Source: Macrostomum lignano
Lineage: Eukaryota
Direction of reading: 5' to 3'
Length of the DNA stretch: 64,000 nucleotides
Assembly: GCA_002269645.1 (NCBI GenBank)
Contig: NIVC01003425.1
Coordinates: 91,208 to 155,207, forward strand
Shown here: positions 1-64,000 of the stretch, piece after piece
How positions within the stretch are numbered: the stretch's first letter is position 1
How the letters are laid out: every line of letters starts with the position of its first letter
Position numbers and translations under genes: made by a program
Notes under the pieces: model-generated
Seen by the model: the letters and a program-made list of their open reading frames with translations, nothing else
Told to the model about the DNA's origin: nothing
Databases searched by the model: none

Positions 1-98
1 AATCAGTGTCAGCAATCAGTGTCAGCATAGGGATAAGTGTAAGCAGTCAGTGTCAGCATAGGGATAAGTGTCAGCAGTCAGTGTCAGCATAGAGTCAA

Positions 99-2407
99 GT
101 GTCAGCAATCAGTGTCAGTATAGAGTCAAGTGTCGGCAATCAGTGTCAGTGCCCTACAAACCGCAGCCACTCCCACGCATTCCCGCAGCTCCCATCAGCA
201 TCGCCAGCTCCCCCAGCCGCCGTGGCCGTCGCTGGCCTCAGCGCCAGCGAACCCGCAGAGCCTGACGAGCCGGACTTTGTCAGCGCCCTGCCGGACAGGC
301 TGAAGTGCCCCATCTGCCTCGGACACTTGAAGTCGCCGCTGCAGACCTGCTGCGGTCACCGCTTCTGCCGAGGCTGCTTCTTCTCTGCAGCCGCGGCCGC
401 CACTGCCTCCACCACCACCTCCGGGGCAGCTTCAACAGTCCAGCAGGCGCCCCAGCTGCACCATCAGCACCTGCACCTTCATCACCACCAGCAGCATCAT
501 CAGTTCCAGCAGCCTCTGCCAGCTTCGGCAGCCGCAGCAGCAGCAGCTGCCGCCGCCGCAAGCCCGGCCTCTGTCGGCGCCCGCCGCGCCTGCCCGCTGT
601 GCCGCTCGCCGATTCTCGACGTCGGGCCGTCGGCTGCTGGCCGCGGCGGCCTGACCGCTGGCGTGTTCAACGATCTGGCCACGGAGCGCGAGGTCCAGCA
701 GCTGACGGTCCGATGCCCGCGCACCGGCTGCGGCGCCGCCATGGAGCTGGGCGGCCTGAGATCGCACCTGGCTACTGCCTGCCAGTTCGTGGAGGAGCTC
801 TGCCCCGAGCAGTGCCAGGTGAGCAACCATAATTTTGCACATGCAAGCACCCAGTGTGAAACAGCACCCAATGTTCACCTGGCATCCAATGTACACCCGG
901 CACCCAATGTACATCCGGCACCCAATGTACACCCGGCACCCAATGTACACCCGGCACCCATTGTTCACCTGGCATCCAATGTACACCCGGCACCCAATGT
1001 AAACCCGGCACCCAATGTACACCCAGCACCAGTGTACACCCAGCACCCAATGTACACCCGGCATCCAATGTACACCCAGCACCCAATGTACACCCGGCAC
1101 CCAATGTACACCCGGCACCCATTGTTCACCTGGCATCCAATGTACACCCGGCACCCAATGTAAACCCGGCACCCAATGTACACCCAGCACCAGTGTACAC
1201 CCAGCACCCAATGTACACCCGGCATCCAATGTACACCCAGCACCCAATGTACACCCGGCACCCAATGTACACCCAGCACCCAATGTACACCCGGCACCCA
1301 ATGTACACCCGGCACCCAATGTACACCCAGCACCCAATATACACCCGGTACCTAATGTTCACCTGGCATCCAATGTACACTCGGCACCCAATGTACACCC
1401 GGCACCCAATGTACACTCGGCACCCAATGTACACCCGGCACCCAATGTACACCCGGCACCCAATGTACACCCAGCACCCAATATACACCCGGTACCTAAT
1501 GTTCACCTGGCATCCAATGTACACTCGGCACCCAATGTACACCCGGCACCCAATGTACACTCGGCACCCAATGTACACCCGGTACCCAATGTACGCCCGG
1601 CACCCATTGTTCACCTGGCATCCAATGTACACCCGGCACCCAATGTAAACCCGGCACCCAATGTACACCCAGCACCAGTGTACACCCAGCACCCAATGTA
1701 CACCCGGCACCCAATGTACACCCGGCACCCAATGTACACCCAGCACCCAATGTACACCCGGCACCCAATGTACACCCGGCACCCAATGTACACCCAGCAC
1801 CCCGCCGATCATCCCGCAGTCCCGCATCCGCCGCTGCGACCTGGCCGCCCACCGAGCGGCCTGCCGGGAGCGCCAGGTGGCCTGCGTGTTCTGCTCCGCC
1901 TCGGTGCCCTACCGGCAGCTGAACTTTCACTACCTGTTCGGCTGCTCCAATTTCCCCATGCCGTGTCCGCACCGCTGCGGCCGGGTGCTGGCCGGCCATC
2001 AGCGCCTGCACGAGCACGTGGACCGCGCGTGCCCGCTCACCCTGGTGCTCTGCCCCTTCGCCAGCTTCGGCTGTCCGGCTGCCAATCGGCACAGGCGCGA
2101 TCTCGGCCGCCACGTGGCCGAGGCTCACAGCTACCATCTGCAGTTGCTATGGCAACAGCAGCAGCATCCTCATCAGCAGCATCAGCAGCAGCAGCAGCAG
2201 CAGAGAGCCACCACAGCTGATCTGAACTGCATGCTGGACAAGCTGGTGGTGAACCTGCAGCAGCCGATGCAGTCACAGCAGCAGCAGATGTACGCTGCTC
2301 AGCAACAACAGCAGCAAGCGGCTGCTCTGAGGAATCTTCTGCACCAACAACAACAGCAGCAGCAGCAACAGCAGCAGTACCAGCAGTACCAACCCGCTTG
2401 GCGTTAA
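99..2407 (+). CDS. TRAF6-like RING + TRAF-type zinc-finger protein without MATH domain, polyQ C-terminus (2 visible exons; 5' end uncertain)
   Basis: Exon A ~189-818: DFVSALPDRLKCPICLGHLKSPLQTCCGHRFCRGC...CPLC (C3HC4 RING), then FNDLATEREVQQLTVRCPRTGC, resembling the TRAF6 N-terminus. Donor CAG|gtgagc at 818/819; acceptor cccgcag|TCC at 1819/1820, phase 0. Exon B 1820-2407 has TRAF zinc fingers, polyQ and TAA. No ATG seen before the RING; sequence upstream of ~190 is repeat and probably intron. Confidence 0.8.
862..1803. repeat. 18/19-bp minisatellite (cacccaatgtacacccgg) filling the TRAF-like intron
   Basis: Direct tandem repetition between the splice sites; explains the many overlapping low-complexity ORFs here. 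Confidence 0.95.
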
Positions 2408-2413
2408 AATAAA
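2408..2413 (+). promoter_or_regulatory. Polyadenylation signal AATAAA
   Basis: AATAAA immediately after the TAA at 2405-2407. Confidence 0.6.
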
Positions 2414-2772
2414 GTGTCTCACCAGATCGAGCTAGTTGAGTCGAGGAGCCAATCGGCCAACCAGAACTGGCGCACTTTTATTTTTGGTTTTTTGTCGGAT
2501 TTCAAGGAAACGCTTAATCAGTCCCAATAATTATCGTTTCAGTTATTAATTATTAGCTTATTATTAGCCGATATGTAGCCTGCGAGTGTAGAATCCGCTT
2601 CCTGTCTTCTGGATTTTTCCGTTGCGTCAATCTGTCCTGAGGTTTTTGATTTCGCATCCTGGTTGATTTCTGTTAGAATATGGGAGACAGACCGCAGAGT
2701 GTTTAACCATATTCTCAGGCTGAGCTGCCTTACTGAAGAGCCCTGATGTAGTCCACACCGTTCCAGAAACTT

Positions 2773-3263
2773 AGTTGCTGGGCCAGCCTCCCAGATCCTC
2801 AGTTGCTGGGCCAGCCTCCCAGATCCTCAGTTGCTGGGCCAGCCTCCCAGATCCTCAGTTGCTGGGCCACCAGCCTCCCAGATCCTCATTTGCTGGGCCA
2901 CCAGCCTCCCAGATCCTCAGTTGCTGGGCCACCAGCCTCCCAGATCCTCAGTTGCTAGGCCACCAGCCTCCCAGATCCTCAGTTGCTGGGCCAGCCTCCC
3001 AGATCCTCAGTTGCTGGGCCAGCCTCCCAGATCCTCAGTTTCTGGGCCACCAGCCTCCCAGATCCTCAGTTGCTGGGCCAGCCTCCCAGATCCTCAGTTG
3101 CTGGGCCACCAGCCTCCCAGATCCTCAGTTGCCTGGGCCACCAGCCTCCCAGATCCTCAGTTGCTGGGCCACCAGCCTCCCAGATCCTCAGTTGCTAGGC
3201 CACCAGCCTCCCAGATCCTCAGTTGCTGGGCCACCAGCCTCCCAGATCCTCAGTTGCTAGGCC
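2773..3263. repeat. 28/31-bp minisatellite (ccagcctcccagatcctcagttgctggg[cca])
   Basis: Direct tandem repetition. Confidence 0.95.
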
Positions 3264-4792
3264 AGCCTTCCAGAGCCTCAACCACAGCCCCTCTCTCCGT
3301 CTGTCTCTCAGTCTCACCCGCAGTCCTGGGGCAGAGGCGGTTCGCCTTGCTGTACCGGTCGGTCACTGCTTGAAGGTTCCAGCCTCCTGTGATGACGTCA
3401 TACCACTGGAAGCCGCATCTCACTTACGCCGCTTCTCAACTGACCATCCCTCAATCTGCTGCCAGCTCACTGATTCGCATCAAGTATTAATTATTAATGC
3501 CTTGACTGCTCGCGCTGCGTTCGCGGCTCCTGGTGGGCCGAGCTTAATTTCTGTTAATAATTCTCTCCAATCTGCCGTAGGCTTCTGTTGTGCGTTTATT
3601 TGCTATAATATAAACTTTCTATAATTGCGTTTCTGCGTTTGGTTCTTGTTTTCAAATTGACAACTTGATTAGCTTGGTGTCCGCCTGATCCAGCTGCTCT
3701 GATGGATTTTTATACTATACAAAATCTGTATTGTAAGCGGTCTGTTTTGCACAAGTATCGGTCTGCTGTAATATTTTTACCTCTGTTTAATTGAGTCTGT
3801 TTCACCACTCGCTTATCCAATATGCAGTCTGCTGTTCTGGTGTGTTCTTATCATGTGTCCTGAGCTGCAGTGCTTTTCTTCGGTATTGATTTTAGGCGGG
3901 TGTCTATTCAAAAAATTAAATTTTGGTGTTTTTTATCGTCTAATCAAATTTTAAACACATTTTATTAAGCGTACTACTTTTGGTAGTAGTCTGTTGTGAA
4001 TAGCGATTGTTTTTTTAGAAGTATCTCGGGTTTTTTGGTTGATTTCAAACTGACGCGCATCTTTTTAAGCTTTTTATCCGTTCTAAGCTAATTATAAAAA
4101 ATAATGTGTTGCTATTAAATAATTTTATGCTGGTTAATTACCTCTATTTATTAGGTGATTTTAGGATTTTAATTTGGGTCATTAAGCTTAATCACGTAGT
4201 AAGGCTAAAGCTGTGTTTATTTACTAATCAGCTTGTTTTATATTTACAGGCTTTGTGACCCCACTGACCCCTCATCTGCAGGCTTTGTGACCCCCCTGAC
4301 CCCCATTTACAGACTTTGTGACCCTCCCTGACCCCTCTTTTTCAGGTCATTGCTGACGCTCCTTGACCCCTCTGTCAGGTCATTGGTGACCCTCCTTGAA
4401 CTAATTCCTAATTCAGTTATTTATAGTTTCATCTGGTTAAAAGTTTATCCTGGGTGTCCCTGAACTGCTCTTGCACTGTAGCCATAGACTGACTGCTTTA
4501 TCGAGTCTGTAGCTCCATGTACCCGCTTAGGCGATTTTTTACAAACCTTCACCAATTGGTCCGTGTGTATTTTTACCTTTTAATAATTTTTAATTACATA
4601 TTCTGTGCTTCTCCTAAAACATCGATATTATTCTGGTTTGTTAATTCAGTTTTAACTAGGTGATACTGGCTACTCACTGTTTAATTCTGAGCTGATGGAG
4701 TTTTAACTGTGCCTTTTTATGAATGCGATTGAATTGACTATTTGCTGAACTGTGCTGTCTGTTCTGATAACAGCCAATACTCGTCTTTATTA

Positions 4793-6450
4793 TGCAGGTA
4801 GAATTGCCCTTAGTCTACAGGTAGAATTGCCTTTAGTCTACAGGTAGAATTGCCCTTGGACTACAGGTAGAATTGCCCTTAGTCTACAGGTAGAATTGCC
4901 CTTGGTCTACAGGTAGAATTGCCCTTAGTCTACAGGTAGAATTGCCCTTAGTCTACAGGTAGAATTGCCCTTAGTCTACAGGTAGAATTGCCCTTAGTCT
5001 ACAGGTAGAATTGCCCTTGGTCTACAGGTAGAATTGCCCTTAGTCTACAGGTAGAATTGCCCTTTGTCTACAGGTAGAATTGCCCTTAGTCTACAGGTAG
5101 AATTGCCCTTTGTCTACAGGTAGAATTGCCCTAAGTCTACAGGTAGAATTGCCCTTAGTCTACAGGTAGAATTGCCCTTAGTCTACAGGTAGAATTGCCC
5201 TTAGTCTACAGGTAGAATTGCCCTTAGTCTACAGGTAGAATTGCCCTTGGTCTACAGGTAGAATTGCCCTTAGTCTACAGGTAGAATTGCCCTTAGTCTA
5301 CAGGTAGAATTGCCCTTAGTCTACAGGTAGAATTGCCCTTAGTCTACAGGTAGAATTGCCCTTAGTCTACAGGTAGAATTGCCCTTAGTCTACAGGTAGA
5401 ATTGCCCTTAGTCTACAGGTAGAATTGCCCTTAGTCTACAGGTAGAATTGCCCTTAGTCTACAGGTAGAATTGCCCTTAGTCTACAGGTAGAATTGCCCT
5501 TAGTCTACAGGTAGAATTGCCCTTGGTCTACAGGTAGAATTGCCCTTAGTCTACAGGTAGATTTGCCCTTAGTCTACAGGTAGAATTGCCCTTAGTCTAC
5601 AGGTAGAATTGCCCTTAGTCTACAGGTAGAATTGCTCTTAGTCTACAGGTAGAATTGCCCTTAGTCTACAGGTAGAATTGCCCTTAGTCTACAGGTAGAA
5701 TTGCCCTTGATCTACAGGTAGAATTGCCTTTAGTCTACAGGTAGAATTGCCCTTGGTCTACAGGTAGAATTGCCCTTAGTCTACAGGTAGAATTGCCCTT
5801 AGTCTACAGGTAGAATTGCCCTTAGTCTACAGGTAGAATTGCCCTTAGTCTACAGGTAGAATTGCCCTTAGTCTACAGGTAGAATTGCTCTTAGTCTACA
5901 GGTAGAATTGCCCTTAGTCTACAGGTAGAATTGCCCTTAGTCTACAGGTAGAATTGCCCTTGATCTACAGGTAGAATTGCCTTTAGTCTACAGGTAGAAT
6001 TGCCCTTGGTCTACAGGTAGAATTGCCCTTAGTCTACAGGTAGAATTGCCCTTGATCTACAGGTAGAATTGCCTTTAGTCTACAGGTAGAATTGCTCTTA
6101 GTCTACAGGTAGAATTGCCCTTAGTCTACAGGTAGAATTGCCCTTAGTCTACAGGTAGAATTGCCCTTGATCTACAGGTAGAATTGCCTTTAGTCTACAG
6201 GTAGAATTGCCCTTGGTCTACAGGTAGAATTGCCCTTAGTCTACAGGTAGAATTGCCCTTGATCTACAGGTAGAATTGCCTTTAGTCTACAGGTAGAATT
6301 GCCCTTAGTCTACAGGTAGAATTGCCCTTGATCTACAGGTAGAATTGCCCTTAGTCTACAGTAGAATTGCTCTTAGTCTACAGGTAGAATTGCCCTTAGT
6401 CTACAGGTAGAATTGCTCTTAGTCTACAGGTAGAATTGCTCTTAGTCTAC
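4793..6450. repeat. 23-bp minisatellite (ctacaggtagaattgcccttagt), about 72 copies
   Basis: Highly homogeneous tandem array with no spacers. Confidence 0.97.
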
Positions 6451-6944
6451 AGAATTATCAGCAAACCAGGCGGCACAGTTAATAAAATTCAACCATTAGA
6501 AAGCTTAATAACTATTATTTGTTTAGTCTAACCAACTGATAACTGGCTGTTGTTATTCAATAAGGTAGCATAACATTATTATACTTTATTAATTACATTA
6601 ATATAGACTTTCTGGCACGTTCGAATTGATTAAACTAAATTTCAGCATATTAGCACTGTAGCTGTTGGGGCTGATTCCTCGATTCTTGTGTCTGCGCTTT
6701 TCTTACTCTTTAATAAAACTTTTTATTTTCTCTTGATCCATCGTTGGATCCTGTGGGATTTAGTAATTCTTTCTTTATTATTCAACAATAAATAAATGTT
6801 TATGTATGTAGTGGCTCACCTGCTCTTTGTGTCTCCTATTCGCAGAACTGATTTTACTGTTGCACACAGGACCTTCAATTCTTGACGCGTTTGGAGTTTG
6901 TTTAGTGCAGTTCATTTTTCATCTCTGTTGGCATCATTGACGCG

Positions 6945-7548
6945 ATGGATCAGTGATGAGTTGCTGAGATGCCATGGCTCAGTGATGAGTTGCTGAGATG
7001 CCATGGATCAGTGATGAGTTGCTGAGATGCCATGGATCAGTGATGAGTTGCTGGGATGCCATGGATCAGTGATGAGTTGCTGAGATGCCATGGCTCAGTG
7101 ATGAGTTGCTGGGATGCCATGGATCAGTGGGGAGTTGCTGAGATGCCATGGATCAGTGGGGAGTTGCTGAGATGCCATGGATCAATGGGGAGTTGCTGAA
7201 ATGCCATGGATCATTGGGGAGTTGCTGAAATGCCATGGATCATTGGGGAGTTGCTGAAATGCCATGGATCATTGGGGAGTTGCTGAGATGCCATGGCTCA
7301 GTGGCGAGTTGGTGAGATGCCATGGATCAGTGGGGAGTTGCTGAGATGCCATGGATCAGTGGGGAGTTGCTGAAATGCCATGGATCATTGGGGAGTTGCT
7401 GAAATGCCATGGATCATTGGGAAGTTGTTGAAATGCCATGGATCAGTGGGGAGTTGCTGAAATGCCATGGATCAGTGGAAGTTGCTGAGATGTCAATTGG
7501 CTCAATGGGGAGTTGCTGAGATGCCATGGCTCAATGGGGAGTTGCTGA
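6945..7548. repeat. ~29-bp minisatellite (gttgctgagatgccatggatcagtg...), array 1 of 3
   Basis: Tandem repeat; same family at ~13790-14035 and ~14922-15465. Confidence 0.93.
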
Positions 7549-7770
7549 CACTGCTGAGTACACGGGGGTAAATGCCGCGGTCAGAGCCGTGGCGGAGCAA
7601 GCGACCCCGTTGATGCGACCGGCCCAACGTAAGCAGCCGGTCTTTCAGGATGAACCTACGATTCGGCAAATGAGGGCAGAGCTGGAGAGGCTCCTTCTGA
7701 GCAGGCGGCTAACTCGTGAGGGAACTCGTGAGACCAGCTGATGAAGTCTTCACTTCATACATAACCATAA

Positions 7771-8154
7771 TAATAATAATAATAGAGGCAGGGGGGTTGT
7801 GTGCACCCTGGCGCACTTTAAGCGACATAGGCACACAACCGGCGAGAGGCATTACTGCCCATTCCGCCGACTCCCCTGAGCAGGCACACAAGCGCGCGGA
7901 TACGTACGCAGGCACACACTCACACAGGAGTGTACAGCGGCCCTAACTTTATATTATCGTTAGGCATGTACACTTCACGTCTTCACTGCGCCTTGGGGGG
8001 GGGGGGGGGGGTTGGCTCTCAAGGCCGTTAATTGCACGAGCAGAGCCAAGCCGAGATTCCAATTTAGCCCCAAATTAATGTGACTGCACTTGGAATCGAG
8101 CCTGGGTCGCTGGCACACCAGAGCAGCTGCGCTACCGCTGGGCTACGGCCCCCC
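7771..8154 (-). mobile_element. tRNA-derived SINE, copy A, (ATT)n tail
   Basis: Minus strand starts GGGGGCCGTAGCCCAGCGG (A box) ...GGCTCGATTCC (B box). Body near-identical to 43381-43757. 16-bp TSD tcatacataaccataa (7755-7770) / tcatgcataaccataa (8155-8170). Confidence 0.9.
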
Positions 8155-9734
8155 TCATGCATAACCATAAGTAGCAATTGGCAACTCTTTGTCCGACAGT
8201 GATGGCTTATTATTGCAGGAAGGCTGCGGGCACCCTGACAAAGCGCCTTGGACGACTTCCTCTCACAACCAGCGCTGAGGCAATTCTGCACATTCCGCGG
8301 ACTCCTGAACGCATACAGCGCGCCAATACTGTACGCAGACACGCACTCATGCACAGGGGCTGGGTCTGCTCTAACGGCAGTTTTTTCTCATGGATCAATA
8401 TGTTGCACAGTTATTTCTTTCGTTGGTTAGAATACCTTAACTTCACCGAAAGTACCCGTCGTCGCCTTTTCCTCCAATTTTTGTCTTCTGTTACGTGAGC
8501 AAAATCCAAATCAGCACTTTGAAACCTGATACGAGTATTCTTAATGTTTCTGAGTTCAGAACACTGGTAAAACAGAAATGATCTTTTCAAGCCTAATCTG
8601 TATCGAGACCTGCGGGAATTCACAACAGCTCAGAACCCAAGGAGCGGCGATGCTCAGACTATGAAAGAGGTCAGGAATGGCACTGGCACTGTTTACACTA
8701 TCAGTTTTTAAGCCGTAAAAATCTTTCCAATGGAGAGCCTTGACACTAAGCGACCTTATCTACATGTACATGCAGAGTCTCTAGAGCCATTTAAGGAATG
8801 CAGTTAATGGATTTTATCCAGTGCCAAAAATTAATCCAGCTGTGACGGCCCATCTGCCAGCAAGTGGGTCTCATGCAGCTCGATTCGGCTCACAAAGGCA
8901 GAGAAGCGAAGCGGCTCTCTGTTAGAGTCAATCTAATGGGATTTTCGACCGTGCCAGATTCCGCCTCACTTGGACTGCAGCCTGTAGCCTTACGGGCTCC
9001 ATTTGTAAAAACATTTCAATTCCGCCGATTTTAGTATATTTCTACTAGCAATCTAGTGCCCCCTTTTCAGCAAGGATCCAAATTTATTTATGCAAATCCA
9101 TTGAAAGAACGATTTTTTAGAATTTTTGAAAATTTAGCACATTTTCTAAAGCAGCAATTCCTTCTTCGTTTTTTAAATCACCTCGTCTGAGTAAAATTGT
9201 CACGGACAAAGATGTTTGCTATGAGCACTAAGTGCAATCCGAACAAAATTCATCTCTAATCTTCGACGTATGATTTGAACTATATTTACTGAACTGAATC
9301 AGCACGCAACACCTTATTTTCAAAATGATTTTGGAAACCAGATGGACCAGATGGAATATCCCCAAAGCAATCTGATTTCATATAAAATATCAGCCATTAA
9401 ATTAAGCTGTCTATGGTTGGAATGTTCGAGGCTGCATATACATGTACGCTCGTATTGGTCCCGAGGCGAGCGAAGCCCTTAAAGCATTGGGTAATATAAA
9501 ATATACCATTATAATATACTTAATCTTTGATAAGTGAACCAAGCTATTGCAGACTTGCTGCCAATGTCTATGGTCTGAATTAAGGTCAATCACAGAATTT
9601 TTAAAAAGCGTCTGCTAAGATCGACAGCGACATTATGGTCGTACTTTTTGTCACTTATTTCGCCCCGCGGGATTCGGCTCCTCGATCCGGTGCAACTTGA
9701 ACTGCAGCAAAGCTTTCCCATTGCTGCTCTGCGA

Positions 9735-9800
9735 GGGGCCGTAGCCCAGTGGTCTGGCGCGGCGCTCTGATGTACCAGCGGCCCAGGCTCGGTTCAAAAT
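9735..9800 (+). pseudogene. Diverged tRNA-like SINE head related to the SINE family
   Basis: ggggccgtagcccagtggtctggcgcggcgctctgatgtaccagcggcccaggctcggttc aligns with the SINE head; downstream body differs. Confidence 0.55.
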
Positions 9801-10630
9801 TCAGTCTCGTGTCTATCTGATGAGATCTTCTGTTTCCTATGGGTCAAAGGCGTGTACAACTGTTAACAAAAATAAATTTCACACCAAAATTTTCAGATTA
9901 GCTGCTCCAGAGGACCCTCTTTGGGCCATAGACAGTCCTTAAAGAAGACAGTCTGCTTTGTTAAAGCAACGCACCAGTCTCGGTGCCGACAGTAGTCAGC
10001 AGGCACAGGGAGAAACCAACAGCTAGTAGGAATTGTGACATGATGTCATGACATGACATTCTCGCCATCGTAGGTTCTTTTGTATTTACGTGACAAAGTT
10101 TCCATGGTTACCTCGGACTGGCGTCAGGGTCTTCTGGTTGGTGTACGAGAGGCCTTCTTGAATTCCTTTCTGCCCCCGCAGTTGGAGCGTCCCTGTCTCT
10201 GCCTCTCCATCTGCTTTTCCCGCATTCTGCCCGGTCTATAATTTTGCACAACTGCGCTAATGGCTTCCCAGGCGTAAACCATGTGGGAATTATGCTGGCG
10301 CATTCATATCAGCATAGCATGCCATACTGAATATCGTTTTGACGTGCCGGCATTATATTACTAGATCAGTATAAAGAGCCAGCTTAATTCTGGTTTTATG
10401 CCAACGATCGGCTAGCTACCTATGTGCCTGTTTTACTAACATAGTGAGCCAATCACGTACAGAAGCTTTGCGTGATTGTACTTTTACTTTGCATACCTCC
10501 TATGAATTCCACAAGGCGTGTAGGAAGTGGTAGTGGTTTGTTCTGCATTATGAAGTTTTTAGAGTCAGCTTTTGTAACCAAGCGTCCCTTTATGCCATGG
10601 CTTAACCCTTACTTACCTCTCCAAAGGTAG

Positions 10631-11594
10631 CAGGGCGACGCCATGGATTTTATGGTGGGGGGACAAAGCCAAGACTTCCACATGTACATGTACAGGACTA
10701 AATACCTACATGAACATTATTTTCAGAATTGGTGTTTTCAGCGTTCATTTTAGCGCCGCAGGCACCCATTTTAGCGCCGCAGACACTCATTTTAGCGCCG
10801 CAGGCACTCATTCTAGCGCCGCAGGCACTCATTTTAGCGCCTCAGGCACTCATTCTAGCGCCGCAGGCACTCATTTTAGCGCCGCAGGCACTCATTCTAG
10901 CGCCGCAGGCACTCATTCTAGCGCCTCAGGCACTCATTTTAGCGCCGCAGGCACTCATTTTAGCGCCGCAGGCACTCATTCTAGCGCCGCAGGCACTCAT
11001 TCTAGCGCCGCAGGCACTCATTTTAGCGCCGCAGGCACTCATTCTAGCGCCGCAGGCACTCATTCTAGCGCCGCAGGCACTCATTTTAGCGCCGCAGGCA
11101 CTCATTCTAGCGCCGCAGGCACTCATTTTAGCGCCTCAGGCACTCATTCTAGCGCCGCAGGCACTCATTTTAGCGCCGCAGGCACTCATTCTAGCGCCGC
11201 AGGCACTCATTCTAGCGCCTCAGGCACTCATTTTAGCGCCGCAGGCACTCATTTTAGCGCCGCAGGCACTCATTCTAGCGCCGCAGGCACTCATTTTAGC
11301 GCCGCAGGCACTCATTCTAGCGCCGCAGGCACTCATTTTAGCGCCTCAGGCACTCATTCTAGCGCCGCAGGCACTCATTTTAGCGCCGCAGGCACTCATT
11401 CTAGCGCCGCAGGCACTCATTCTAGCGCCTCAGGCGCTATGTTTAGTCACCATAAAGCAATTTTTTTATTTCAATAACAGGTAAGCAAAGGTTGGGGTGG
11501 GGGGACAAATCATTGGCTTGTCCCCCCGCGTAACTTTTACTGGGGGGGCATGCCCCTCCACCCTGTCCCCACGGTGTCGATGTCGACGCCCCTG
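10631..11594. mobile_element. Non-autonomous hAT-type element (MITE) containing a 21-bp minisatellite
   Basis: Ends CAGGGCGACGCC... / ...GTCGACGCCCCTG. 8-bp TSD aaaggtag / gaaggtag (7/8). Internal array cattttagcgccgcaggcact at ~10745-11435. Confidence 0.65.
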
Positions 11595-12447
11595 GAAGGT
11601 AGCTCTTCTTGGAGGAAATCCAAGTCTTTTCACCATCTTCGTTGCGACTTCCCAATAATACAGCTTAGTGATAGGTTTTATTGCAGGTAGACTGAGAAGG
11701 CCCTGTAGAATTGCCTTGTAAAGCATTGTTTCTCTAAGCATCTTTAAAGCTTGCAAGGACTCAGCCGTCTCTCACAAACAAGCATGTCACGGTCAAAGAC
11801 ACTGCTCAAAGTCAATTCGCAGGGCTGTCAGGTGTCACGCATTGGAACTCATGCAGTCCAGCTTTGCAAAGCAGCCCAGAAGGTCCCTGACACTTGGAGT
11901 GGTGCTGGAGCTAGATTGAAATTATTGTAAATATGAAAAAGTGTATTTGATTTGAAATTATAAATGGAAATGACAGCACTGAAATTTATTACTGAACAGG
12001 GAGTTTAAATATGAAAAATTTTTGAAAAGTGCACCTCGGTGCACTGATAAGACATGACTAATTAGAAATTCAAATGTTTGCTTTTGGAGGCTGCGAGCCC
12101 AGCCCCATCTGCACCTGCCTGCCCTCTCTCGGGTCCCCTGCCGCAGCAGAAGCTCTGAGTCAGTACGCATTTATGGACAGCAGCTTGACAACAAGGAAAG
12201 CAATGGGGTTTGCTGCTCACCTGCTAAAGCTGCTTTCCCCATCCAGCATGCACCCTGCCTGCAGCCTCTGCATTTTCCAGCTCAGATTCCATCAGCCATC
12301 AGCTCAGCTCGGTGCCTGCCGACCGACACTTCAGCATTTGCACAGATTTGTGACCTCGACAGCTCAGCTTCTCTATTCTCCATCAGATGGGATGTAGGGT
12401 GACGCGGACGGGCAGGGAGAGAGACAGGCTGGGATGTAGATTGGTGA

Positions 12448-12810
12448 CAGCTACAGCACACACAGCTACAGCACACATCAACAGCACACAGCTACAGCAC
12501 ACACAGCTACAGCACACAGCTACAGCACACAGCTACAGCACACAGCTACAGCACACACAGCTACAGCACACAGCTACAGCACACAGCTACAGCACACAGC
12601 TACAGCACACACAGCTACAGCACACAGCTACAGCACACAGCTACAGCACACAGCTACAGCACACAGCTACAGCACACAGCTACAGCACACAGCTACAGCA
12701 CACAGCTACAGCACACAGCTACAGCACACAGCTACAGCACACAGCTACAGCACACAGCTACAGCACACAGCTACAGCACACACAGCTACAGCACACATCA
12801 ACAGCACACA
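12448..12810. repeat. 13-bp minisatellite (acacagctacagc)
   Basis: Direct tandem repetition. Confidence 0.95.
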
Positions 12811-13553
12811 GGTTACAAAGGCTCGTAGAATGATTACAGCAGCTGATGGCAAATAGCAAAAATCTTGAGTACCGTTTGGCATTTGAGCAGCTTCACTGCT
12901 TGAAGGTGGAAAGAGATTAAAACAGTGACGGGAAGAGAAAACAGAGGCGGTAACGACTGCGGTGCAGATAAACAAGTTTAAAAATGAGAAAAGTTCATTA
13001 GTGCATCTGTCACTCAGCGCAGGGGCATTGAAGCAGTCCCAGCCTGTGTGTGCAGCATATTCATAAACAGTTCTGGGATGAATAGTGTGAGAATCAAGAG
13101 AACTCGAGACACGAAAGTTGCATAAATTTGGTCTGAAATTTGAGCGGGCTGTAAATGTTTTAAAACAATTCCAAATTGTATTCAGATTTGCCAGAAATTT
13201 TCACTGTGCAAGAAATCCTCAGTAATTGATTACAAGGCCTTGAAAATATTTCAACACGGTCTCTGAATGCGACATTTTAGAGATGGGAATTAGTTCTAAG
13301 TAAAATCAGCCAGTCACAGAAAGTTTAATAAAACTTCACCGTGTTATATAACTGCCTAAAGTACAAAACACCAAATTAAAAGTGCATGCGCTGGTATCAA
13401 AACACTCGTTAAAATGGAAGAATCGAAACGCAAACTGAAGCATGCATATCATTATATGTAGGAATGAAATTAGGGAAGATTCAAAAAAAAGAATTGTAAG
13501 CTAGACTGCCGAAACAATAAATCTTCTGCAACAGTTTGAGAAACCATCTCGTC

Positions 13554-13785
13554 TTAGCGCTGCGAGTCCGACTTTTTCGTCAGGAGCAGCTCCTGTGCGG
13601 ATCGTCTCTCCCTGCGGTCTCTGGCGGTGCATCGGCTGTAGAAATACCTCAGCTCCGCGGGCACGCCATCCGGCAGGGCCGTGGCGCCCCTCCTGTCAAG
13701 ATGCTGGAACAGCTCACAGTAGCTTCTGGCATTGGCGATTCCGAGCAGCTCTGGCGCCATGATGTTCAGAGTGCCTTTTAGTGCC
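13554..13785 (-). pseudogene. Protein kinase C-lobe fragment
   Basis: Minus strand reads ALKGTLNIMAPELL (subdomain VIII), then ...PAELRYFYSRCTARDRRERRSAQELL (subdomain XI). Subdomain IX is absent and no N-lobe exon was found. Confidence 0.6.
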
Positions 13786-13789
13786 CTTG

Positions 13790-14035
13790 GGAGTTACTGA
13801 GATGCCAATTAGCTCAATGGGAAGTTGCTGAGATGCCAATTAGCTCAATGGGAAGTTGCTGAGATGCCAATTAGCTCAATGGGAAGTTGCTGAGATGCCA
13901 ATTAGCTCAATGGGGAGTCGCTGAGATGCCATGGCTCAATGGGGAGTCGCTGAGATGCCATGGCTCAATGGGGAGTCGCTGAGATGCCATGGCTCAATGG
14001 GGAGTCGCTGAGATGCCATGACTCAATAGGGAGTT
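13790..14035. repeat. 29-31-bp gagatgccatgg minisatellite, array 2 of 3
   Basis: Tandem repeat, same family as 6945-7548. Confidence 0.9.
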
Positions 14036-14921
14036 ACTATAAGGATTCAATTTTATATGCATGTAGGCTTTAGGGACTATCGTAGGAACTATTAGGAATA
14101 GGACTTAGGATTTAAGAAATTAGGGAATTGCATTGTTATCAGAGGGTGGTGGAGTGTAGCAGTTGTGGACAGCTGCACTCTTACAAAAAGCCACAAGGGC
14201 TTGATGACGGCATTGCAAAGGGCGAGTGCAGGCCGCCCTAAAAGTCTGCTTCCACTTTAGAGGGGTTGTATGCCTTTATGTGGGGAGGGGTTCAATTACA
14301 TTTTTAACAGAGACATTTCAGAAATCGCACGAGAAAGGGGAACCGTGAGAATCGGCCGGAATTGCGCGGTGGCTGGAAGACGTGGGAAATGATAACGCAG
14401 ACAGTTTCACAGGGACTTCATCGGGGAAATTTACTATAAATAAGCGAGGGGTTAAATGTCTAAAACTTTACCTTTCTCTCACTCTCTTTTCACTCTCTTT
14501 TTACACGCCTTGTATTAACTCTTGGATTGCTTAAAAATAGTTTGTAAATCACGACGACCGCTTCTGCAGACACCTGTGACCGGAGGGTAAGACTGAGCAC
14601 TGCCATGACTATAGATTTATGAATAGTAGCGTATCGGTCTCAGACCAAGTAGATAGGCGTAATTTATTTATATATATATAATAATAGATTAATAGGAGTA
14701 TTTGAGTAGCTAAATTATACCGTAGTGTCTCAGACTTATTCTCCCTGCTTGTAGCTCGCTCATTTGCTTATTTACTTATTTATATAAACATTAAAAATGC
14801 AGTAGTAAATATAATTATACGGTTGATCATTAAATAACATCCAAGCATATTCTACCTCGTTTGAGTTTCTATTAATCATACGTAAGGTTCTTAGTTTGCG
14901 GCCAACTAGGAAACTTATAGT

Positions 14922-15465
14922 TACTGAGATGCCATGGATCAATGGGGGGAGTTGCTGAGATGCCATGGCTCAATGGGGGCAGTTGCTGAGATGCCATGGC
15001 TCAATTGGGGGAGTTGCTGAGATGCCATGGATCAATGGGGGGAGCTGCTGAGATGCCATGGCTCAATGGGGGGAGTTGCTGAGATGCCATGGATCAATGG
15101 GGGGAGTTGCTGAGATGCCATGGCTCAATGGGGGGAGTTGCTGAGATGCCATGGCTCAATTGGGGGAGTTGCTGAGATGCCATGGATCAATGGGGGGAGC
15201 TGCTGAGATGCCATGGCTCAATGGGGGCAGTTGCTGAGATGCCATGGCTCAATGGGGGCAGTTGCTGAGATGCCATGGCTCAATGGGGGCAGTTGCTGAG
15301 ATGCCATGGCTCAATAGGGAGTTGCTGAGATGCCATGGCTCAATGGGGGCAGTTGCTGAGATGCCATGGCTCAATAGGGAGTTGCTGAGATGCCATGGCT
15401 CAATAGGGAGTTGCTGAGATGCCATGCCTTAATAGGGAGTGTCTGAGATGCCATGGCTCAATAGG
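14922..15465. repeat. 29-31-bp gagatgccatgg minisatellite, array 3 of 3
   Basis: Tandem repeat, same family as 6945-7548. Confidence 0.9.
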
Positions 15466-17201
15466 AAGGTCTGAGGTCAGACAGCTCAGAACCCAATTTA
15501 GGACTAGCGATGCTCAGACTATGAAAAAGATCGGATGCTCAGAAATGACACTGGCACTGTCTCTAAAGCACTGTTTTAAGAGCTATGGGAGAGCTGACAG
15601 TATGCGGAGCCTCGCTTTACATGCAGGATTTCTATAGCTGGCAATGGATGCAGCTGATGGGTTTTATTCCAGGCCAATCCAGCTGTGACGGGCCTTCTGC
15701 TCATCTGTCAGCAAATGAGTCTCAGCTCGATCTGGCTCTGGCAGGCAGCGAAGCGAAGCAGCTCTGCTAAAGTCAATCCAATCAGTTTTCCCGAGCTAGA
15801 TTCTGCCTGCAGCCTCGCGTCCATTGTAAAAATATTTTTAGTCAGTTGCTTCATTTGAATCTGTTTGAGAATCGAATATTTCTCGTGCGGTACTCTCTCA
15901 CAACTCCCGGGGTTCTTTCAGCACTTGCACCGTTCCTGAAGTGCTCTAGACGCGCCACCAGCAGAGTATCTTCTAGCTGTTAAAATTAGTGTATGCCTGT
16001 GCCATTTTCCGTAGACCACTGCTTGAAAAACCCATGATCGGCTGGTTTTTGCGGGATGGGCGGCGACGCCTCCCCGCTGCATCCGGGTGCCCGGAACCAC
16101 CGGCAGTTGATGAGTTGTTCTCTCGCTTCTGAGCCCACGTAGCTTTGCTCTGTCGTAATTATCGAATTTCTAGAATGCAAGTCTGTACTGAAGGCCTTCG
16201 AGACTCAACGGTGCTTTCGAATTCAATAATGTAGAATGCTTGGCTTGCTCTCAAAGGCCTTCGGATAAGTTGTCTCAAGACCGTCTGATAGTTATACGTT
16301 GCGCCTGGCGTTCTCCATTGGTTCGTAGCACCTCAACAAGATTTGATGCACCCATTTCTCTAGCTCAGATCTCGGCGCGCTGCCGAGCTGCATCCAGATC
16401 GATTCCGTTCAAGTGAGCACTTTTCTGCATCCTGGCTGCAAAGACAGCTTCTCAAACAACATCAGCATACAGATAACTGATCAAAGCCCTTGTGGCGATT
16501 TTGCGCCCGAGGCTATAATGAATATATTTGAAATCCATCATCTTAGCAAAAAAGAGCTCAATCCGGAAAACACCAGACGCTGTGTCGGAACACAGGTTTC
16601 TATGCGCACAGGGCAGCCTTTTGAAACAAACTGGCAGAACAAGCACACAAACAAAAAACTCTCAACAAAAACACAGTAAAGTCAATTGGTCATGCGGTCT
16701 GGGTCCGTTAGATGATGCGCTGCAGTGCAAGCGAGCAGACAAAGTCCGTCTCGCCAGCAATCTCACCGCAGGCAGTCAGCGTATCGAGTTTGCACGTTAC
16801 AGGTTCCCGCCTAAATGAAGTCTGAAAGACGATCAGATTAGAAGATAATCAGGACATCCTCTAGAGACTGGGGGACAGTAGCTCTCGGCCCAGATTACGA
16901 GTCTGACTTTTTCTACAAAAATAAGTAAAATACAGAGAGTAGAACAAAAATAAGGTATAATGAGCGACAACACTTACTAAAAATTGCACTGGGTACATTT
17001 CAGAAACAACTGTGTGGCATACAGTTCAGACTCTGTTCATTAAATAAGTTGAAGAGTAAAAAGGAGAATCAGGGCTTCCGTTGAAACTCGTAGGTTATTA
17101 AGTTCACTTATACAAAATCGCCACAATAATTGTCATCAAGTTAAACCAATAAACACAAGCCATTAGCATATTATTATCTCTTTTCTCCACTTCATTCGCA
17201 C

Positions 17202-18002
17202 TCAGCGGCGGACAAAGAAGTCGCCGCTGCTGGCGCTGCTGAGCGCGGCCGGGACTGCAGCGAACTCCAGCAGGTGGCACAGGCGCTGCTGCTGGCTGAA
17301 GATCACCGCCTGGCAACCGGAGCGGCACCGGTACAGGCACTCGGGCAGCCCGGCACACTGCAATGTTCTGAAGGCGGGCGCATCCGGGACGCTCAGCTCA
17401 ACGAAGGTCCGGTTGCCGGGGACGAACACGTTCCGGTCTGCAGATGTAGAATGGGGCCAGTTGCATTAATGTCAAGCCTTTCTACATCATAGAAAGCAAG
17501 CCTCTCTACGGCTCGTAGAGAGAAATTTGTACTTTAACCTACTTGTGCAAGCGGCTTCCGCACTGCCCGTGTAGCTCAGCCGCAGCACCCGGTTTTGGTA
17601 GCTGCCTCCGCAGTTCTGGCTCAGATTTCCACTGCAAGCATGGGTGCAGTCCGAGTCTGAAGCAGCGCCCTGCGACCCGTACGAGTTGCCGCAGAAGCAC
17701 CAGTATCCGGCCTGCAGAGCCGCGAACTCAAAACTGCCCAGAGCGCAGACGCTGCCGCACAGCTCGTGAGTCATCATCCAGTAGCTGCCGACATATGCGC
17801 CACTGCCATCGTTTATCGACATCAAACTGGAGCTGCCAATTTGTGTGAGGCCGAGGTGCTTCATTTCACCGACGTCTCTCGCGCCATTCGCGCCGTCAAC
17901 GAAGCAGCCGAGGTCCGAGATCTGGAACTGACGGCAGAGAGCGGCGCAGATCAGGCAGCTCATGATCGGAGCGCAGAAGCAGATCCTGTACAGAGCCGGC
18001 AT
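17202..18002 (-). CDS. Secreted WSC + PAN/apple-domain protein (2 exons, ~231 aa)
   Basis: ATG 18002, signal-peptide-like MPALYRICFCAPIMSCLICAALC. WSC motifs LGCFVD...MTHELCGSVC...FAALQAGYWCFCGN...CSGNLSQNCGG. Donor A|gtaggt at 17543/17542, acceptor cag| at 17438/17437, in frame. Exon 2 C..RCRSGCQAVIFSQQQRLCHL is PAN-like. Confidence 0.8.
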
Positions 18003-19276
18003 GGTAGGCTGATTTCCAGTGCGATTTTCAGAGAAAATTGGACTCTTAGAGTAGAGAATGGATTCATCAAAGCTATTTAAAGCGGCATTATAATTGCTAA
18101 CACAGAGACAATGGGCTTTCAATACAGAACCCGCGACGTGTTTGCACAGCTGCGCTGATTGGAATCCGTGGGCTGCTGCCATTGCGTCAAATCGCATAGC
18201 CCCATCGCATAGCCCCGGAAGCACTGAATTCCTAGGCTTTTCGAATACAGCTGCACGCGCTCAAGGCCACAACGTTCGCTCCGTTGCCCTGCCGCTGTTG
18301 GCCACTGCAGCAGTGACGCGGATCTGCACCGTCTTGGCCACTTGGACGTCGCAGCATTCACTTGCACAAGGTGCAATTATTTTAATTGCGCTAAAACAGC
18401 TAACAATGTCAAATTCATCACTTACTTGTCCTCAGTTGTGTTTAGTGAGCCCTGCAGATTCATGTAGGATCTGGCTGGTCCCCTTCGGGATGGCATCGAA
18501 GGCACCCAACTTGTTGCTGACTTAAATATGGCGGCATTTTCGCACCTGCTGCTCAAACAGCTGTCGGTTATTGCTGGCTGAGGGAGGGGTAGCTCTGCAA
18601 TTCCGCTGTTGCTGCAACTGTGTCCGGCATGTCAGGTCGGGTGAGGCGGAAGCAGTAACGGATGCCATTCAGCAGCAATTCAGGGTCATGGATCGTCAGT
18701 CATCAGTTGTCAGACGGGCCTGCTGCGCTGTAGTTTGAGTACCCCAGCCGGGACGCAATTTAGTTTAATGACGTGCTGATTTAGCGCTGGTGCGCTCGTA
18801 GCAGGAGAAGCAGACATACCGGAACCTGCGGTCGCGCTAAATGCAGCCGTTGTGGTTGTTGGACTTCACGCCCCCAGCTGTCCCCCTTCCGTATCGTCGG
18901 CCCAATCTGAGCTTTGAGTTGGTCCACTGCAGGTTGCTGATTGCAGGTTTGCGTCGCTGATTAACTTGGACTTGGATTTTTTTATCATCAGTTGGTTAGT
19001 ACAGTATTACACTCGTAATGCGCCGATAGCAATATTCGCTCGTAAATCCAATGGGATCAAGAGATTTACATCAGTGGACAGAATTTGATGGGTTTGTAAC
19101 CTGGGTTTTGGCTTTAAAAGCATTTGCTATTCCTCTACATGTAAGAGTATTGATAATTGATTTCACCTGCCCTAATAGACAGATGTGCAACCGACAGCTC
19201 AGCCGCAGCTATTGTGCGGTGCATCTGAAGGCCGCGTACGGCTGTTCGGGGTTGCCACACACACCCTCAATTACTT

Positions 19277-19594
19277 CAGGTAGAGTTTAGATTCCTCAGG
19301 TAGGGTTCAGATTCCTCAGGTAGGGTTCAGATTCCTCAGGTAGGGTTCAGATTCCTCAGGTAGGGTTCAGATTCCTCAGGTAGGGTTCAGATTCCTCAGG
19401 TAGGGTTCAGATTCCTCAGGTAGGGTTCAGATTCCTCAGGTAGGGTTCAGATTCCTCAGGTAGGGTTCAGATTCCTCGGGTAGGGTTCAGATTCCTCAGG
19501 TAGGGTTCAGATTCTTCAGGTAGGGTTCAGATTCCTCAAGTAGGGTTCAGATTCTTCAGGTAGGGTTTGGATTCTTCAGGTAGGGTTCAGATTG
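19277..19594. repeat. 20-bp minisatellite (caggtagggttcagattcct)
   Basis: Direct tandem repetition. Confidence 0.95.
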
Positions 19595-20179
19595 TATGAA
19601 ATTCCATGGCTCAATGTTCATTTGTGACTGCTAAATGCTCGTTAAATGCATTGCAGGCCCTGCAGCTTCAGACCTAATAGCTTGGAATGCATTTTATTAC
19701 CAAATATGTATATGGGATTTCATGCTCGCTTCTTTGTTGCATCAGCTGCTTCCCTTTCTTACAGTCTCTCTTCCTATCTCCCTTTCTCTCTCCCTCCTCT
19801 CCCTCTCTCCCTCCTCTCCCTCCTCTCCCTCCTCTCCCTCTCTCCCTCCTCTCCCTATAGCACAGGCAATTACATAAAGCGGACAAGACTACATGGCAAC
19901 GGGAGCAAAACTGGGAGCAGCGACTACATGGAGCGGACAAAATTACATGGTGATAAAAATTGAAAATTTAATATTTAATCGAAAGATCTCGGCTAGAAAA
20001 AAATTATAAAATATTTTTTAAGAAAAATGATCTAAAATTAATCTAATAAATGAACTTTTTGCATTGTTTGTAGCACTACTTTTTATAGAACAGGCCTACT
20101 AACTTTTTTAGTAGTGAAGACGTACAGAATCGGACAGAATTACCTTGACTTTGCTCCCAATTAGGACAGAATTACCTTG

Positions 20180-21357
20180 TGTGATAAATAGGCAATTAGA
20201 TAATAGCATGCACGGTAAGCAATTATTTAGGCCCTAGACAAACCTACTTGGAGCGTTTGGAGATTTTAAAGCTATTAATCCTAATCGCCTATCGCCGGTC
20301 GGCGAGTCCTACCAGTCTTTCTCCAATAGCCGCAGGTACAGTACAAGAAAATAAAGAACACGAGGGAACGCGAACCGAAAGATTTAGAGAGTGATAATCC
20401 TATAAGAATAGCTAATAAACCATTGACTTGACGGTTTAATTTGATTATTCAAGTTACAAGATTCAAACAAATTCGCGGCGCAGATAATTAGACTGATGAT
20501 AACGAATAATAACGATTAATAATAATGATTTAATTACGCACTGGCAAGCGGACCTCAGCTGAAGAAGAAGAAGGAGGAGGCACCGAACACAGGACCACGG
20601 AGAAAGACTCCTAACCCCTGGCCTAAGCCAGAACCTACACTCAAACGAGAGCCCTGCCGAATCGACCGTTCAACGGAGTACCGACTAAATTCTATCGGCA
20701 CTGCCCTTCAGTGTAACACTGAGGCCCTCGGGGTCGAGGCCGCGTACTTGATCAGATCCGACAGTCTCTACCTAAACCGCGCTTGATAGCGACGACTTCA
20801 GACAGGAATTTGCCGTAGGCGTTACGCCACAAGACTACTGCGGTTGGGCGGGGACAAAGATACGGACCGGGGTGACGAATCAAAACGCCTCAAAGCGCGA
20901 ACCAAAGGGAACAGGCCACCGGCCGGGAAGCTGGACAAGACAAAACCGGGGAAAGAGAGAGAAAAGTGAGATCCGATTGCCAAATACACTTTCATATATA
21001 GTCAGAGTCACAACCCCTCAAAACCCCCTCAAGCCGGGTGGTGGTCGTCTGGCCGGCCGCTTGCTAAGCCGACTTGCACTGTGCCCGCGGCGCCGGGTAG
21101 AATTGAAACTTGCCGCGTGCCAGGGTCCAGGCCGGTTCTGATTGGCTGGCCGCGCAAAGCTGGGGTTCGCAGACAAAACTCAACCCTCCGCTGAGTCACA
21201 AATAGCGTCTAACTCTAACCTGTTTACACAAAATTGATTCCAACTATCAAGGAAAAAGTACACCAAAAACGTATGACTAAACTAAAGCAAAATAACAATT
21301 CAATAACAATAATGCAAAACCTAACTAATAGAATACGCAAAAGATGCTCACACTACA
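20180..21357. mobile_element. Probable solo LTR (1,178 bp)
   Basis: TGT...ACA ends and 4-bp TSD CTTG (20176-20179 / 21358-21361). Removing it restores gaattaccttgactttgctcccaatt, as in the uninterrupted unit just upstream (~20135-20162). No coding capacity. Confidence 0.7.
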
Positions 21358-21444
21358 CTTGACTTTGCTCCCAATTAGGGACAGAATTACCTTGATTTTG
21401 CTCCCAACTATATAGATAGACTGTAAAAAATTAACCCGCAGTGA

Positions 21445-22290
21445 CACGCATTAATCCAACGAAAACCATCACTGACCTAATCCAAGTAAGTAATCAGTGA
21501 CCCGCTTAATGGCAAGTGATCTTCACTGACCCGAACTAATCCAAGTGGCCTTCAGTAACAGGCATTAATCCAAGTGGCCGTTAGTGAACCGCACTAATCC
21601 AATTGACCATCAGTGACCCGAACTAATCCAAGTGACCACTACACAGATCTGGAGGCCGGACAGAATTACCTGAAATTTGCTCCCCACTACACAGATCTGG
21701 AGGCCGGACAGAATTACCTGAAATTTGCTCCCCACTACACAGATCTGGAGGCCGGACAGAATTACCTGAAATTTGCTCCCCACTACACAGATCTGGAGGC
21801 CGGACAGAATTACCTGAAATTTGCTCCCCACTACAGAAATAGACAAAAGAAAAGTATTCCATGTGACCTTCAGTGACTCGCACTAATCCAAGTGACCATC
21901 AGTGACCCGCATTAATCCAAGTGACCTTCAGTGACCCGTACTAATCCAAGTGGCCTTCAGTGACCCGCACTAATCCAAGTGAACATTAGTGACCAGCACT
22001 AATGCAAGTGACCATCAGTGAGCCGCACTAATCCAAGTGACTATCACTGACCCGCACTAATCCAAGTGACTATCACTGACCCGCACTAATCCAAGTGACT
22101 ATCACTGACCCGCGCTAATCCAAGTGACTATCACTGACCCGCACTAATCCAAGTGACTATCACTGACCCGCACTAATCCAAGTGACTATCACTGACCCGC
22201 ACTAATCCAAGTGACTATCACTGACCCGCACTAATCCAAGTGACTATCACTGACCCGCACTAATTCAAGTGGCCTTCAGTGAGCCGCCAT
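21445..22290. repeat. 29-bp minisatellite (gtgactatcactgacccgcactaatccaa) with a nested 48-bp x4 array at ~21637-21834
   Basis: Direct tandem repetition. The nested unit shares ggacagaattacct with the repeat flanking the solo LTR. Confidence 0.9.
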
Positions 22291-22701
22291 TCCTTCCCCG
22301 ATACAGTTACATGAAGTACCGTTTTTTAGGTATCCAAACCATAAAGTTTGTTTTAAGCATTACGAGTAGAACTTATATACGAATACAAAAAATGCTATAA
22401 GAACTATAGATGCCTAGCTAGGCCAGGCTGTCCTCACCGGCCTCTGTATATCTTAGCAGCCTTGGCTGTCCTATACTTAAAACAAAGAGCCAGGCCCAAC
22501 TCAGCATTTTCCCTCAAACACACAGAGCTCTTGGAACCGTTATAATCTTCATCTAACTGACTCACCGGCCTCTGTAAATCTCGGCAGCTTAGACCTCCTA
22601 TACTTAGAACGAAGTAGGCTCTAAGTCTGCTTTTTCACTCAAACATAAAGGGAAAGTCTTGGGGCCGCTAAAACCTCTTCATCTAAGAGACTCACCCGCC
22701 T

Positions 22702-22880
22702 CAGTCAGTCAGTCAGTTGCAGTCAGTCAGTCAGTCAGTCAATCAGTCAGTCAGTCAGTCAGTCAGTCAGTCAGTCAGTCAGTCAGTCAGTCAGTCAGTC
22801 AGTCAGTCAGTCAGTCAGTCAGTCAGTCAGTCATTCAGTCAGTCAGTCAGTCAGTCAGTCAGTCAGTCAGTCAGTCAGTC
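22702..22880. repeat. (TCAG)n microsatellite
   Basis: Direct repetition. Confidence 0.98.
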
Positions 22881-23482
22881 AGAAAGAAGCGGAGAGAAGC
22901 TGGGATATCAAAAAGAAGGGGAGAGAAGTGGAAAAAAGCTGGGATATCAGAGAGAAGCGGAGAGAAGCTAGGATATCAGAGGGATGATGGCGCCAAGCTG
23001 GGAAGCTGAGAAATTGATGCACATAAAATACGTTAGAAGGCAAAGGTGCGAAAGAACGATTGGGCGCAAGGCCGTAGCCAGCGTATTTTTATCAAACACA
23101 GAATTGATGCAATATCAGATATCAGAAAGAAGCGGAGAGAAACTGTTATTATCAGAGAGAAGCGGAAAGAAGCTGGGATTATCAGAAAGAAGCGGAGAAA
23201 AGCTGGGATTATCAGAGGGAAGTTGAGAGAAGCTGAGATTATCAGAAAGAAGCGGAGAGAAGCTGGGATTATCAGAGAGAAGCGGAGAGAAGCTGGGATT
23301 ATCAGAGAGAAGCGGAGAAAAGCTGGGATTATCAGAGAGAAGCGGAGAAAAGCTGGGATTATCAGAAAGAAGCGGAGAAAAGCTGGGATTATCAGAAAGA
23401 AGCGGAGAAAAGCTGAGATTATCAGAAAGAAGCGGAGAGAAGCTGGGATTATCACAGAGAAGCGGAGAGAAGCTGGGAAGTT
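22880..23482. repeat. 30-bp minisatellite (atcagagagaagcggagagaagctgggatt)
   Basis: Direct tandem repetition, with one non-repeat interruption at ~23010-23115. Confidence 0.9.
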
Positions 23483-26400
23483 GAGAAATTAATGCATACA
23501 AAATACGTTAGAAGATTATAAGTTATATATTCTTACAACCTGTTAAAACCCACGGATTTTGAACCCTGTGGCGGCCAGGCTGTACGCGACCGGCAGCACC
23601 AGTGCAGCCATACTGGAAACCCCCCAACCTCTGTCTAGCTGAGGTGGGGTGGGTGCGCACCAAGCTAGCCGGCTCGCTAAGCCGGGGGGGGGGGGGTTGG
23701 CGTAGCCTATCACACGCCACGCCACCTTTTCGCACCTCCCTACTAGGCCCCTCAATCTCGCGCTGTTTGTAAATATTAATATACGCGCAAAGCAGCACAA
23801 AATATTCGCTGCCAAATAAATATTATTGAATTAATTAAGGCCCTCCGCCTCATTGGTGCCCATGCAGCTTGACGCCCATGCAGCGTGGAATGCTGGGCCT
23901 ACGTGGTCGGCCCTGTGCGGTCCTGGCAGCCAACCGCCTTGGCCGACTTGGCAGCCCAGCAGCACCGCAGCCCAGCAACCACAGCAGTAGCAGCAACAAT
24001 CAGCCCAGTCAGCCCGCCCCCTGGTAGCTCCGGGGTCTCGCCTTTCGGGCCCCGTTTGGACCAACCACCGCCACACGCTGCAGCTCATTCTAGGTTAGCA
24101 CCGCTGCTGCTTGCCTAACATCCCCAGCCTCTGTGCAGGAGCCTCGACCCGGCTTACGACCGGCAACTGACTGTCGCGATTGCCTCTGGTGTGGTCCGCC
24201 CTACTCTCTTATCATGGATAAATCATCTATGATCCATGATCCATTGATAAATCCTGCATGTTCATGGTATTTTCATCCATGGATTTTTAAAACTTTCCAT
24301 GGTAAAATCATCCATGTCAGGGAGTTCATACGGGAAAATAAATAACTAAGCTTATAAAAAATTTCAGGCTATTTTATGTATATCTAATAAAGTTTTAAAT
24401 ATATTTAATAAAAGCGAAATTGTAAATACAAAAAATAGTTTAATAAATTTGTTAAAATCTTCACCTACAAATTGCTTTGAATATATTACCAGCAATTTTG
24501 TTGGCCATTTTGTTTCGGTTTAGTTAATTACGGACTTAACTTCCCATAAACATAAATTACTAGGCCTATTTTTCCTTTCTAAGAGGACTCTGTCACTCTT
24601 GCATGTTGTCATCATTTCATTATGTGTCACTATGTGCTATGTTTATGTTTATGTTTTTTCTTAGCTATATACTTCCAGTTCCACTTTTGGTAGCTAGTTT
24701 TAAAATTCGGTGGCTTGTAAGGTTTTTTGACATGCTAATTTTGATCTTCACTCCTTCAGTGAAAATTGTATTTGTAGATATATTAGAAAATAGAAACCCT
24801 ATTATATATTATATTTGGGATGCAAAGATAACCTATAGGGGTTAGATGTATATTTTTGAATGATATTTTGCTGCATTTTTATAATGATAGGTTGGCCTAA
24901 CCAAAGCCAAAGGCCTAGTCTAAAGTGGCATCCTAGACCTAGGCCATAGCCTAATGATAAAAATCACATGGTAGGCTGACAGTTTCAAAATAATAAAAAA
25001 TAATAGTATATTATGGTAATTGGTACTTAATTTCGAGACCTTTCATGTCCTTTGTATCTAATATACAGTCTATAATCAAAACTAGACTAGACTAGGCCCA
25101 ATTAGGCCTAATATTGTCTACTTTGTATCAGAAAATCCACAATGGCACAACTTTATAATTATAGGCCTATATATAGGGCCTAGGCCTTATATTATAATTT
25201 TTATTTAAAATCATAGGGGCCTAGGGTCCCTACATTAAATTTTTTTTATATACAATTCTAATTGGTTTGTCATTGGCCTCTTGATTGATTCTTCAAACCT
25301 TATCTCCTTGTGAAACTTTTTCAGAACAAATTGTTATGGATGATATTGGATTAAGTGCATCTAATTCTAGGCCTCTTCGAAAGCAGACAAAAAGTACTTC
25401 TAAATTTGGAAATGACAATTCAGCATTGTTTTTCTGCTTTATTCTTCACAATGTTGGCCATGATGAGCAATATGTGACCATTGCATTTGGGTCTCCCTAT
25501 TGGCCAAGTACAATAACTAATGATGAAAAGTTGGAACTTGCACAAGTAAGATTTTAAGTTGGATTTATATGCATAATATTTTGTTATTGAGTACATGGTT
25601 TCTAAAACAAATTATTCCAACTACAAATGTAATATTACTTTATTAAATTATATTTTAGGGGACTAAAGTCTTTTTACGCATGTATGGCAAACTATTTTCT
25701 GCTACACTTGTGGCAAAAGGTAGTGAAAGGCAAATGGCTTCAACTATGAACCAACTTTCCAACTTGGTTAGTGAGGCTGAAAATACTGATTCATTGATTA
25801 GCCAAGCTATTGAGCTTTTTGCAATGAAAGATCCCCAAGCTGGCATTGCAAATGTAAGGACAATAAGGTCATCTAGTTCAAAGCAGGTTGCTTCAAGTTC
25901 TAGTTGTCATCAGCATGGACTACTTGACGAGCTTTATGAAGTGGATAGTGAAAGTGGCGAACCAAATTTGGCGATACCAGCTACTCAATCAATGGGTAAA
26001 ACTGCAATATATATGAACTATTAATTGTTTGCAATTTGTTTTTTTTGTTGTATTATTTGATTAATTATTATTTTTTAGAAAAAGCCATTTCTGCATTTGA
26101 GAGAGAGGCATCTTTGGTTGAAAATGAGCAAGCTCGTGCCACAGGCCTCTTGACTACTAAGCAACGGCAGATGGCTTGATTTTGGAGGTGAGGTGGGTGT
26201 CAACCCTCCTCGCCTCTCATTGGCTGGCGCCCCGATCACTAGGTGATCGATACCCGTATCGATATCGGCGCTCGGCGCGCGCGCGCCGCAGGCGCGTGGC
26301 GCCAAGCGCCGTCCAGCCGCAGGCGACCCTCCCCAGCCACCGGCGACCCTCCCCAGCCGCAGGCGCACCTACCGATATGTATGCCCACCCTACCGATATG

Positions 26401-27716
26401 TACCCCGATATGTACACCCTCCCGAGCCGCAGGCGCACCCTCCCGAGCCGTAGGCGCCCATGCCGCAGACGCCCATGCCGCAGGCACCCCGAGTGTACAC
26501 TCTACCGAGCCGCAGGCACCCCGAGTGTACACTCTACCGATATGTACACTCTACCACTCTCCCGATATGTAGTCAACGATATTAGGCTAGTGAAAACTAC
26601 TTATAGTAGGTGAAATTGAGTATATTTACATAAAAATGTAGATAAAACATATTGGTAGGTGAATAATGACGCATAATACATATTGGAGCATATGAGCAGC
26701 AAAAACACACAATGTAGGTGTATGGGCAGAAATAGACAAAGCAGGTACTGTAGGCGCTACATAGGTGGAAATACACACACAGCAGGTGCATACATACACA
26801 CAATGTAGGTGCAAATTGAGTATAATACAGGAAAATTACATAGCATATAATGTAGGCGCATTTTAAACAATACATTTTGCATATTAACCCGCAGGCACAA
26901 ATTTCAGTGCATAGGATAAAATACACACACTGGAAGTTAAGTATAATACAACATATGTATGCAAAATTAAGCATATAATGTAGGTGCAAAGTAAAATATC
27001 CAGCCCAGGATATTCGAGACACGCCCCCAGAGTCAGGGCCGGGGGATCCCAATGTACAGTGCGGGCGGAGTAACAGAGAAATTCCTCCCCAGGGCCGGGG
27101 GATCCCAAGTACAGTGCGGTCAGAGAGGAGTAACATAGAGAAATTCCTCCCCAGGGCCGGGGGATCCCAAGTACAGTTCAGGCAGAGAGCATTCCAATCC
27201 TCCCCAAATGGGGGGGTTATCAAAGACCCCTCACATTGCACAGGGCGGGCAGAATAACAGACCGCATACAAATAGGGGTTTTAGCGGATCCCAAGTACAG
27301 TGCGCTCCATGGTGTTAAATGAGGAAGGATCCCGCCCCAATGTACATTGGAGGTAGAGTAACAGACCGCATACAAAGAGAATTCCAGTCAAACTTTACCG
27401 CAGCTCCCACCCCAAATGAGGGTTTTAGTGGATCCCCAGAGGGTAGCTCTCCAAGTTGAGGGATCCCCCCAGTGTGTTGCGAGGCCCAAGTACAGTGCAT
27501 GCAGAGAGTAACAGAGTACAAAGAGAAATTCCCTTATCAGTCAAACTCGAGCGCGATCTTCAGCCAGGGCAGTCTCCTCCTCATCAGCGCTCTCGAAACA
27601 TCTGTCAAAGTAAAAATATTCAATGTAGACAGATTATATGTAATTTATATACGATTTATATGAAATTAAGCTTACCAAAAATCGGGTTCGCGCTGTACGG
27701 ATACGGCACGCCTCAA

Positions 27717-28214
27717 TTAGCAACCCTCGTCAAACAGATTTCCCCAAGGGTAGGGTTTGATGCTGTCAAGGCAGTCCTGCAGATTGTCCTCTGTCTTGAC
27801 TCGCTTGGCTGGAGGGGGTGCCTCAGGTGCCGGCTTGAAGAGCTTGTCCAAACGGGCGGCAAACATCCGGCGCCACAGTTCAGGCGTGAATTCGATCGTG
27901 TAGCGCCAATTAAACTTTGGGTCCTGATTGAGCCAATTGCGCAGCAAACGGATCCTCCCTCGCGAAGCTTCAACTGCCTTGAAATTGCCCAACAGGACCC
28001 GCTTGTTCACGTGAAGGCGGGCAGCAGCCTCCAGGTCAGGGCGCGCAGCTTCGAGCTTCTTCCACTCTGGCTCGGCCAAGTAGATTGCAGGGAAGCCGTC
28101 CTTCCACACTCCGGCCTCGTTGGTGTAGAGACGCCGAATTTCAATCAAGTTGTGTTCAGTTTCAAATGTGGGCTTCCGCGCCACAAAGTTTTCGTATAGA
28201 GAGATAGAAGACAT
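27717..28214 (-). CDS. Tandem PC4-like (ssDNA-binding) protein, 165 aa
   Basis: LIEIRRLYTNEAGVWKDGFPAIYLAEPEWKKL..PDLEAAAR matches the PC4 pattern [36 protein letters not shown]. A second degenerate unit RIRLLRNWLNQD..TIEFTPELW follows, then NLS-like PPPAKRVK and an acidic tail. Confidence 0.7.
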   Translation of the reverse strand: MSSISLYENFVARKPTFETEHNLIEIRRLYTNEAGVWKDGFPAIYLAEPEWKKLEAARPDLEAAARLHVNKRVLLGNFKAVEASRGRIRLLRNWLNQDPKFNWRYTIEFTPELWRRMFAARLDKLFKPAPEAPPPAKRVKTEDNLQDCLDSIKPYPWGNLFDEGC

Positions 28215-28456
28215 GATTTAGCAGCAGCAGCAGCAGAGAGCTCTCTGACAGCCGTGCAGCGCCTTATATACCCCCGGGTGGAGGGTGGGGTGGGTGATGA
28301 TTTTGGGGTGATTTTTGATGATTTTGGTTGGTTTTTGGCGATTTATCCAATAACAGGCGAGCTGAGCAGATTTTTTAGTATATATACAGACCCCCAGAGC
28401 CAGGGTAGAGAGATAAATCCTTCTCTCTCCGCTCTCTCACGCTCTCTGTTTGCAAA
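28215..28456. promoter_or_regulatory. Putative bidirectional promoter of the Polinton-like element
   Basis: 242 bp between head-to-head ATGs. TATATAA on the minus strand at 28264-28270 and TATATATA on the plus strand at ~28378-28385, each followed by a pyrimidine-rich leader. Confidence 0.5.
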
Positions 28457-31400
28457 ATGGCTAAACGCAGCGCCGCAGCAACTGCTTTTCTGGCTGACAA
28501 GAGGCAACGTCTTTATGGTAAGTTTTAATTAATTTCTGTCTAGACTGTAGTTGCTAGGGTGGGGGTAGGGGCTGAGCAGCAGCAGCAGCTGCAGGGTCTG
28601 TGGGACCGCAGAGTAAACAACAAAGACTGCTGCGACAGCTGCAGGGGTCTAGACTGGAGTTGCTAGGGTGGGGTGCTGCGGCAGGGTCTGTAACAGAGAG
28701 TTGCAGGGGAGGGCTAGACAAGTTTCAGCCGGGTGTGTGCTGATAAGAAATTGCTGCTAGGGGGGTGTTGTCCAGACAGGCTGCAGCTGGGGTGCAAATT
28801 GCTGCGACAGAGAGTTGCAGGGGTGAGTAAACAAAGACTGGGGTGGGGGTTGTCTAGACAGGGAGGGGTGTGCTGATAAGAAATTGCTGCAAAAACAGAC
28901 AGTTGCTAGGGTGCTGCGGCAGATAAGAAATTGCTGCAGAATCGTTGGGGCAGGCTAGACAAGTTACAGCCAGGTGGGGGCAGAGAGTTGCTGGGACTGT
29001 GTAGCGCGGGGACAGACTGATAAGAAATTGGCAGGGGCGCTACCCAGACAGGCTGCAGCTAGGTGCAAATTGCTGCGACAGAGAGTTGCAGGGGTGAGTA
29101 AACAAAGACTGCTGCGACAGGCTGCAGCGGGGGTGCAGATAAGAAATTGCAGAGAGTTGCTGCGGGGACAGCAGAGTAAACTCTGTTAAGAAATTGCTGG
29201 GGCTAGGGCGGGGAAACACGCTGGGGCCAGGAAAATGACAGATTCTTCTGGTTTTTTATCTCCTTGTGTTTTTTCAGACGCGTTTGTCCCGCCAACACAG
29301 CCGGAATCTGTTACCGGACCGGGTGAGTTATCCAGCCCCCCCATTTCCCACACAGACCCTAGCTGACTCACACTCCCCCATTCCCCCATGCAGGTTTTAC
29401 GGCTCGGCTGGATAATCAGCGTGACCTGCCCAAGTTTAGGGCAAAGGGTGTCGAGTATGTGGTGCATATTACCAACACCGAAGATTTGCGGGAGGTGTTT
29501 GCTGACATGCTCGAAGTTTTCAAGCAAGATTTGGCTGGTGATGACTTTATGGCCGCGAAATTCGAGAGCGACAATATGCTCAAAGCGGCCCACACTCCCC
29601 CGGTGCGTGCATCCCGCATGACGGCTGAATTGTTGTTTAAGCACATCAACAAGATTGTACAGTCGGATGCCACTGTCCTGACGGGCAACTTTTCTATCCG
29701 GTTGCTAAAGGCCTGGGTGCCTCGAGGTGGATGTGCTCTCGAGAACAAGCATCTAGAAGAGCGGCACGCCTTCTCCAAGCACTATGTCCGCATCACCAAC
29801 TCGGACAAGAGATGCCTGCTGCGCGCTCTGGTCGTGGCCTGCGCCTACCTGCAATTCGTGGCCAAGTCCATCACCAAGCAGGTGTGGCACACAATCAAGG
29901 CCAATTCGCCCACGCAGACTAAGCTGGTGGCTGAGCTACAAATCGAAGCTGGCCTCTACACGGTAAGTTTCTAGTATTTTTCCGATAAGAATTTTTACAC
30001 AGTATCGTGGAATACTAAAAGATATATTTTCTGATAAGAATTTTTACACAGTATCGGGAATACTAAAATTTTCTGATAAGATTTTTTACACAGTATCAGG
30101 GAATACTAAAAGAAATATTTTACCCTCCACACAGACTCTTCAAACCGTCTCGCAGGCTGGTCCTTTCGGGTTGGATGCACTGCCCGAAGCGATCCGTGCC
30201 CTGAACCGGCTGCATCCGGGGCGCGATTTTGGTGTACGAGTGTACAGGGCAGAGGAGGCCAACAGGTGCATCTTCAACCTGCCTGGCACCGAGATTCTGC
30301 ACCTGCACCTGGTCGAGCAGCACTTTAATGTGGTCACCAAGCTGCCTGCGTTTTTCGGCTCTGATCACTACTGCGCCAAGTGCGAGATGGCCTACGACTG
30401 CGCCAACGCCGAGCACAAGTGCGCTGACGCCTGCAGTACATGCAAGACTCCGGGCTCCAACTGTAAGGCAAACCGCGCATATGTAAGATGCCAGGATTGC
30501 GGGCTAAATTGCTATAATGCTCAGTGCCTAGAAAATCACAAGCGCAAGAATAAGGCGGGCAGATCGCGCTGTGATTCGGTCCACGTTTGCGGCACGTGTG
30601 GCTATCTAGAAGAACTAAAAGTAGGCCAGCCCCCTGAGCATCAGTGTGGTTATGCCAAGTGCCCAGTCTGCAAGCAGTACGACGAAACTGCCACCCACGA
30701 GTGCTTTGTCACCCCGCCCAAAGCCAAAGAGTCTAGCGCCCCGTATGTTTACTATGATTTCGAGACGTACGTGGACTCTGGCAAGCAGCACCGGGTACAC
30801 TTGGTTACGGCTGCCACCTCCTGCGAGGCGTGTCCCAAACTCTTCCCCAGGCCCCGCTGCAGCGTGTGCGGGGGACTACACAGCTCAGCCAATTGCATTG
30901 CGGGACGCGATTTGGCACTCGATTTCACGAGCTGTGCTCGCACAATGACTGTGCCTGTGGGATGCGAGAGTTTGTATCTGTCGGGCCGCACTCTATCGAT
31001 GCATTTTACTGCTGGCTGACTAGTGTGTTCAAGCAGGGGGCAATTGCTATTGCGCACAATGGCTCTGCGTATGACGCATTCCTCCTGCTCGGCGCCCTAC
31101 TCAACGGACTGGCCAAGAAGAAGCCGCAAGTGATCTTCCAGAACAGCCGCCTAATGTACATGAAGTGCGACAAGATCACCTTCAAGGACAGCCTCAATTT
31201 CATCCCTATTGGTCTGGCGCAATTCCCAAAGGCGCTTGGTTTGGGCACCCAACTGACCAAAGGAGATTTCCCGCACGTGTTTAACCAGCCTCAAAATTGG
31301 GGGTACGTCGGTCCCTACTGCTCAATTGATATGTACGGAGGAAAGAAAAACAAGCAGCATGACTCCATCGCTGACTGGCTGGCCAAGCAGGAGGGACAGG

Positions 31401-33495
31401 TGTTTAATTTCAATAAGGAGTACCTGGACTACTGCCTGCAGGACACGTTAATTTTGCGGGAAGGCTGTCTGAAATATACCCGCCTGATTAAGGACATTTG
31501 CGGACTGGACGCATTTGTCCAATCCAACACCATTGCGGGCTTGGCTATGGCTGTTTTCACCACCAAGTTTATGGAGCCCAACACTCTTGGGGTGATTTCC
31601 CGCCGGTCCGATGTACAGTCGCACAAGGCGCGGTGCTGGCTGGCACATTTAAATGCAACCGAGTTTGGCGGCCGGTTGCGGACAGCGGACTCGGGCGGCG
31701 AGGCTTTCGCCATGGGCCGTAAGGTCGACGGCTTCGACCCAGAGACCAGGACAGTGCTGCAGTTTCATGGCTGCTTCTTCCATGGCTGTCCCAAGTGCTT
31801 CCCCAACGGCGACGTGCTGCACCCGCTCAAGAACCAGCCAATGCGGGCGATTTATGAGGAGACTGAGCGCTTCACCCGGTTGCTCTCCACTGCATACAAT
31901 GTGCGTGTTCTGTGGGAGCACGATTATCAGGACGAGGGAGCGCCAGTCCAGCAGCCTATTCGCCTGGAGGATGCCCTGTTTGGCGGCCGTACCGAGGCTT
32001 TTGTCCCGCATGCCGAGGCCACCGAGACTGTAGAGCTGCGCTATCGGGATGTGGTAAGTTTGTACACTTGTACACACAGTTGACATGCGTTTGAGTTTAT
32101 CTTATCCTTATCCCCTAGGTGTCGCTCTACCCGACTGTCAACAAGTTTGACAAGTACCCTGTCGGGCACCCGGTTCACCACCCCGAGCCTCATCTACTGG
32201 ATGAGCTGCAGCTGGCCCGGTATTTTGGCATCGCCGAGGTGTCGATTCTGCCGCCAACCAATCTCCACATCCCGCTACTGCCCTCCAAGATTAACAAGAA
32301 GCTGGTTTTCGGCCTCTGCCGCGTCTGCATGGAGACCCAGTGCAGCAGCGAGTGTACACACACTGACGCTGAGAGAATGCTCCGCGGCACGTGGTCGACC
32401 CCAGAGCTCCACAAAGCCCTGCAGTTGGGTTACAAGCTGCAGTCAGTTCATGCCCTGGCCTATTGGACCGAGACTCGCACGGGCCTGTTTGCAGATTATG
32501 TAAACACCTTTTTGAAGCTCAAAGCCGAGTCTAGCGGTTCGCCGGGATGGCTGAGGACGCCAAGGCTGCCTACATGGCCAGCTTTTTCGAGCGCGAAGGC
32601 GTCCGGCTGGAAAAGGTGGAGGAGAATCCTGGCCTGCGCTTTGTTGCCAAGATTTTTCTAAACTCGTAAGTTTTTCTACTTGCAGTGGGGGCCATGTTTT
32701 TCTACTTACATAAAATTTATTTTTCCCCTGCAGGCTCTGGGGCAAGTTCTGCCAGCGCGACGACCTGACCTCCACAGAGATTGTGGACAGCTACGAGGCG
32801 TGGCTGCAGCGCCTGACAGACCCCTCGATCAAGGTCAAGTCGTGCGAGCCAATTGGGGAGAGCTTCATGATGCTCGAGTACAAGCCCCGATTTGGCGGTG
32901 CTGGCGAGCGGGCGTTCAAGTACGCCAATGTACCTATTGGCGTTTTCACCACCTCCCACGCCCGGCTGCGACTCTACGAGGCTCTGGAGGGTCTAGGAAC
33001 CCGCGTCATTTACGCCGATACCGATTCGTAAGTAATTTTTTCAACTGTCTCTGTCTCTCTTTCTCCCCTTAACACTTTTTATCCTTCTCCTCCTCCTCCC
33101 AGGGTCGTATACCGCTGCTCCCGGGCGAGTACGAGCCTCCGGGCGGTTCGAGTTTGGGGCAGTGGACTGACGAGGTACCTGCTGGCTGCCGCATGGTACA
33201 GTTCACCACGGGAGGCCCCAAGCTCTACCGGTACGTGGTGGAGAAGCCCGACAGGTCGCTGTACTCGGTGCTCAAGTGCAAGGGCATCAGAGTCACGCCC
33301 GAGATTTCCGAGCGCGAGGACGAGCTGCAGGAAATTCTGCGCCACGGGGGCTCTGTCCGCCTGCCCCAGGCCCAGTTCAGGCGCGATAAGGCCAGCTGTA
33401 CAATCCGGACCCTGGAGATGGACAAGACTTTCCAGCGCGTAATGACTAAGAGGGTGTATGGGGCCGCTAGCCGCCCGTATGGCTTTCGTGAGTGA
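28457..33495 (+). CDS. pPolB: Protein-primed family B DNA polymerase, 7 exons, ~1,270 aa after correcting three 1-nt deletions
   Basis: Exons 28457-28517, 29278-29322, 29394-29962, 30156 (or 30135)-32053, 32119-32665, 32734-33027, 33103-33495, all GT-AG. Motifs: NSDKRCLLRAL and EQHFNV (OTU-like Cys/His), Cys-rich region, ExoI YYDFET, ExoII HNGSAYD, ExoIII YCLQD, Vsr-like QFHGCFFHGC insert, motif A DV|VSLYP, B K..LNS|LWGKF, C YADTDS|V, C-terminal KRVY..SRPYGF. Frameshifts near 30925, 32545 and 33120. Confidence 0.9.
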
Positions 33496-33929
33496 GTGAA
33501 AGATAAGGATCTGTCTTTACACGCCTGGGATTCCCCTATGTGCCCACTTGGGATCCCTTGACTCTTGGGGTTGAAAAATGGTTTTACGCCCGCACTGTAC
33601 TTAGGGGTCCTTACTCATTTGACACCTCCTGTACATTAAGCGGGATTCCTTCAAGTGTTAAAACTCCCATTTGACACCTATTCCCTCGGGGCGGTTTGTG
33701 GCCCAGCGGTCCGCCTCTTGGAGTAGAACTCCTGACATGAACTTGCTGCGCTGATTAGCGTACTGATAGCGCAATCGAAATACGTCCATTTTTCTAGCCC
33801 ACTTGTGGGTACATTTACGTTGAAAGATGTTGATGCGTTCAATAACGTTGTAATAATAATAAGTCTCCACATCTTAGGGCGGCGAAACCTCCCTTTTGCT
33901 CATCTATTTTAGACAATAATGAGACTCTG

Positions 33930-34020
33930 ACCCCGGGAGGTTAATGGCCGAGCGGGTAACCCTGGCGGTATAAAACAGGGTGACCCAGGCTCGATTCCTG
34001 GCTGGGGGCTGTAGACTTTT
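33930..34020 (+). ncRNA. Candidate Pol III tRNA-like small RNA inside the Polinton-like element
   Basis: A box TGGCCGAGCGG (33945-33955), B box GGCTCGATTCC (33988-33998), T-arm ccagg/ctcgatt/cctgg, stem accctg/cagggt, closing stem ccccgg/ctgggg, TTTT at 34017-34020. Not a canonical tRNA. Confidence 0.45.
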
Positions 34021-36153
34021 CCGGCCCCTGCGTCCCTATTGGGTTTAATTGTGTTGAAAGTATATCGGGTCATTAGGCCGTGAACCCCCCCTTTTGGGAT
34101 TTCCCCGAACCGCTTTTGTTTAATATTTATGCACCTGCGGGTTAGACAATATTTACTCTTTAGTCGGTGCGACATTATTTACGCGTCTGTTGCACCTGGG
34201 CGTTTGCCTATAATCTGATTATACATGCGTGCCTGTATTATACAACTACACCTTATGCATGCCTTGTAAACCTGCTTTATACATTAATCCGATATGTATC
34301 GAAAGTACACTTTGTAAACCTGCTGTGTGTATTTCCACCTATGTAGCGTCTACAGTACCTGCTTTGTCTATTTCTGCCCATACACCTACATTGTGTGTTT
34401 TTGCTGCTCATATGCTCCAATATGTACATTTTAATATGCAATATGCGTCATTATTCACCTACCAATATGTTTTATCTACATTTTTATGTAAATATACTCA
34501 ATTTCACCTACTATAAGTAGTTTTCACTAGCCTAATATCGTTGACTACATATCGGGAGAGTGGTAGAGTGTACATATCGGTAGAGTGTACACTCGGGGTG
34601 CCTGCGGCTCGGTAGAGTGTACACTCGGGGTGCCTGCGGCATGGGCGTCTGCGGCATGGGCGCCTACGGCTCGGGAGGGTGCGCCTGCGGCTCGGGAGGG
34701 TGTACATATCGGGGTACATATCGGTAGGGTGGGCATACATATCGGTAGGTGCGCCTGCGGCTGGGGAGGGTCGCCGGTGGCTGGGGAGGGTCGCCTGCGG
34801 CTGGACGGCGCTTGGCGCCACGCGCCTGCGGCGCGCGCGCGCCGAGCGCCGATATCGATACGGGTATCGATCACCTAGTGATCGGGGCGCCAGCCAATGA
34901 GAGGCGAGGAGGGTTGACACCCACCTCACCTCCAAAATCAAGCCATCTGCCGTTGCTTAGTAGTCTCTTGGAATCAAGTTTGTATATTCTATTACACCTA
35001 ATTGAAAACCAAATACCAAATGAGTCAATATTTTTGTAGCAATAAGCCTTTTTTATCACTAGGTGCAATTCAAGAAGTGCAACCCCTCCGAGGGGTACAG
35101 ATAGTAAACAGTGAATCGGATGCAACAATGAAAGGTATAATTTTATTTTTTTAATATGATACAATCACATTATTAAAAATCAAAATCACCATATTTTTAT
35201 ATATGAGCATATATCTTACTCTAGATCTAAAACTGTTCATTCAATCCGAGTTGCTTTCTCTTGAGAAGCGTCTTGCTGCAAGGATATGCCGACTTTTAAA
35301 AAAGGATGACAACTTTGGTGGAATGCTAACAATTAAAGAATACCAAAATGAGGTATGTCAGTTTTTTCTTAGCATCAGCAGCATCACGTCTGTAGTATAA
35401 AAGTTCTACTATATAATAACATTTTTTAGGAATTTAGGTGCATTGATGGTTCCCTAGCTGAGCTGTCTTCAATTCTTTGCAACGATCCTAAGGTGTTCCT
35501 CCGAAGGTATATCAAGCTGCGATTTGGCGAAGGCTACTTGCTTGAGCATATAATCGATTCATCCTGTGGTGCTCGCAGTTCCCGAAGGCCTGCTCCATCT
35601 GAGCATGTGACAGAGTTTCAACGTAAATATATATATATAATTTTTTCACAGTTTTGTGCAATTTTTTTATTATAAAGCAATTTAGGCTAATTAATGCTAA
35701 ATGATCTGAATCCAATACTTGGGATATTTTCTAAAAAAACACATTTAGGTCTGAGATAAAAGAAATTGAGGAAAAATAGTTCTAAAGTTCAATACATCCC
35801 ATTGACCTATTTAATGATTAGCATCATAAATCAACTTCCTTTTAAATTTAGCCTATTTCTACTATAAACACAGTACACAATGTCTATTGTAAAAATATTT
35901 TACTATACTCGTGAATTTTCAGGTTTGCTTCAATTGTGCTATCGAACATCTGGCTACGACTTCCACGAAATCTGGAAGTCTGTACGAGACCATCTCAATC
36001 AGCTGGCCAGGGAGGAGACACGGGCGAGAAAGCGAACTTCAACTGCTGCTTCTGGACCCGAGTCAGGGGATTCCATTTCCCGCTCAAGGCGAATGGGACC
36101 GTGAATTGCGGAAAAAATTCTAGTAACTTTTGAATATTTGAATTGCTATTTTT

Positions 36154-38454
36154 ATGTCTAGTAAATCAGAATCTGAGCACTCTCTTTCTACTAATTACTC
36201 AGCCTACTCTTGTCAGGCGATTTCTTCTCCCTCAAATAGTTTTTCTACAAGTAATAGGAGTTCAATTTCAAGCGAAGCCGGTGTAACGCACTCGCACAGC
36301 TGTCCTGACGCTGTGGAAACTTTTATTGGTGAAAACAATGCTGTGCCTGTGCTTGAGGAGAGTTCAGATAGCTTAGCGAATTTGGCTTCCATCTCAGATC
36401 CCAGTGTGCAGGCGGCTCTGATTTTTCAGTGGGCAATTACTTCCGGAGTTTCAGAGGCTGCTCTTGATAGACTCCTGAAGCTACTTTCTATTTTTAGTAG
36501 AGATTCTCTAGCTCTTCCAAATAGCGTCAAGTTGCTCAAATCATTGATTCAAGATACTTGCCCTCTTGATGATAGTGACGTGTCTGAATTTGGCTTTTGC
36601 CCAGAATGCAAAAGCCAGTGTCAGGTTCATTCCCCAAAGTCAAAGGTTGCTGTGACACAGCTCAATATTGTTCCACAGCTGCGGACTATCTTAAGCAGCC
36701 ACACTTCAACTATTCTGCAGTATGAGCAAGAATTGCAAAAGGATAAAAACACAGACGTTTTGAATTCCAAAATAGTTAAAGAACAAGGCTTAAGCCTATC
36801 TTCTGGCAAGTCGCTTCACTTGCATCTTCTAATCTCAGCTGATGGCGCCAATTTTTTTGAATCTGTTCAGAGTAGCTTTTGGCCATTTCAGGCTCAACTT
36901 CTAAACCTTCCTGTTTACATCCGTCAACGCTTTGCAAATTTAATTCTAATTGCTCTTGTTTCATCGAAGGCAGTCCCGCATTTCCAGTCTTTTCTGTCTG
37001 AAATTATGAACAATTTGCCAAAACAGTTTATATTCTCGGAATACACCGTTCATGTCCATTACACACTCTTTGTTTGTGACTTGCCCGCTCTTGCTAAGCT
37101 CTTCTGCATTCACCAGTACAATGGTGCGTTTAGCTGTCCTAGGTGCTTGCACCCAGGTGAGAGCTTTAAAGTATCCGAGAAAGGTAAAAACTGGATCTTC
37201 CGCTATGGTGAAGGCTACTTGTTTCCTTTGAGAAACCCATCTTCCCATCTTGAACACTGTCGGCTCGCACAAATTCGAAATCGGCCTGTTTTTGGCGTAA
37301 AGATGCGCAGTTGCTTGTTAGACTATGTTCCGTTTCCCAGCTGCAATCCTATTGACAGTTTACACTGCTTTTTCGAAGGCCACACCAAGTATCTACTAGA
37401 AGAGCTGTCATTACCTGCAAACAGGCGCGAGTTGTATTTTTGCTCAGCTAATTGCATGGATTTCATATCTAATTGTATTCGTCAATCTATAACTCCTTCT
37501 AGCATCACAATCAACACAAATTTTAAAGGCTTTTCAGATTGGAAAGCAAAGCATTTTAAAAACTTTGCGCTATACTTTCTTCTTCCTACGTTTTTGCAGA
37601 GAATTTCGCATTTTCCATTGAAACTGCTGTTAACTAATTTAGTTCTTATTTATCACATGTTGTATAGCCCCCAATCAAATAAGACTGATATCGAAAAGCT
37701 ATGCAAAGCTTTTATCTCCAATGCTCAGCAAATATTCGGACCGAAAGTACTCCGCCTTAATTTCCACCTGCTTTTGCATATGGCTGAACAGTACGAATTG
37801 TACGGACCTGTATTTAATTATTCTATGTTCGCATTTGAGAGCTCCATTGGCATGTTCAAAAAGTTCTTATGCGGAACTGTGTCATTTGGCCCACAGCTTG
37901 TTCGCAAGTTTTTGTTTCAAAAGTTGCTACATCACTACTTTTCTTGTGTTAAGGACTCTATTGTAGTGGATGCAGTTAACTCTATATCTTTAGAGCCATC
38001 CAGGCCACATGGTATTCTTCGAAACTCACTTGCTTATTTTAATGGACATTTTTTCTCGACAAGCTCAGCTTGTGCGTCGAAAAATTCTAACCATCTTTGC
38101 CAATTGAAGTCCGGCGAAATCTGCACTATTGCAGAGTTCCTCGAGCCTAATACTATTCGAGTGCAAATTTTGGATCCCATTGGTTCGCTGTTTGATTTTG
38201 TTTTACGAGTACCAGCAGCAACTTTCCCCATCGATTTACTTAATTGGAAAGCATTGCTGGAATCCATGTTCAAAAAGTCTTCGACATTCAATTTTGTATT
38301 GATATCCCTGTCTAATGCGCCCAGATCGGCCAGACGCGAACGTATAGTTAATTTTTCAGAGGTCGATCGACCCTGCATCGCTGTTCCAGTAGAATCGTTC
38401 AGCAAAGACTGTTATTGCGCTGTGCCATTGTTCAAAGAGTTTGAACATGATTAA
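36154..38454 (+). CDS. CMC/EnSpm-type (Transposase_21-like) transposase, 766 aa, uninterrupted
   Basis: ISADGANFFESVQSSFWPFQAQLLNLPVYIR, CDLPALAK..QYNGAFSCPRC and DSLHCFFEGH motifs; single open ORF inside the TIRs. Confidence 0.85.
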   Translation: MSSKSESEHSLSTNYSAYSCQAISSPSNSFSTSNRSSISSEAGVTHSHSCPDAVETFIGENNAVPVLEESSDSLANLASISDPSVQAALIFQWAITSGVSEAALDRLLKLLSIFSRDSLALPNSVKLLKSLIQDTCPLDDSDVSEFGFCPECKSQCQVHSPKSKVAVTQLNIVPQLRTILSSHTSTILQYEQELQKDKNTDVLNSKIVKEQGLSLSSGKSLHLHLLISADGANFFESVQSSFWPFQAQLLNLPVYIRQRFANLILIALVSSKAVPHFQSFLSEIMNNLPKQFIFSEYTVHVHYTLFVCDLPALAKLFCIHQYNGAFSCPRCLHPGESFKVSEKGKNWIFRYGEGYLFPLRNPSSHLEHCRLAQIRNRPVFGVKMRSCLLDYVPFPSCNPIDSLHCFFEGHTKYLLEELSLPANRRELYFCSANCMDFISNCIRQSITPSSITINTNFKGFSDWKAKHFKNFALYFLLPTFLQRISHFPLKLLLTNLVLIYHMLYSPQSNKTDIEKLCKAFISNAQQIFGPKVLRLNFHLLLHMAEQYELYGPVFNYSMFAFESSIGMFKKFLCGTVSFGPQLVRKFLFQKLLHHYFSCVKDSIVVDAVNSISLEPSRPHGILRNSLAYFNGHFFSTSSACASKNSNHLCQLKSGEICTIAEFLEPNTIRVQILDPIGSLFDFVLRVPAATFPIDLLNWKALLESMFKKSSTFNFVLISLSNAPRSARRERIVNFSEVDRPCIAVPVESFSKDCYCAVPLFKEFEHD

Positions 38455-38789
38455 AAAGGTACGAGTATGTGTCCGTACCTTAGATCCGATTATTTTATTA
38501 TTAATGCTGCAAAGTCTGGCAGAAAATAAAATTATGCTCCATGACCAAGATAAAACCATCAGGGAATCAGAATAACTTTCCAGATGCCCAACTTCCTCCC
38601 TCTCAGACTCCCACCGTTACCTCTCTTTGTCCGATCTCTCCATATTCAAAATCTCCAAGTTTCTGTGCGCAAATAATTGACTAATGCAGCATTAACTTCG
38701 TTTCGTAAAGGATTAGTCGGCCCTTGCCCTTAATGCGTACCGAATTCGGCTAATTCTATTTATTGACTGTTCAGTAAAATTTACTGTTT

Positions 38790-39550
38790 TATTTTTTCTT
38801 ACAGTACCTTGAAATGCGTCAAATTCTGTCTATTCTGTATCTTAAAGCTCTCTGAGCTGTTTTATTTTTTCTTACAGTACCTTGAAATGCGTCAAATTCT
38901 GTCTATTCTGTATCTTAAAGCTCTCTGAGCTGTTTTATTTTTCTTACAGTACCTTGAAATGCGTCAAATTCTGTCTATTCTGTATTTTAAAGCTCTCTGA
39001 GCTGTTTTATTTTTTCTTACAGTACCTTGAAATGCGTCAAATTCTGTCTATTCTGTATCTTAAAGCTCTCTGAGCTGTTTTATTTTTTCTTACAGTACCT
39101 TGAAATGCGTCAAATTCTGTCTATTCTGTATTTTAAAGCTCTCTGAGCTGTTTTATTTTTTCTTACAGTACCTTGAAATGCGTCAAATTCTGTCTATTCT
39201 GTATTTTAAAGCTCTCTGAGCTGTCTTATTTTTTCTTACAGTACCTTGAAATGCGTCAAATTCTGTCTATTCTGTATCTTAAAGCTCTCTGAGCTGTTTT
39301 ATTTTTTCTTACAGTACCTTGAAATGCGTCAAATTCTGTCTATTCTGTATTTTAAAGCTCTCTGAGCTGTTTTATTTTTTCTTACAGTACCTTGAAATGC
39401 GTCAAATTCTGTCTATTCTGTATTTTAAAGCTCTCTGAGCTGTCTTATTTTTTCTTACAGTACCTTGAAATGCGTCAAATTCTGTCCATTCTGTATTTTA
39501 AAGCTCTCTGAGACTGAGCTGTCTTATTTTTTCTTACAGTACTTTGAAAT
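38790..39550. repeat. ~72-73-bp tandem repeat (about 10 copies) in the 3' part of the CMC element
   Basis: Unit ttacagtaccttgaaatgcgtcaaattctgtctattctgtat(c/t)ttaaagctctctgagctgttttattttttc. Confidence 0.93.
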
Positions 39551-42500
39551 GAATTATGCCTAATTATCATTAATAATATAAGTCTCGAAATGGTCATCAT
39601 ACGAGTTTTCAATTACTTCTACATTTAATTGCATAAGTATTTGTTCTGATACTTTTTTGTTTTGAAAGTGATTTATAAGGGAATGGAAACATATTTCTCA
39701 GCAGCACTAAAGATGCTGCCGAATTTGTTTAGAAAATTTCAGCTTTAAAATGAACCTACGCAAACATTGCGTTCTACTAACAGTAGTGTAGTAAGGAAAA
39801 TTATATTTAAAATCATACATCAATGTACATGGATGGAAAGTAACCATGGATGAAGTTTACGTGGAACCATGTATGATCAGGTATGGCTCCATACTTGTTC
39901 AGGTATGATCCATACATGGCATCATGGATGCTTCATCCATGATTTATCCATGCAAGGAGAGTAGGGCGGCCGCGCCTGCTGCTTTCGGCGCCCACCTGAT
40001 TTTGCTGGCAGTTTACCATCTAAGCTCCAAAAGGTTACTATTTTTCTCTCACAGTATTTTTGTAAAGTAACATTTCTTTCCTGTTGTAATAATGATAATG
40101 GTCAGCATTGTAGTCCAAGTCACTACGTACTGATAAATTTCATTGCAGCATAAGCTGCTTTGCATGTCCACAAGCTGTGCATGCAGTGCAGTTCCGTCGC
40201 TGGCTCCGGGACCTATACCTCTGCAGTCTGAATCGGTGGAGACTTGACGAGAGAGATCGATTTTAGTAATAATAAATGCCGCCAAAACATGCTGTAAGGT
40301 TTAACTGGAAAATCTGGAACGAGTTTGTTTGACATTGTTTTTTTCTTGTCTCTTTGACCCTTTTCAGTGAGTAAAATATCTGCACTTCAAAATGCATTCG
40401 TAAATTCAAAATCACTTGTGTCTTTAAGTGTTTACAACTGTGTAAAATTACTTTTCTGATAATAAATAAATTAACCGATATAAACACATTTTTTTAAATT
40501 GATTTTAACATTTTTTAAATTGATTTTAACATTTTTTATTGATAAATTTGATTACGATATTTATTAAAACCAGAGCAAGCTATCGTATTAATCTTTGTGA
40601 AATTTTCATCTTAGAAAAAATATTGAATTATATATGATTTCGAGATTCGCACGAATATTATATGAAGGTGCTACAATCTGTAATAGATGGTCGCCTTTTG
40701 CAGTTGGTCACCAGTACGGGAAATTCTGACGTCGCCTGGGTCATAATGGCGACGTCGCCGCGCGTGACAAAATGGCTGGTTTGGCGACGTTATTTTGCGA
40801 CGTGTTACGACGTCGAGGCGACGGCATTGCTTGTCTGAATTGGAAATATATAACTCAGTAACTTTGAGAATCGCCATCACAGAAGATTCCGTCTGTGGTC
40901 GCCACTTTTGAGAGTGGCAGGTAAAGTCTCTCAATCTTGCCAGCGATGCAACTAATTACACGTACATTGTGTAATAGCTATGCAACGTGGCAGACTTTAC
41001 TTGGTAAAATTATTTTCGGTAAATTAGAGAATCAAAGCGTCGCAAAATATTAAAAATTGGTGTCTTGAAGAGTATAGGTTTTTTGGTGAAATAAAAATCG
41101 TTTAAAATTCAATTTAGTGTGAAACTGGTGGAAAAATAAGAACAGTTGGTAGGAAAGAGTTATTATTTTTTGAGATAACGACAGTCGTAAAACTTCGTGA
41201 TGTCTTTGGTTGTTCCCTTATAAGTTTGAATGCGATCCGCGCCGCGCCGAACGCCAATTATTCTTTCTCTGGCCTGAGAGAGTGTTAGGAGAATTCGAGA
41301 TCTAATTTCATCATTAAGTGTTCATTTCTTTCTATTTCTTCCCCAACAGACAGCAGGCATGTAAGTAGCCATATTTATTATTTTTAAGGTAAAATAGCTT
41401 TCCAGCTGTTTGATCTTTGACTTTGGTAATGTAAGGTTAAATAGCTTTCCAGCTGTTTAATCTTTAGTAATGTAATGTCAGATTTATTGTAAATAATAGA
41501 AATAGGCCTAAGTTTTCTATTACTATTAGGGTAGGCTTACAGACTCCAGTGAGATTTCAAAAGTTTGGAAATGGAATGTATTATATTAAGACATGCATCT
41601 GATAGATAGATGACAATAATCTAAATATACTAAATCTCTGAGGTTTGTATGCTTGTAGGGCCGGGCTTCTTGAAGTTTATGTTGATAAAATAGTTGCAAT
41701 TTTGATAGGATCATAATTCCATCTCTAAAAGGGTTTTTGATGGTGCTGATTTCAAATTTGAGCTCTGTTTTTTGATAGCTTTAACCCAATTGGGCATTTC
41801 CGCCAAATAGGGACACAAATTGTGTCCAAGTGAGCAAAGAAAAAGAAAAATGTTGAAAGCAGGAAATCTAACTAGAATTTGTTATTAAATATATTTTTTT
41901 ATCTTGTAGAAGCACAAGAAATTTTCTTGTAACAATAAAAGTTGCCAATAAAAGTTATACTGATCTAAGATAGGGACTCCAGTGAGATTTTGAAAGTTTG
42001 GAAATTTGATATTTTTCTTGTCCTATCTGATAGATCTTGGGTGTATGAGCATTTTGACACCTTAGTTTTGAAAATCGGTCCAATAATAAAAAAGTTATGA
42101 CAATTTTTGTCACCAATTTTTTTCAAGTGTGCGTAATGTATTTTTCCCATAAGGCTCTGTGATCATTTTTGCCCGAAAAAGCAGGTTTTTTTAATAAAAA
42201 GTTTTGTTACTTTTCTCTTAATGGTTCAAATTTAATGCATGATATGTCATTTTTTTGCATTTTTTGTCTATTGTTTGAAAAGAATAGTGACATTACTGTA
42301 TGCATAGTGAAAAAAATAAAATTTACTAGTGAGTTAGGTTTTTCCTGCATTTTTTTAGATGTACGTGCAATATATGACTATTTAAGGCTATGTCAAATTT
42401 CTCTAACTTGTCCAAAATAGGTGAATGATATGTCATTTTTTTGCATTTTTTTCTATTTATTAGATGGTATGATAACATAGTATTATTATTCAATGGATAA

Positions 42501-42752
42501 GGATTAGGGGGTCAAGAAAAACACTAGTTACTGTTTTTTTACTTACTGTTTTAACTTTTTGTCAACTAAAAAAAGTAAAAGAGTAAAATACTAAAAGTTA
42601 AGACTAGATTGTCATTGTCATTCAGAGAGGGACCCACATTATAAAAATGCAACATGACCTAAATGATAGACGCTCACTTGTAGTCGATTTTCTGTACGTT
42701 ATGACTTATTTAACTTCTACTCACATTTCCGTTTTGTACAAACAATCCACAG

Positions 42753-43342
42753 AGACCACCTTACCCGCCGGAAAGGCTGTGCTGCTGCAGTTTTCCGTGC
42801 AGGGTGTGAAGCGGACAGTGGCCCAGCTTCAAGAACAGCTTCTGGAGGTCATTGACATCGTGGCCAAAGCTGACGAGGAAGCGGCTGGTATGCTGCCCAT
42901 GCCAGCTGCAATGGGATGCCATGTCCGTCCAGCTGCAGAGTGTAGTGCTGCTGTGGAGAAGCTCATCGCCAAGAAGTTGCAACCGGCTGCTCCTGCCTCA
43001 CGCCCTGTATCCGTGTCGCGACGTAAGCGGGGGCCACAGCGCCGGGAAGCCGGAAGCCAGGACCAGGAGGCAGCTGGCCCATCAAACAACCCTGCACCCC
43101 GGAGTCTGGCAAATCTGCCGGATATCGTTGGCAAACGCATCGAGCTACTTTATGAGTACACCGACGGCGAGCAGTGGGAGGAGGGCGTGGTGCAACGGGA
43201 GCTCCCATCCAGCACACACCGCCAGGACATCCTCGATCGCAAATTCGAGGTGGCATTTGATAACTACCCAGGGGAACTCCATGCCGTCGACTTGTACAAG
43301 GACTACCTTGGGTCAACATTGAATGTACTCTCAGAGTATTAA
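42753..43342 (+). pseudogene. Orphan terminal transposase exon with Spindlin(Spin/Ssty)-type Tudor domain
   Basis: Acceptor cacag|ag at 42752/42753, same phase as the last exon of element 2. Open to TAA. Homologous to 47300-46604 (LLQFSVQGVKRTVAQL vs LLNFSARGVRFSLAQL; VGKRIELLYEY..W.EGVV..DLYKDY). Confidence 0.7.
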
Positions 43343-43380
43343 GGAAGTTTTGGTTGCTGTGCTGGATTGGATTGAAGCAT

Positions 43381-43757
43381 TTTTTTTTTTTTTTTTTTTT
43401 TTTAGAGGCAGGGGGTTGTGTGCACCCTGGCGCAATTTAAGCGTCATTGGCACACAACCGGCGAGAGGCATTACTGCCCATTCCGCCGACTCCCCTGAGC
43501 AGGCATACAAGCGCGCGGATACGTTACGCAGGCACACACTCACACAGGAGTGTACAGCGGCCCTAACTTTTATCAATTTTTAGGCATGTACACTTCACTG
43601 CGCCTTGGGGGGGGGGTTGGCTCTCAAGGCCGTTAATTGCACAAGCGAGCCAAGCCAAGATTCCAATCCAGCCCCAAATTAATGTGGCTGCACTTGGAAT
43701 CGAGCCTGGGTCGCGGCACACCAGAGCAGCTGCGCTACCGCTGGGCTACGGCCCCCC
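43381..43757 (-). mobile_element. tRNA-derived SINE, copy B, poly(A) tail
   Basis: Same body as 7771-8154; 23-nt T run at 43381-43403; 14-bp TSD ttggattgaagcat (43367-43380 / 43758-43771). Confidence 0.9.
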
Positions 43758-46603
43758 TTGGATTGAAGCATGGCTATCTTTTATATACTAAAACTCTAAG
43801 TGTTTGTATGAATGTATGTAAATGGGGTATGCGCCACGCTTATATACTAATTTTACTCTCTGTAGTCTGTAGGACATTTCTGCAGCTCACTGTTGTGCAT
43901 TTGATGAATTTATAGTTTCTCTGCCTGACGGTATATGCTAATATGCATATATATATGCGACCCTGGGCAATATGCTGGGCACTCTCCAAGTCCTTCAAAG
44001 GAAGATCACGACGTAAAACCGTTTCATTTTTATTTCATATGCAATATATATTGAGTTATTTACAATCGCAATTCAGTAAAAAAAGCAATAACAGATCTAT
44101 TTTGCCCGGTCCAGTGAGTCCTGCCACTGAAAAAAAATAATTTTGCGCAATCAGTGCAGAAGTCACTGCTTAAAATAGATTGATGCATGAGTATATTTGA
44201 ACATTTACATTCCGTCAGTTGTACACCAATTGCCAGGCAAGTCATGGATAGGACTTTAGAATAGATATGTAACAGTTCCAGTGGTAGAGCACTGAATAGC
44301 TCTAAAATGATGTTTTACAAAGGCCACAATTGTAAGGACTCAAAAGGTGATGTCTTACGAAGGCACATTTGGCGTCACTGAAGTGGCTGAAATTTCAAGG
44401 GGGGGGGGTTACTTTAAATGTGCGGCGCGCTCTTGCGCCAAAGTGAAATGTTGTTAAACTTTTCCATTGTCTTCCTTATGAAATTCTGCGTCTTTCTAGC
44501 CCCTGGCAGTACGTGGCACTCTGAAATTAGGCTTAGAGAGTAGATCCAAACATTTTCTTACCCTCGTGCAATTGCCACGAAAAGCAAACATGCGAAATAT
44601 TTCGAAAAAGCCACAATTTAGTCTTCCATCATTCTCATTTTGTATTAAAGTCGTTAGTATTACGACCCATTTCGTAGAAATTTGAATTTTACTTGACACC
44701 CGTATTTTTTAGAAACGGCTTCACTTTTCCTAAAAGTGCAAAATATAGTCATTATTCAACCGTCCACAACTTGGCTTGTAAGCTATGTATCTGTGAACGA
44801 GTGGTTTCATTTTGAAGCTGTGATGTTTATCTTTCTAGGGTATATTAAGTTTTTTCCAACTATTTCATTTTCTATTACTTTTGTGGCTGCAAAGTTAGGC
44901 ACTTTTTAGCATTTTTTACGTCTCGTGACATTCGCGCAACCCTCACTAAAGTCCCTATCTAAGAAGACGATTAATACCGTAGGAGAATAAAATTTTATAT
45001 TGAGGCATAATTGCTAGCTTATAATTAACTTTCTTTCAGTCAATATGACAATAATTTTTTAATTATTTCTAATTGCTTTTTTATTGACTTTTTAATTCAG
45101 ATTTTGTTATTTTTAGACTGTCCAGTGAGATTACCGTAAGTTGAAAAAAACACAAATTTTAGCAAAAAATGATATTTTTTGTTGGCGTACCAGAAAAAAA
45201 GTATTGCACATAAAGAAAAACCAAAGTATACCCTAAAAAGTAAAGAACACTGTTGTTATTTAAAAAAAAAATGGAGACAAAACAATGCACTACAATTAAT
45301 GCGGTGACCAGTCAAAGTGGATACATTTTACGGTAACGAATCGCATTGGCTCCATTTTGAAATGAAAATCACATTTCAAAAAAAGTTTTTTTTCCACAAA
45401 AGGGTACATTTTAACAAAGTTTCGCTACTAATATGCAATGTTCACATTTAAGACAAACCAGTAACTGTATTTTTGAAAGAAAAAAAGTTTTTTTATGGAC
45501 TATATAAAGCGATAAAAAATTTTGTTGCCCAAAAAAAGTATTTAGTCGATCTCCGACGCACTAATTCAGTTTAATGTATGAAAGTGGCACTTCATACCAG
45601 CCGTTCGCAAAGAACTGCTTGTGCATCGGTGTTGTCCGAAAAAAGTTATTGAACTTTATATTTTTTATACTTCTACATGTATTTTGCCATTTAAAATAGA
45701 AAAAGGCTTGTCATTTTTTTTTAAACAGACCGACGCAGTTGTATTTGCACATTCTTCGCCCCTATTGAAATGTAAAATAGATGAAACGTATGCAGCCCAC
45801 TCATTGTGTGTCCGTTTTGAGAAACTTTTCTTTTTGTTTTTCCTGCATTCATGTGCATGCAAACTACTTTGTACTACTTACATAGAAAATATGAAAAAAA
45901 CGAATTTTTCATTACTTTTTAGTTCTTTATTGCAAAAAATAGAAAGGAGAAGTGAAACTTAATGCAGTCATGATTTATTTCAGCCTTGGGGGTCACTGTG
46001 GAGGCTTCCATTGGAAAGCTGCTGAATTTCTGACCCCCAGTAATCAGTATATAGCTATCCCAACAAGTGATCCCTGGCAGTCGCCTGGTCAGCGACTCTA
46101 ACTCCCATCCTACTGCTAAATTGGCCAACATTTTACGTAGGCAATTTAATTAAGTCAATCTGTATTGAGAAGCATTTTAATTCTGAGCTACTACTACTAC
46201 TAGTACTATTTATATATTTTTAACAAATAACCATTTTATTAACTACATATTATTCAGAGTTACTGAAGTTTTAACTTTAAAAAGTTGAATTTGTCCTTGA
46301 GATTCCTTGCAAGTGAGTGACTTTTTTGCAAGGTCATTTTTTACCACTAATTAAATACCTTTTCTTTAATACTACAAGTTCACTTCTTAAACAATGTCGA
46401 CGTTTAAGGTGTATTTACATTTGTGGTCCTTCTTACACTTTAATTTTAAAAGCATTCATAAAATAAAAATAAACGTACTATGCAATTAGAAAGTAAAAGG
46501 TATATTGTTTTTCTTTAAGCCATTTGCCCATTTGTCATTCATTTTTTACACTTAGTATTCAATGAGGCAATGACTCCCGTTTAATTTAATTAACATTTGC
46601 TTT

Positions 46604-49600
46604 TTAATCATCACTGTCCCAGTCGTTGGCCAGGATGCGAAGGTCGCCGCGAATGTAGTCGCGGTACAGGTCGTAGGGCACCGGCTTTCCAGGAAAGTCG
46701 TCAAACTCGACTAGGAAGCGCTGGTCGAGGACGTCGCGGCTCAATCCTGGCGTTGGCACCTGCCGGATGATGTAGCCAGCGTTCCATTCTTCATAGTCCG
46801 CTACGTCGGAGTCTTCGTCGACGTACGCGAAGAGCATTTCAATGCGGAGACCGGCATAGAGACGCGGCAGGCCTGATTGCGTGCTGTCTGGCTGGGCATC
46901 CGCGCTGGCCTCATCACTGGAGACCGTAGCTGAAGGCCGGGCGCCGCGACCACGCCCTCGGCCTCGGCCTCCTTCACGCTGGTGTCCTTTGCCACGGCCA
47001 CGTCCTCTACCGCGCTGCACACTGGCATTGGGGGCTTGGCCTTCTTCACTGTGGAGGCAGCAGGTGGCCCGCTCGCTTTGGACAAAATGGCCTGGACGGC
47101 GGATTTGACACGTTCCTCGCGAACTTCGGATGCCAGGGTCGAGCCGGAATGTGGCGTGGCTGACTGCTGTGCTGCCTCCGTCTGCTGTGCCAGAATTTCC
47201 AGAACTTCTTCCAGATTCTGGTGCAGCTGGGCCAAAGAAAAGCGCACGCCACGAGCCGAGAAGTTAAGCAGATGGCTCTTATCCTTCGGCAGGACCATCT
47301 CTGTGATAAATGAAGTAATATTTTTGTAAATGTACACTTTTTCCACTTATATCAGACTTTTCTTTGACAAGTTACATAAAGTTACGAGCTTTTTTGGCAT
47401 TTGTAAATTGTTATGTCACTGTTTTGAATAAGAAAGGTAACGCAGCTTGCTCAGACTTACTGGTACACTTGTGGAGCCGCAGTTGCGCCTTTATTGCAGT
47501 TTCCTGTTCGGCAGGCTGCAGCGATGCCAGATTACTGGCCATACCCTCTGCGGTGCGCCACATGCCTCCGTATGACTCGACGCCACTGATGGTGTTGCGC
47601 AGGTTGGCCGCACGCTGCTGCTTTTTGCGCTGCCTCTCATCGAGCTTGCGCCGCATGAGCTCCTGGCGTCGCTCACGATTCAGGGTTGCCAATCTGGCTG
47701 CCCGACTCTCCATCAGCGGCGCAAGGGCCCGGGCCCGGGTCAAGATGAGGTCCTTCTCGCCCTCGGACTTTTCCCGGAGCCAGTCGGCGGTGCGATTCTG
47801 GCCGAACAGGACGGTGGACTCCCTGGCCAGAAGCCTCATGTGCGGCTTGCCCTGGACTGAGTAGTCTAGTGCCGCAAACATTCGCTCCCCGGCGACGTTG
47901 TCCTTCGGTGCCTGTGCAGCCGCGGCTGAGTCCTCAGTGGAGAGGCTACGTAGGCGGCCGCCGTCAAGGTGGTCTGCCACTTCTCTCTGAAGCAGCACCA
48001 ACATGTGGGCGCAGATGACCTGGTGTAGAAGAGAATGAAAAATAGTAGTGGAATTTTTTTCAAACAATTTCATTTATCACTGACACATAACTATTGATGT
48101 TTTTGTCTGCTTCTGTTCATAGTCCTAGCTTTTTTAACTAACCTGAAGGGCTTGGCCGACAAGGCTGTTCTCCTCCAGGGACGCCTCCGCAGTCGTCAGC
48201 GCCTCCCAGGAGGTCTGCGCGTCAGCATCCCGCAGTACGGAGTGCGCCAGCTCGGGGAACGGGCCCTGCAGCTCAACCGATGGGGCGACACTGTCGGCCG
48301 AGGCGACGCTCTGCAGCCAACGATGGGCAGTCTCATAGTGCCGATTCATATCGATCAGCGTGACGCCTGAGTCGCGCAGCAGCGTCCACAGAGGCCGGAT
48401 GAGCAGCAGGTCGAGTAACCCAAGGGCACGACAGCCAGCCAGCAGCACTCCGGAGGCGAGGTCAGCTTCCACCGCAAGCAGCAGGCGGTTCTTACCCTCC
48501 GACGCGGACAGAAAGGCCGATAGCACGTCCTTCTGCCGGTAGAGAAAGCCGCCATTGGGGAAAATCACATAAAGGCGATTCCCTCTGAAGTCCTCCATTC
48601 GGAAGGCCGGCTTATCGTGAATCGCCAAGTAGGACTCCAGCGATGTAAAGACACCGCATTGCTCACTGCCTAGGTGATGAAAGGCCTTGCAAACAGTGCG
48701 GATCAGCCGCTGGGCGCCAGACTCTGCCTTTGACGGGTAAAAACCTGCACACGCAGCAGCGCCAAGGGGCCCCAACGAGGCGCACTTCTCGAAATCGAGC
48801 AGCGCCTTGTCTGCAACACCAGCCAAATTCACAATGACGTGCATGCCGCAGAAGAGGGCCACCATGCGAGGAGGCGCCGGCGCTCCCTGCCGATCGGCTA
48901 GCTGGGAGCGCATGTCGTTGAGCAGAAGCTGTTTTAATGTTCATTTTTGTACGAAAAAATGTAACAACCGTATTACTTATTATTATTATTGTGTTTCAGT
49001 TTACGTTTACTGCCGGCTTGGTTTAAATTACTAGTTATATTACTTAAAAGTTAACAAAAATAGGTGTTATAATATTAATAAGTACTAAGTAGTACTAGTA
49101 GGGCATTATTATTAATTAAGCAATTAAGTCCGAGGCCAAACGGCAAAAGGGTGTACAAACGTGAAGGCTTTTGTTGACAACGTGCCGGTCCGTCATCAGA
49201 AACTTCAGGGTCATCACCACGTTGCTCTTCATTTCCTGGCGCTCCTCGTCGCTGCGATCTCCAAGCGTGAGGGCGCAGTAGTTGTACACCAGATCGTCCA
49301 TGCTGGCGTCGAACTCGCGGAAATACACTTCCGCAGTGCCGCCCTCCACCTCACGCAGCGACAGGCAGACGGTGCGGTTGGCGCCCAAGCCAGTGTCAAT
49401 CTGCAAATTAGTGATTGTAATGTATTGTAAATTTAAGAATTACGTATGCATTTTTTAGCAGCAAACATTCCAACTTTTTTACTGCTTTTTGCTTTTAATA
49501 CTATTGTTGTTACACTTAAACACAGCTGTTGTAATGTGTTAAACGGGTTGGGTGGTATGGGTTCTTTTTCAGGCTCACCTGGTACTCGGCATAATGACGA

Positions 49601-50995
49601 CCCTTCTTGGAGGTGCCATCAGTCATCAGCGTCAGCGGGCGATTCGCCAATGAGGCTGCCAGGACGCTGTCCAGGCCACTGGCTTTTGCCAGGCAATTGC
49701 CCACGCTGAATGCTGTGGAAGCCACCAGTGATTTTGACGGAAGCGGCAAGACAGTGGGGCTCGCATCGAACGACGTCAGCCCAGACAGGACACACCGGAT
49801 GCAGGGCGAGACATATCGAACCGGGACGTGGCAGTCCAGGACGAGATTGACGCATGTCTCGATGACCTGGTCGGAAACAGGGTCGTAAAATTGAAACTAA
49901 AAGTTAAAATATTTCAATTAAAACATGATAATTGTCTTGTTTGTCATTGCCATGCTCGCCAATTGTCACGTTTTTTCTTCTATACAGTACAGTTTATAAA
50001 TTATAGATACAAAAACCACCCAGTTTACAGACTAAATGAAAGGAAACAAACCTAAATGAAATTAAGCAAAACAGAGTAAGGCTGTCTTACCCGATTCGTG
50101 AACTGCATGCCACCTTGAGAAGGCCGCTTCTCCATTGTCGCCAGCCCTCTGCCCTGCGCAGCCTCTTCCAGCAACTCGGATGCCTGGTCCAGGCTGCTGT
50201 GCAGCTCGTGAATGTGGCTGCGCAGTTCGCCGACCTGCTTCTTGCTCTTCTGCAGGCCGGCATTGTTGCCGTTGAGCTGCTGTAGGCGGCTGCGCAGTGT
50301 CCTATTCGCCTCTTTTAAGCGCAATATTGTGCGCTTCTGCTGCAGGGCTGCGTCATGGGCCTTGTCCAGACGGTCATGAAGCCGGCGCAGCTGATGGGAA
50401 ACCACCTTTCGAGGGAGTCGTCTGGCAAGACGGCGCTCCAGCCTCTGCTGCTCCTGCTGCTTTTCCAGCAGCTGGGCACGAAGCTCATCGATGATTTCCT
50501 TCAGAGCTGCCTCCACGCCCAACTGTTCGTCTATGGACATGCCCGACACAGCAGACGTAGCACTAGCAGCAGCAGCAGCACCGCGTCCAGGTGTGGCAGC
50601 AGCCTGAGCATCGTCAGTATTGTTGGCATCGCTGTCATCACTCTGCTGCTGCTCACCACCAGTGATATCACGCTTAGGCGTCACGGACAGCTGCTGTAGC
50701 TCCTGCAGCAGAACGTTCGGTACATCCAGGTCACCCTTGACGTAATTTTCGTACGACGAGGGCTTCCCAGCAGCCACCTCCTCATAGTGGCGCCGACGCA
50801 GGACCACAGCATTGCCCCTCTCACGTTCGACCTTGCGCAGAAGGGCCTCCTTCGAACGCAAGCTGACAGCTGTGGGGGAAGGCCCATGGCACGCAGGAGG
50901 CGGGTCGCTCGACTGGCGCCATTCTCGCCCTTGGCCTTGGCTTTATCGACAAATTTGATGGCTCTCTCAATGGAGATGGGGATCAGGCGATCCAT
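46604..50995 (-). CDS. RNase H-fold DDE transposase with CxxH motif, N-terminal coiled coil and C-terminal Spindlin-type Tudor domain (6 exons, 2 apparent frameshifts)
   Basis: Exons 50995-50091, 49866-49579, 49400-49161, 48928-48143, 48019-47461, 47300-46604, phases consistent. Motifs MTDGTSKKG, LMTDRHVVN, FCGMH, GERMFAALD. Frameshifts in C/G runs near 50880 and 47030. Confidence 0.75.
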
Positions 50996-51555
50996 TGGAC
51001 TTGGACAAGTGGGAGTGGGGTCAAGGACACGAGGACACTAAACTAAATAAAACAGTTCAGTTGACAATAAATCTGGCAATTGTAGAAAAGCAATTGTAGC
51101 TTTTGTATCTTCACTACTTCAGTAGCTGGAATGCAGTAAAAAGAGCAGGGGTCAGAAAGGTAAATAATAATTATAATATGTAATTATAAATGGACTAAAA
51201 TGACTAACCAGTTTGACTTTCACTGTCTCAGTTACAAGTACAAGATAGTATGAACCCTAGGCCTAGCCTGGCATAGGCCAGCCAGGACTATATATATAGC
51301 TATGAGACTGTATAACTATATGTTATAGTATAAGTATAATATAATTAACATATATTATACATATAATTATATATAATGAATAATTGTTTCAACTTAACTT
51401 CTTGAGAGTTGACTAAAGTCCCCTGAGCCTAAATGACTATGTATGATATGACTATGAGTCTTGCACGAGTTATGACCATGCCTGAAGCCTGAGCCTAAAT
51501 CTAGTAAATGATCTTTAACTTGTTTACTTTTAAGGTTAACTTAAATTTAAAATTA

Positions 51556-53309
51556 CGAGGGATGTTCCATAAGTACTTATACTTTTGCATGCTGCTCAGG
51601 AACTACGCAACCAATCATTGTAAGTTTTATGTCGCTGGAAAGCGGCTTTACTCATCTTTAATCTGTCGCCAAAATCATTTCGTTCTGTCAACTATGTCAA
51701 AAGTTACAACAAAAAACGTAGTCAAAGGTCACCCATAGACTTACAAGAAATTTAAAGAGCAACAACTACAATGGCAAGCATCAAAACAGAGGCGCGTTGT
51801 TGATGACAGAAAGTTTGACTTCTTTGTCACTCATCCTCAGTCGGTACCGACACCTTCTCAACGTAGTTTCCACCGGAGTTGATGCACTTGGTCCACCTGT
51901 TAAACATGCTTTTGATGGCTTCTGCGTACAGCTGTCGGGGGATGACATACAGCAGAATTCTGCGGACTTCCTCCTCGATCTGGTTCCTGGTCTCGTACAC
52001 GCGTCCTTTCAGATGGCGCTTCAACTCTGGAAATAAAGCAAAGTCTGCTGGTGCCAGGTCTGGAGAGTAAGGAGGGTGAGGTAGAAGATGGAGCTTCAGC
52101 TTGCTGATTGCCTCGACTGTCTTTTGTGCTGTATGAGGCCTTGCATTGTCATGATGAAGAATGAAAGGTCTGGGATTTTCACGACGCTTGTTCTGGATGT
52201 CATGATGCAGCTTTGTTAGCGTTTCAACGTAGCGCTCAGAGTTTATTGTAGTGTTTGGCTCCAAAAACTCGACAGTTAGAGGACCATTGCAGTCGAAAAA
52301 CAGAGACAGCATGATCTTCTTTCCATGTGCGTCCCTTTGAGCTTTTACCGGAGGATCAGAGCCCTTCAGCATCCAGACCTGGGAATCACGTTTCGTTGGT
52401 GGATCAAAATGGGGAATCCAGGTTTCATCTCCAGTGACTATCATTCGATGGAAGAGATCCCAACCACCGTATTCTTCCATCATCCGAATATTGGCCTGAC
52501 AAATCTGCTGCCTCTGCAGTCTCAAGTCCGAGGTGAGTAGGCGTGGCACCCAACGAGCAGTCAGCTTGACAAAGTCCATGCGCGACAAGCAGCGATGCAC
52601 AGTTGTGCTCGGCGTGTCCAGTCTATCTGCAATCTGTCGAATCGTTAGCCGACAATCTTCGTCCAGCAGATCAAGAATTCGATCGGTGAGAGCATCAGAG
52701 CCTGATGTGCAGGGGCGGCCCGACCTCGGCAAATCAGCAACATTGGTCCTTCCTGCTTCGAACTGCTCAACCCAGTTGTAGACGGTCATCCTGCTCACCG
52801 CATTAGCTCCATGAATGTTGCATAAATCCGCATAAATCTCTGATCGCTTTTTTCCGAGTTTCCAGAGGGTAAAAATTGCAGCGCGCTGTCCTTCCCTTGA
52901 GTTCACATCCATGGTGATGCAGCAGCAGCCAAGGTGGTGAAACTTTACAAGATTAAGATGCTGTGATCTTAAGATTAAGATGCTGTGAAAGCTTAGGCCA
53001 GTATTTTCCATAGACGAAAAGGGTGTGGCATTCGCTTATGAAGCAAAAAAGAATGCATTATGTAGAATCCGAAATAACTCTGCGTGCTGAACTTTGAAGT
53101 TTTGATTTTGAAAATTTCTTGTAAGTCTATGGGTGACCTTTGACTACGTTTTTTGTTGTAACTTTTGACATAGTTGACAGAACGAAATGATTTTGGCGAC
53201 AGATTAAAGATGAGTAAAGCCGCTTTCTAGCGACATAAAACTTACAATGATTGGTTGCGTAGTTCCTGAGCAGCATGCAAAAGTATAAGTACTTATGGAA
53301 CATCCCTCG
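51556..53309 (-). mobile_element. Mariner element with 198-bp TIRs
   Basis: TA TSD (51554-51555 / 53310-53311); TIRs 51556-51753 and 53112-53309 beginning CGAGGGATG, one visible mismatch. Confidence 0.95.
51827..52912 (-). CDS. Mariner DD34D transposase, ~361 aa, intact
   Basis: WVPRLL, IVTGDETW, HHDNARPH, then 34 residues to the D of YSPDLAPAD. Likely start MDVNSREG at 52912. Confidence 0.95.
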   Translation of the reverse strand: MDVNSREGQRAAIFTLWKLGKKRSEIYADLCNIHGANAVSRMTVYNWVEQFEAGRTNVADLPRSGRPCTSGSDALTDRILDLLDEDCRLTIRQIADRLDTPSTTVHRCLSRMDFVKLTARWVPRLLTSDLRLQRQQICQANIRMMEEYGGWDLFHRMIVTGDETWIPHFDPPTKRDSQVWMLKGSDPPVKAQRDAHGKKIMLSLFFDCNGPLTVEFLEPNTTINSERYVETLTKLHHDIQNKRRENPRPFILHHDNARPHTAQKTVEAISKLKLHLLPHPPYSPDLAPADFALFPELKRHLKGRVYETRNQIEEEVRRILLYVIPRQLYAEAIKSMFNRWTKCINSGGNYVEKVSVPTEDE

Positions 53310-55055
53310 TAGTATACACTTTTGCAAAATAATTGTGTCTTGTGAACTGATGGACAAAATCAAACAGAAAATGTGCTGCAGATATGCCAAAAAGCTAAAA
53401 AACAGTGATAAAAAGGCAACAAAAAAGTAGAAAATGTTTTCTATAACCTACATATAAAGAAAGAAGGTACACACAGTTGTAGAAACAACTGTTTGTCATA
53501 TAAATGTAAAGTTTCACTGCTGAAACCAAGATATTTTTCAACTTGTAGACAAAAAAGTTCTAAAAACTTGCCCGGATGAGCCAAAAAGCTAAAATAAGTG
53601 ACAAAAATAGAGATAAAAAGTTTTTAAAAAATGTTCCACCCTAAATAGAAACTCCAAAATTTATCTATGAGTACAAACCACTGTTTACCTTTAATTTGCA
53701 AAGTCTCACTACAAAAGGCAGGATAGTTTCTAACTTACTGACAAAAGAATTAAAAAATCATGCTCCGGCATATGCCATTTTTTTCAACTTTTGTAACAAC
53801 ATGTAAGCATATTTTTCATATCCAACCATGTAATGACAGAAAAAGCATGGCAAAAGAAGCAAAACAAGTAGATCTTTGAAATAAGACCAAAAGTAGCAAA
53901 TTTGGACAAAAAATGACTATTTTACACTCTACTAAAGTACCTTTTTTCAAAACTGATATCAAAAAGGGAACAAGCCCATAGTGTAATTTTTATATCTAAA
54001 AAAACGCAAATTTTGAATCTTTAAATAGCCATAACTTTTTTATCACTTGACCAATCTTAACAATCTTGGCCATTTTGGAAATCACTCAAGACCCTCTATC
54101 ATGCTAGACAAGAAAAAATAGGATACCATAAACTTTAGAAAACTCACTGGACAGCCTATTATTTTTGCGCATAAGTTCATACGATATTTTTTTAACTTTG
54201 TCATTGTCAAAATGTTTTTTTTCTGCAGGCGCAACATACCGAACGTTTTATCTCTAATTTTACTTTTCAGTAACTAGCCGATCACCGTAACTATTCAGAA
54301 GTTCCAGTGCAACTTTGTAAGCAGCAAGAATTGCTAATTAATGGCATCTTGGTAACTGCAAATATTAATGTATACAATAAATATGCTTGATTATAAAAAT
54401 TATATTAATTAATTTCCATTCAAATTTCCAATTTTTTATTGAGCAGATCAACCTCTCAGCCCAGGTCAATCTAGATTTTTTCAAGACAATTTACTGGCAG
54501 AATATCGATAATTTTTTATCTTTAACCAATTCTTTTCTCTCACTTTCCAGATTTCTGTCCAATCAGTGCACCAACTTTTGGAGTGACATCAATTAAATTG
54601 GATTTTCAGGATTTTTAAAGAAATTTTCTGGTTTAACAAATATTTAATTTTAAAATTGATCATGGTTTATATGTAAATGTGGATCTCTATAAATATAAAT
54701 TAATTAAAGTACATAGAACTTTGCAATTGATCTGTTTTTTTAAATGTAATGTTGCACCTCGACAATTGAAAAAGGAATTTTGACAGTGACAGCCAGTCTA
54801 AATGTAATAAACTAAAGTTAACAAATTTCATCTAGACAAGTGGCTCCAAGCATCATAGTCATTAGAATTAGCAATTACAAGACATTGTATTTTTAATAAT
54901 TGTCACTTGACTCATTTCAAAAGGTTAACAATTTTTGCCAAGTTTTGCTGCTGATGAAATTCCATCATTGTCCATGCAGTATGGACTCAGAATTAAATTA
55001 GGCAGTCTCGCATTGCACGTATCAGTATTGTAGCTAGATCAAAAAATGGATAGAT

Positions 55056-57236
55056 CTAACAAAGGCCACAAGAGAAGTGTTCGTCATCTTCTACTTGGAC
55101 CACAATCCCAACACAACTGTTGTGATACCAACGGAAACAGTCACAGCACTCTGTCCAGTCCATATCATCTGAATCAGTGCAGTTGGGATGGGCGCATACA
55201 TTGTGCCGCCGTCGCTGTCCCCTGCCACGCTTCTGCTGGATAATAGGTTGCCACAGCTTGGAATTGTAGCAAGGGCAATAAGGTTCAACAGCAACTGCAC
55301 AGCAACATGAAAGCATGCGATAAACAATGCCTGAATTCGTGCGGACTACCTCATGGGTGCTGCGAATGCCAGGGATATCAGCAACAGGTGCAGAGTTTAG
55401 ATGGTGAGCCAAGGTATCAATAGAGTCCTTGTCCACAAAAAACAACTCCACAGCCATGCCATTACCCTCTTTGACAGCATTCACCACATCCTCTGGAGTT
55501 AGTACATCTTTGCCCGTAGCAACTTTCAGGTCGCATTTACGCTTAATAGCCCCACCAACTCCATCAGCAGCTCCCTTGCCATGACCAGCCTCAGTATACA
55601 CCCAATGCCAGTTCTCGATGCCCTGCTCCCGCAACACCTCATTAATGAGGGAAATAGTAAATTTATTGCGGTACTGAGCAGTAGGAGAGTCCGACACCAG
55701 AATCACTTTTGTGATATGGTTGGTCTCCTTGAAAAAACTGAGCACAGGCAGAAGGTGTGCAGCAATAGCAGCTGCAGTTTTGCGGCCATCTGATGACAAA
55801 GATGCAAAAGAGCGACCTTTGGTATCACCATAGAGGTAGGCAACACCCTGGTGGATTGTCACCTCTGGTCTGTATCCATAATGGGCAGACTGAATTTCAG
55901 AGCCATACTTGCCAGAGTAATTTTCAGAGAAGTCAACATGAAGCAAAATATGATTGGGCTCCAATGTTTCCTTCAATTTTTTTATGGCATTGAACTGGTG
56001 AGTAAACCGGCAATAATGCCCAGCATAATTACTCAGCCAGTTCTCAAATGTGTCTGCTGCCTCCTTAAAGTCAGTGACAACAGGTACACACTGTACTGAC
56101 TTAAACCAGCCAGTGCTCACCATTTTCTAGGTATAATAGGTAACTGGTGTTTCGATCATTGTGCTACTAAGAGTAGACTTATGCCTACACCCTTCACACT
56201 CACGCAGGAGGCACTTTTCTTTTGGCCTGAAGTGCTCAGAATGCTCAGAGCAGACAATTTTTGCAAGTAGCTCATTCTTCTCACTTGAAGCCACTGCTTT
56301 GAGCTTATGAAGCTCAGCAACCAGTAGATCTAGATTTGTACAGGTGTTATACAAACACTGCCGACGATCAGAAAGCCTGGGTTTGCGAACAAATAGTGGT
56401 TTCCAGAGATAAAAAGATGATTTACTCACCTTCACCTCAGGGTTCTCATCCCGGAACTTCTGATACAAAAGAGGCATGCTGCTGTTTAAATATCGCTTTT
56501 GGTGTTTCACACCTTTTACTGTCACAGTCTCCTTTCTCCCAGCAGTCATTCAAGAGTTCGAATCGGATAGGAAAAAATGATTAACTACATGACGGGCAGG
56601 GTGACTACGATGGCACTTTGCATCCTCTCGAAGGACCTTGTGAGTGCACTTTAGGCGTCGCAGCACAGCTGCCTTCAGCATTCCTGAACCTCTGCAAATA
56701 GACTTTACTAATGGGCACATTTCTTTTTTACGCTTGCATGCTACAAGCAACTGCACAATATGCTCATCCTCTGAACTCTTGGCCTTGCCAGCCTTCTCCA
56801 TAGCTTCAAGTTGTTTGATTTTTTTGGTGAGAGACTGGACTTTATTTTGCATGGCCTTAATCTCCACAGACTTCTCTACTAGGCTCTGCTTAAGCTGAGA
56901 ATTTTGATTCTTCAGCTTGGCTCTTTCACGGCGACAAGCACTTTTAGCTCGCTTCTCTGATGGCTTGCTAGTAGAAAGAGTTGACGGTGCTGCAATAGTT
57001 AAGGCATCATCTACTCGCTCCTTACGCAACCTCTGTATACGCTCGCGTGTTCTCTGGCATTCTGAGGCTTTCTCCGCCTCAGAAAGCAACTTTTGTCGCT
57101 TCTGGTATTGGCGTCGGTTCGACTCGCTAATCTTGCGACGATAGGACTCAAGGTCCTCTGCCTTTGCGTTGACCCGGGACTTGTTTTCAGATGCCAGATT
57201 TGCAACCATCTGCTTCGACTTGCTCTTGTATGGCAT
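55056..57236 (-). pseudogene. Sola2-type transposase with C-terminal PHD finger; two in-frame nonsense codons
   Basis: Three track ORFs share one frame, separated by TGA (56550-56552, expected R in NSR) and TAG (56127-56129, expected W). Motifs HVDFSENY, EIQSAHY, SDSPTAQYRN, GHGKGAADGVGG; PHD C..C...WTECCDCFRWYHNSC...CGLC. Confidence 0.8.
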
Positions 57237-58541
57237 GAAGACAGGATAGAAAGTAAAATGAGTTTTTTATCTAAAATTTTTGTTGTTGTTAGTAAAAATG
57301 GTTAGTCTTTAGTGCAAGTGCAAGTTAAAAGTGCAAGTGTAAGTAGAACTGCCTGACTAAAAGTGGAAAGCAATGTTTAATGTGATAATGCTAGATAAGT
57401 CTGACAGATAGTATATAAAAAGTATATATTCTTAGCTACTATGCCTTCAATGGCTAAAAAAGAAGTACATTTTCAAAGTATAATCCTCATTAATCATTGC
57501 ATTATGCTTCCACAATCTAGAGAAAGTTTTTATAAAGCAATATTACAAGTAAATGTGGGGAAAATTAATTAATACTATATAAATTACTATCTATGTACAT
57601 ACTATACTGCAAAATGTAAATTACATTTTTATTGATACATAAACAAGAAATTAATGTGAAACTGTTTTATTTTCCAGCTTTTATACTTAATGATAGTCTT
57701 GTAAGACTGAATTTGAGAAAAAAACTAGCAAAAAAAATAATAAAGGGTACAACATGAAAATACATCTCATGTAAGTAGTGTGCTTACTACATTTAAATGT
57801 TAATATTTAAGGTATTTTGACAGATTAAGGTTCAGCAGACCACTTTTTGTGAAGCTCTGTATGTCAGCAATCCATAAATATATTGTTTTCAGCTAATGAA
57901 AAGCACTAAAAAAATTATTGGGTACAACATGAGTACAATCTTGTGGTTAAGATGTCACATCGAAAAAAAATTAATGTCTTAGAAAAATGTATTAAGCAAA
58001 TTCTATTGCTAAAAATATACTGATATATCATCGCAAAGATGTTTTCCTTCATTTAAGCTAAAAAACGTGTAGATTGAAAGCCTTATGAGTAAATGAGAGG
58101 GTACAACATGAGTACAAATGATCCAAAAACTTACCATTTATAATTTTTGGTATAGCAAGAAAACTGACAAAAATCAATGACTTCTTGCAGGTGTTGTGAC
58201 GAAAAGGAATGATTTTAACAAAGTTTAATGTGTTTTTTTCATGAAACAAAGAGAATTACTATAAAGAATGTTTTCTTCGCTTTTTTATTCAATGTTAAAG
58301 TTAAAAATTGTGTGTTTGGACATCCAAAAAAGTGGCGTCTAAGTAAGTTTAAAAAGGTTTTTTCAACATTAATTTTGCCGATTAACAATCTAATATAGCT
58401 TTAAACTAAGCAAAAGTGGTTGTATTTTTCAGTTTAAGTCCTTGTTTGACTTCAATTAGCTGGCTTAAGCTACAATTCATCATTTTCTGTTTGTTGAAGT
58501 GTAATTTTCCGATAGTGCCTAATTGGCGGAAATGCCCAATT

Positions 58542-60280
58542 ATATGTAGCTTAAAGCCAACCACCAGGGCATGGGGAATAGTGGGTTTTAGGGTGGGGAG
58601 ATGAGATTCTTCATGAAGATTGATTTTATCAACATAAACTTTAATAAAGGCATGGAGACCTATTAAAGATTGTGTTGATTTATTTCAATCCTAATAGAAG
58701 AGGGGTTATAGCTTAAAACCAACCACCAGGGCATGGGGAATGGGGGGTTTCAGGATGGGGAGATTCTTCATGAGGATTGATTATATAAACACCATACTCC
58801 GGAAGGTGACTGGTATGCCGGAGATTTCCGGCGTACCAAATGAGTTTTCCGAAAAATTGGCGTACCACCATTGGCGTGCTACCAATTCGAAAAAGCATTT
58901 GGCATACCACCTTTGGCGTACCACCAAGCTAAAGTTGAATTGGCGTACCACTTTTAGCGTACCATTGGCACCACCAGGCAAAAAAATCATTGTCAGAGTA
59001 AAAACTTTTTGTAATTTTGCGTAAATTACAACATACAAGATATGACTACATCACACAACAATGTATTTTACGTAAAAATTGCATATATTTTTTCCTGCAT
59101 TGTATAACTTGATTAATCATTTTACAAATATATTAATAAAATAATTTAGCCTAGTATTATTGGTAAATAAATTTCTGAGCACTGATTATATCTGTTATTT
59201 TTTAATAATTGTTAAAGTTTGTCCGCCATATTTTTACCGTTTTCAAAGTCAAAATGTTTATTATTTCTTTCATACTAACATTAACAGATAAACAGATTTT
59301 TAGTGCCGCAACGTTATACACTAAGGGACCCCCACGTCTTTCTTTTGGCATACCACTGGCGTACCACTTGGAATCCTCCTTTTTCCTTCCAGCGTACCAC
59401 ATTACACTATCCGGACTATGGTATAAACATAAACTTTAATAGAGGCATGGAGACCTATTGAAGATTGTGTTGATTTATTCCAATCCTAATAAAGGGAACG
59501 GTTGTAGCTTAAAGCCAACCACCGGGGCATGGGGAATGGGGGGTTTTAGGGTGGGGAGATTCTTCATGAGGATTGATTTTATCAACATAAACTTCAATAG
59601 GGGCATGTAGACCTATTCAAGATTACGTTGATAAATTCCAGTCCTAATTAGCAGGGCTTTTGAACGTGTGCAACTTTTTACCATACGGTTTTTCCCGCCA
59701 TTAAAACCGCATTGTAATGTACAATACATAACAACACGTTTTCAATGCGGGATTCAATTTTTTCAATTCAAGTTTTTGATGGTGCTGATTTCAAATTTGA
59801 GATCCATTTTTTGGTAGCTTTAACCCAATTATATGTAGCTTGAAACCAACCACCGGGGCATGGGAATAGGGGGTTTTAGGGTGGGGAGATTCTTCATGGG
59901 GATTGATTTTATCAACATAAACTTGAATAGAGGCATGGAGACCTATTCAAGATTGTGTTGATTTATTCCCATCCTAATGGGGGGTCGTAGCTTAAAACCG
60001 ACCACCAGAGCATGGGGAATGGGGGTTATAGGGTGGGGAGATTCTTCATGGGGATTTATTTTATCAACATAAACTTGAATAAAGGCATGGAGACCTATTT
60101 AAGACTGTGTTGATTCATTCCCATCCTAATAGGGGGGGGGGTCTTGGCTTAAAGCCAACCACCGGGGCTTGGGGAATGGGGGGTTTTAGGGTGGGGAGAT
60201 TCTTCATGGGGATTGATTTTATCAACATAAACTTTAAAAGAGACATGGAGACCTACTCAAGAATGTGTTGATGAATTCCG
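58542..60280. repeat. ~150-165-bp tandem repeat, interrupted by a MITE and a non-repeat segment
   Basis: Recurring gtagcttaaagccaaccaccggggcatggggaatgg...gagattcttcatg...ggagacctattcaagattgtgttg units. Confidence 0.85.
58791..59422. mobile_element. Unclassified MITE, 632 bp, 6-bp TSD
   Basis: Imperfect TIRs ACCATACTCCGGAAGGTG / ACCATAGTCCGGATAGTG; TSD ATAAAC (58785-58790 / 59423-59428); internal ggcgtaccac repeats. Removing it restores the satellite unit. Confidence 0.7.
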
Positions 60281-61080
60281 CCATATTACAACAAATAGCA
60301 TATATGAAAAAGACTTGAATGAAACACTCACCTTCATTAAATGCATCTTCTATGTTGATCCTCAATTGACAAATTGGACAAACGGACACCGGGGTTCAAT
60401 AAATAGCTTAGTGTATAGATAACTTATAGTCTTGTACGGTTACTGGCTGGGAGTTGACAGGTGCGAAATGCGAATGTTGGAAGGTAGCTTTGGCTAGGTG
60501 TAAGTGAAAGTGTGCAAGTGCAAAAAATCAAGCGGGTTGTGACGTGGCAGTTTTTAAAAAATGAACAGTGACACCTAATGGCCCACGGCTAGCCATGAAA
60601 TCCACTAGTCAAAAATTCTCGGCTTAGCCGGTGGATCCACCGTGGACCCACGCCCGGCTAGCCGTAATGGCCGTGGACTTGTGATTTTTTATTGCCCCGT
60701 GCGCTACTCCGTACTAGGTAGAGTAGAGCATAATGAATATGGCAAATTCAGTGTACTGTGTACAAAAATACCGATTGCTGAGGAAGGACTAAAGGCATGA
60801 GCAAAAATGGTGAATAATTGTATTCCGCTTGGCTAATTATGAAATAAAGCATAAACCGTAATAAAAAGTACTTTGTATTTCTAATACAATACAATAAATT
60901 TAATAAAATTTATATTGTTATTGATTCTTGTATTGTAATAAAAAATTAATAACAATGTTAATCATTGGTCGATACAAGACTTTGGACAGTATAAAAATGG
61001 GACTGCACTTTTTAGACACACTAGCAAATTTTAAATATAAAATATCGAGAAAAATTTCAAGAAAAAATTATTCCTTAAAA

Positions 61081-61140
61081 TGGACTCGAACCAGAGACCT
61101 ACCAAAAGCAAAGTAGGCGCCCTAACCACTAGGCCTAGAG
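61081..61140 (-). pseudogene. Degenerate tRNA-like sequence
   Basis: Minus strand: aggcctagtggttagggcg (A-box-like), cctac/gtagg stem, GGTTCGAGTCC (B box). No acceptor stem. Confidence 0.35.
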
Positions 61141-63063
61141 ACACTTCCTAATCATACGTCAAATGCGCTATTATAAACCTATGAGAAACCTATAGTAAGG
61201 CGTAAGCAGGCTAAAATTGGGATTGGGACATATTATTGGGACTGCCAGAGCACAAAAAAGCGCAAAGTACAATAACATAATTTCTTTCTAGACCTAAAAA
61301 GGGAATCTTGTTCTCTAATTATTTCTAATTAAGTTATTCTTTGCTCCACAAATGATGCTACATTTATGCATTTAATAATGCAATAGAATATTGCTATTAA
61401 ATAGAGAAACTTTAACTTAAAAAGCATAGGTCGCCTAATGTCATACATAAGCATAACCTCTATAAAATTATTTTCCGATTTGAAGTCTGGTTACGCAATC
61501 CAGTTACAACAAAGCAAAATGTAATTTTTAGACTTCAAATTTCAGAAGTCTGTAAAAGTAGCTCAAGACAAAATTTAAGCTTTTAGTAATGCAAAATATC
61601 CTCATTTTCTGGTTAGGGTAAAAAGTTTGAATAGAAAACTTAAAGGTTTTTCGCTGTGCAAAGTAGCTCGATCGTTCAATCTTGTTTGTTCGCTTCGCTC
61701 ATACTATTCATACATTCTTTTATCGTAACTAGCTATAATTATTTGCTAAGCAGATTAACTTAAATTGCAAATTTGTATTACAAACAATTCAAAGCACTCA
61801 TTCGCACTATTACTAGAAAAAAACTTTCTTTGAATTCACTATTCATCTTTTGTGCCTGTGATTGTTAACTACTAACTAGGCCTACTACTATCCTACTACT
61901 AAGCTTAATTCTAAGTAAAATAAGCAGGTAAGGACGAGCCTGTACAATATGTGGCAGGGGTACTATCACTATATGACAGATTGACAGGGTCAGTATCACA
62001 AAAATTACTCTAAATAATTTTAGCAGTTCTTATTGTTCCAGTGACCATAGGCCTATAAATAACAAAATGGTTATTTTTATGGTTAACACATAAAACCATA
62101 TGTTTTATGTGTGGTTTTAAAATTTGTTTTAGGCTGCTGCTGCTGCTGTTGCTTCTTCTGCTGCTGCTGTTGCCTTTGCTGCTGCTGTTGCGGCTGTTGC
62201 GGCTGCTGCTTTTTTTTCTTCTGATTTTTCAGGTCGACAGAATTTTTGCGCTTAGGCATCTGAAATACATGATATATAGGGTACTGTAGAGGATATTATA
62301 AGTACCGCTTAATTTTAAGAAAAGGTTATGTGGCGCTAGTGGTGAAACACAGCAGAAAAATACCTAGCCTATTCACAAGTATTATTCAATTACACGAATC
62401 CTTATCATGTTTTCTATGGGAGGGAAGGGCTCAGGAGATTGAGTGAATGCTTGCTATTGAAGAAAGCCGATTTCAGGGGTGCTTGCTATTGGGAGGAGGC
62501 GCAGTGAATGCTTACTATCAGGAGACGATTCCAATTATTGCTTCCTTATTGCATCTTTAAATTAAATTTAAGCATTCTGAGGGGCAAATTTAGTGATGGT
62601 TCCAAGATTGTTAAGCTGACCTGCATTTTCAGTTCATAAATACGCACAGATACTAGTTTGCGAAAGAAAAGAGAAAGAAAATTAACACGGGCAACGAGAC
62701 GTTGATCAATATCGGCTAATATTGTTATATCAATCACTTCATGATATATTTCAATTCATTATGTCATAATTTTTAAAGTTCTGTATCTCTGCTGTCATAA
62801 TATAACGCAAAAGCGAGGCAGAAACGGAATAAAAAAGGGAAAAAAGTACGAAGGACTACGGACGAGCAGTACGAAAGATTGGGGGGGGGCATGGTGAGCA
62901 AGAGCAATAGACGGCAAGATGCGTAGAACAATGAAGGGTAAAACAGATTGACAGAAATTACGTAGGGTTCGTGACGTCTTGGCCAGTGCACAATAGAATG
63001 CACTGTTCACTTTCACGCCGGCGATGAGGCGCGTCACGTTCGTGAAAGAAAATTAATGTAAAC

Positions 63064-64000
63064 AATGAGGACATAGCCACTTACAGCAGGAGGCTGAAGC
63101 AGCTGTCCGAAGCTTGCAAATTTACCGATTCGGCAGACCGGCTCAGAGATCAGTTTATCTTTGGACTCCAGAGTAAAGAGATTCTGCGGAAGCTACTGTC
63201 TGAGAAAATCGAAGACCTGACGTGGGACAAGGTAACGGCGGTAGCTGCGGCTTGCGAAGCGGTCCAGCGTGGGGAGAAAGACATGACCGGCTTGAATGTA
63301 CTGCAGATGCGTCAGACAAGTGGTCGACCGCAAAAAGGCAGCGAAGCCGGAAGGAAACGTTCACAAAAACCCACGAGTGAGGACAAGAACGCCAAGCAGG
63401 TCACTTGCTACTGCTGTGGGAAACCTGGTCATCTAAAGAGTGAATGCGATTCAAATTCTTGAAGTGTGATAGCTGCGGAAAATTGGGTCACCTGAGATCT
63501 GTCTGCAGAGCTTCGAAGACAAAGGCCGAAAGACACCGAGAGTCTTCAAGGGTTCGACTAGTGCTGCAATCACCATCAATGGAGAAGTGTGAAGAGGATC
63601 AATGCGACAAGATATTCTCCATGACAACCAGCAAGCAGAGAATTTTGCACACAGTGAGTATTAACGGCACAAGTGTTGAAATGGTGTTTGATACGGGTGC
63701 GGATGCCTCATTGGTAATCCAAACACTCATTCGAACAACTGTCACAGAGGACAGATGTTATGCCAGCCGACAGAACATTTAAGGACTATCAGGGCTGTGC
63801 AGTCCCGCTGTTTGGTAAGTCGATCGTCACAGTGCAGTTCAACGGCATCACAACACAGCTTCCTATCTTCATCGTGGATCGGCCAGGAGCTCCGAACATC
63901 TATGGGCTTGAGTGGATGCACGCCCTTGAGCCGCACCTGAATATTTACCAGGTAACGCATTTTCGAAGCACATCTAGTTTTAAAGGACGAAGCCAGACCC
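63064..64000 (+). mobile_element. Ty3/Gypsy gag-protease fragment (frameshifted, runs off the window)
   Basis: EDIATYSRRLKQLSEACKF..RLRDQFIFGLQSKEILRKLL; two CCHC knuckles (CYCCGKPGHLKSEC, CDSCGKLGHLRSVC); protease MVFDTGADASL. 5' part of gag and LTR not recognised. Confidence 0.85.

Follow-up and report, generated by a model that had tools for sequence, protein, structure and literature searches.

According to the available portions of the cited sources, the polymerase pPolB copies DNA by strand displacement without a helicase, and its replicons often encode a non-OB single-stranded DNA (ssDNA)-binding protein (SSB) of their own (PMC4889955). Virus-encoded SSBs are described alongside strand-displacing pPolB replication in bioRxiv 2021.03.25.437074, the available text of which makes no mention of PC4. 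In Polintons, terminal-protein and vOTU domains are reported as fusions to the N-terminus of pPolB (PMC11071308), and a Vsr insertion marks the marine pPolB2 (Jeong et al. 2023, PMC10748475), while vertebrate Mavericks mostly carry (AGT)2...(ACT)2 ends and 6-bp target duplications, the intact ones being intronless (Barreat and Katzourakis 2021, PMC8097293). W89 of PC4 stacks on a DNA base and has its counterpart in Y74 of MoSub1 (PMC7145681). Transcription, repair and RNA binding are further functions in which the PC4-like fold is employed: the PC4 homologue of T5 is implicated in replication and tied to recombination-dependent replication, MRP1/2 are annealing matchmakers and the Whirly proteins act in repair (PMC7549692). 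The single-chain form of the PC4-like fold is termed 'type I' in the same source (Janowski and Niessing, PMC7549692).

For the adintoviruses, Starrett et al. 2021 (PMC8502044) show about 28 maps in Supplementary Fig. S2, the machine-read text of which, in the part available, carries the label 'MOSUB' once and 'SSDBP' twice, and neither MOSUB nor Sub1 is mentioned in the main text of that paper. As the single MOSUB label stands beside separate SSDBP labels, the gene may not be general among adintoviruses. No paper naming a PC4-type SSB of Polintons, adintoviruses or protein-primed replicons was found in the full-text literature searched, which includes few of the subscription journals and does not extend to Repbase. 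Aliases of PC4 paired with Preplasmiviricota or maverick returned nothing relevant among the literature matches listed, Macrostomum lignano is unmentioned among the literature matches listed in the prior-art search, and the prior-art terms do not occur in PMC11071296 or bioRxiv 2026.06.19.733378.

The locus described here encodes a protein predicted to hold two PC4-like units in one chain (the twin-PC4 protein), next to pPolB, in a flatworm element. The window, that is, the whole stretch of Macrostomum lignano DNA that was analysed (64 kb of contig NIVC01003425.1), contains the element at positions 26153-34964 (8,812 bp), with the following features:

26147 to 26152, forward strand: left copy of the target-site duplication, exact, 6 bp, identified by flank match
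26153 to 26787, forward strand: left terminal inverted repeat (TIR), 635 bp, starting with (ACT)2
27541 to 27601, reverse strand: downstream exon, from which the 19-aa acidic end of the database gene models P0001-P0004 reads
27602 to 27675, reverse strand: probable GT-AG intron of 74 nt, GC 0.22, 41 nt past the ORF stop
27717 to 28214, reverse strand: tandem PC4-like protein (type I, putative single-chain pseudo-dimer) of 165 aa, from the ATG-to-TAA ORF, profile and predicted model
28215 to 28456, no strand: intergenic region of 242 bp, candidate bidirectional promoter, with TATA-like boxes at 28265-28270 and 28379-28384
28457 to 33495, forward strand: pPolB, seven predicted exons and six canonical GT-AG introns, Pfam DNA_pol_B_2 at E 2.7e-18 and 3.4e-12
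34318 to 34964, reverse strand: right TIR, 647 bp, its outer 521 bp identical to the left TIR, with one substitution and three gaps overall
34965 to 34970, forward strand: right copy of the target-site duplication, 6 bp, identified by flank match

Of all lengths from 2 to 11 bp, 6 bp is the only one at which the two flanks agree exactly, and both the TIRs and the duplication fall within the ranges used as Polinton criteria (TIRs of 100-1,500 bp and target duplications of 5-8 bp). With one substitution separating its TIRs, the element is a recent insertion. The termini (26153-26158 and 34959-34964) read (ACT)2...(AGT)2, the opposite order to the commonest vertebrate Maverick motif. A trinucleotide terminal repeat of this kind fits jump-back initiation. 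No second copy of the TIR end was found within the window.

The pPolB gene encodes the exonuclease and polymerase motifs in order, together with a Vsr-like motif that was read with motif patterns we take to be appropriate to it, and four of its six introns measure 66-76 nt. As assembled, this copy carries three in-exon frame breaks despite its near-identical TIRs. What we presume to be the Cys and His motifs of a vOTU domain were matched at 29798 and 30321; terminal-protein and vOTU domains at pPolB's N-terminus received no support in Pfam, NCBIfam or PDB. The divergent arrangement noticed in the preliminary description was borne out, the ATG of pPolB at 28457 on the forward strand lying 242 bp from the ATG of the twin-PC4 ORF, with two TATA-like boxes in between.

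No integrase, packaging ATPase, protease or capsid gene appears in the ORF list of the whole element. The stretches outside the TIRs, the pPolB exons and the twin-PC4 ORF are each 0.75-0.82 kb long and hold no ORF beyond chance length, the two right-arm ORFs of 64 and 88 aa having lengths reached in 420 and 114 of 1000 shuffles, respectively, and a Pfam scan of four small element ORFs returned nothing relevant. A reduced, helper-dependent, non-autonomous Polinton derivative is the best reading of the element, the 6-bp target duplication implying an integrase that the element is without. A segment of a Vesanto-like multipartite virus, as described in the available part of PMC8363768, was ranked low, since the element has a 6-bp duplication, introns and ends of Polinton type. 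In the preliminary description, pPolB and an SSB were held to be the complete replication kit of the element. They are indeed the sole two genes found between the TIRs, but an integrase would be needed from a helper and pPolB has three frame breaks, so the word complete is overstated.

Other features of the element lie outside its two genes. Between the left TIR and the 3' end of the twin-PC4 ORF, a 30-nt repeat occurs five times at positions 27048-27513, along with longer repeats related to it; these are possible protein-binding sites. The 64-aa ORF of the right arm (33678-33872, reverse strand) has a hydrophobic N-terminus, a codon GC unlike that of either gene and no Pfam or NCBIfam match. 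At 33945-33998 (forward strand), also in the right arm, an A-box and a B-box of a tRNA-type pol III promoter lie 43 nt apart; the B-box region recurs in a SINE-like repeat of the host (7783-8155 and 43403-43758), and the feature could represent either the decayed head of a SINE or a small RNA that was captured. Searches for an RNA gene with ARAGORN and Rfam were negative, and the folding of the A-box/B-box region was not significant.

In the remainder of the window, a 766-aa DUF1258/Transposase_21-like ORF (36154-38454, forward strand; Pfam E 1.2e-14), which we take to be a CACTA/Mirage-type transposase, lies 1.2 kb outside the element, and a mariner-type transposase of 394 aa at 51827-53011 (reverse strand) looks intact. 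Two runs of transposase-like ORFs without a clear Pfam match (55056-57236, ending in a weak PHD-finger match, and 46604-50942, both on the reverse strand) are unclassified DNA transposons. The ORFs at 42647-43342 (forward strand) and 46604-47298 (reverse strand) have C-terminal segments that look alike by eye, with no significant Pfam match, and possibly represent one transposon accessory family. A WSC-domain ORF at 17487-18197 (reverse strand; Pfam E 9.1e-14) is probably a host exon.

Several lines of evidence speak for the twin-PC4 ORF (27717-28214, reverse strand) as the real gene that it had been taken for. Its start and stop are intact, homologues exist, and among 1000 shuffles of positions 27541-28456, 6 yielded an ATG ORF of at least 165 aa; the GC content of its three codon positions (0.58/0.42/0.65) is similar to that of the pPolB exons (0.57/0.37/0.68). 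An antisense ORF at 27660-28199, which is without a Pfam match, was rejected, and no second copy of the twin-PC4 ORF is present within the 64-kb window. Going by the database gene models only, the downstream exon at 27541-27601 is a candidate coding extension of the C-terminus of the protein.

All five matches of a first protein search were Macrostomum lignano UniRef models with 71-97% identity, which indicates that the twin-PC4 gene is multi-copy; stretches of at least two of the database copies (P0002 and P0004) are seemingly off-frame. Of the seven matches of the representative search, two were such models, one was a longer variant (P0006) and three were distant homologues; the seventh, P0008, is an unrelated protein of acidic repeats and was left out. 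One more distant homologue, the fourth, came from a profile search, and the next round gave nothing further. These four proteins, of 120-165 aa and 30-41% identity, align to residues 1-128 only. Both units are present in each of them and are about equally well conserved, with a mean pairwise identity of 38% for unit 1 and 35% for unit 2, and ten columns of unit 1 and five of unit 2 are invariant over the five sequences. In three of the four, the chain finishes with unit 2; the other one bears an unrelated tail. The UniRef names of the homologues (Replication endonuclease, TEX11, BSD and others) are mutually inconsistent and were disregarded. Two of the Macrostomum lignano proteins, P0005 and P0006, are near-identical over aa 98-142 and end in long tails of acidic, low-complexity sequence (net -23 and -29), in which a long acidic insert is followed by a terminal peptide like the 19-aa one of P0001-P0004; this suggests a second element subfamily or alternative gene models. 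With P0007 as the query, a phage collection gave no match and the 163 pattern matches of a GTDB scan reduced to one locus (L001); this match covers 23 aa, lies antisense to a gene of a bacterium and was rejected. The best PHROGs match had an E of 0.013, to unnamed families only, and NCBIfam assigned 0 families to 6 proteins.

The protein was divided into the following segments, all encoded on the reverse strand:

28011 to 28211, reverse strand: PC4-like unit 1 (aa 2-68), with invariant E25, R27, Y30, G40 and W51, from profile and structure
27834 to 28010, reverse strand: degenerate PC4-like unit 2 (aa 69-127), built of three strands, an inserted short helix, a fourth strand that is short too and a helix, from the model and a lead in Atlas
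27795 to 27806, reverse strand: K-[KR]-x-[KR] motif resembling an NLS (aa 137-140), preceded by a proline-rich linker, by consensus match, weak alone
27720 to 27794, reverse strand: mildly acidic tail (aa 141-165), with 6 D/E and 1 K/R, net -5

For unit 1, the relationship to PC4 can be read from the sequence. Pfam PC4 (PF02229) scored 11.9 bits (E 0.16) with the ORF alone and 21.1 bits with the best homologue, P0007, against a gathering cut-off of 25 bits. When a profile of the five sequences was compared with 177,635 PDB sequences, human PC4 (E 3.5e-7 to 5.2e-6) and, weakly, MoSub1 were found, with nothing besides these two at E up to 10. In the profile alignment, the invariant Y30 is paired with position 89 of PC4 and R27 with position 86, and K14, R27 and Y30 are invariant in all five sequences. 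Judged by this alignment, unit 1 is predicted to retain the DNA-contacting pattern of PC4, with a Tyr at the W89/Y74 site and an invariant Arg at position 86. The strong unit of the preliminary description is thus upheld by the human PC4 profile match (E 3.5e-7) and by an rmsd of 1.7 Å over 66 residues.

The degenerate second unit seen in that description holds at the level of structure, in the model, the whole-length superposition and the Atlas lead, but not at that of sequence, where it shows no similarity to unit 1 or PC4. The score of the pairwise comparison of the two units was reached in 134 of 2000 shuffles and that of the profile-profile comparison in 15 of 150, so neither is significant, and a phmmer search of PDB sequences with unit 2 did not find PC4. 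Its invariant residues are V73, L75, K79, W114 and F126; the putative equivalent of the aromatic site varies (W, Y, gap, G and F in the five sequences), and the unit is net basic in all five. In Atlas, unit 2 alone scored 0.86, which is below 0.9 and a lead only, and the ten best family-bearing matches were all PC4. The whole of P0001 led to PC4-bearing clusters at 0.87 at best (likewise below 0.9 and a lead only), its best match being a 174-aa viral cluster whose commonest phylum, Preplasmiviricota, is given on one record.

An AlphaFold2 model of residues 1-128, calculated from the alignment of the five sequences, reached a pLDDT of 88.1 and a pTM of 0.79 (pLDDT 86-88 for the five models), as compared with a pLDDT of 34.7 for a single sequence without the alignment. 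Unit 1 is modelled with strands at residues 3-7, 10-13, 23-31 and 37-47 and a long helix at 48-66, and unit 2 with strands at 71-74, 79-84, 87-92 and 107-109 and helices at 111-126, its short inserted helix being the least confident part of the model. A Foldseek search of the PDB placed six PC4 chains at the top (best E 7.3e-3, target TM 0.84, rmsd 1.7), no match reaching E 0.001, and the superposition on PC4 covers 66 residues with an rmsd of 1.7 Å and 23% identity. Structure prediction against PC4 had been proposed as a check on the preliminary description, and the predicted fold is PC4-like; related gene models elsewhere in Macrostomum lignano likewise agree with its expectation of an ORF conserved between copies.

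Over its whole length the model resembles proteins with two repeats. In a VIA-align comparison with 48,161 chains, Drosophila Pur-alpha came first (Z 9.0, rmsd 4.0, 117 residues aligned) as the sole chain with a Z of at least 8, followed by two cyanobacterial proteins, MRP1/2, PC4, Whirly, the T5 PC4 homologue and MoSub1; ranks 1, 3 and 5-10 are PC4-like nucleic-acid binders and ranks 2 and 4 proteins of unknown function. YdbC matched residues 67-128 alone with a Z of 3.6. Superposed on residues 1-128, repeats I-II of human PURA gave a Z of 10.2 (rmsd 3.7, 121 aligned), MRP a Z of 6.9 and Whirly a Z of about 6. On the basis of this model, it is very probable that two PC4-type repeats in one chain form one Pur-alpha-like two-repeat domain. 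The whole-length superposition on two-repeat proteins, with PURA I-II at Z 10.2, supports the earlier suggestion that the tandem fusion would act as a single-chain pseudo-dimer, and the superposition on Pur-alpha, MRP and Whirly implies that the helices would be swapped between the repeats.

Beyond the two units, the preliminary description had listed a basic NLS-like motif and an acidic tail. Both are there, but with qualifications. The protein contains one match to K-[KR]-x-[KR], which we take as an NLS consensus, at aa 137-140, and such a match is common by chance (2538 of 10000 shuffles of the protein hold one too); the net charge of -5 makes for a mild tail and was reached in 209 of 10000 shuffles. 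Neither motif nor tail is found in the four distant homologues.

From the fold and the genomic context, we favour on balance the reading that the twin-PC4 protein is the nuclear ssDNA-binding accessory factor, or SSB, of the element. A shared fold by itself shows no function, co-occurrence with pPolB rests on one element copy and the adintovirus structural matches, and the adjacent pPolB and twin-PC4 genes could have survived deletion together by position alone. In the proposed mechanism, the twin-PC4 gene and pPolB would be transcribed from the shared intergenic region, the element would leave the chromosome, and pPolB would prime at the (ACT)2 termini and copy by strand displacement. The twin-PC4 protein, which would be of the same structural kind as the adintovirus MOSUB, would bind the displaced strand, probably mainly via unit 1, and melt hairpins in the GC-rich TIRs, and the displaced strand would be protected until its ends pair into a new origin. 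A Polinton-type integrase from elsewhere would act in trans to integrate the element and make the 6-bp duplication.

That the protein is instead a transcription regulator, which would bind melted promoter DNA like PC4/Sub1 and control the shared promoter or genes of the host while playing no direct part at the fork, strikes us as fairly unlikely. Its closest sequence match is the transcriptional coactivator PC4, the head-to-head layout around TATA-like boxes would be typical of a regulator and its target, and the acidic tails of P0005 and P0006 could be activation regions. Three of the four distant homologues, however, terminate directly behind unit 2, which places the conserved function in the core, and the host has its own PC4, which makes an extra coactivator less obviously needed than an abundant SSB.

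A role as a strand-annealing or recombination factor, in which ssDNA binding would serve TIR pairing, excision or end repair and not strand coating, is distinctly unlikely in our estimate. The long, nearly identical TIRs would suit it, and the T5 PC4 homologue, MRP1/2 and Whirly, with the roles described in the available part of PMC7549692, are all among the structural matches; yet no recombinase gene was found in the element, and the idea overlaps the SSB proposal, the present evidence not separating the two. Binding of RNA, for instance of element transcripts or a pol III-like RNA near 33945, or action as a decoy for host PC4, seems to us very unlikely. The best whole-domain matches, Pur-alpha and MRP1/2, do bind RNA, and the right arm has its A-box/B-box pair, but the sequence signal leads to the DNA-binding PC4 and not to Pur-alpha (10-11% structural identity), and a single-chain pseudo-dimer would have no free half to offer to host PC4. 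Finally, that the gene is a passenger, a leftover Polinton accessory gene kept in a deletion derivative merely because it adjoins pPolB, seems to us extremely unlikely, for in spite of the three frame breaks in pPolB and the off-frame look of stretches in P0002 and P0004, the ORF is intact with polymerase-like codon-position GC, homologues in other datasets share 30-41% identity with its core, and the TIRs are one substitution apart, so the insertion is recent.

Taking the SSB reading further, one may tentatively picture animals as harbouring capsid-less, integrase-less, intron-bearing Polinton satellites with pPolB and twin-PC4 as their payload, and the twin-PC4 protein, as a relative of MOSUB, as the SSB of Polinton-type replicons; we hold this wider picture to be rather doubtful. 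If true, it would add a further SSB fold among protein-primed systems. The two-gene element points at a concrete SSB candidate of 128 residues, and as an 8.8-kb element with a spliced pPolB and Polinton-type ends, in which no integrase or capsid gene was found, it represents an unusual reduced form. The surprise is limited, as the type I PC4-like architecture and an occurrence in adintoviruses are already on record.

With Polintons and Mavericks, as described in the available parts of PMC10748475 and PMC8097293, the element shares a pPolB with a Vsr-like motif, long TIRs, a 6-bp target-site duplication and a short terminal tandem repeat. Polintons, however, measure 13-25 kb and encode an integrase, ATPase, protease and capsid, whereas the element measures 8.8 kb and none of these was found, and its pPolB has six introns, in contrast to the intronless intact Mavericks of vertebrates.

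The closest viral counterpart came from a Foldseek search of BFVD, a comparison of model with model, in which rank 1 and the only match at E 0.001 or better was 'MOSUB' (A0A5H3CIS2) of Branchiostoma lancelet adintovirus (E 1.2e-4, query TM 0.69, 166 columns); a protein of Drosophila-associated adintovirus 2 followed at rank 10 (TM 0.55, E 0.031). A TM of 0.69 over the 128-aa query exceeds what one unit of 66 residues could give, so MOSUB is probably tandem as well. The likeness is structural and derived from models, with 14% identity, an rmsd of 5.3 and a length of 203 aa for MOSUB, and the host of MOSUB is a full pPolB virus with integrase and capsid genes, of which none was found in the flatworm element. 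The preliminary description had missed that MOSUB was already deposited with a pPolB replicon and that single-chain tandem PC4 proteins constitute the described 'type I' class.

The type I domains (Pur-alpha repeats I-II, Whirly and MRP1/MRP2) likewise have two repeats per chain and superpose over residues 1-128. The identity of Pur-alpha, Whirly and MRP to the twin-PC4 protein is 7-11%, with no Pfam match at E up to 1, and the twin-PC4 protein is shorter than these domains, its second repeat being trimmed, the fourth strand short and a helix inserted. Its link to PC4 in sequence suggests that its duplication was independent of that in Pur-alpha, Whirly and MRP. Human PC4 and MoSub1 (PF02229, type II homodimers) share with unit 1 the aromatic residue at position 89, there as Tyr, but have one repeat per chain and pair as homodimers, whereas the twin-PC4 model has two unequal units in one chain and no N-terminal extension. 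The phi29 p5, Bam35 B35SSB, PRD1 P12 and adenovirus DBP proteins have the same job as that proposed here, each a small accessory beside a strand-displacing pPolB, but the folds differ, being OB-like in phi29 and Bam35 and distinct in adenovirus according to the available part of bioRxiv 2021.03.25.437074, and predicted to be PC4-like in the flatworm element.

Follow-up and report, generated by a model that had tools for sequence, protein, structure and literature searches.

The window analyzed here is a 64,000-nucleotide stretch of a Macrostomum lignano contig (NIVC01003425.1), and it carries an element of 8,812 bp (26153–34964) with terminal inverted repeats (TIRs) of ~630 bp. The first 32 bp of the left TIR (26153–26779, forward strand) are common to a partner type of element that encodes integrase and capsid proteins, and the right TIR, read from the sequence, lies at 34324–34964 on the reverse strand. 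The element is flanked by a 6-bp target-site duplication, the same hexamer being found at 26147–26152 and 34965–34970. Its gene content is limited to a protein-primed family B DNA polymerase (pPolB) gene, assigned from PF03175 and homologues, and a divergent ORF of 165 amino acids on the reverse strand (27717–28214) for a candidate PC4-like ssDNA-binding protein. The latter assignment is lead-level: the ORF has an Atlas score of 0.88 to clusters with PF02229 on 21–78% of their members, and its homologues of 29–32% identity adjoin integrases of other Polintons in the genome. TATA-like words facing both ways are present in the region between the two genes (28214–28457). The polymerase type, the long TIRs and the 6-bp duplication are those of Polintons, while integrase, capsid, ATPase and protease genes are absent between the TIRs of the window as judged from the sequence and Pfam searches, and pPolB has six introns where a canonical Polinton has intronless core genes. 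Because integrase and capsid are absent, the element is not a canonical single-element Polinton. Elsewhere in the window, 36142–38454 holds an ORF for a CACTA-like transposase (DUF1258, Transposase_21), and 51543–53322 is occupied by a mariner element with 238-bp TIRs.

The pPolB gene is read on the forward strand from an ATG at 28457. Exon 1 (28457–28517) and the following intron 1 (28518–29277; 760 nt, repeat-rich) are placed from loose contig ends in two sequencing runs, in a poorly conserved N-terminal region. Intron 2 (29323–29393) is 71 nt long, and intron 3 (29963–30134; 172 nt) occupies a site common to both pPolB families of this genome. Introns 1 and 3 are rich in TGATAAG repeats, which we take to be GATA-factor-like sites and possible host-type enhancers. 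Exon 4 (30135–32053; 1,919 nt; PF03175, E=2e-15) contains zinc fingers, the exonuclease domain, a Vsr-like insert and a TxGR-type motif, and is free of introns, in agreement with a preliminary description of this DNA. The insert, at approximately 31600–31930, is a predicted nuclease with DG and FHGCFFHGC motifs and a PHROG endonuclease match (E=0.002); no PDB match was found for it. A pPolB2 with the same Vsr-like insert has been described (10.1101/2023.08.22.554363). The remaining exons are exon 5 (32119–32665; PF03175, E=3e-12), exon 6 (32734–33027; supported by sequence and contigs) and exon 7, which runs to the stop codon (33103–33495). The window copy has three frame breaks, near 30936, near 32543 in exon 5 and near 33119 in exon 7.

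The catalytic motifs A, B and C of this polymerase are each split by one GT-AG intron. Intron 4 (32054–32118; 65 nt, phase 0) splits motif A at RDV^VSLYP, where the caret marks the intron; intron 5 (32666–32733; 68 nt, phase 2) and intron 6 (33028–33102; 75 nt, phase 2) split a Ser codon as TC^G in motif B (LNS^LWGKF) and motif C (YADTDS^VVY), respectively. The coordinates, lengths, phases and the twofold TC^G interruption had been proposed in the preliminary description and all hold on re-reading the sequence. All three introns have GTAAGT donors and pyrimidine-rich YAG acceptors, like U2-type introns. Furthermore, they are removed with the frame restored in contigs assembled from four runs of four studies, which are probably RNA, none being on record as such. 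In these contigs intron 4 and intron 5 are skipped in 4/4 runs, and intron 6 is skipped by joints in three runs with a loose end in the fourth, so that the exon junctions suggested earlier as a check (32053/32119, 32665/32734 and 33027/33103) are all present. Introns 2 and 3 are likewise skipped, the joint of intron 2 being found in three of the four runs. The preliminary interpretation is supported in part: the introns are spliced, and they sit in an element that is chromosomally integrated and multi-copy. If left unspliced, introns 5 and 6 give an in-frame TAA immediately and intron 4 a stop within nine codons, as expected for a regulatory gate in which retained introns truncate the active site and splicing licenses the polymerase. 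Such a gate is hardly credible: any phase-2 intron beginning with GTAA would do the same, an upstream intron would gate equally well, and the contigs show all three introns removed.

The genome contains many copies of this gene. A DNA search recovered copies 91–100% identical to the window gene (40 of 116 candidates scored), UniRef proteins labelled Macrostomum lignano are 96–100% identical to the window exon, and a Pfam search revealed a second pPolB family with ~64–70% protein identity to the first. A spliced aligner that recovered introns 3–6 of the window was applied to 41 genomic copies, consisting of 29 first-family and 12 second-family loci. At the same site and in the same phase, intron A is found in 29/29 and 11/12, intron B in 29/29 and 10/12, and intron C in 28/29 and 12/12 copies of the first and second families, respectively; the missing calls are shifted calls or one truncated copy, and no intron-free copy was found among the 41, which is the genomic control for the contig joints. 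The two families are separated by dS ~2.3 (saturated) and dN ~0.28. Since the introns occupy the same sites in two long-diverged families, they are older than the family split and, by this comparison, are old. The spliced polymerase is judged to be kept under purifying selection, with dN/dS of 0.05–0.12 for the two families and ~0.05–0.17 within the first family, and no frame break or stop in 9/26 first-family and 4/8 second-family copies among those fully aligned. The A, B and C introns of both families represent one lineage and not replicates, and those in A and C are single events. Several other pPolB lineages in the genome read through the motif region without an intron; for example, a VSR-type relic (L080), 35–39% identical, has an uninterrupted motif region. 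More diverged intron-bearing families were considered and rejected: the low-identity UniRef entries that suggested them are badly modelled genes belonging to these two families. In one second-family copy (L153/L154; G000 C1300), long ACT arrays flank and continue the terminal repeat, as if extended by slippage.

The terminal sequence leads to the partner type. The genome has 35 occurrences of the element's terminal 15-mer, from which 13 pairs 8.4–10.5 kb apart can be formed, and 6-bp duplications flank all 12 pairs other than that of the window, two couples of which look like duplicated sites. Seven pairs enclose a polymerase, four are non-coding palindromes and two are of the integrase/capsid type. 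The latter carry genes for Fic, rve integrase, penton-like, core-like, DJR capsid, protease-like and ATPase-like proteins and no polymerase, and share with the polymerase type the first 32 bp and nothing else. Partner elements (L109/L110, L107/L108; L143–L150) are 10.2–10.5 kb long with an additional weak TBP-like ORF; they form two families (integrases 81% identical) that mirror the two polymerase families, the Fic gene belonging to the first. Their ORFs are uninterrupted, with no GT-AG joint on the partner in four runs, and no nuclease was found on this segment. A second, diverged element pair also shares end motifs between its two types, with 6-bp duplications in 3/4 partner-type and 3/6 polymerase-type stretches. 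In the hit tables, polymerase and partner types occur together on one contig only, ~44 kb apart. With complementary gene sets and matching termini, we read the window element, on sequence grounds, as the polymerase-only half of a split (bipartite) Polinton, whereas the preliminary description had treated the gene without seeing a polymerase-only segment. Complementation in trans is inferred because integrase-less copies carry 6-bp duplications. Division into a replication segment with a spliced gene and an integrase/capsid segment free of introns would mean that Polintons can be segmented. The palindromes (L103–L106) are near-perfect, 8.4–9 kb long, with the same termini and 6-bp duplications and no polymerase or PC4-like match, and are probably non-autonomous passengers.

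The preliminary description had also proposed that proximity of the introns to catalytic residues be tested. The probability that at least three of the six introns lie at sites as conserved as these is 0.035, 0.002 and 0.006 for three window sizes of the conservation measure with 31 homologues, and ~0.02, 0.013 and 0.07 when worked by hand from the ranks of a larger alignment. For introns in any of eight canonical motifs P is 0.002, and for motifs A, B and C, a selection made in hindsight, it is 2.4e-5. Thus, the clustering exceeds chance modestly (P about 0.002–0.07 depending on the method, for a pattern picked post hoc), and the placement of the three introns is probably non-random. The other three introns of the window sit in the least conserved region, and among them intron 3 is kept in both families at a conservation rank of ~0.8.

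Introns in more distant relatives bear on the cause. Of 126 related loci aligned, 115 scored above 150; from the metagenomes the 80 highest-ranked of 471 relatives were taken, an order biased towards genes without introns. A call was kept only if it broke the frame or contained a stop and had a strong donor, while in-frame read-through calls or those with weak splice signals were dropped as protein insertions, together with the doubtful L277. Three intron-bearing lineages were left after this filtering. The sole intron of L200/L235 and that of L208/L250 both lie in motif B, respectively 5 nt and 8 nt downstream from the position of intron 5 in the window, whereas L272/276/278/280 have five introns, none of them in A, B or C. 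The mapping of homologues that had been called for gave a clustering in motif B for the first two lineages and introns elsewhere for the third. Introns of these relatives are 63–90 nt long, and their B sites fall in Ser(AGY), Trp and Gly codons. In this out-of-sample set 2 of 7 introns are in the A/B/C cores (P=0.008, or 0.12 if the introns of L200/L235 and L208/L250 are one event). In a PolB of giant-virus type, a GT-AG intron of 57 nt is present at YGDT^DS (2/47 matches, one lineage, no control pattern), and a search of viral_contigs for a motif-B-plus-donor pattern gave 0 matches. The loci L272, L276, L278 and L280, a eukaryote-type pPolB with five shared spliceosomal introns, are filed in a bacterial genome bin.

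These positions can be compared with a retention process, in which introns are gained anywhere and lost through imprecise deletion, which variable regions tolerate and which is lethal in catalytic motifs, so that survivors collect there. Strong purifying selection on pPolB would suit such a process, and Swithers et al. cite the deletion phase as one cause of the conserved-site bias of homing elements (PMC2814812); two of the five introns in L272/276/278/280 rank fairly high in conservation (0.06–0.32). Under this process, however, introns should be spread over ~280 conserved codons, and their recurrence within 8 nt at motif B is not expected. In both window families intron 3 is retained in spite of its low conservation, the other three introns of L272/276/278/280 persist at rank 0.27–0.67, and spliceosomal introns generally are described as lacking such a bias (PMC2814812). 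Retention is rather unlikely to be the explanation. Of the two causes named in the preliminary description, a motif-targeting agent thus fits better than persistence at constrained sites, with B introns within 8 nt and others persisting at weakly conserved sites.

More bases of motif B are implicated by protein ends. ORF-based surveys miss or fragment these spliced polymerases, and the fragments themselves were surveyed by their protein ends, with the 120 best-ranked among 768 short proteins called from ORFs. Homology is lost in motif B in 55 of these top 120. Donor-like tails are found at the Gly codon in 45 (one clade), at Trp in phase 1 in two, at Ser in phase 2 in four and at Trp in phase 2 in one, and point to three or four bases in motif B. 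A second set, of acceptor-like heads, agrees (22, 1 and 5–6 of 120). A few fragment heads suggest introns three codons before and three codons after the motif-A Asp. A census of motif-C fragments found nothing, but was biased against them, its query extending beyond motif C and thereby preferring fragments that contain it. Fragments broken at the B site used in the window share 55–70% identity with intron-free proteins on different branches. In the lineage of L200, P0125, P0194 and P0234, alleles with and without the intron are 73–79% identical. In one clade (P0227, P0229, P0230, P0239, P0250, P0255, P0260 and P0263), the translated motif-B intron, at the level of protein ends, presumably resembles a tRNA-Tyr gene from both the donor and the acceptor side, to judge by its tRNA loops.

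In a tree of 168 columns, Ser-phase-2 rows occur in five places among intron-free proteins, and the well-supported branches force one origin only. In a tree of 739 columns, the window families group with the lineage without motif introns and an intron-free relic (SH-aLRT 96), and L200 and L208 lie away from them. A single clade of all B-intron bearers is not rejected by the AU test (p=0.53), the constrained tree being slightly better. Repeated independent gain in motif B is tentatively favoured because different bases are hit; in a Daphnia study, sites within 10 bases were counted as parallel gains (PMC4202315). The contrary reading is chance with shared history: lucky gains in A, B and C in one lineage, with the other B introns slid from one old intron or placed by a G-rich proto-splice bias (AG^GT, G^G). 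It draws on the AU result for one B-intron clade, on A and C being single events in the DNA data, on the modest P values for a pattern picked after the fact, and on the Ser(AGY), Trp and Gly codons of the relatives' B sites. It requires, however, slides of 5 and 8 nt and many precise losses among interspersed intron-free relatives, and in the window the exons preceding the B and C introns have a C as their last base (TC^G), which is no proto-splice context. The B introns share no sequence with one another (z 0.9–2.0), though old introns need not. Overall, chance is an unlikely account.

Could the introns be relics of self-splicing elements, that is, group I/II introns or inteins turned spliceosomal? 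We take intein sites I and II of PolB to be motifs A and B. The preliminary description had held that inteins target the same three motifs, and archaeal PolB inteins are indeed described at three conserved active-site positions, one of them YGD^TDS (PMC549080); the window's motif-C intron matches the motif and not the site, lying 8 nt downstream. The window introns are short, AT-rich and mutually unrelated, and a covariance-model search with Rfam gave 0 matches at E<=0.1 in 26100–35000, by which the group I/II reading was rejected. Such an origin is very improbable. An introner origin was also rejected, since the three introns have no mutual similarity (pairwise z 0.5–1.7).

Our tentative first choice, held with somewhat less than even confidence, is that homing-type nucleases placed or fixed the A, B and C introns by cutting conserved motif DNA of intron-free rivals. 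Nucleases of co-resident Polintons would target motif DNA, which has no freedom to drift; they could be the Vsr-like insert of the polymerase itself, a nuclease encoded on its own or the product of an ORF that an intron formerly housed. Repair of the break would sometimes add DNA, and within a catalytic motif such an insertion would survive only if the host spliceosome removes it exactly. The spliceable allele, resisting cutting, would spread by gene conversion until fixed, with any ORF lost later. The polymerase segment would be transcribed in the nucleus and borrow integrase and capsid in trans. A more specific version, possible and distinctly more doubtful, is that animal Polintons are at a nuclease war over polymerase active-site DNA, with the introns as recurrent resistance alleles homing in trans via the Vsr-like domain.

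Several reports make nuclease-guided placement conceivable. Conserved sites are preferred by homing elements but usually not by spliceosomal introns (PMC2814812); spliceosomal introns of mirusviruses can carry genes for homing nucleases, of which 16 are VSR-like (PMC12768974); a family of homing nucleases is formed by Vsr-like domains (PMC2677866); and introns can be gained by break repair, with parallel gains within 10 bases (PMC4202315). Against it, no ORF is present in any motif intron seen as DNA (57–144 nt; copies in the window families are <150 nt), and no avoided 4–6-mer is re-formed at the A, B or C junctions. The AU result, the five non-motif introns of L272/276/278/280, the three window introns in the least conserved region and the absence of a nuclease match on the partner segment also count against it. 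Shielding of short restriction sites was rejected as a candidate: no avoided word is re-formed, the shared RAYTC^G context shows no depletion, and GGNCC occurs commonly within these elements.

The origin and siting of new spliceosomal introns is a long-open question, and a once intron-free family with introns at several bases of one motif offers a countable test of targeted gain versus selective retention. If true, the nuclease war would provide a site-directed way for animals to gain spliceosomal introns, seen here on half of a segmented Polinton, and would carry the idea of homing introns over from mirusviruses of protists to elements of animals. The observation itself is real, old and probably non-random; its cause is offered as a hypothesis. 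In the literature searched (mainly open papers), neither motif-located pPolB introns nor a bipartite Polinton is described, and PMC11161782, PMC12220804, PMC2777158 and 10.64898/2026.10.13.758929 added no account of either feature.

Among known systems, the closest are Polintons/Mavericks (adintoviruses) with VSR-type pPolB2, which likewise combine a PF03175 polymerase containing a Vsr-like insert with long TIRs and 6-bp duplications (10.1101/2023.08.22.554363; PMC8502044). The partner element has the Polinton complement of rve integrase, DJR capsid, penton-, protease- and ATPase-like genes. Unlike in Polintons, the genes for replication are on one TIR-bound element and those for integrase and virion on another, and pPolB has six spliceosomal introns; the preliminary description had taken pPolB to be normally a single ORF, which accords with intact vertebrate Mavericks being described as intronless (PMC8097293). 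Bidnaviruses, with two segments, matching termini and a Polinton-related pPolB, are the nearest segmented relatives (PMC8502044). They are ssDNA viruses and parvovirus-like, whereas both halves of the present element integrate with 6-bp duplications and one keeps a DJR capsid module.

As for the introns, mirusvirus shintrons are similar in being GT-AG introns, ~80 nt long, that interrupt the core genes of a nuclear DNA virus, with a proposed spread by homing nucleases including VSR-like ones (PMC12768974, whose main text does not contain the word "polinton"). Unlike shintrons, the window introns are in an animal host and sit in polymerase catalytic motifs instead of virion genes, and they are not shintrons by definition because no endonuclease ORF is found inside them. 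Dinoflagellate Polinton-like-virus introners, spliceosomal introns in endogenous Polinton-like elements, are the nearest published introns in such viruses (PMC12166617); they are young repeated sequences, whereas the window introns are old and mutually unrelated. PolB inteins as well as group I introns are similarly inserted in the most constrained active-site motifs (PMC549080; PMC2814812), whereas the window introns are removed by the host spliceosome and that in motif C is offset from the intein site. The element works like a Polinton replication module, and its introns are placed like shintrons or inteins.
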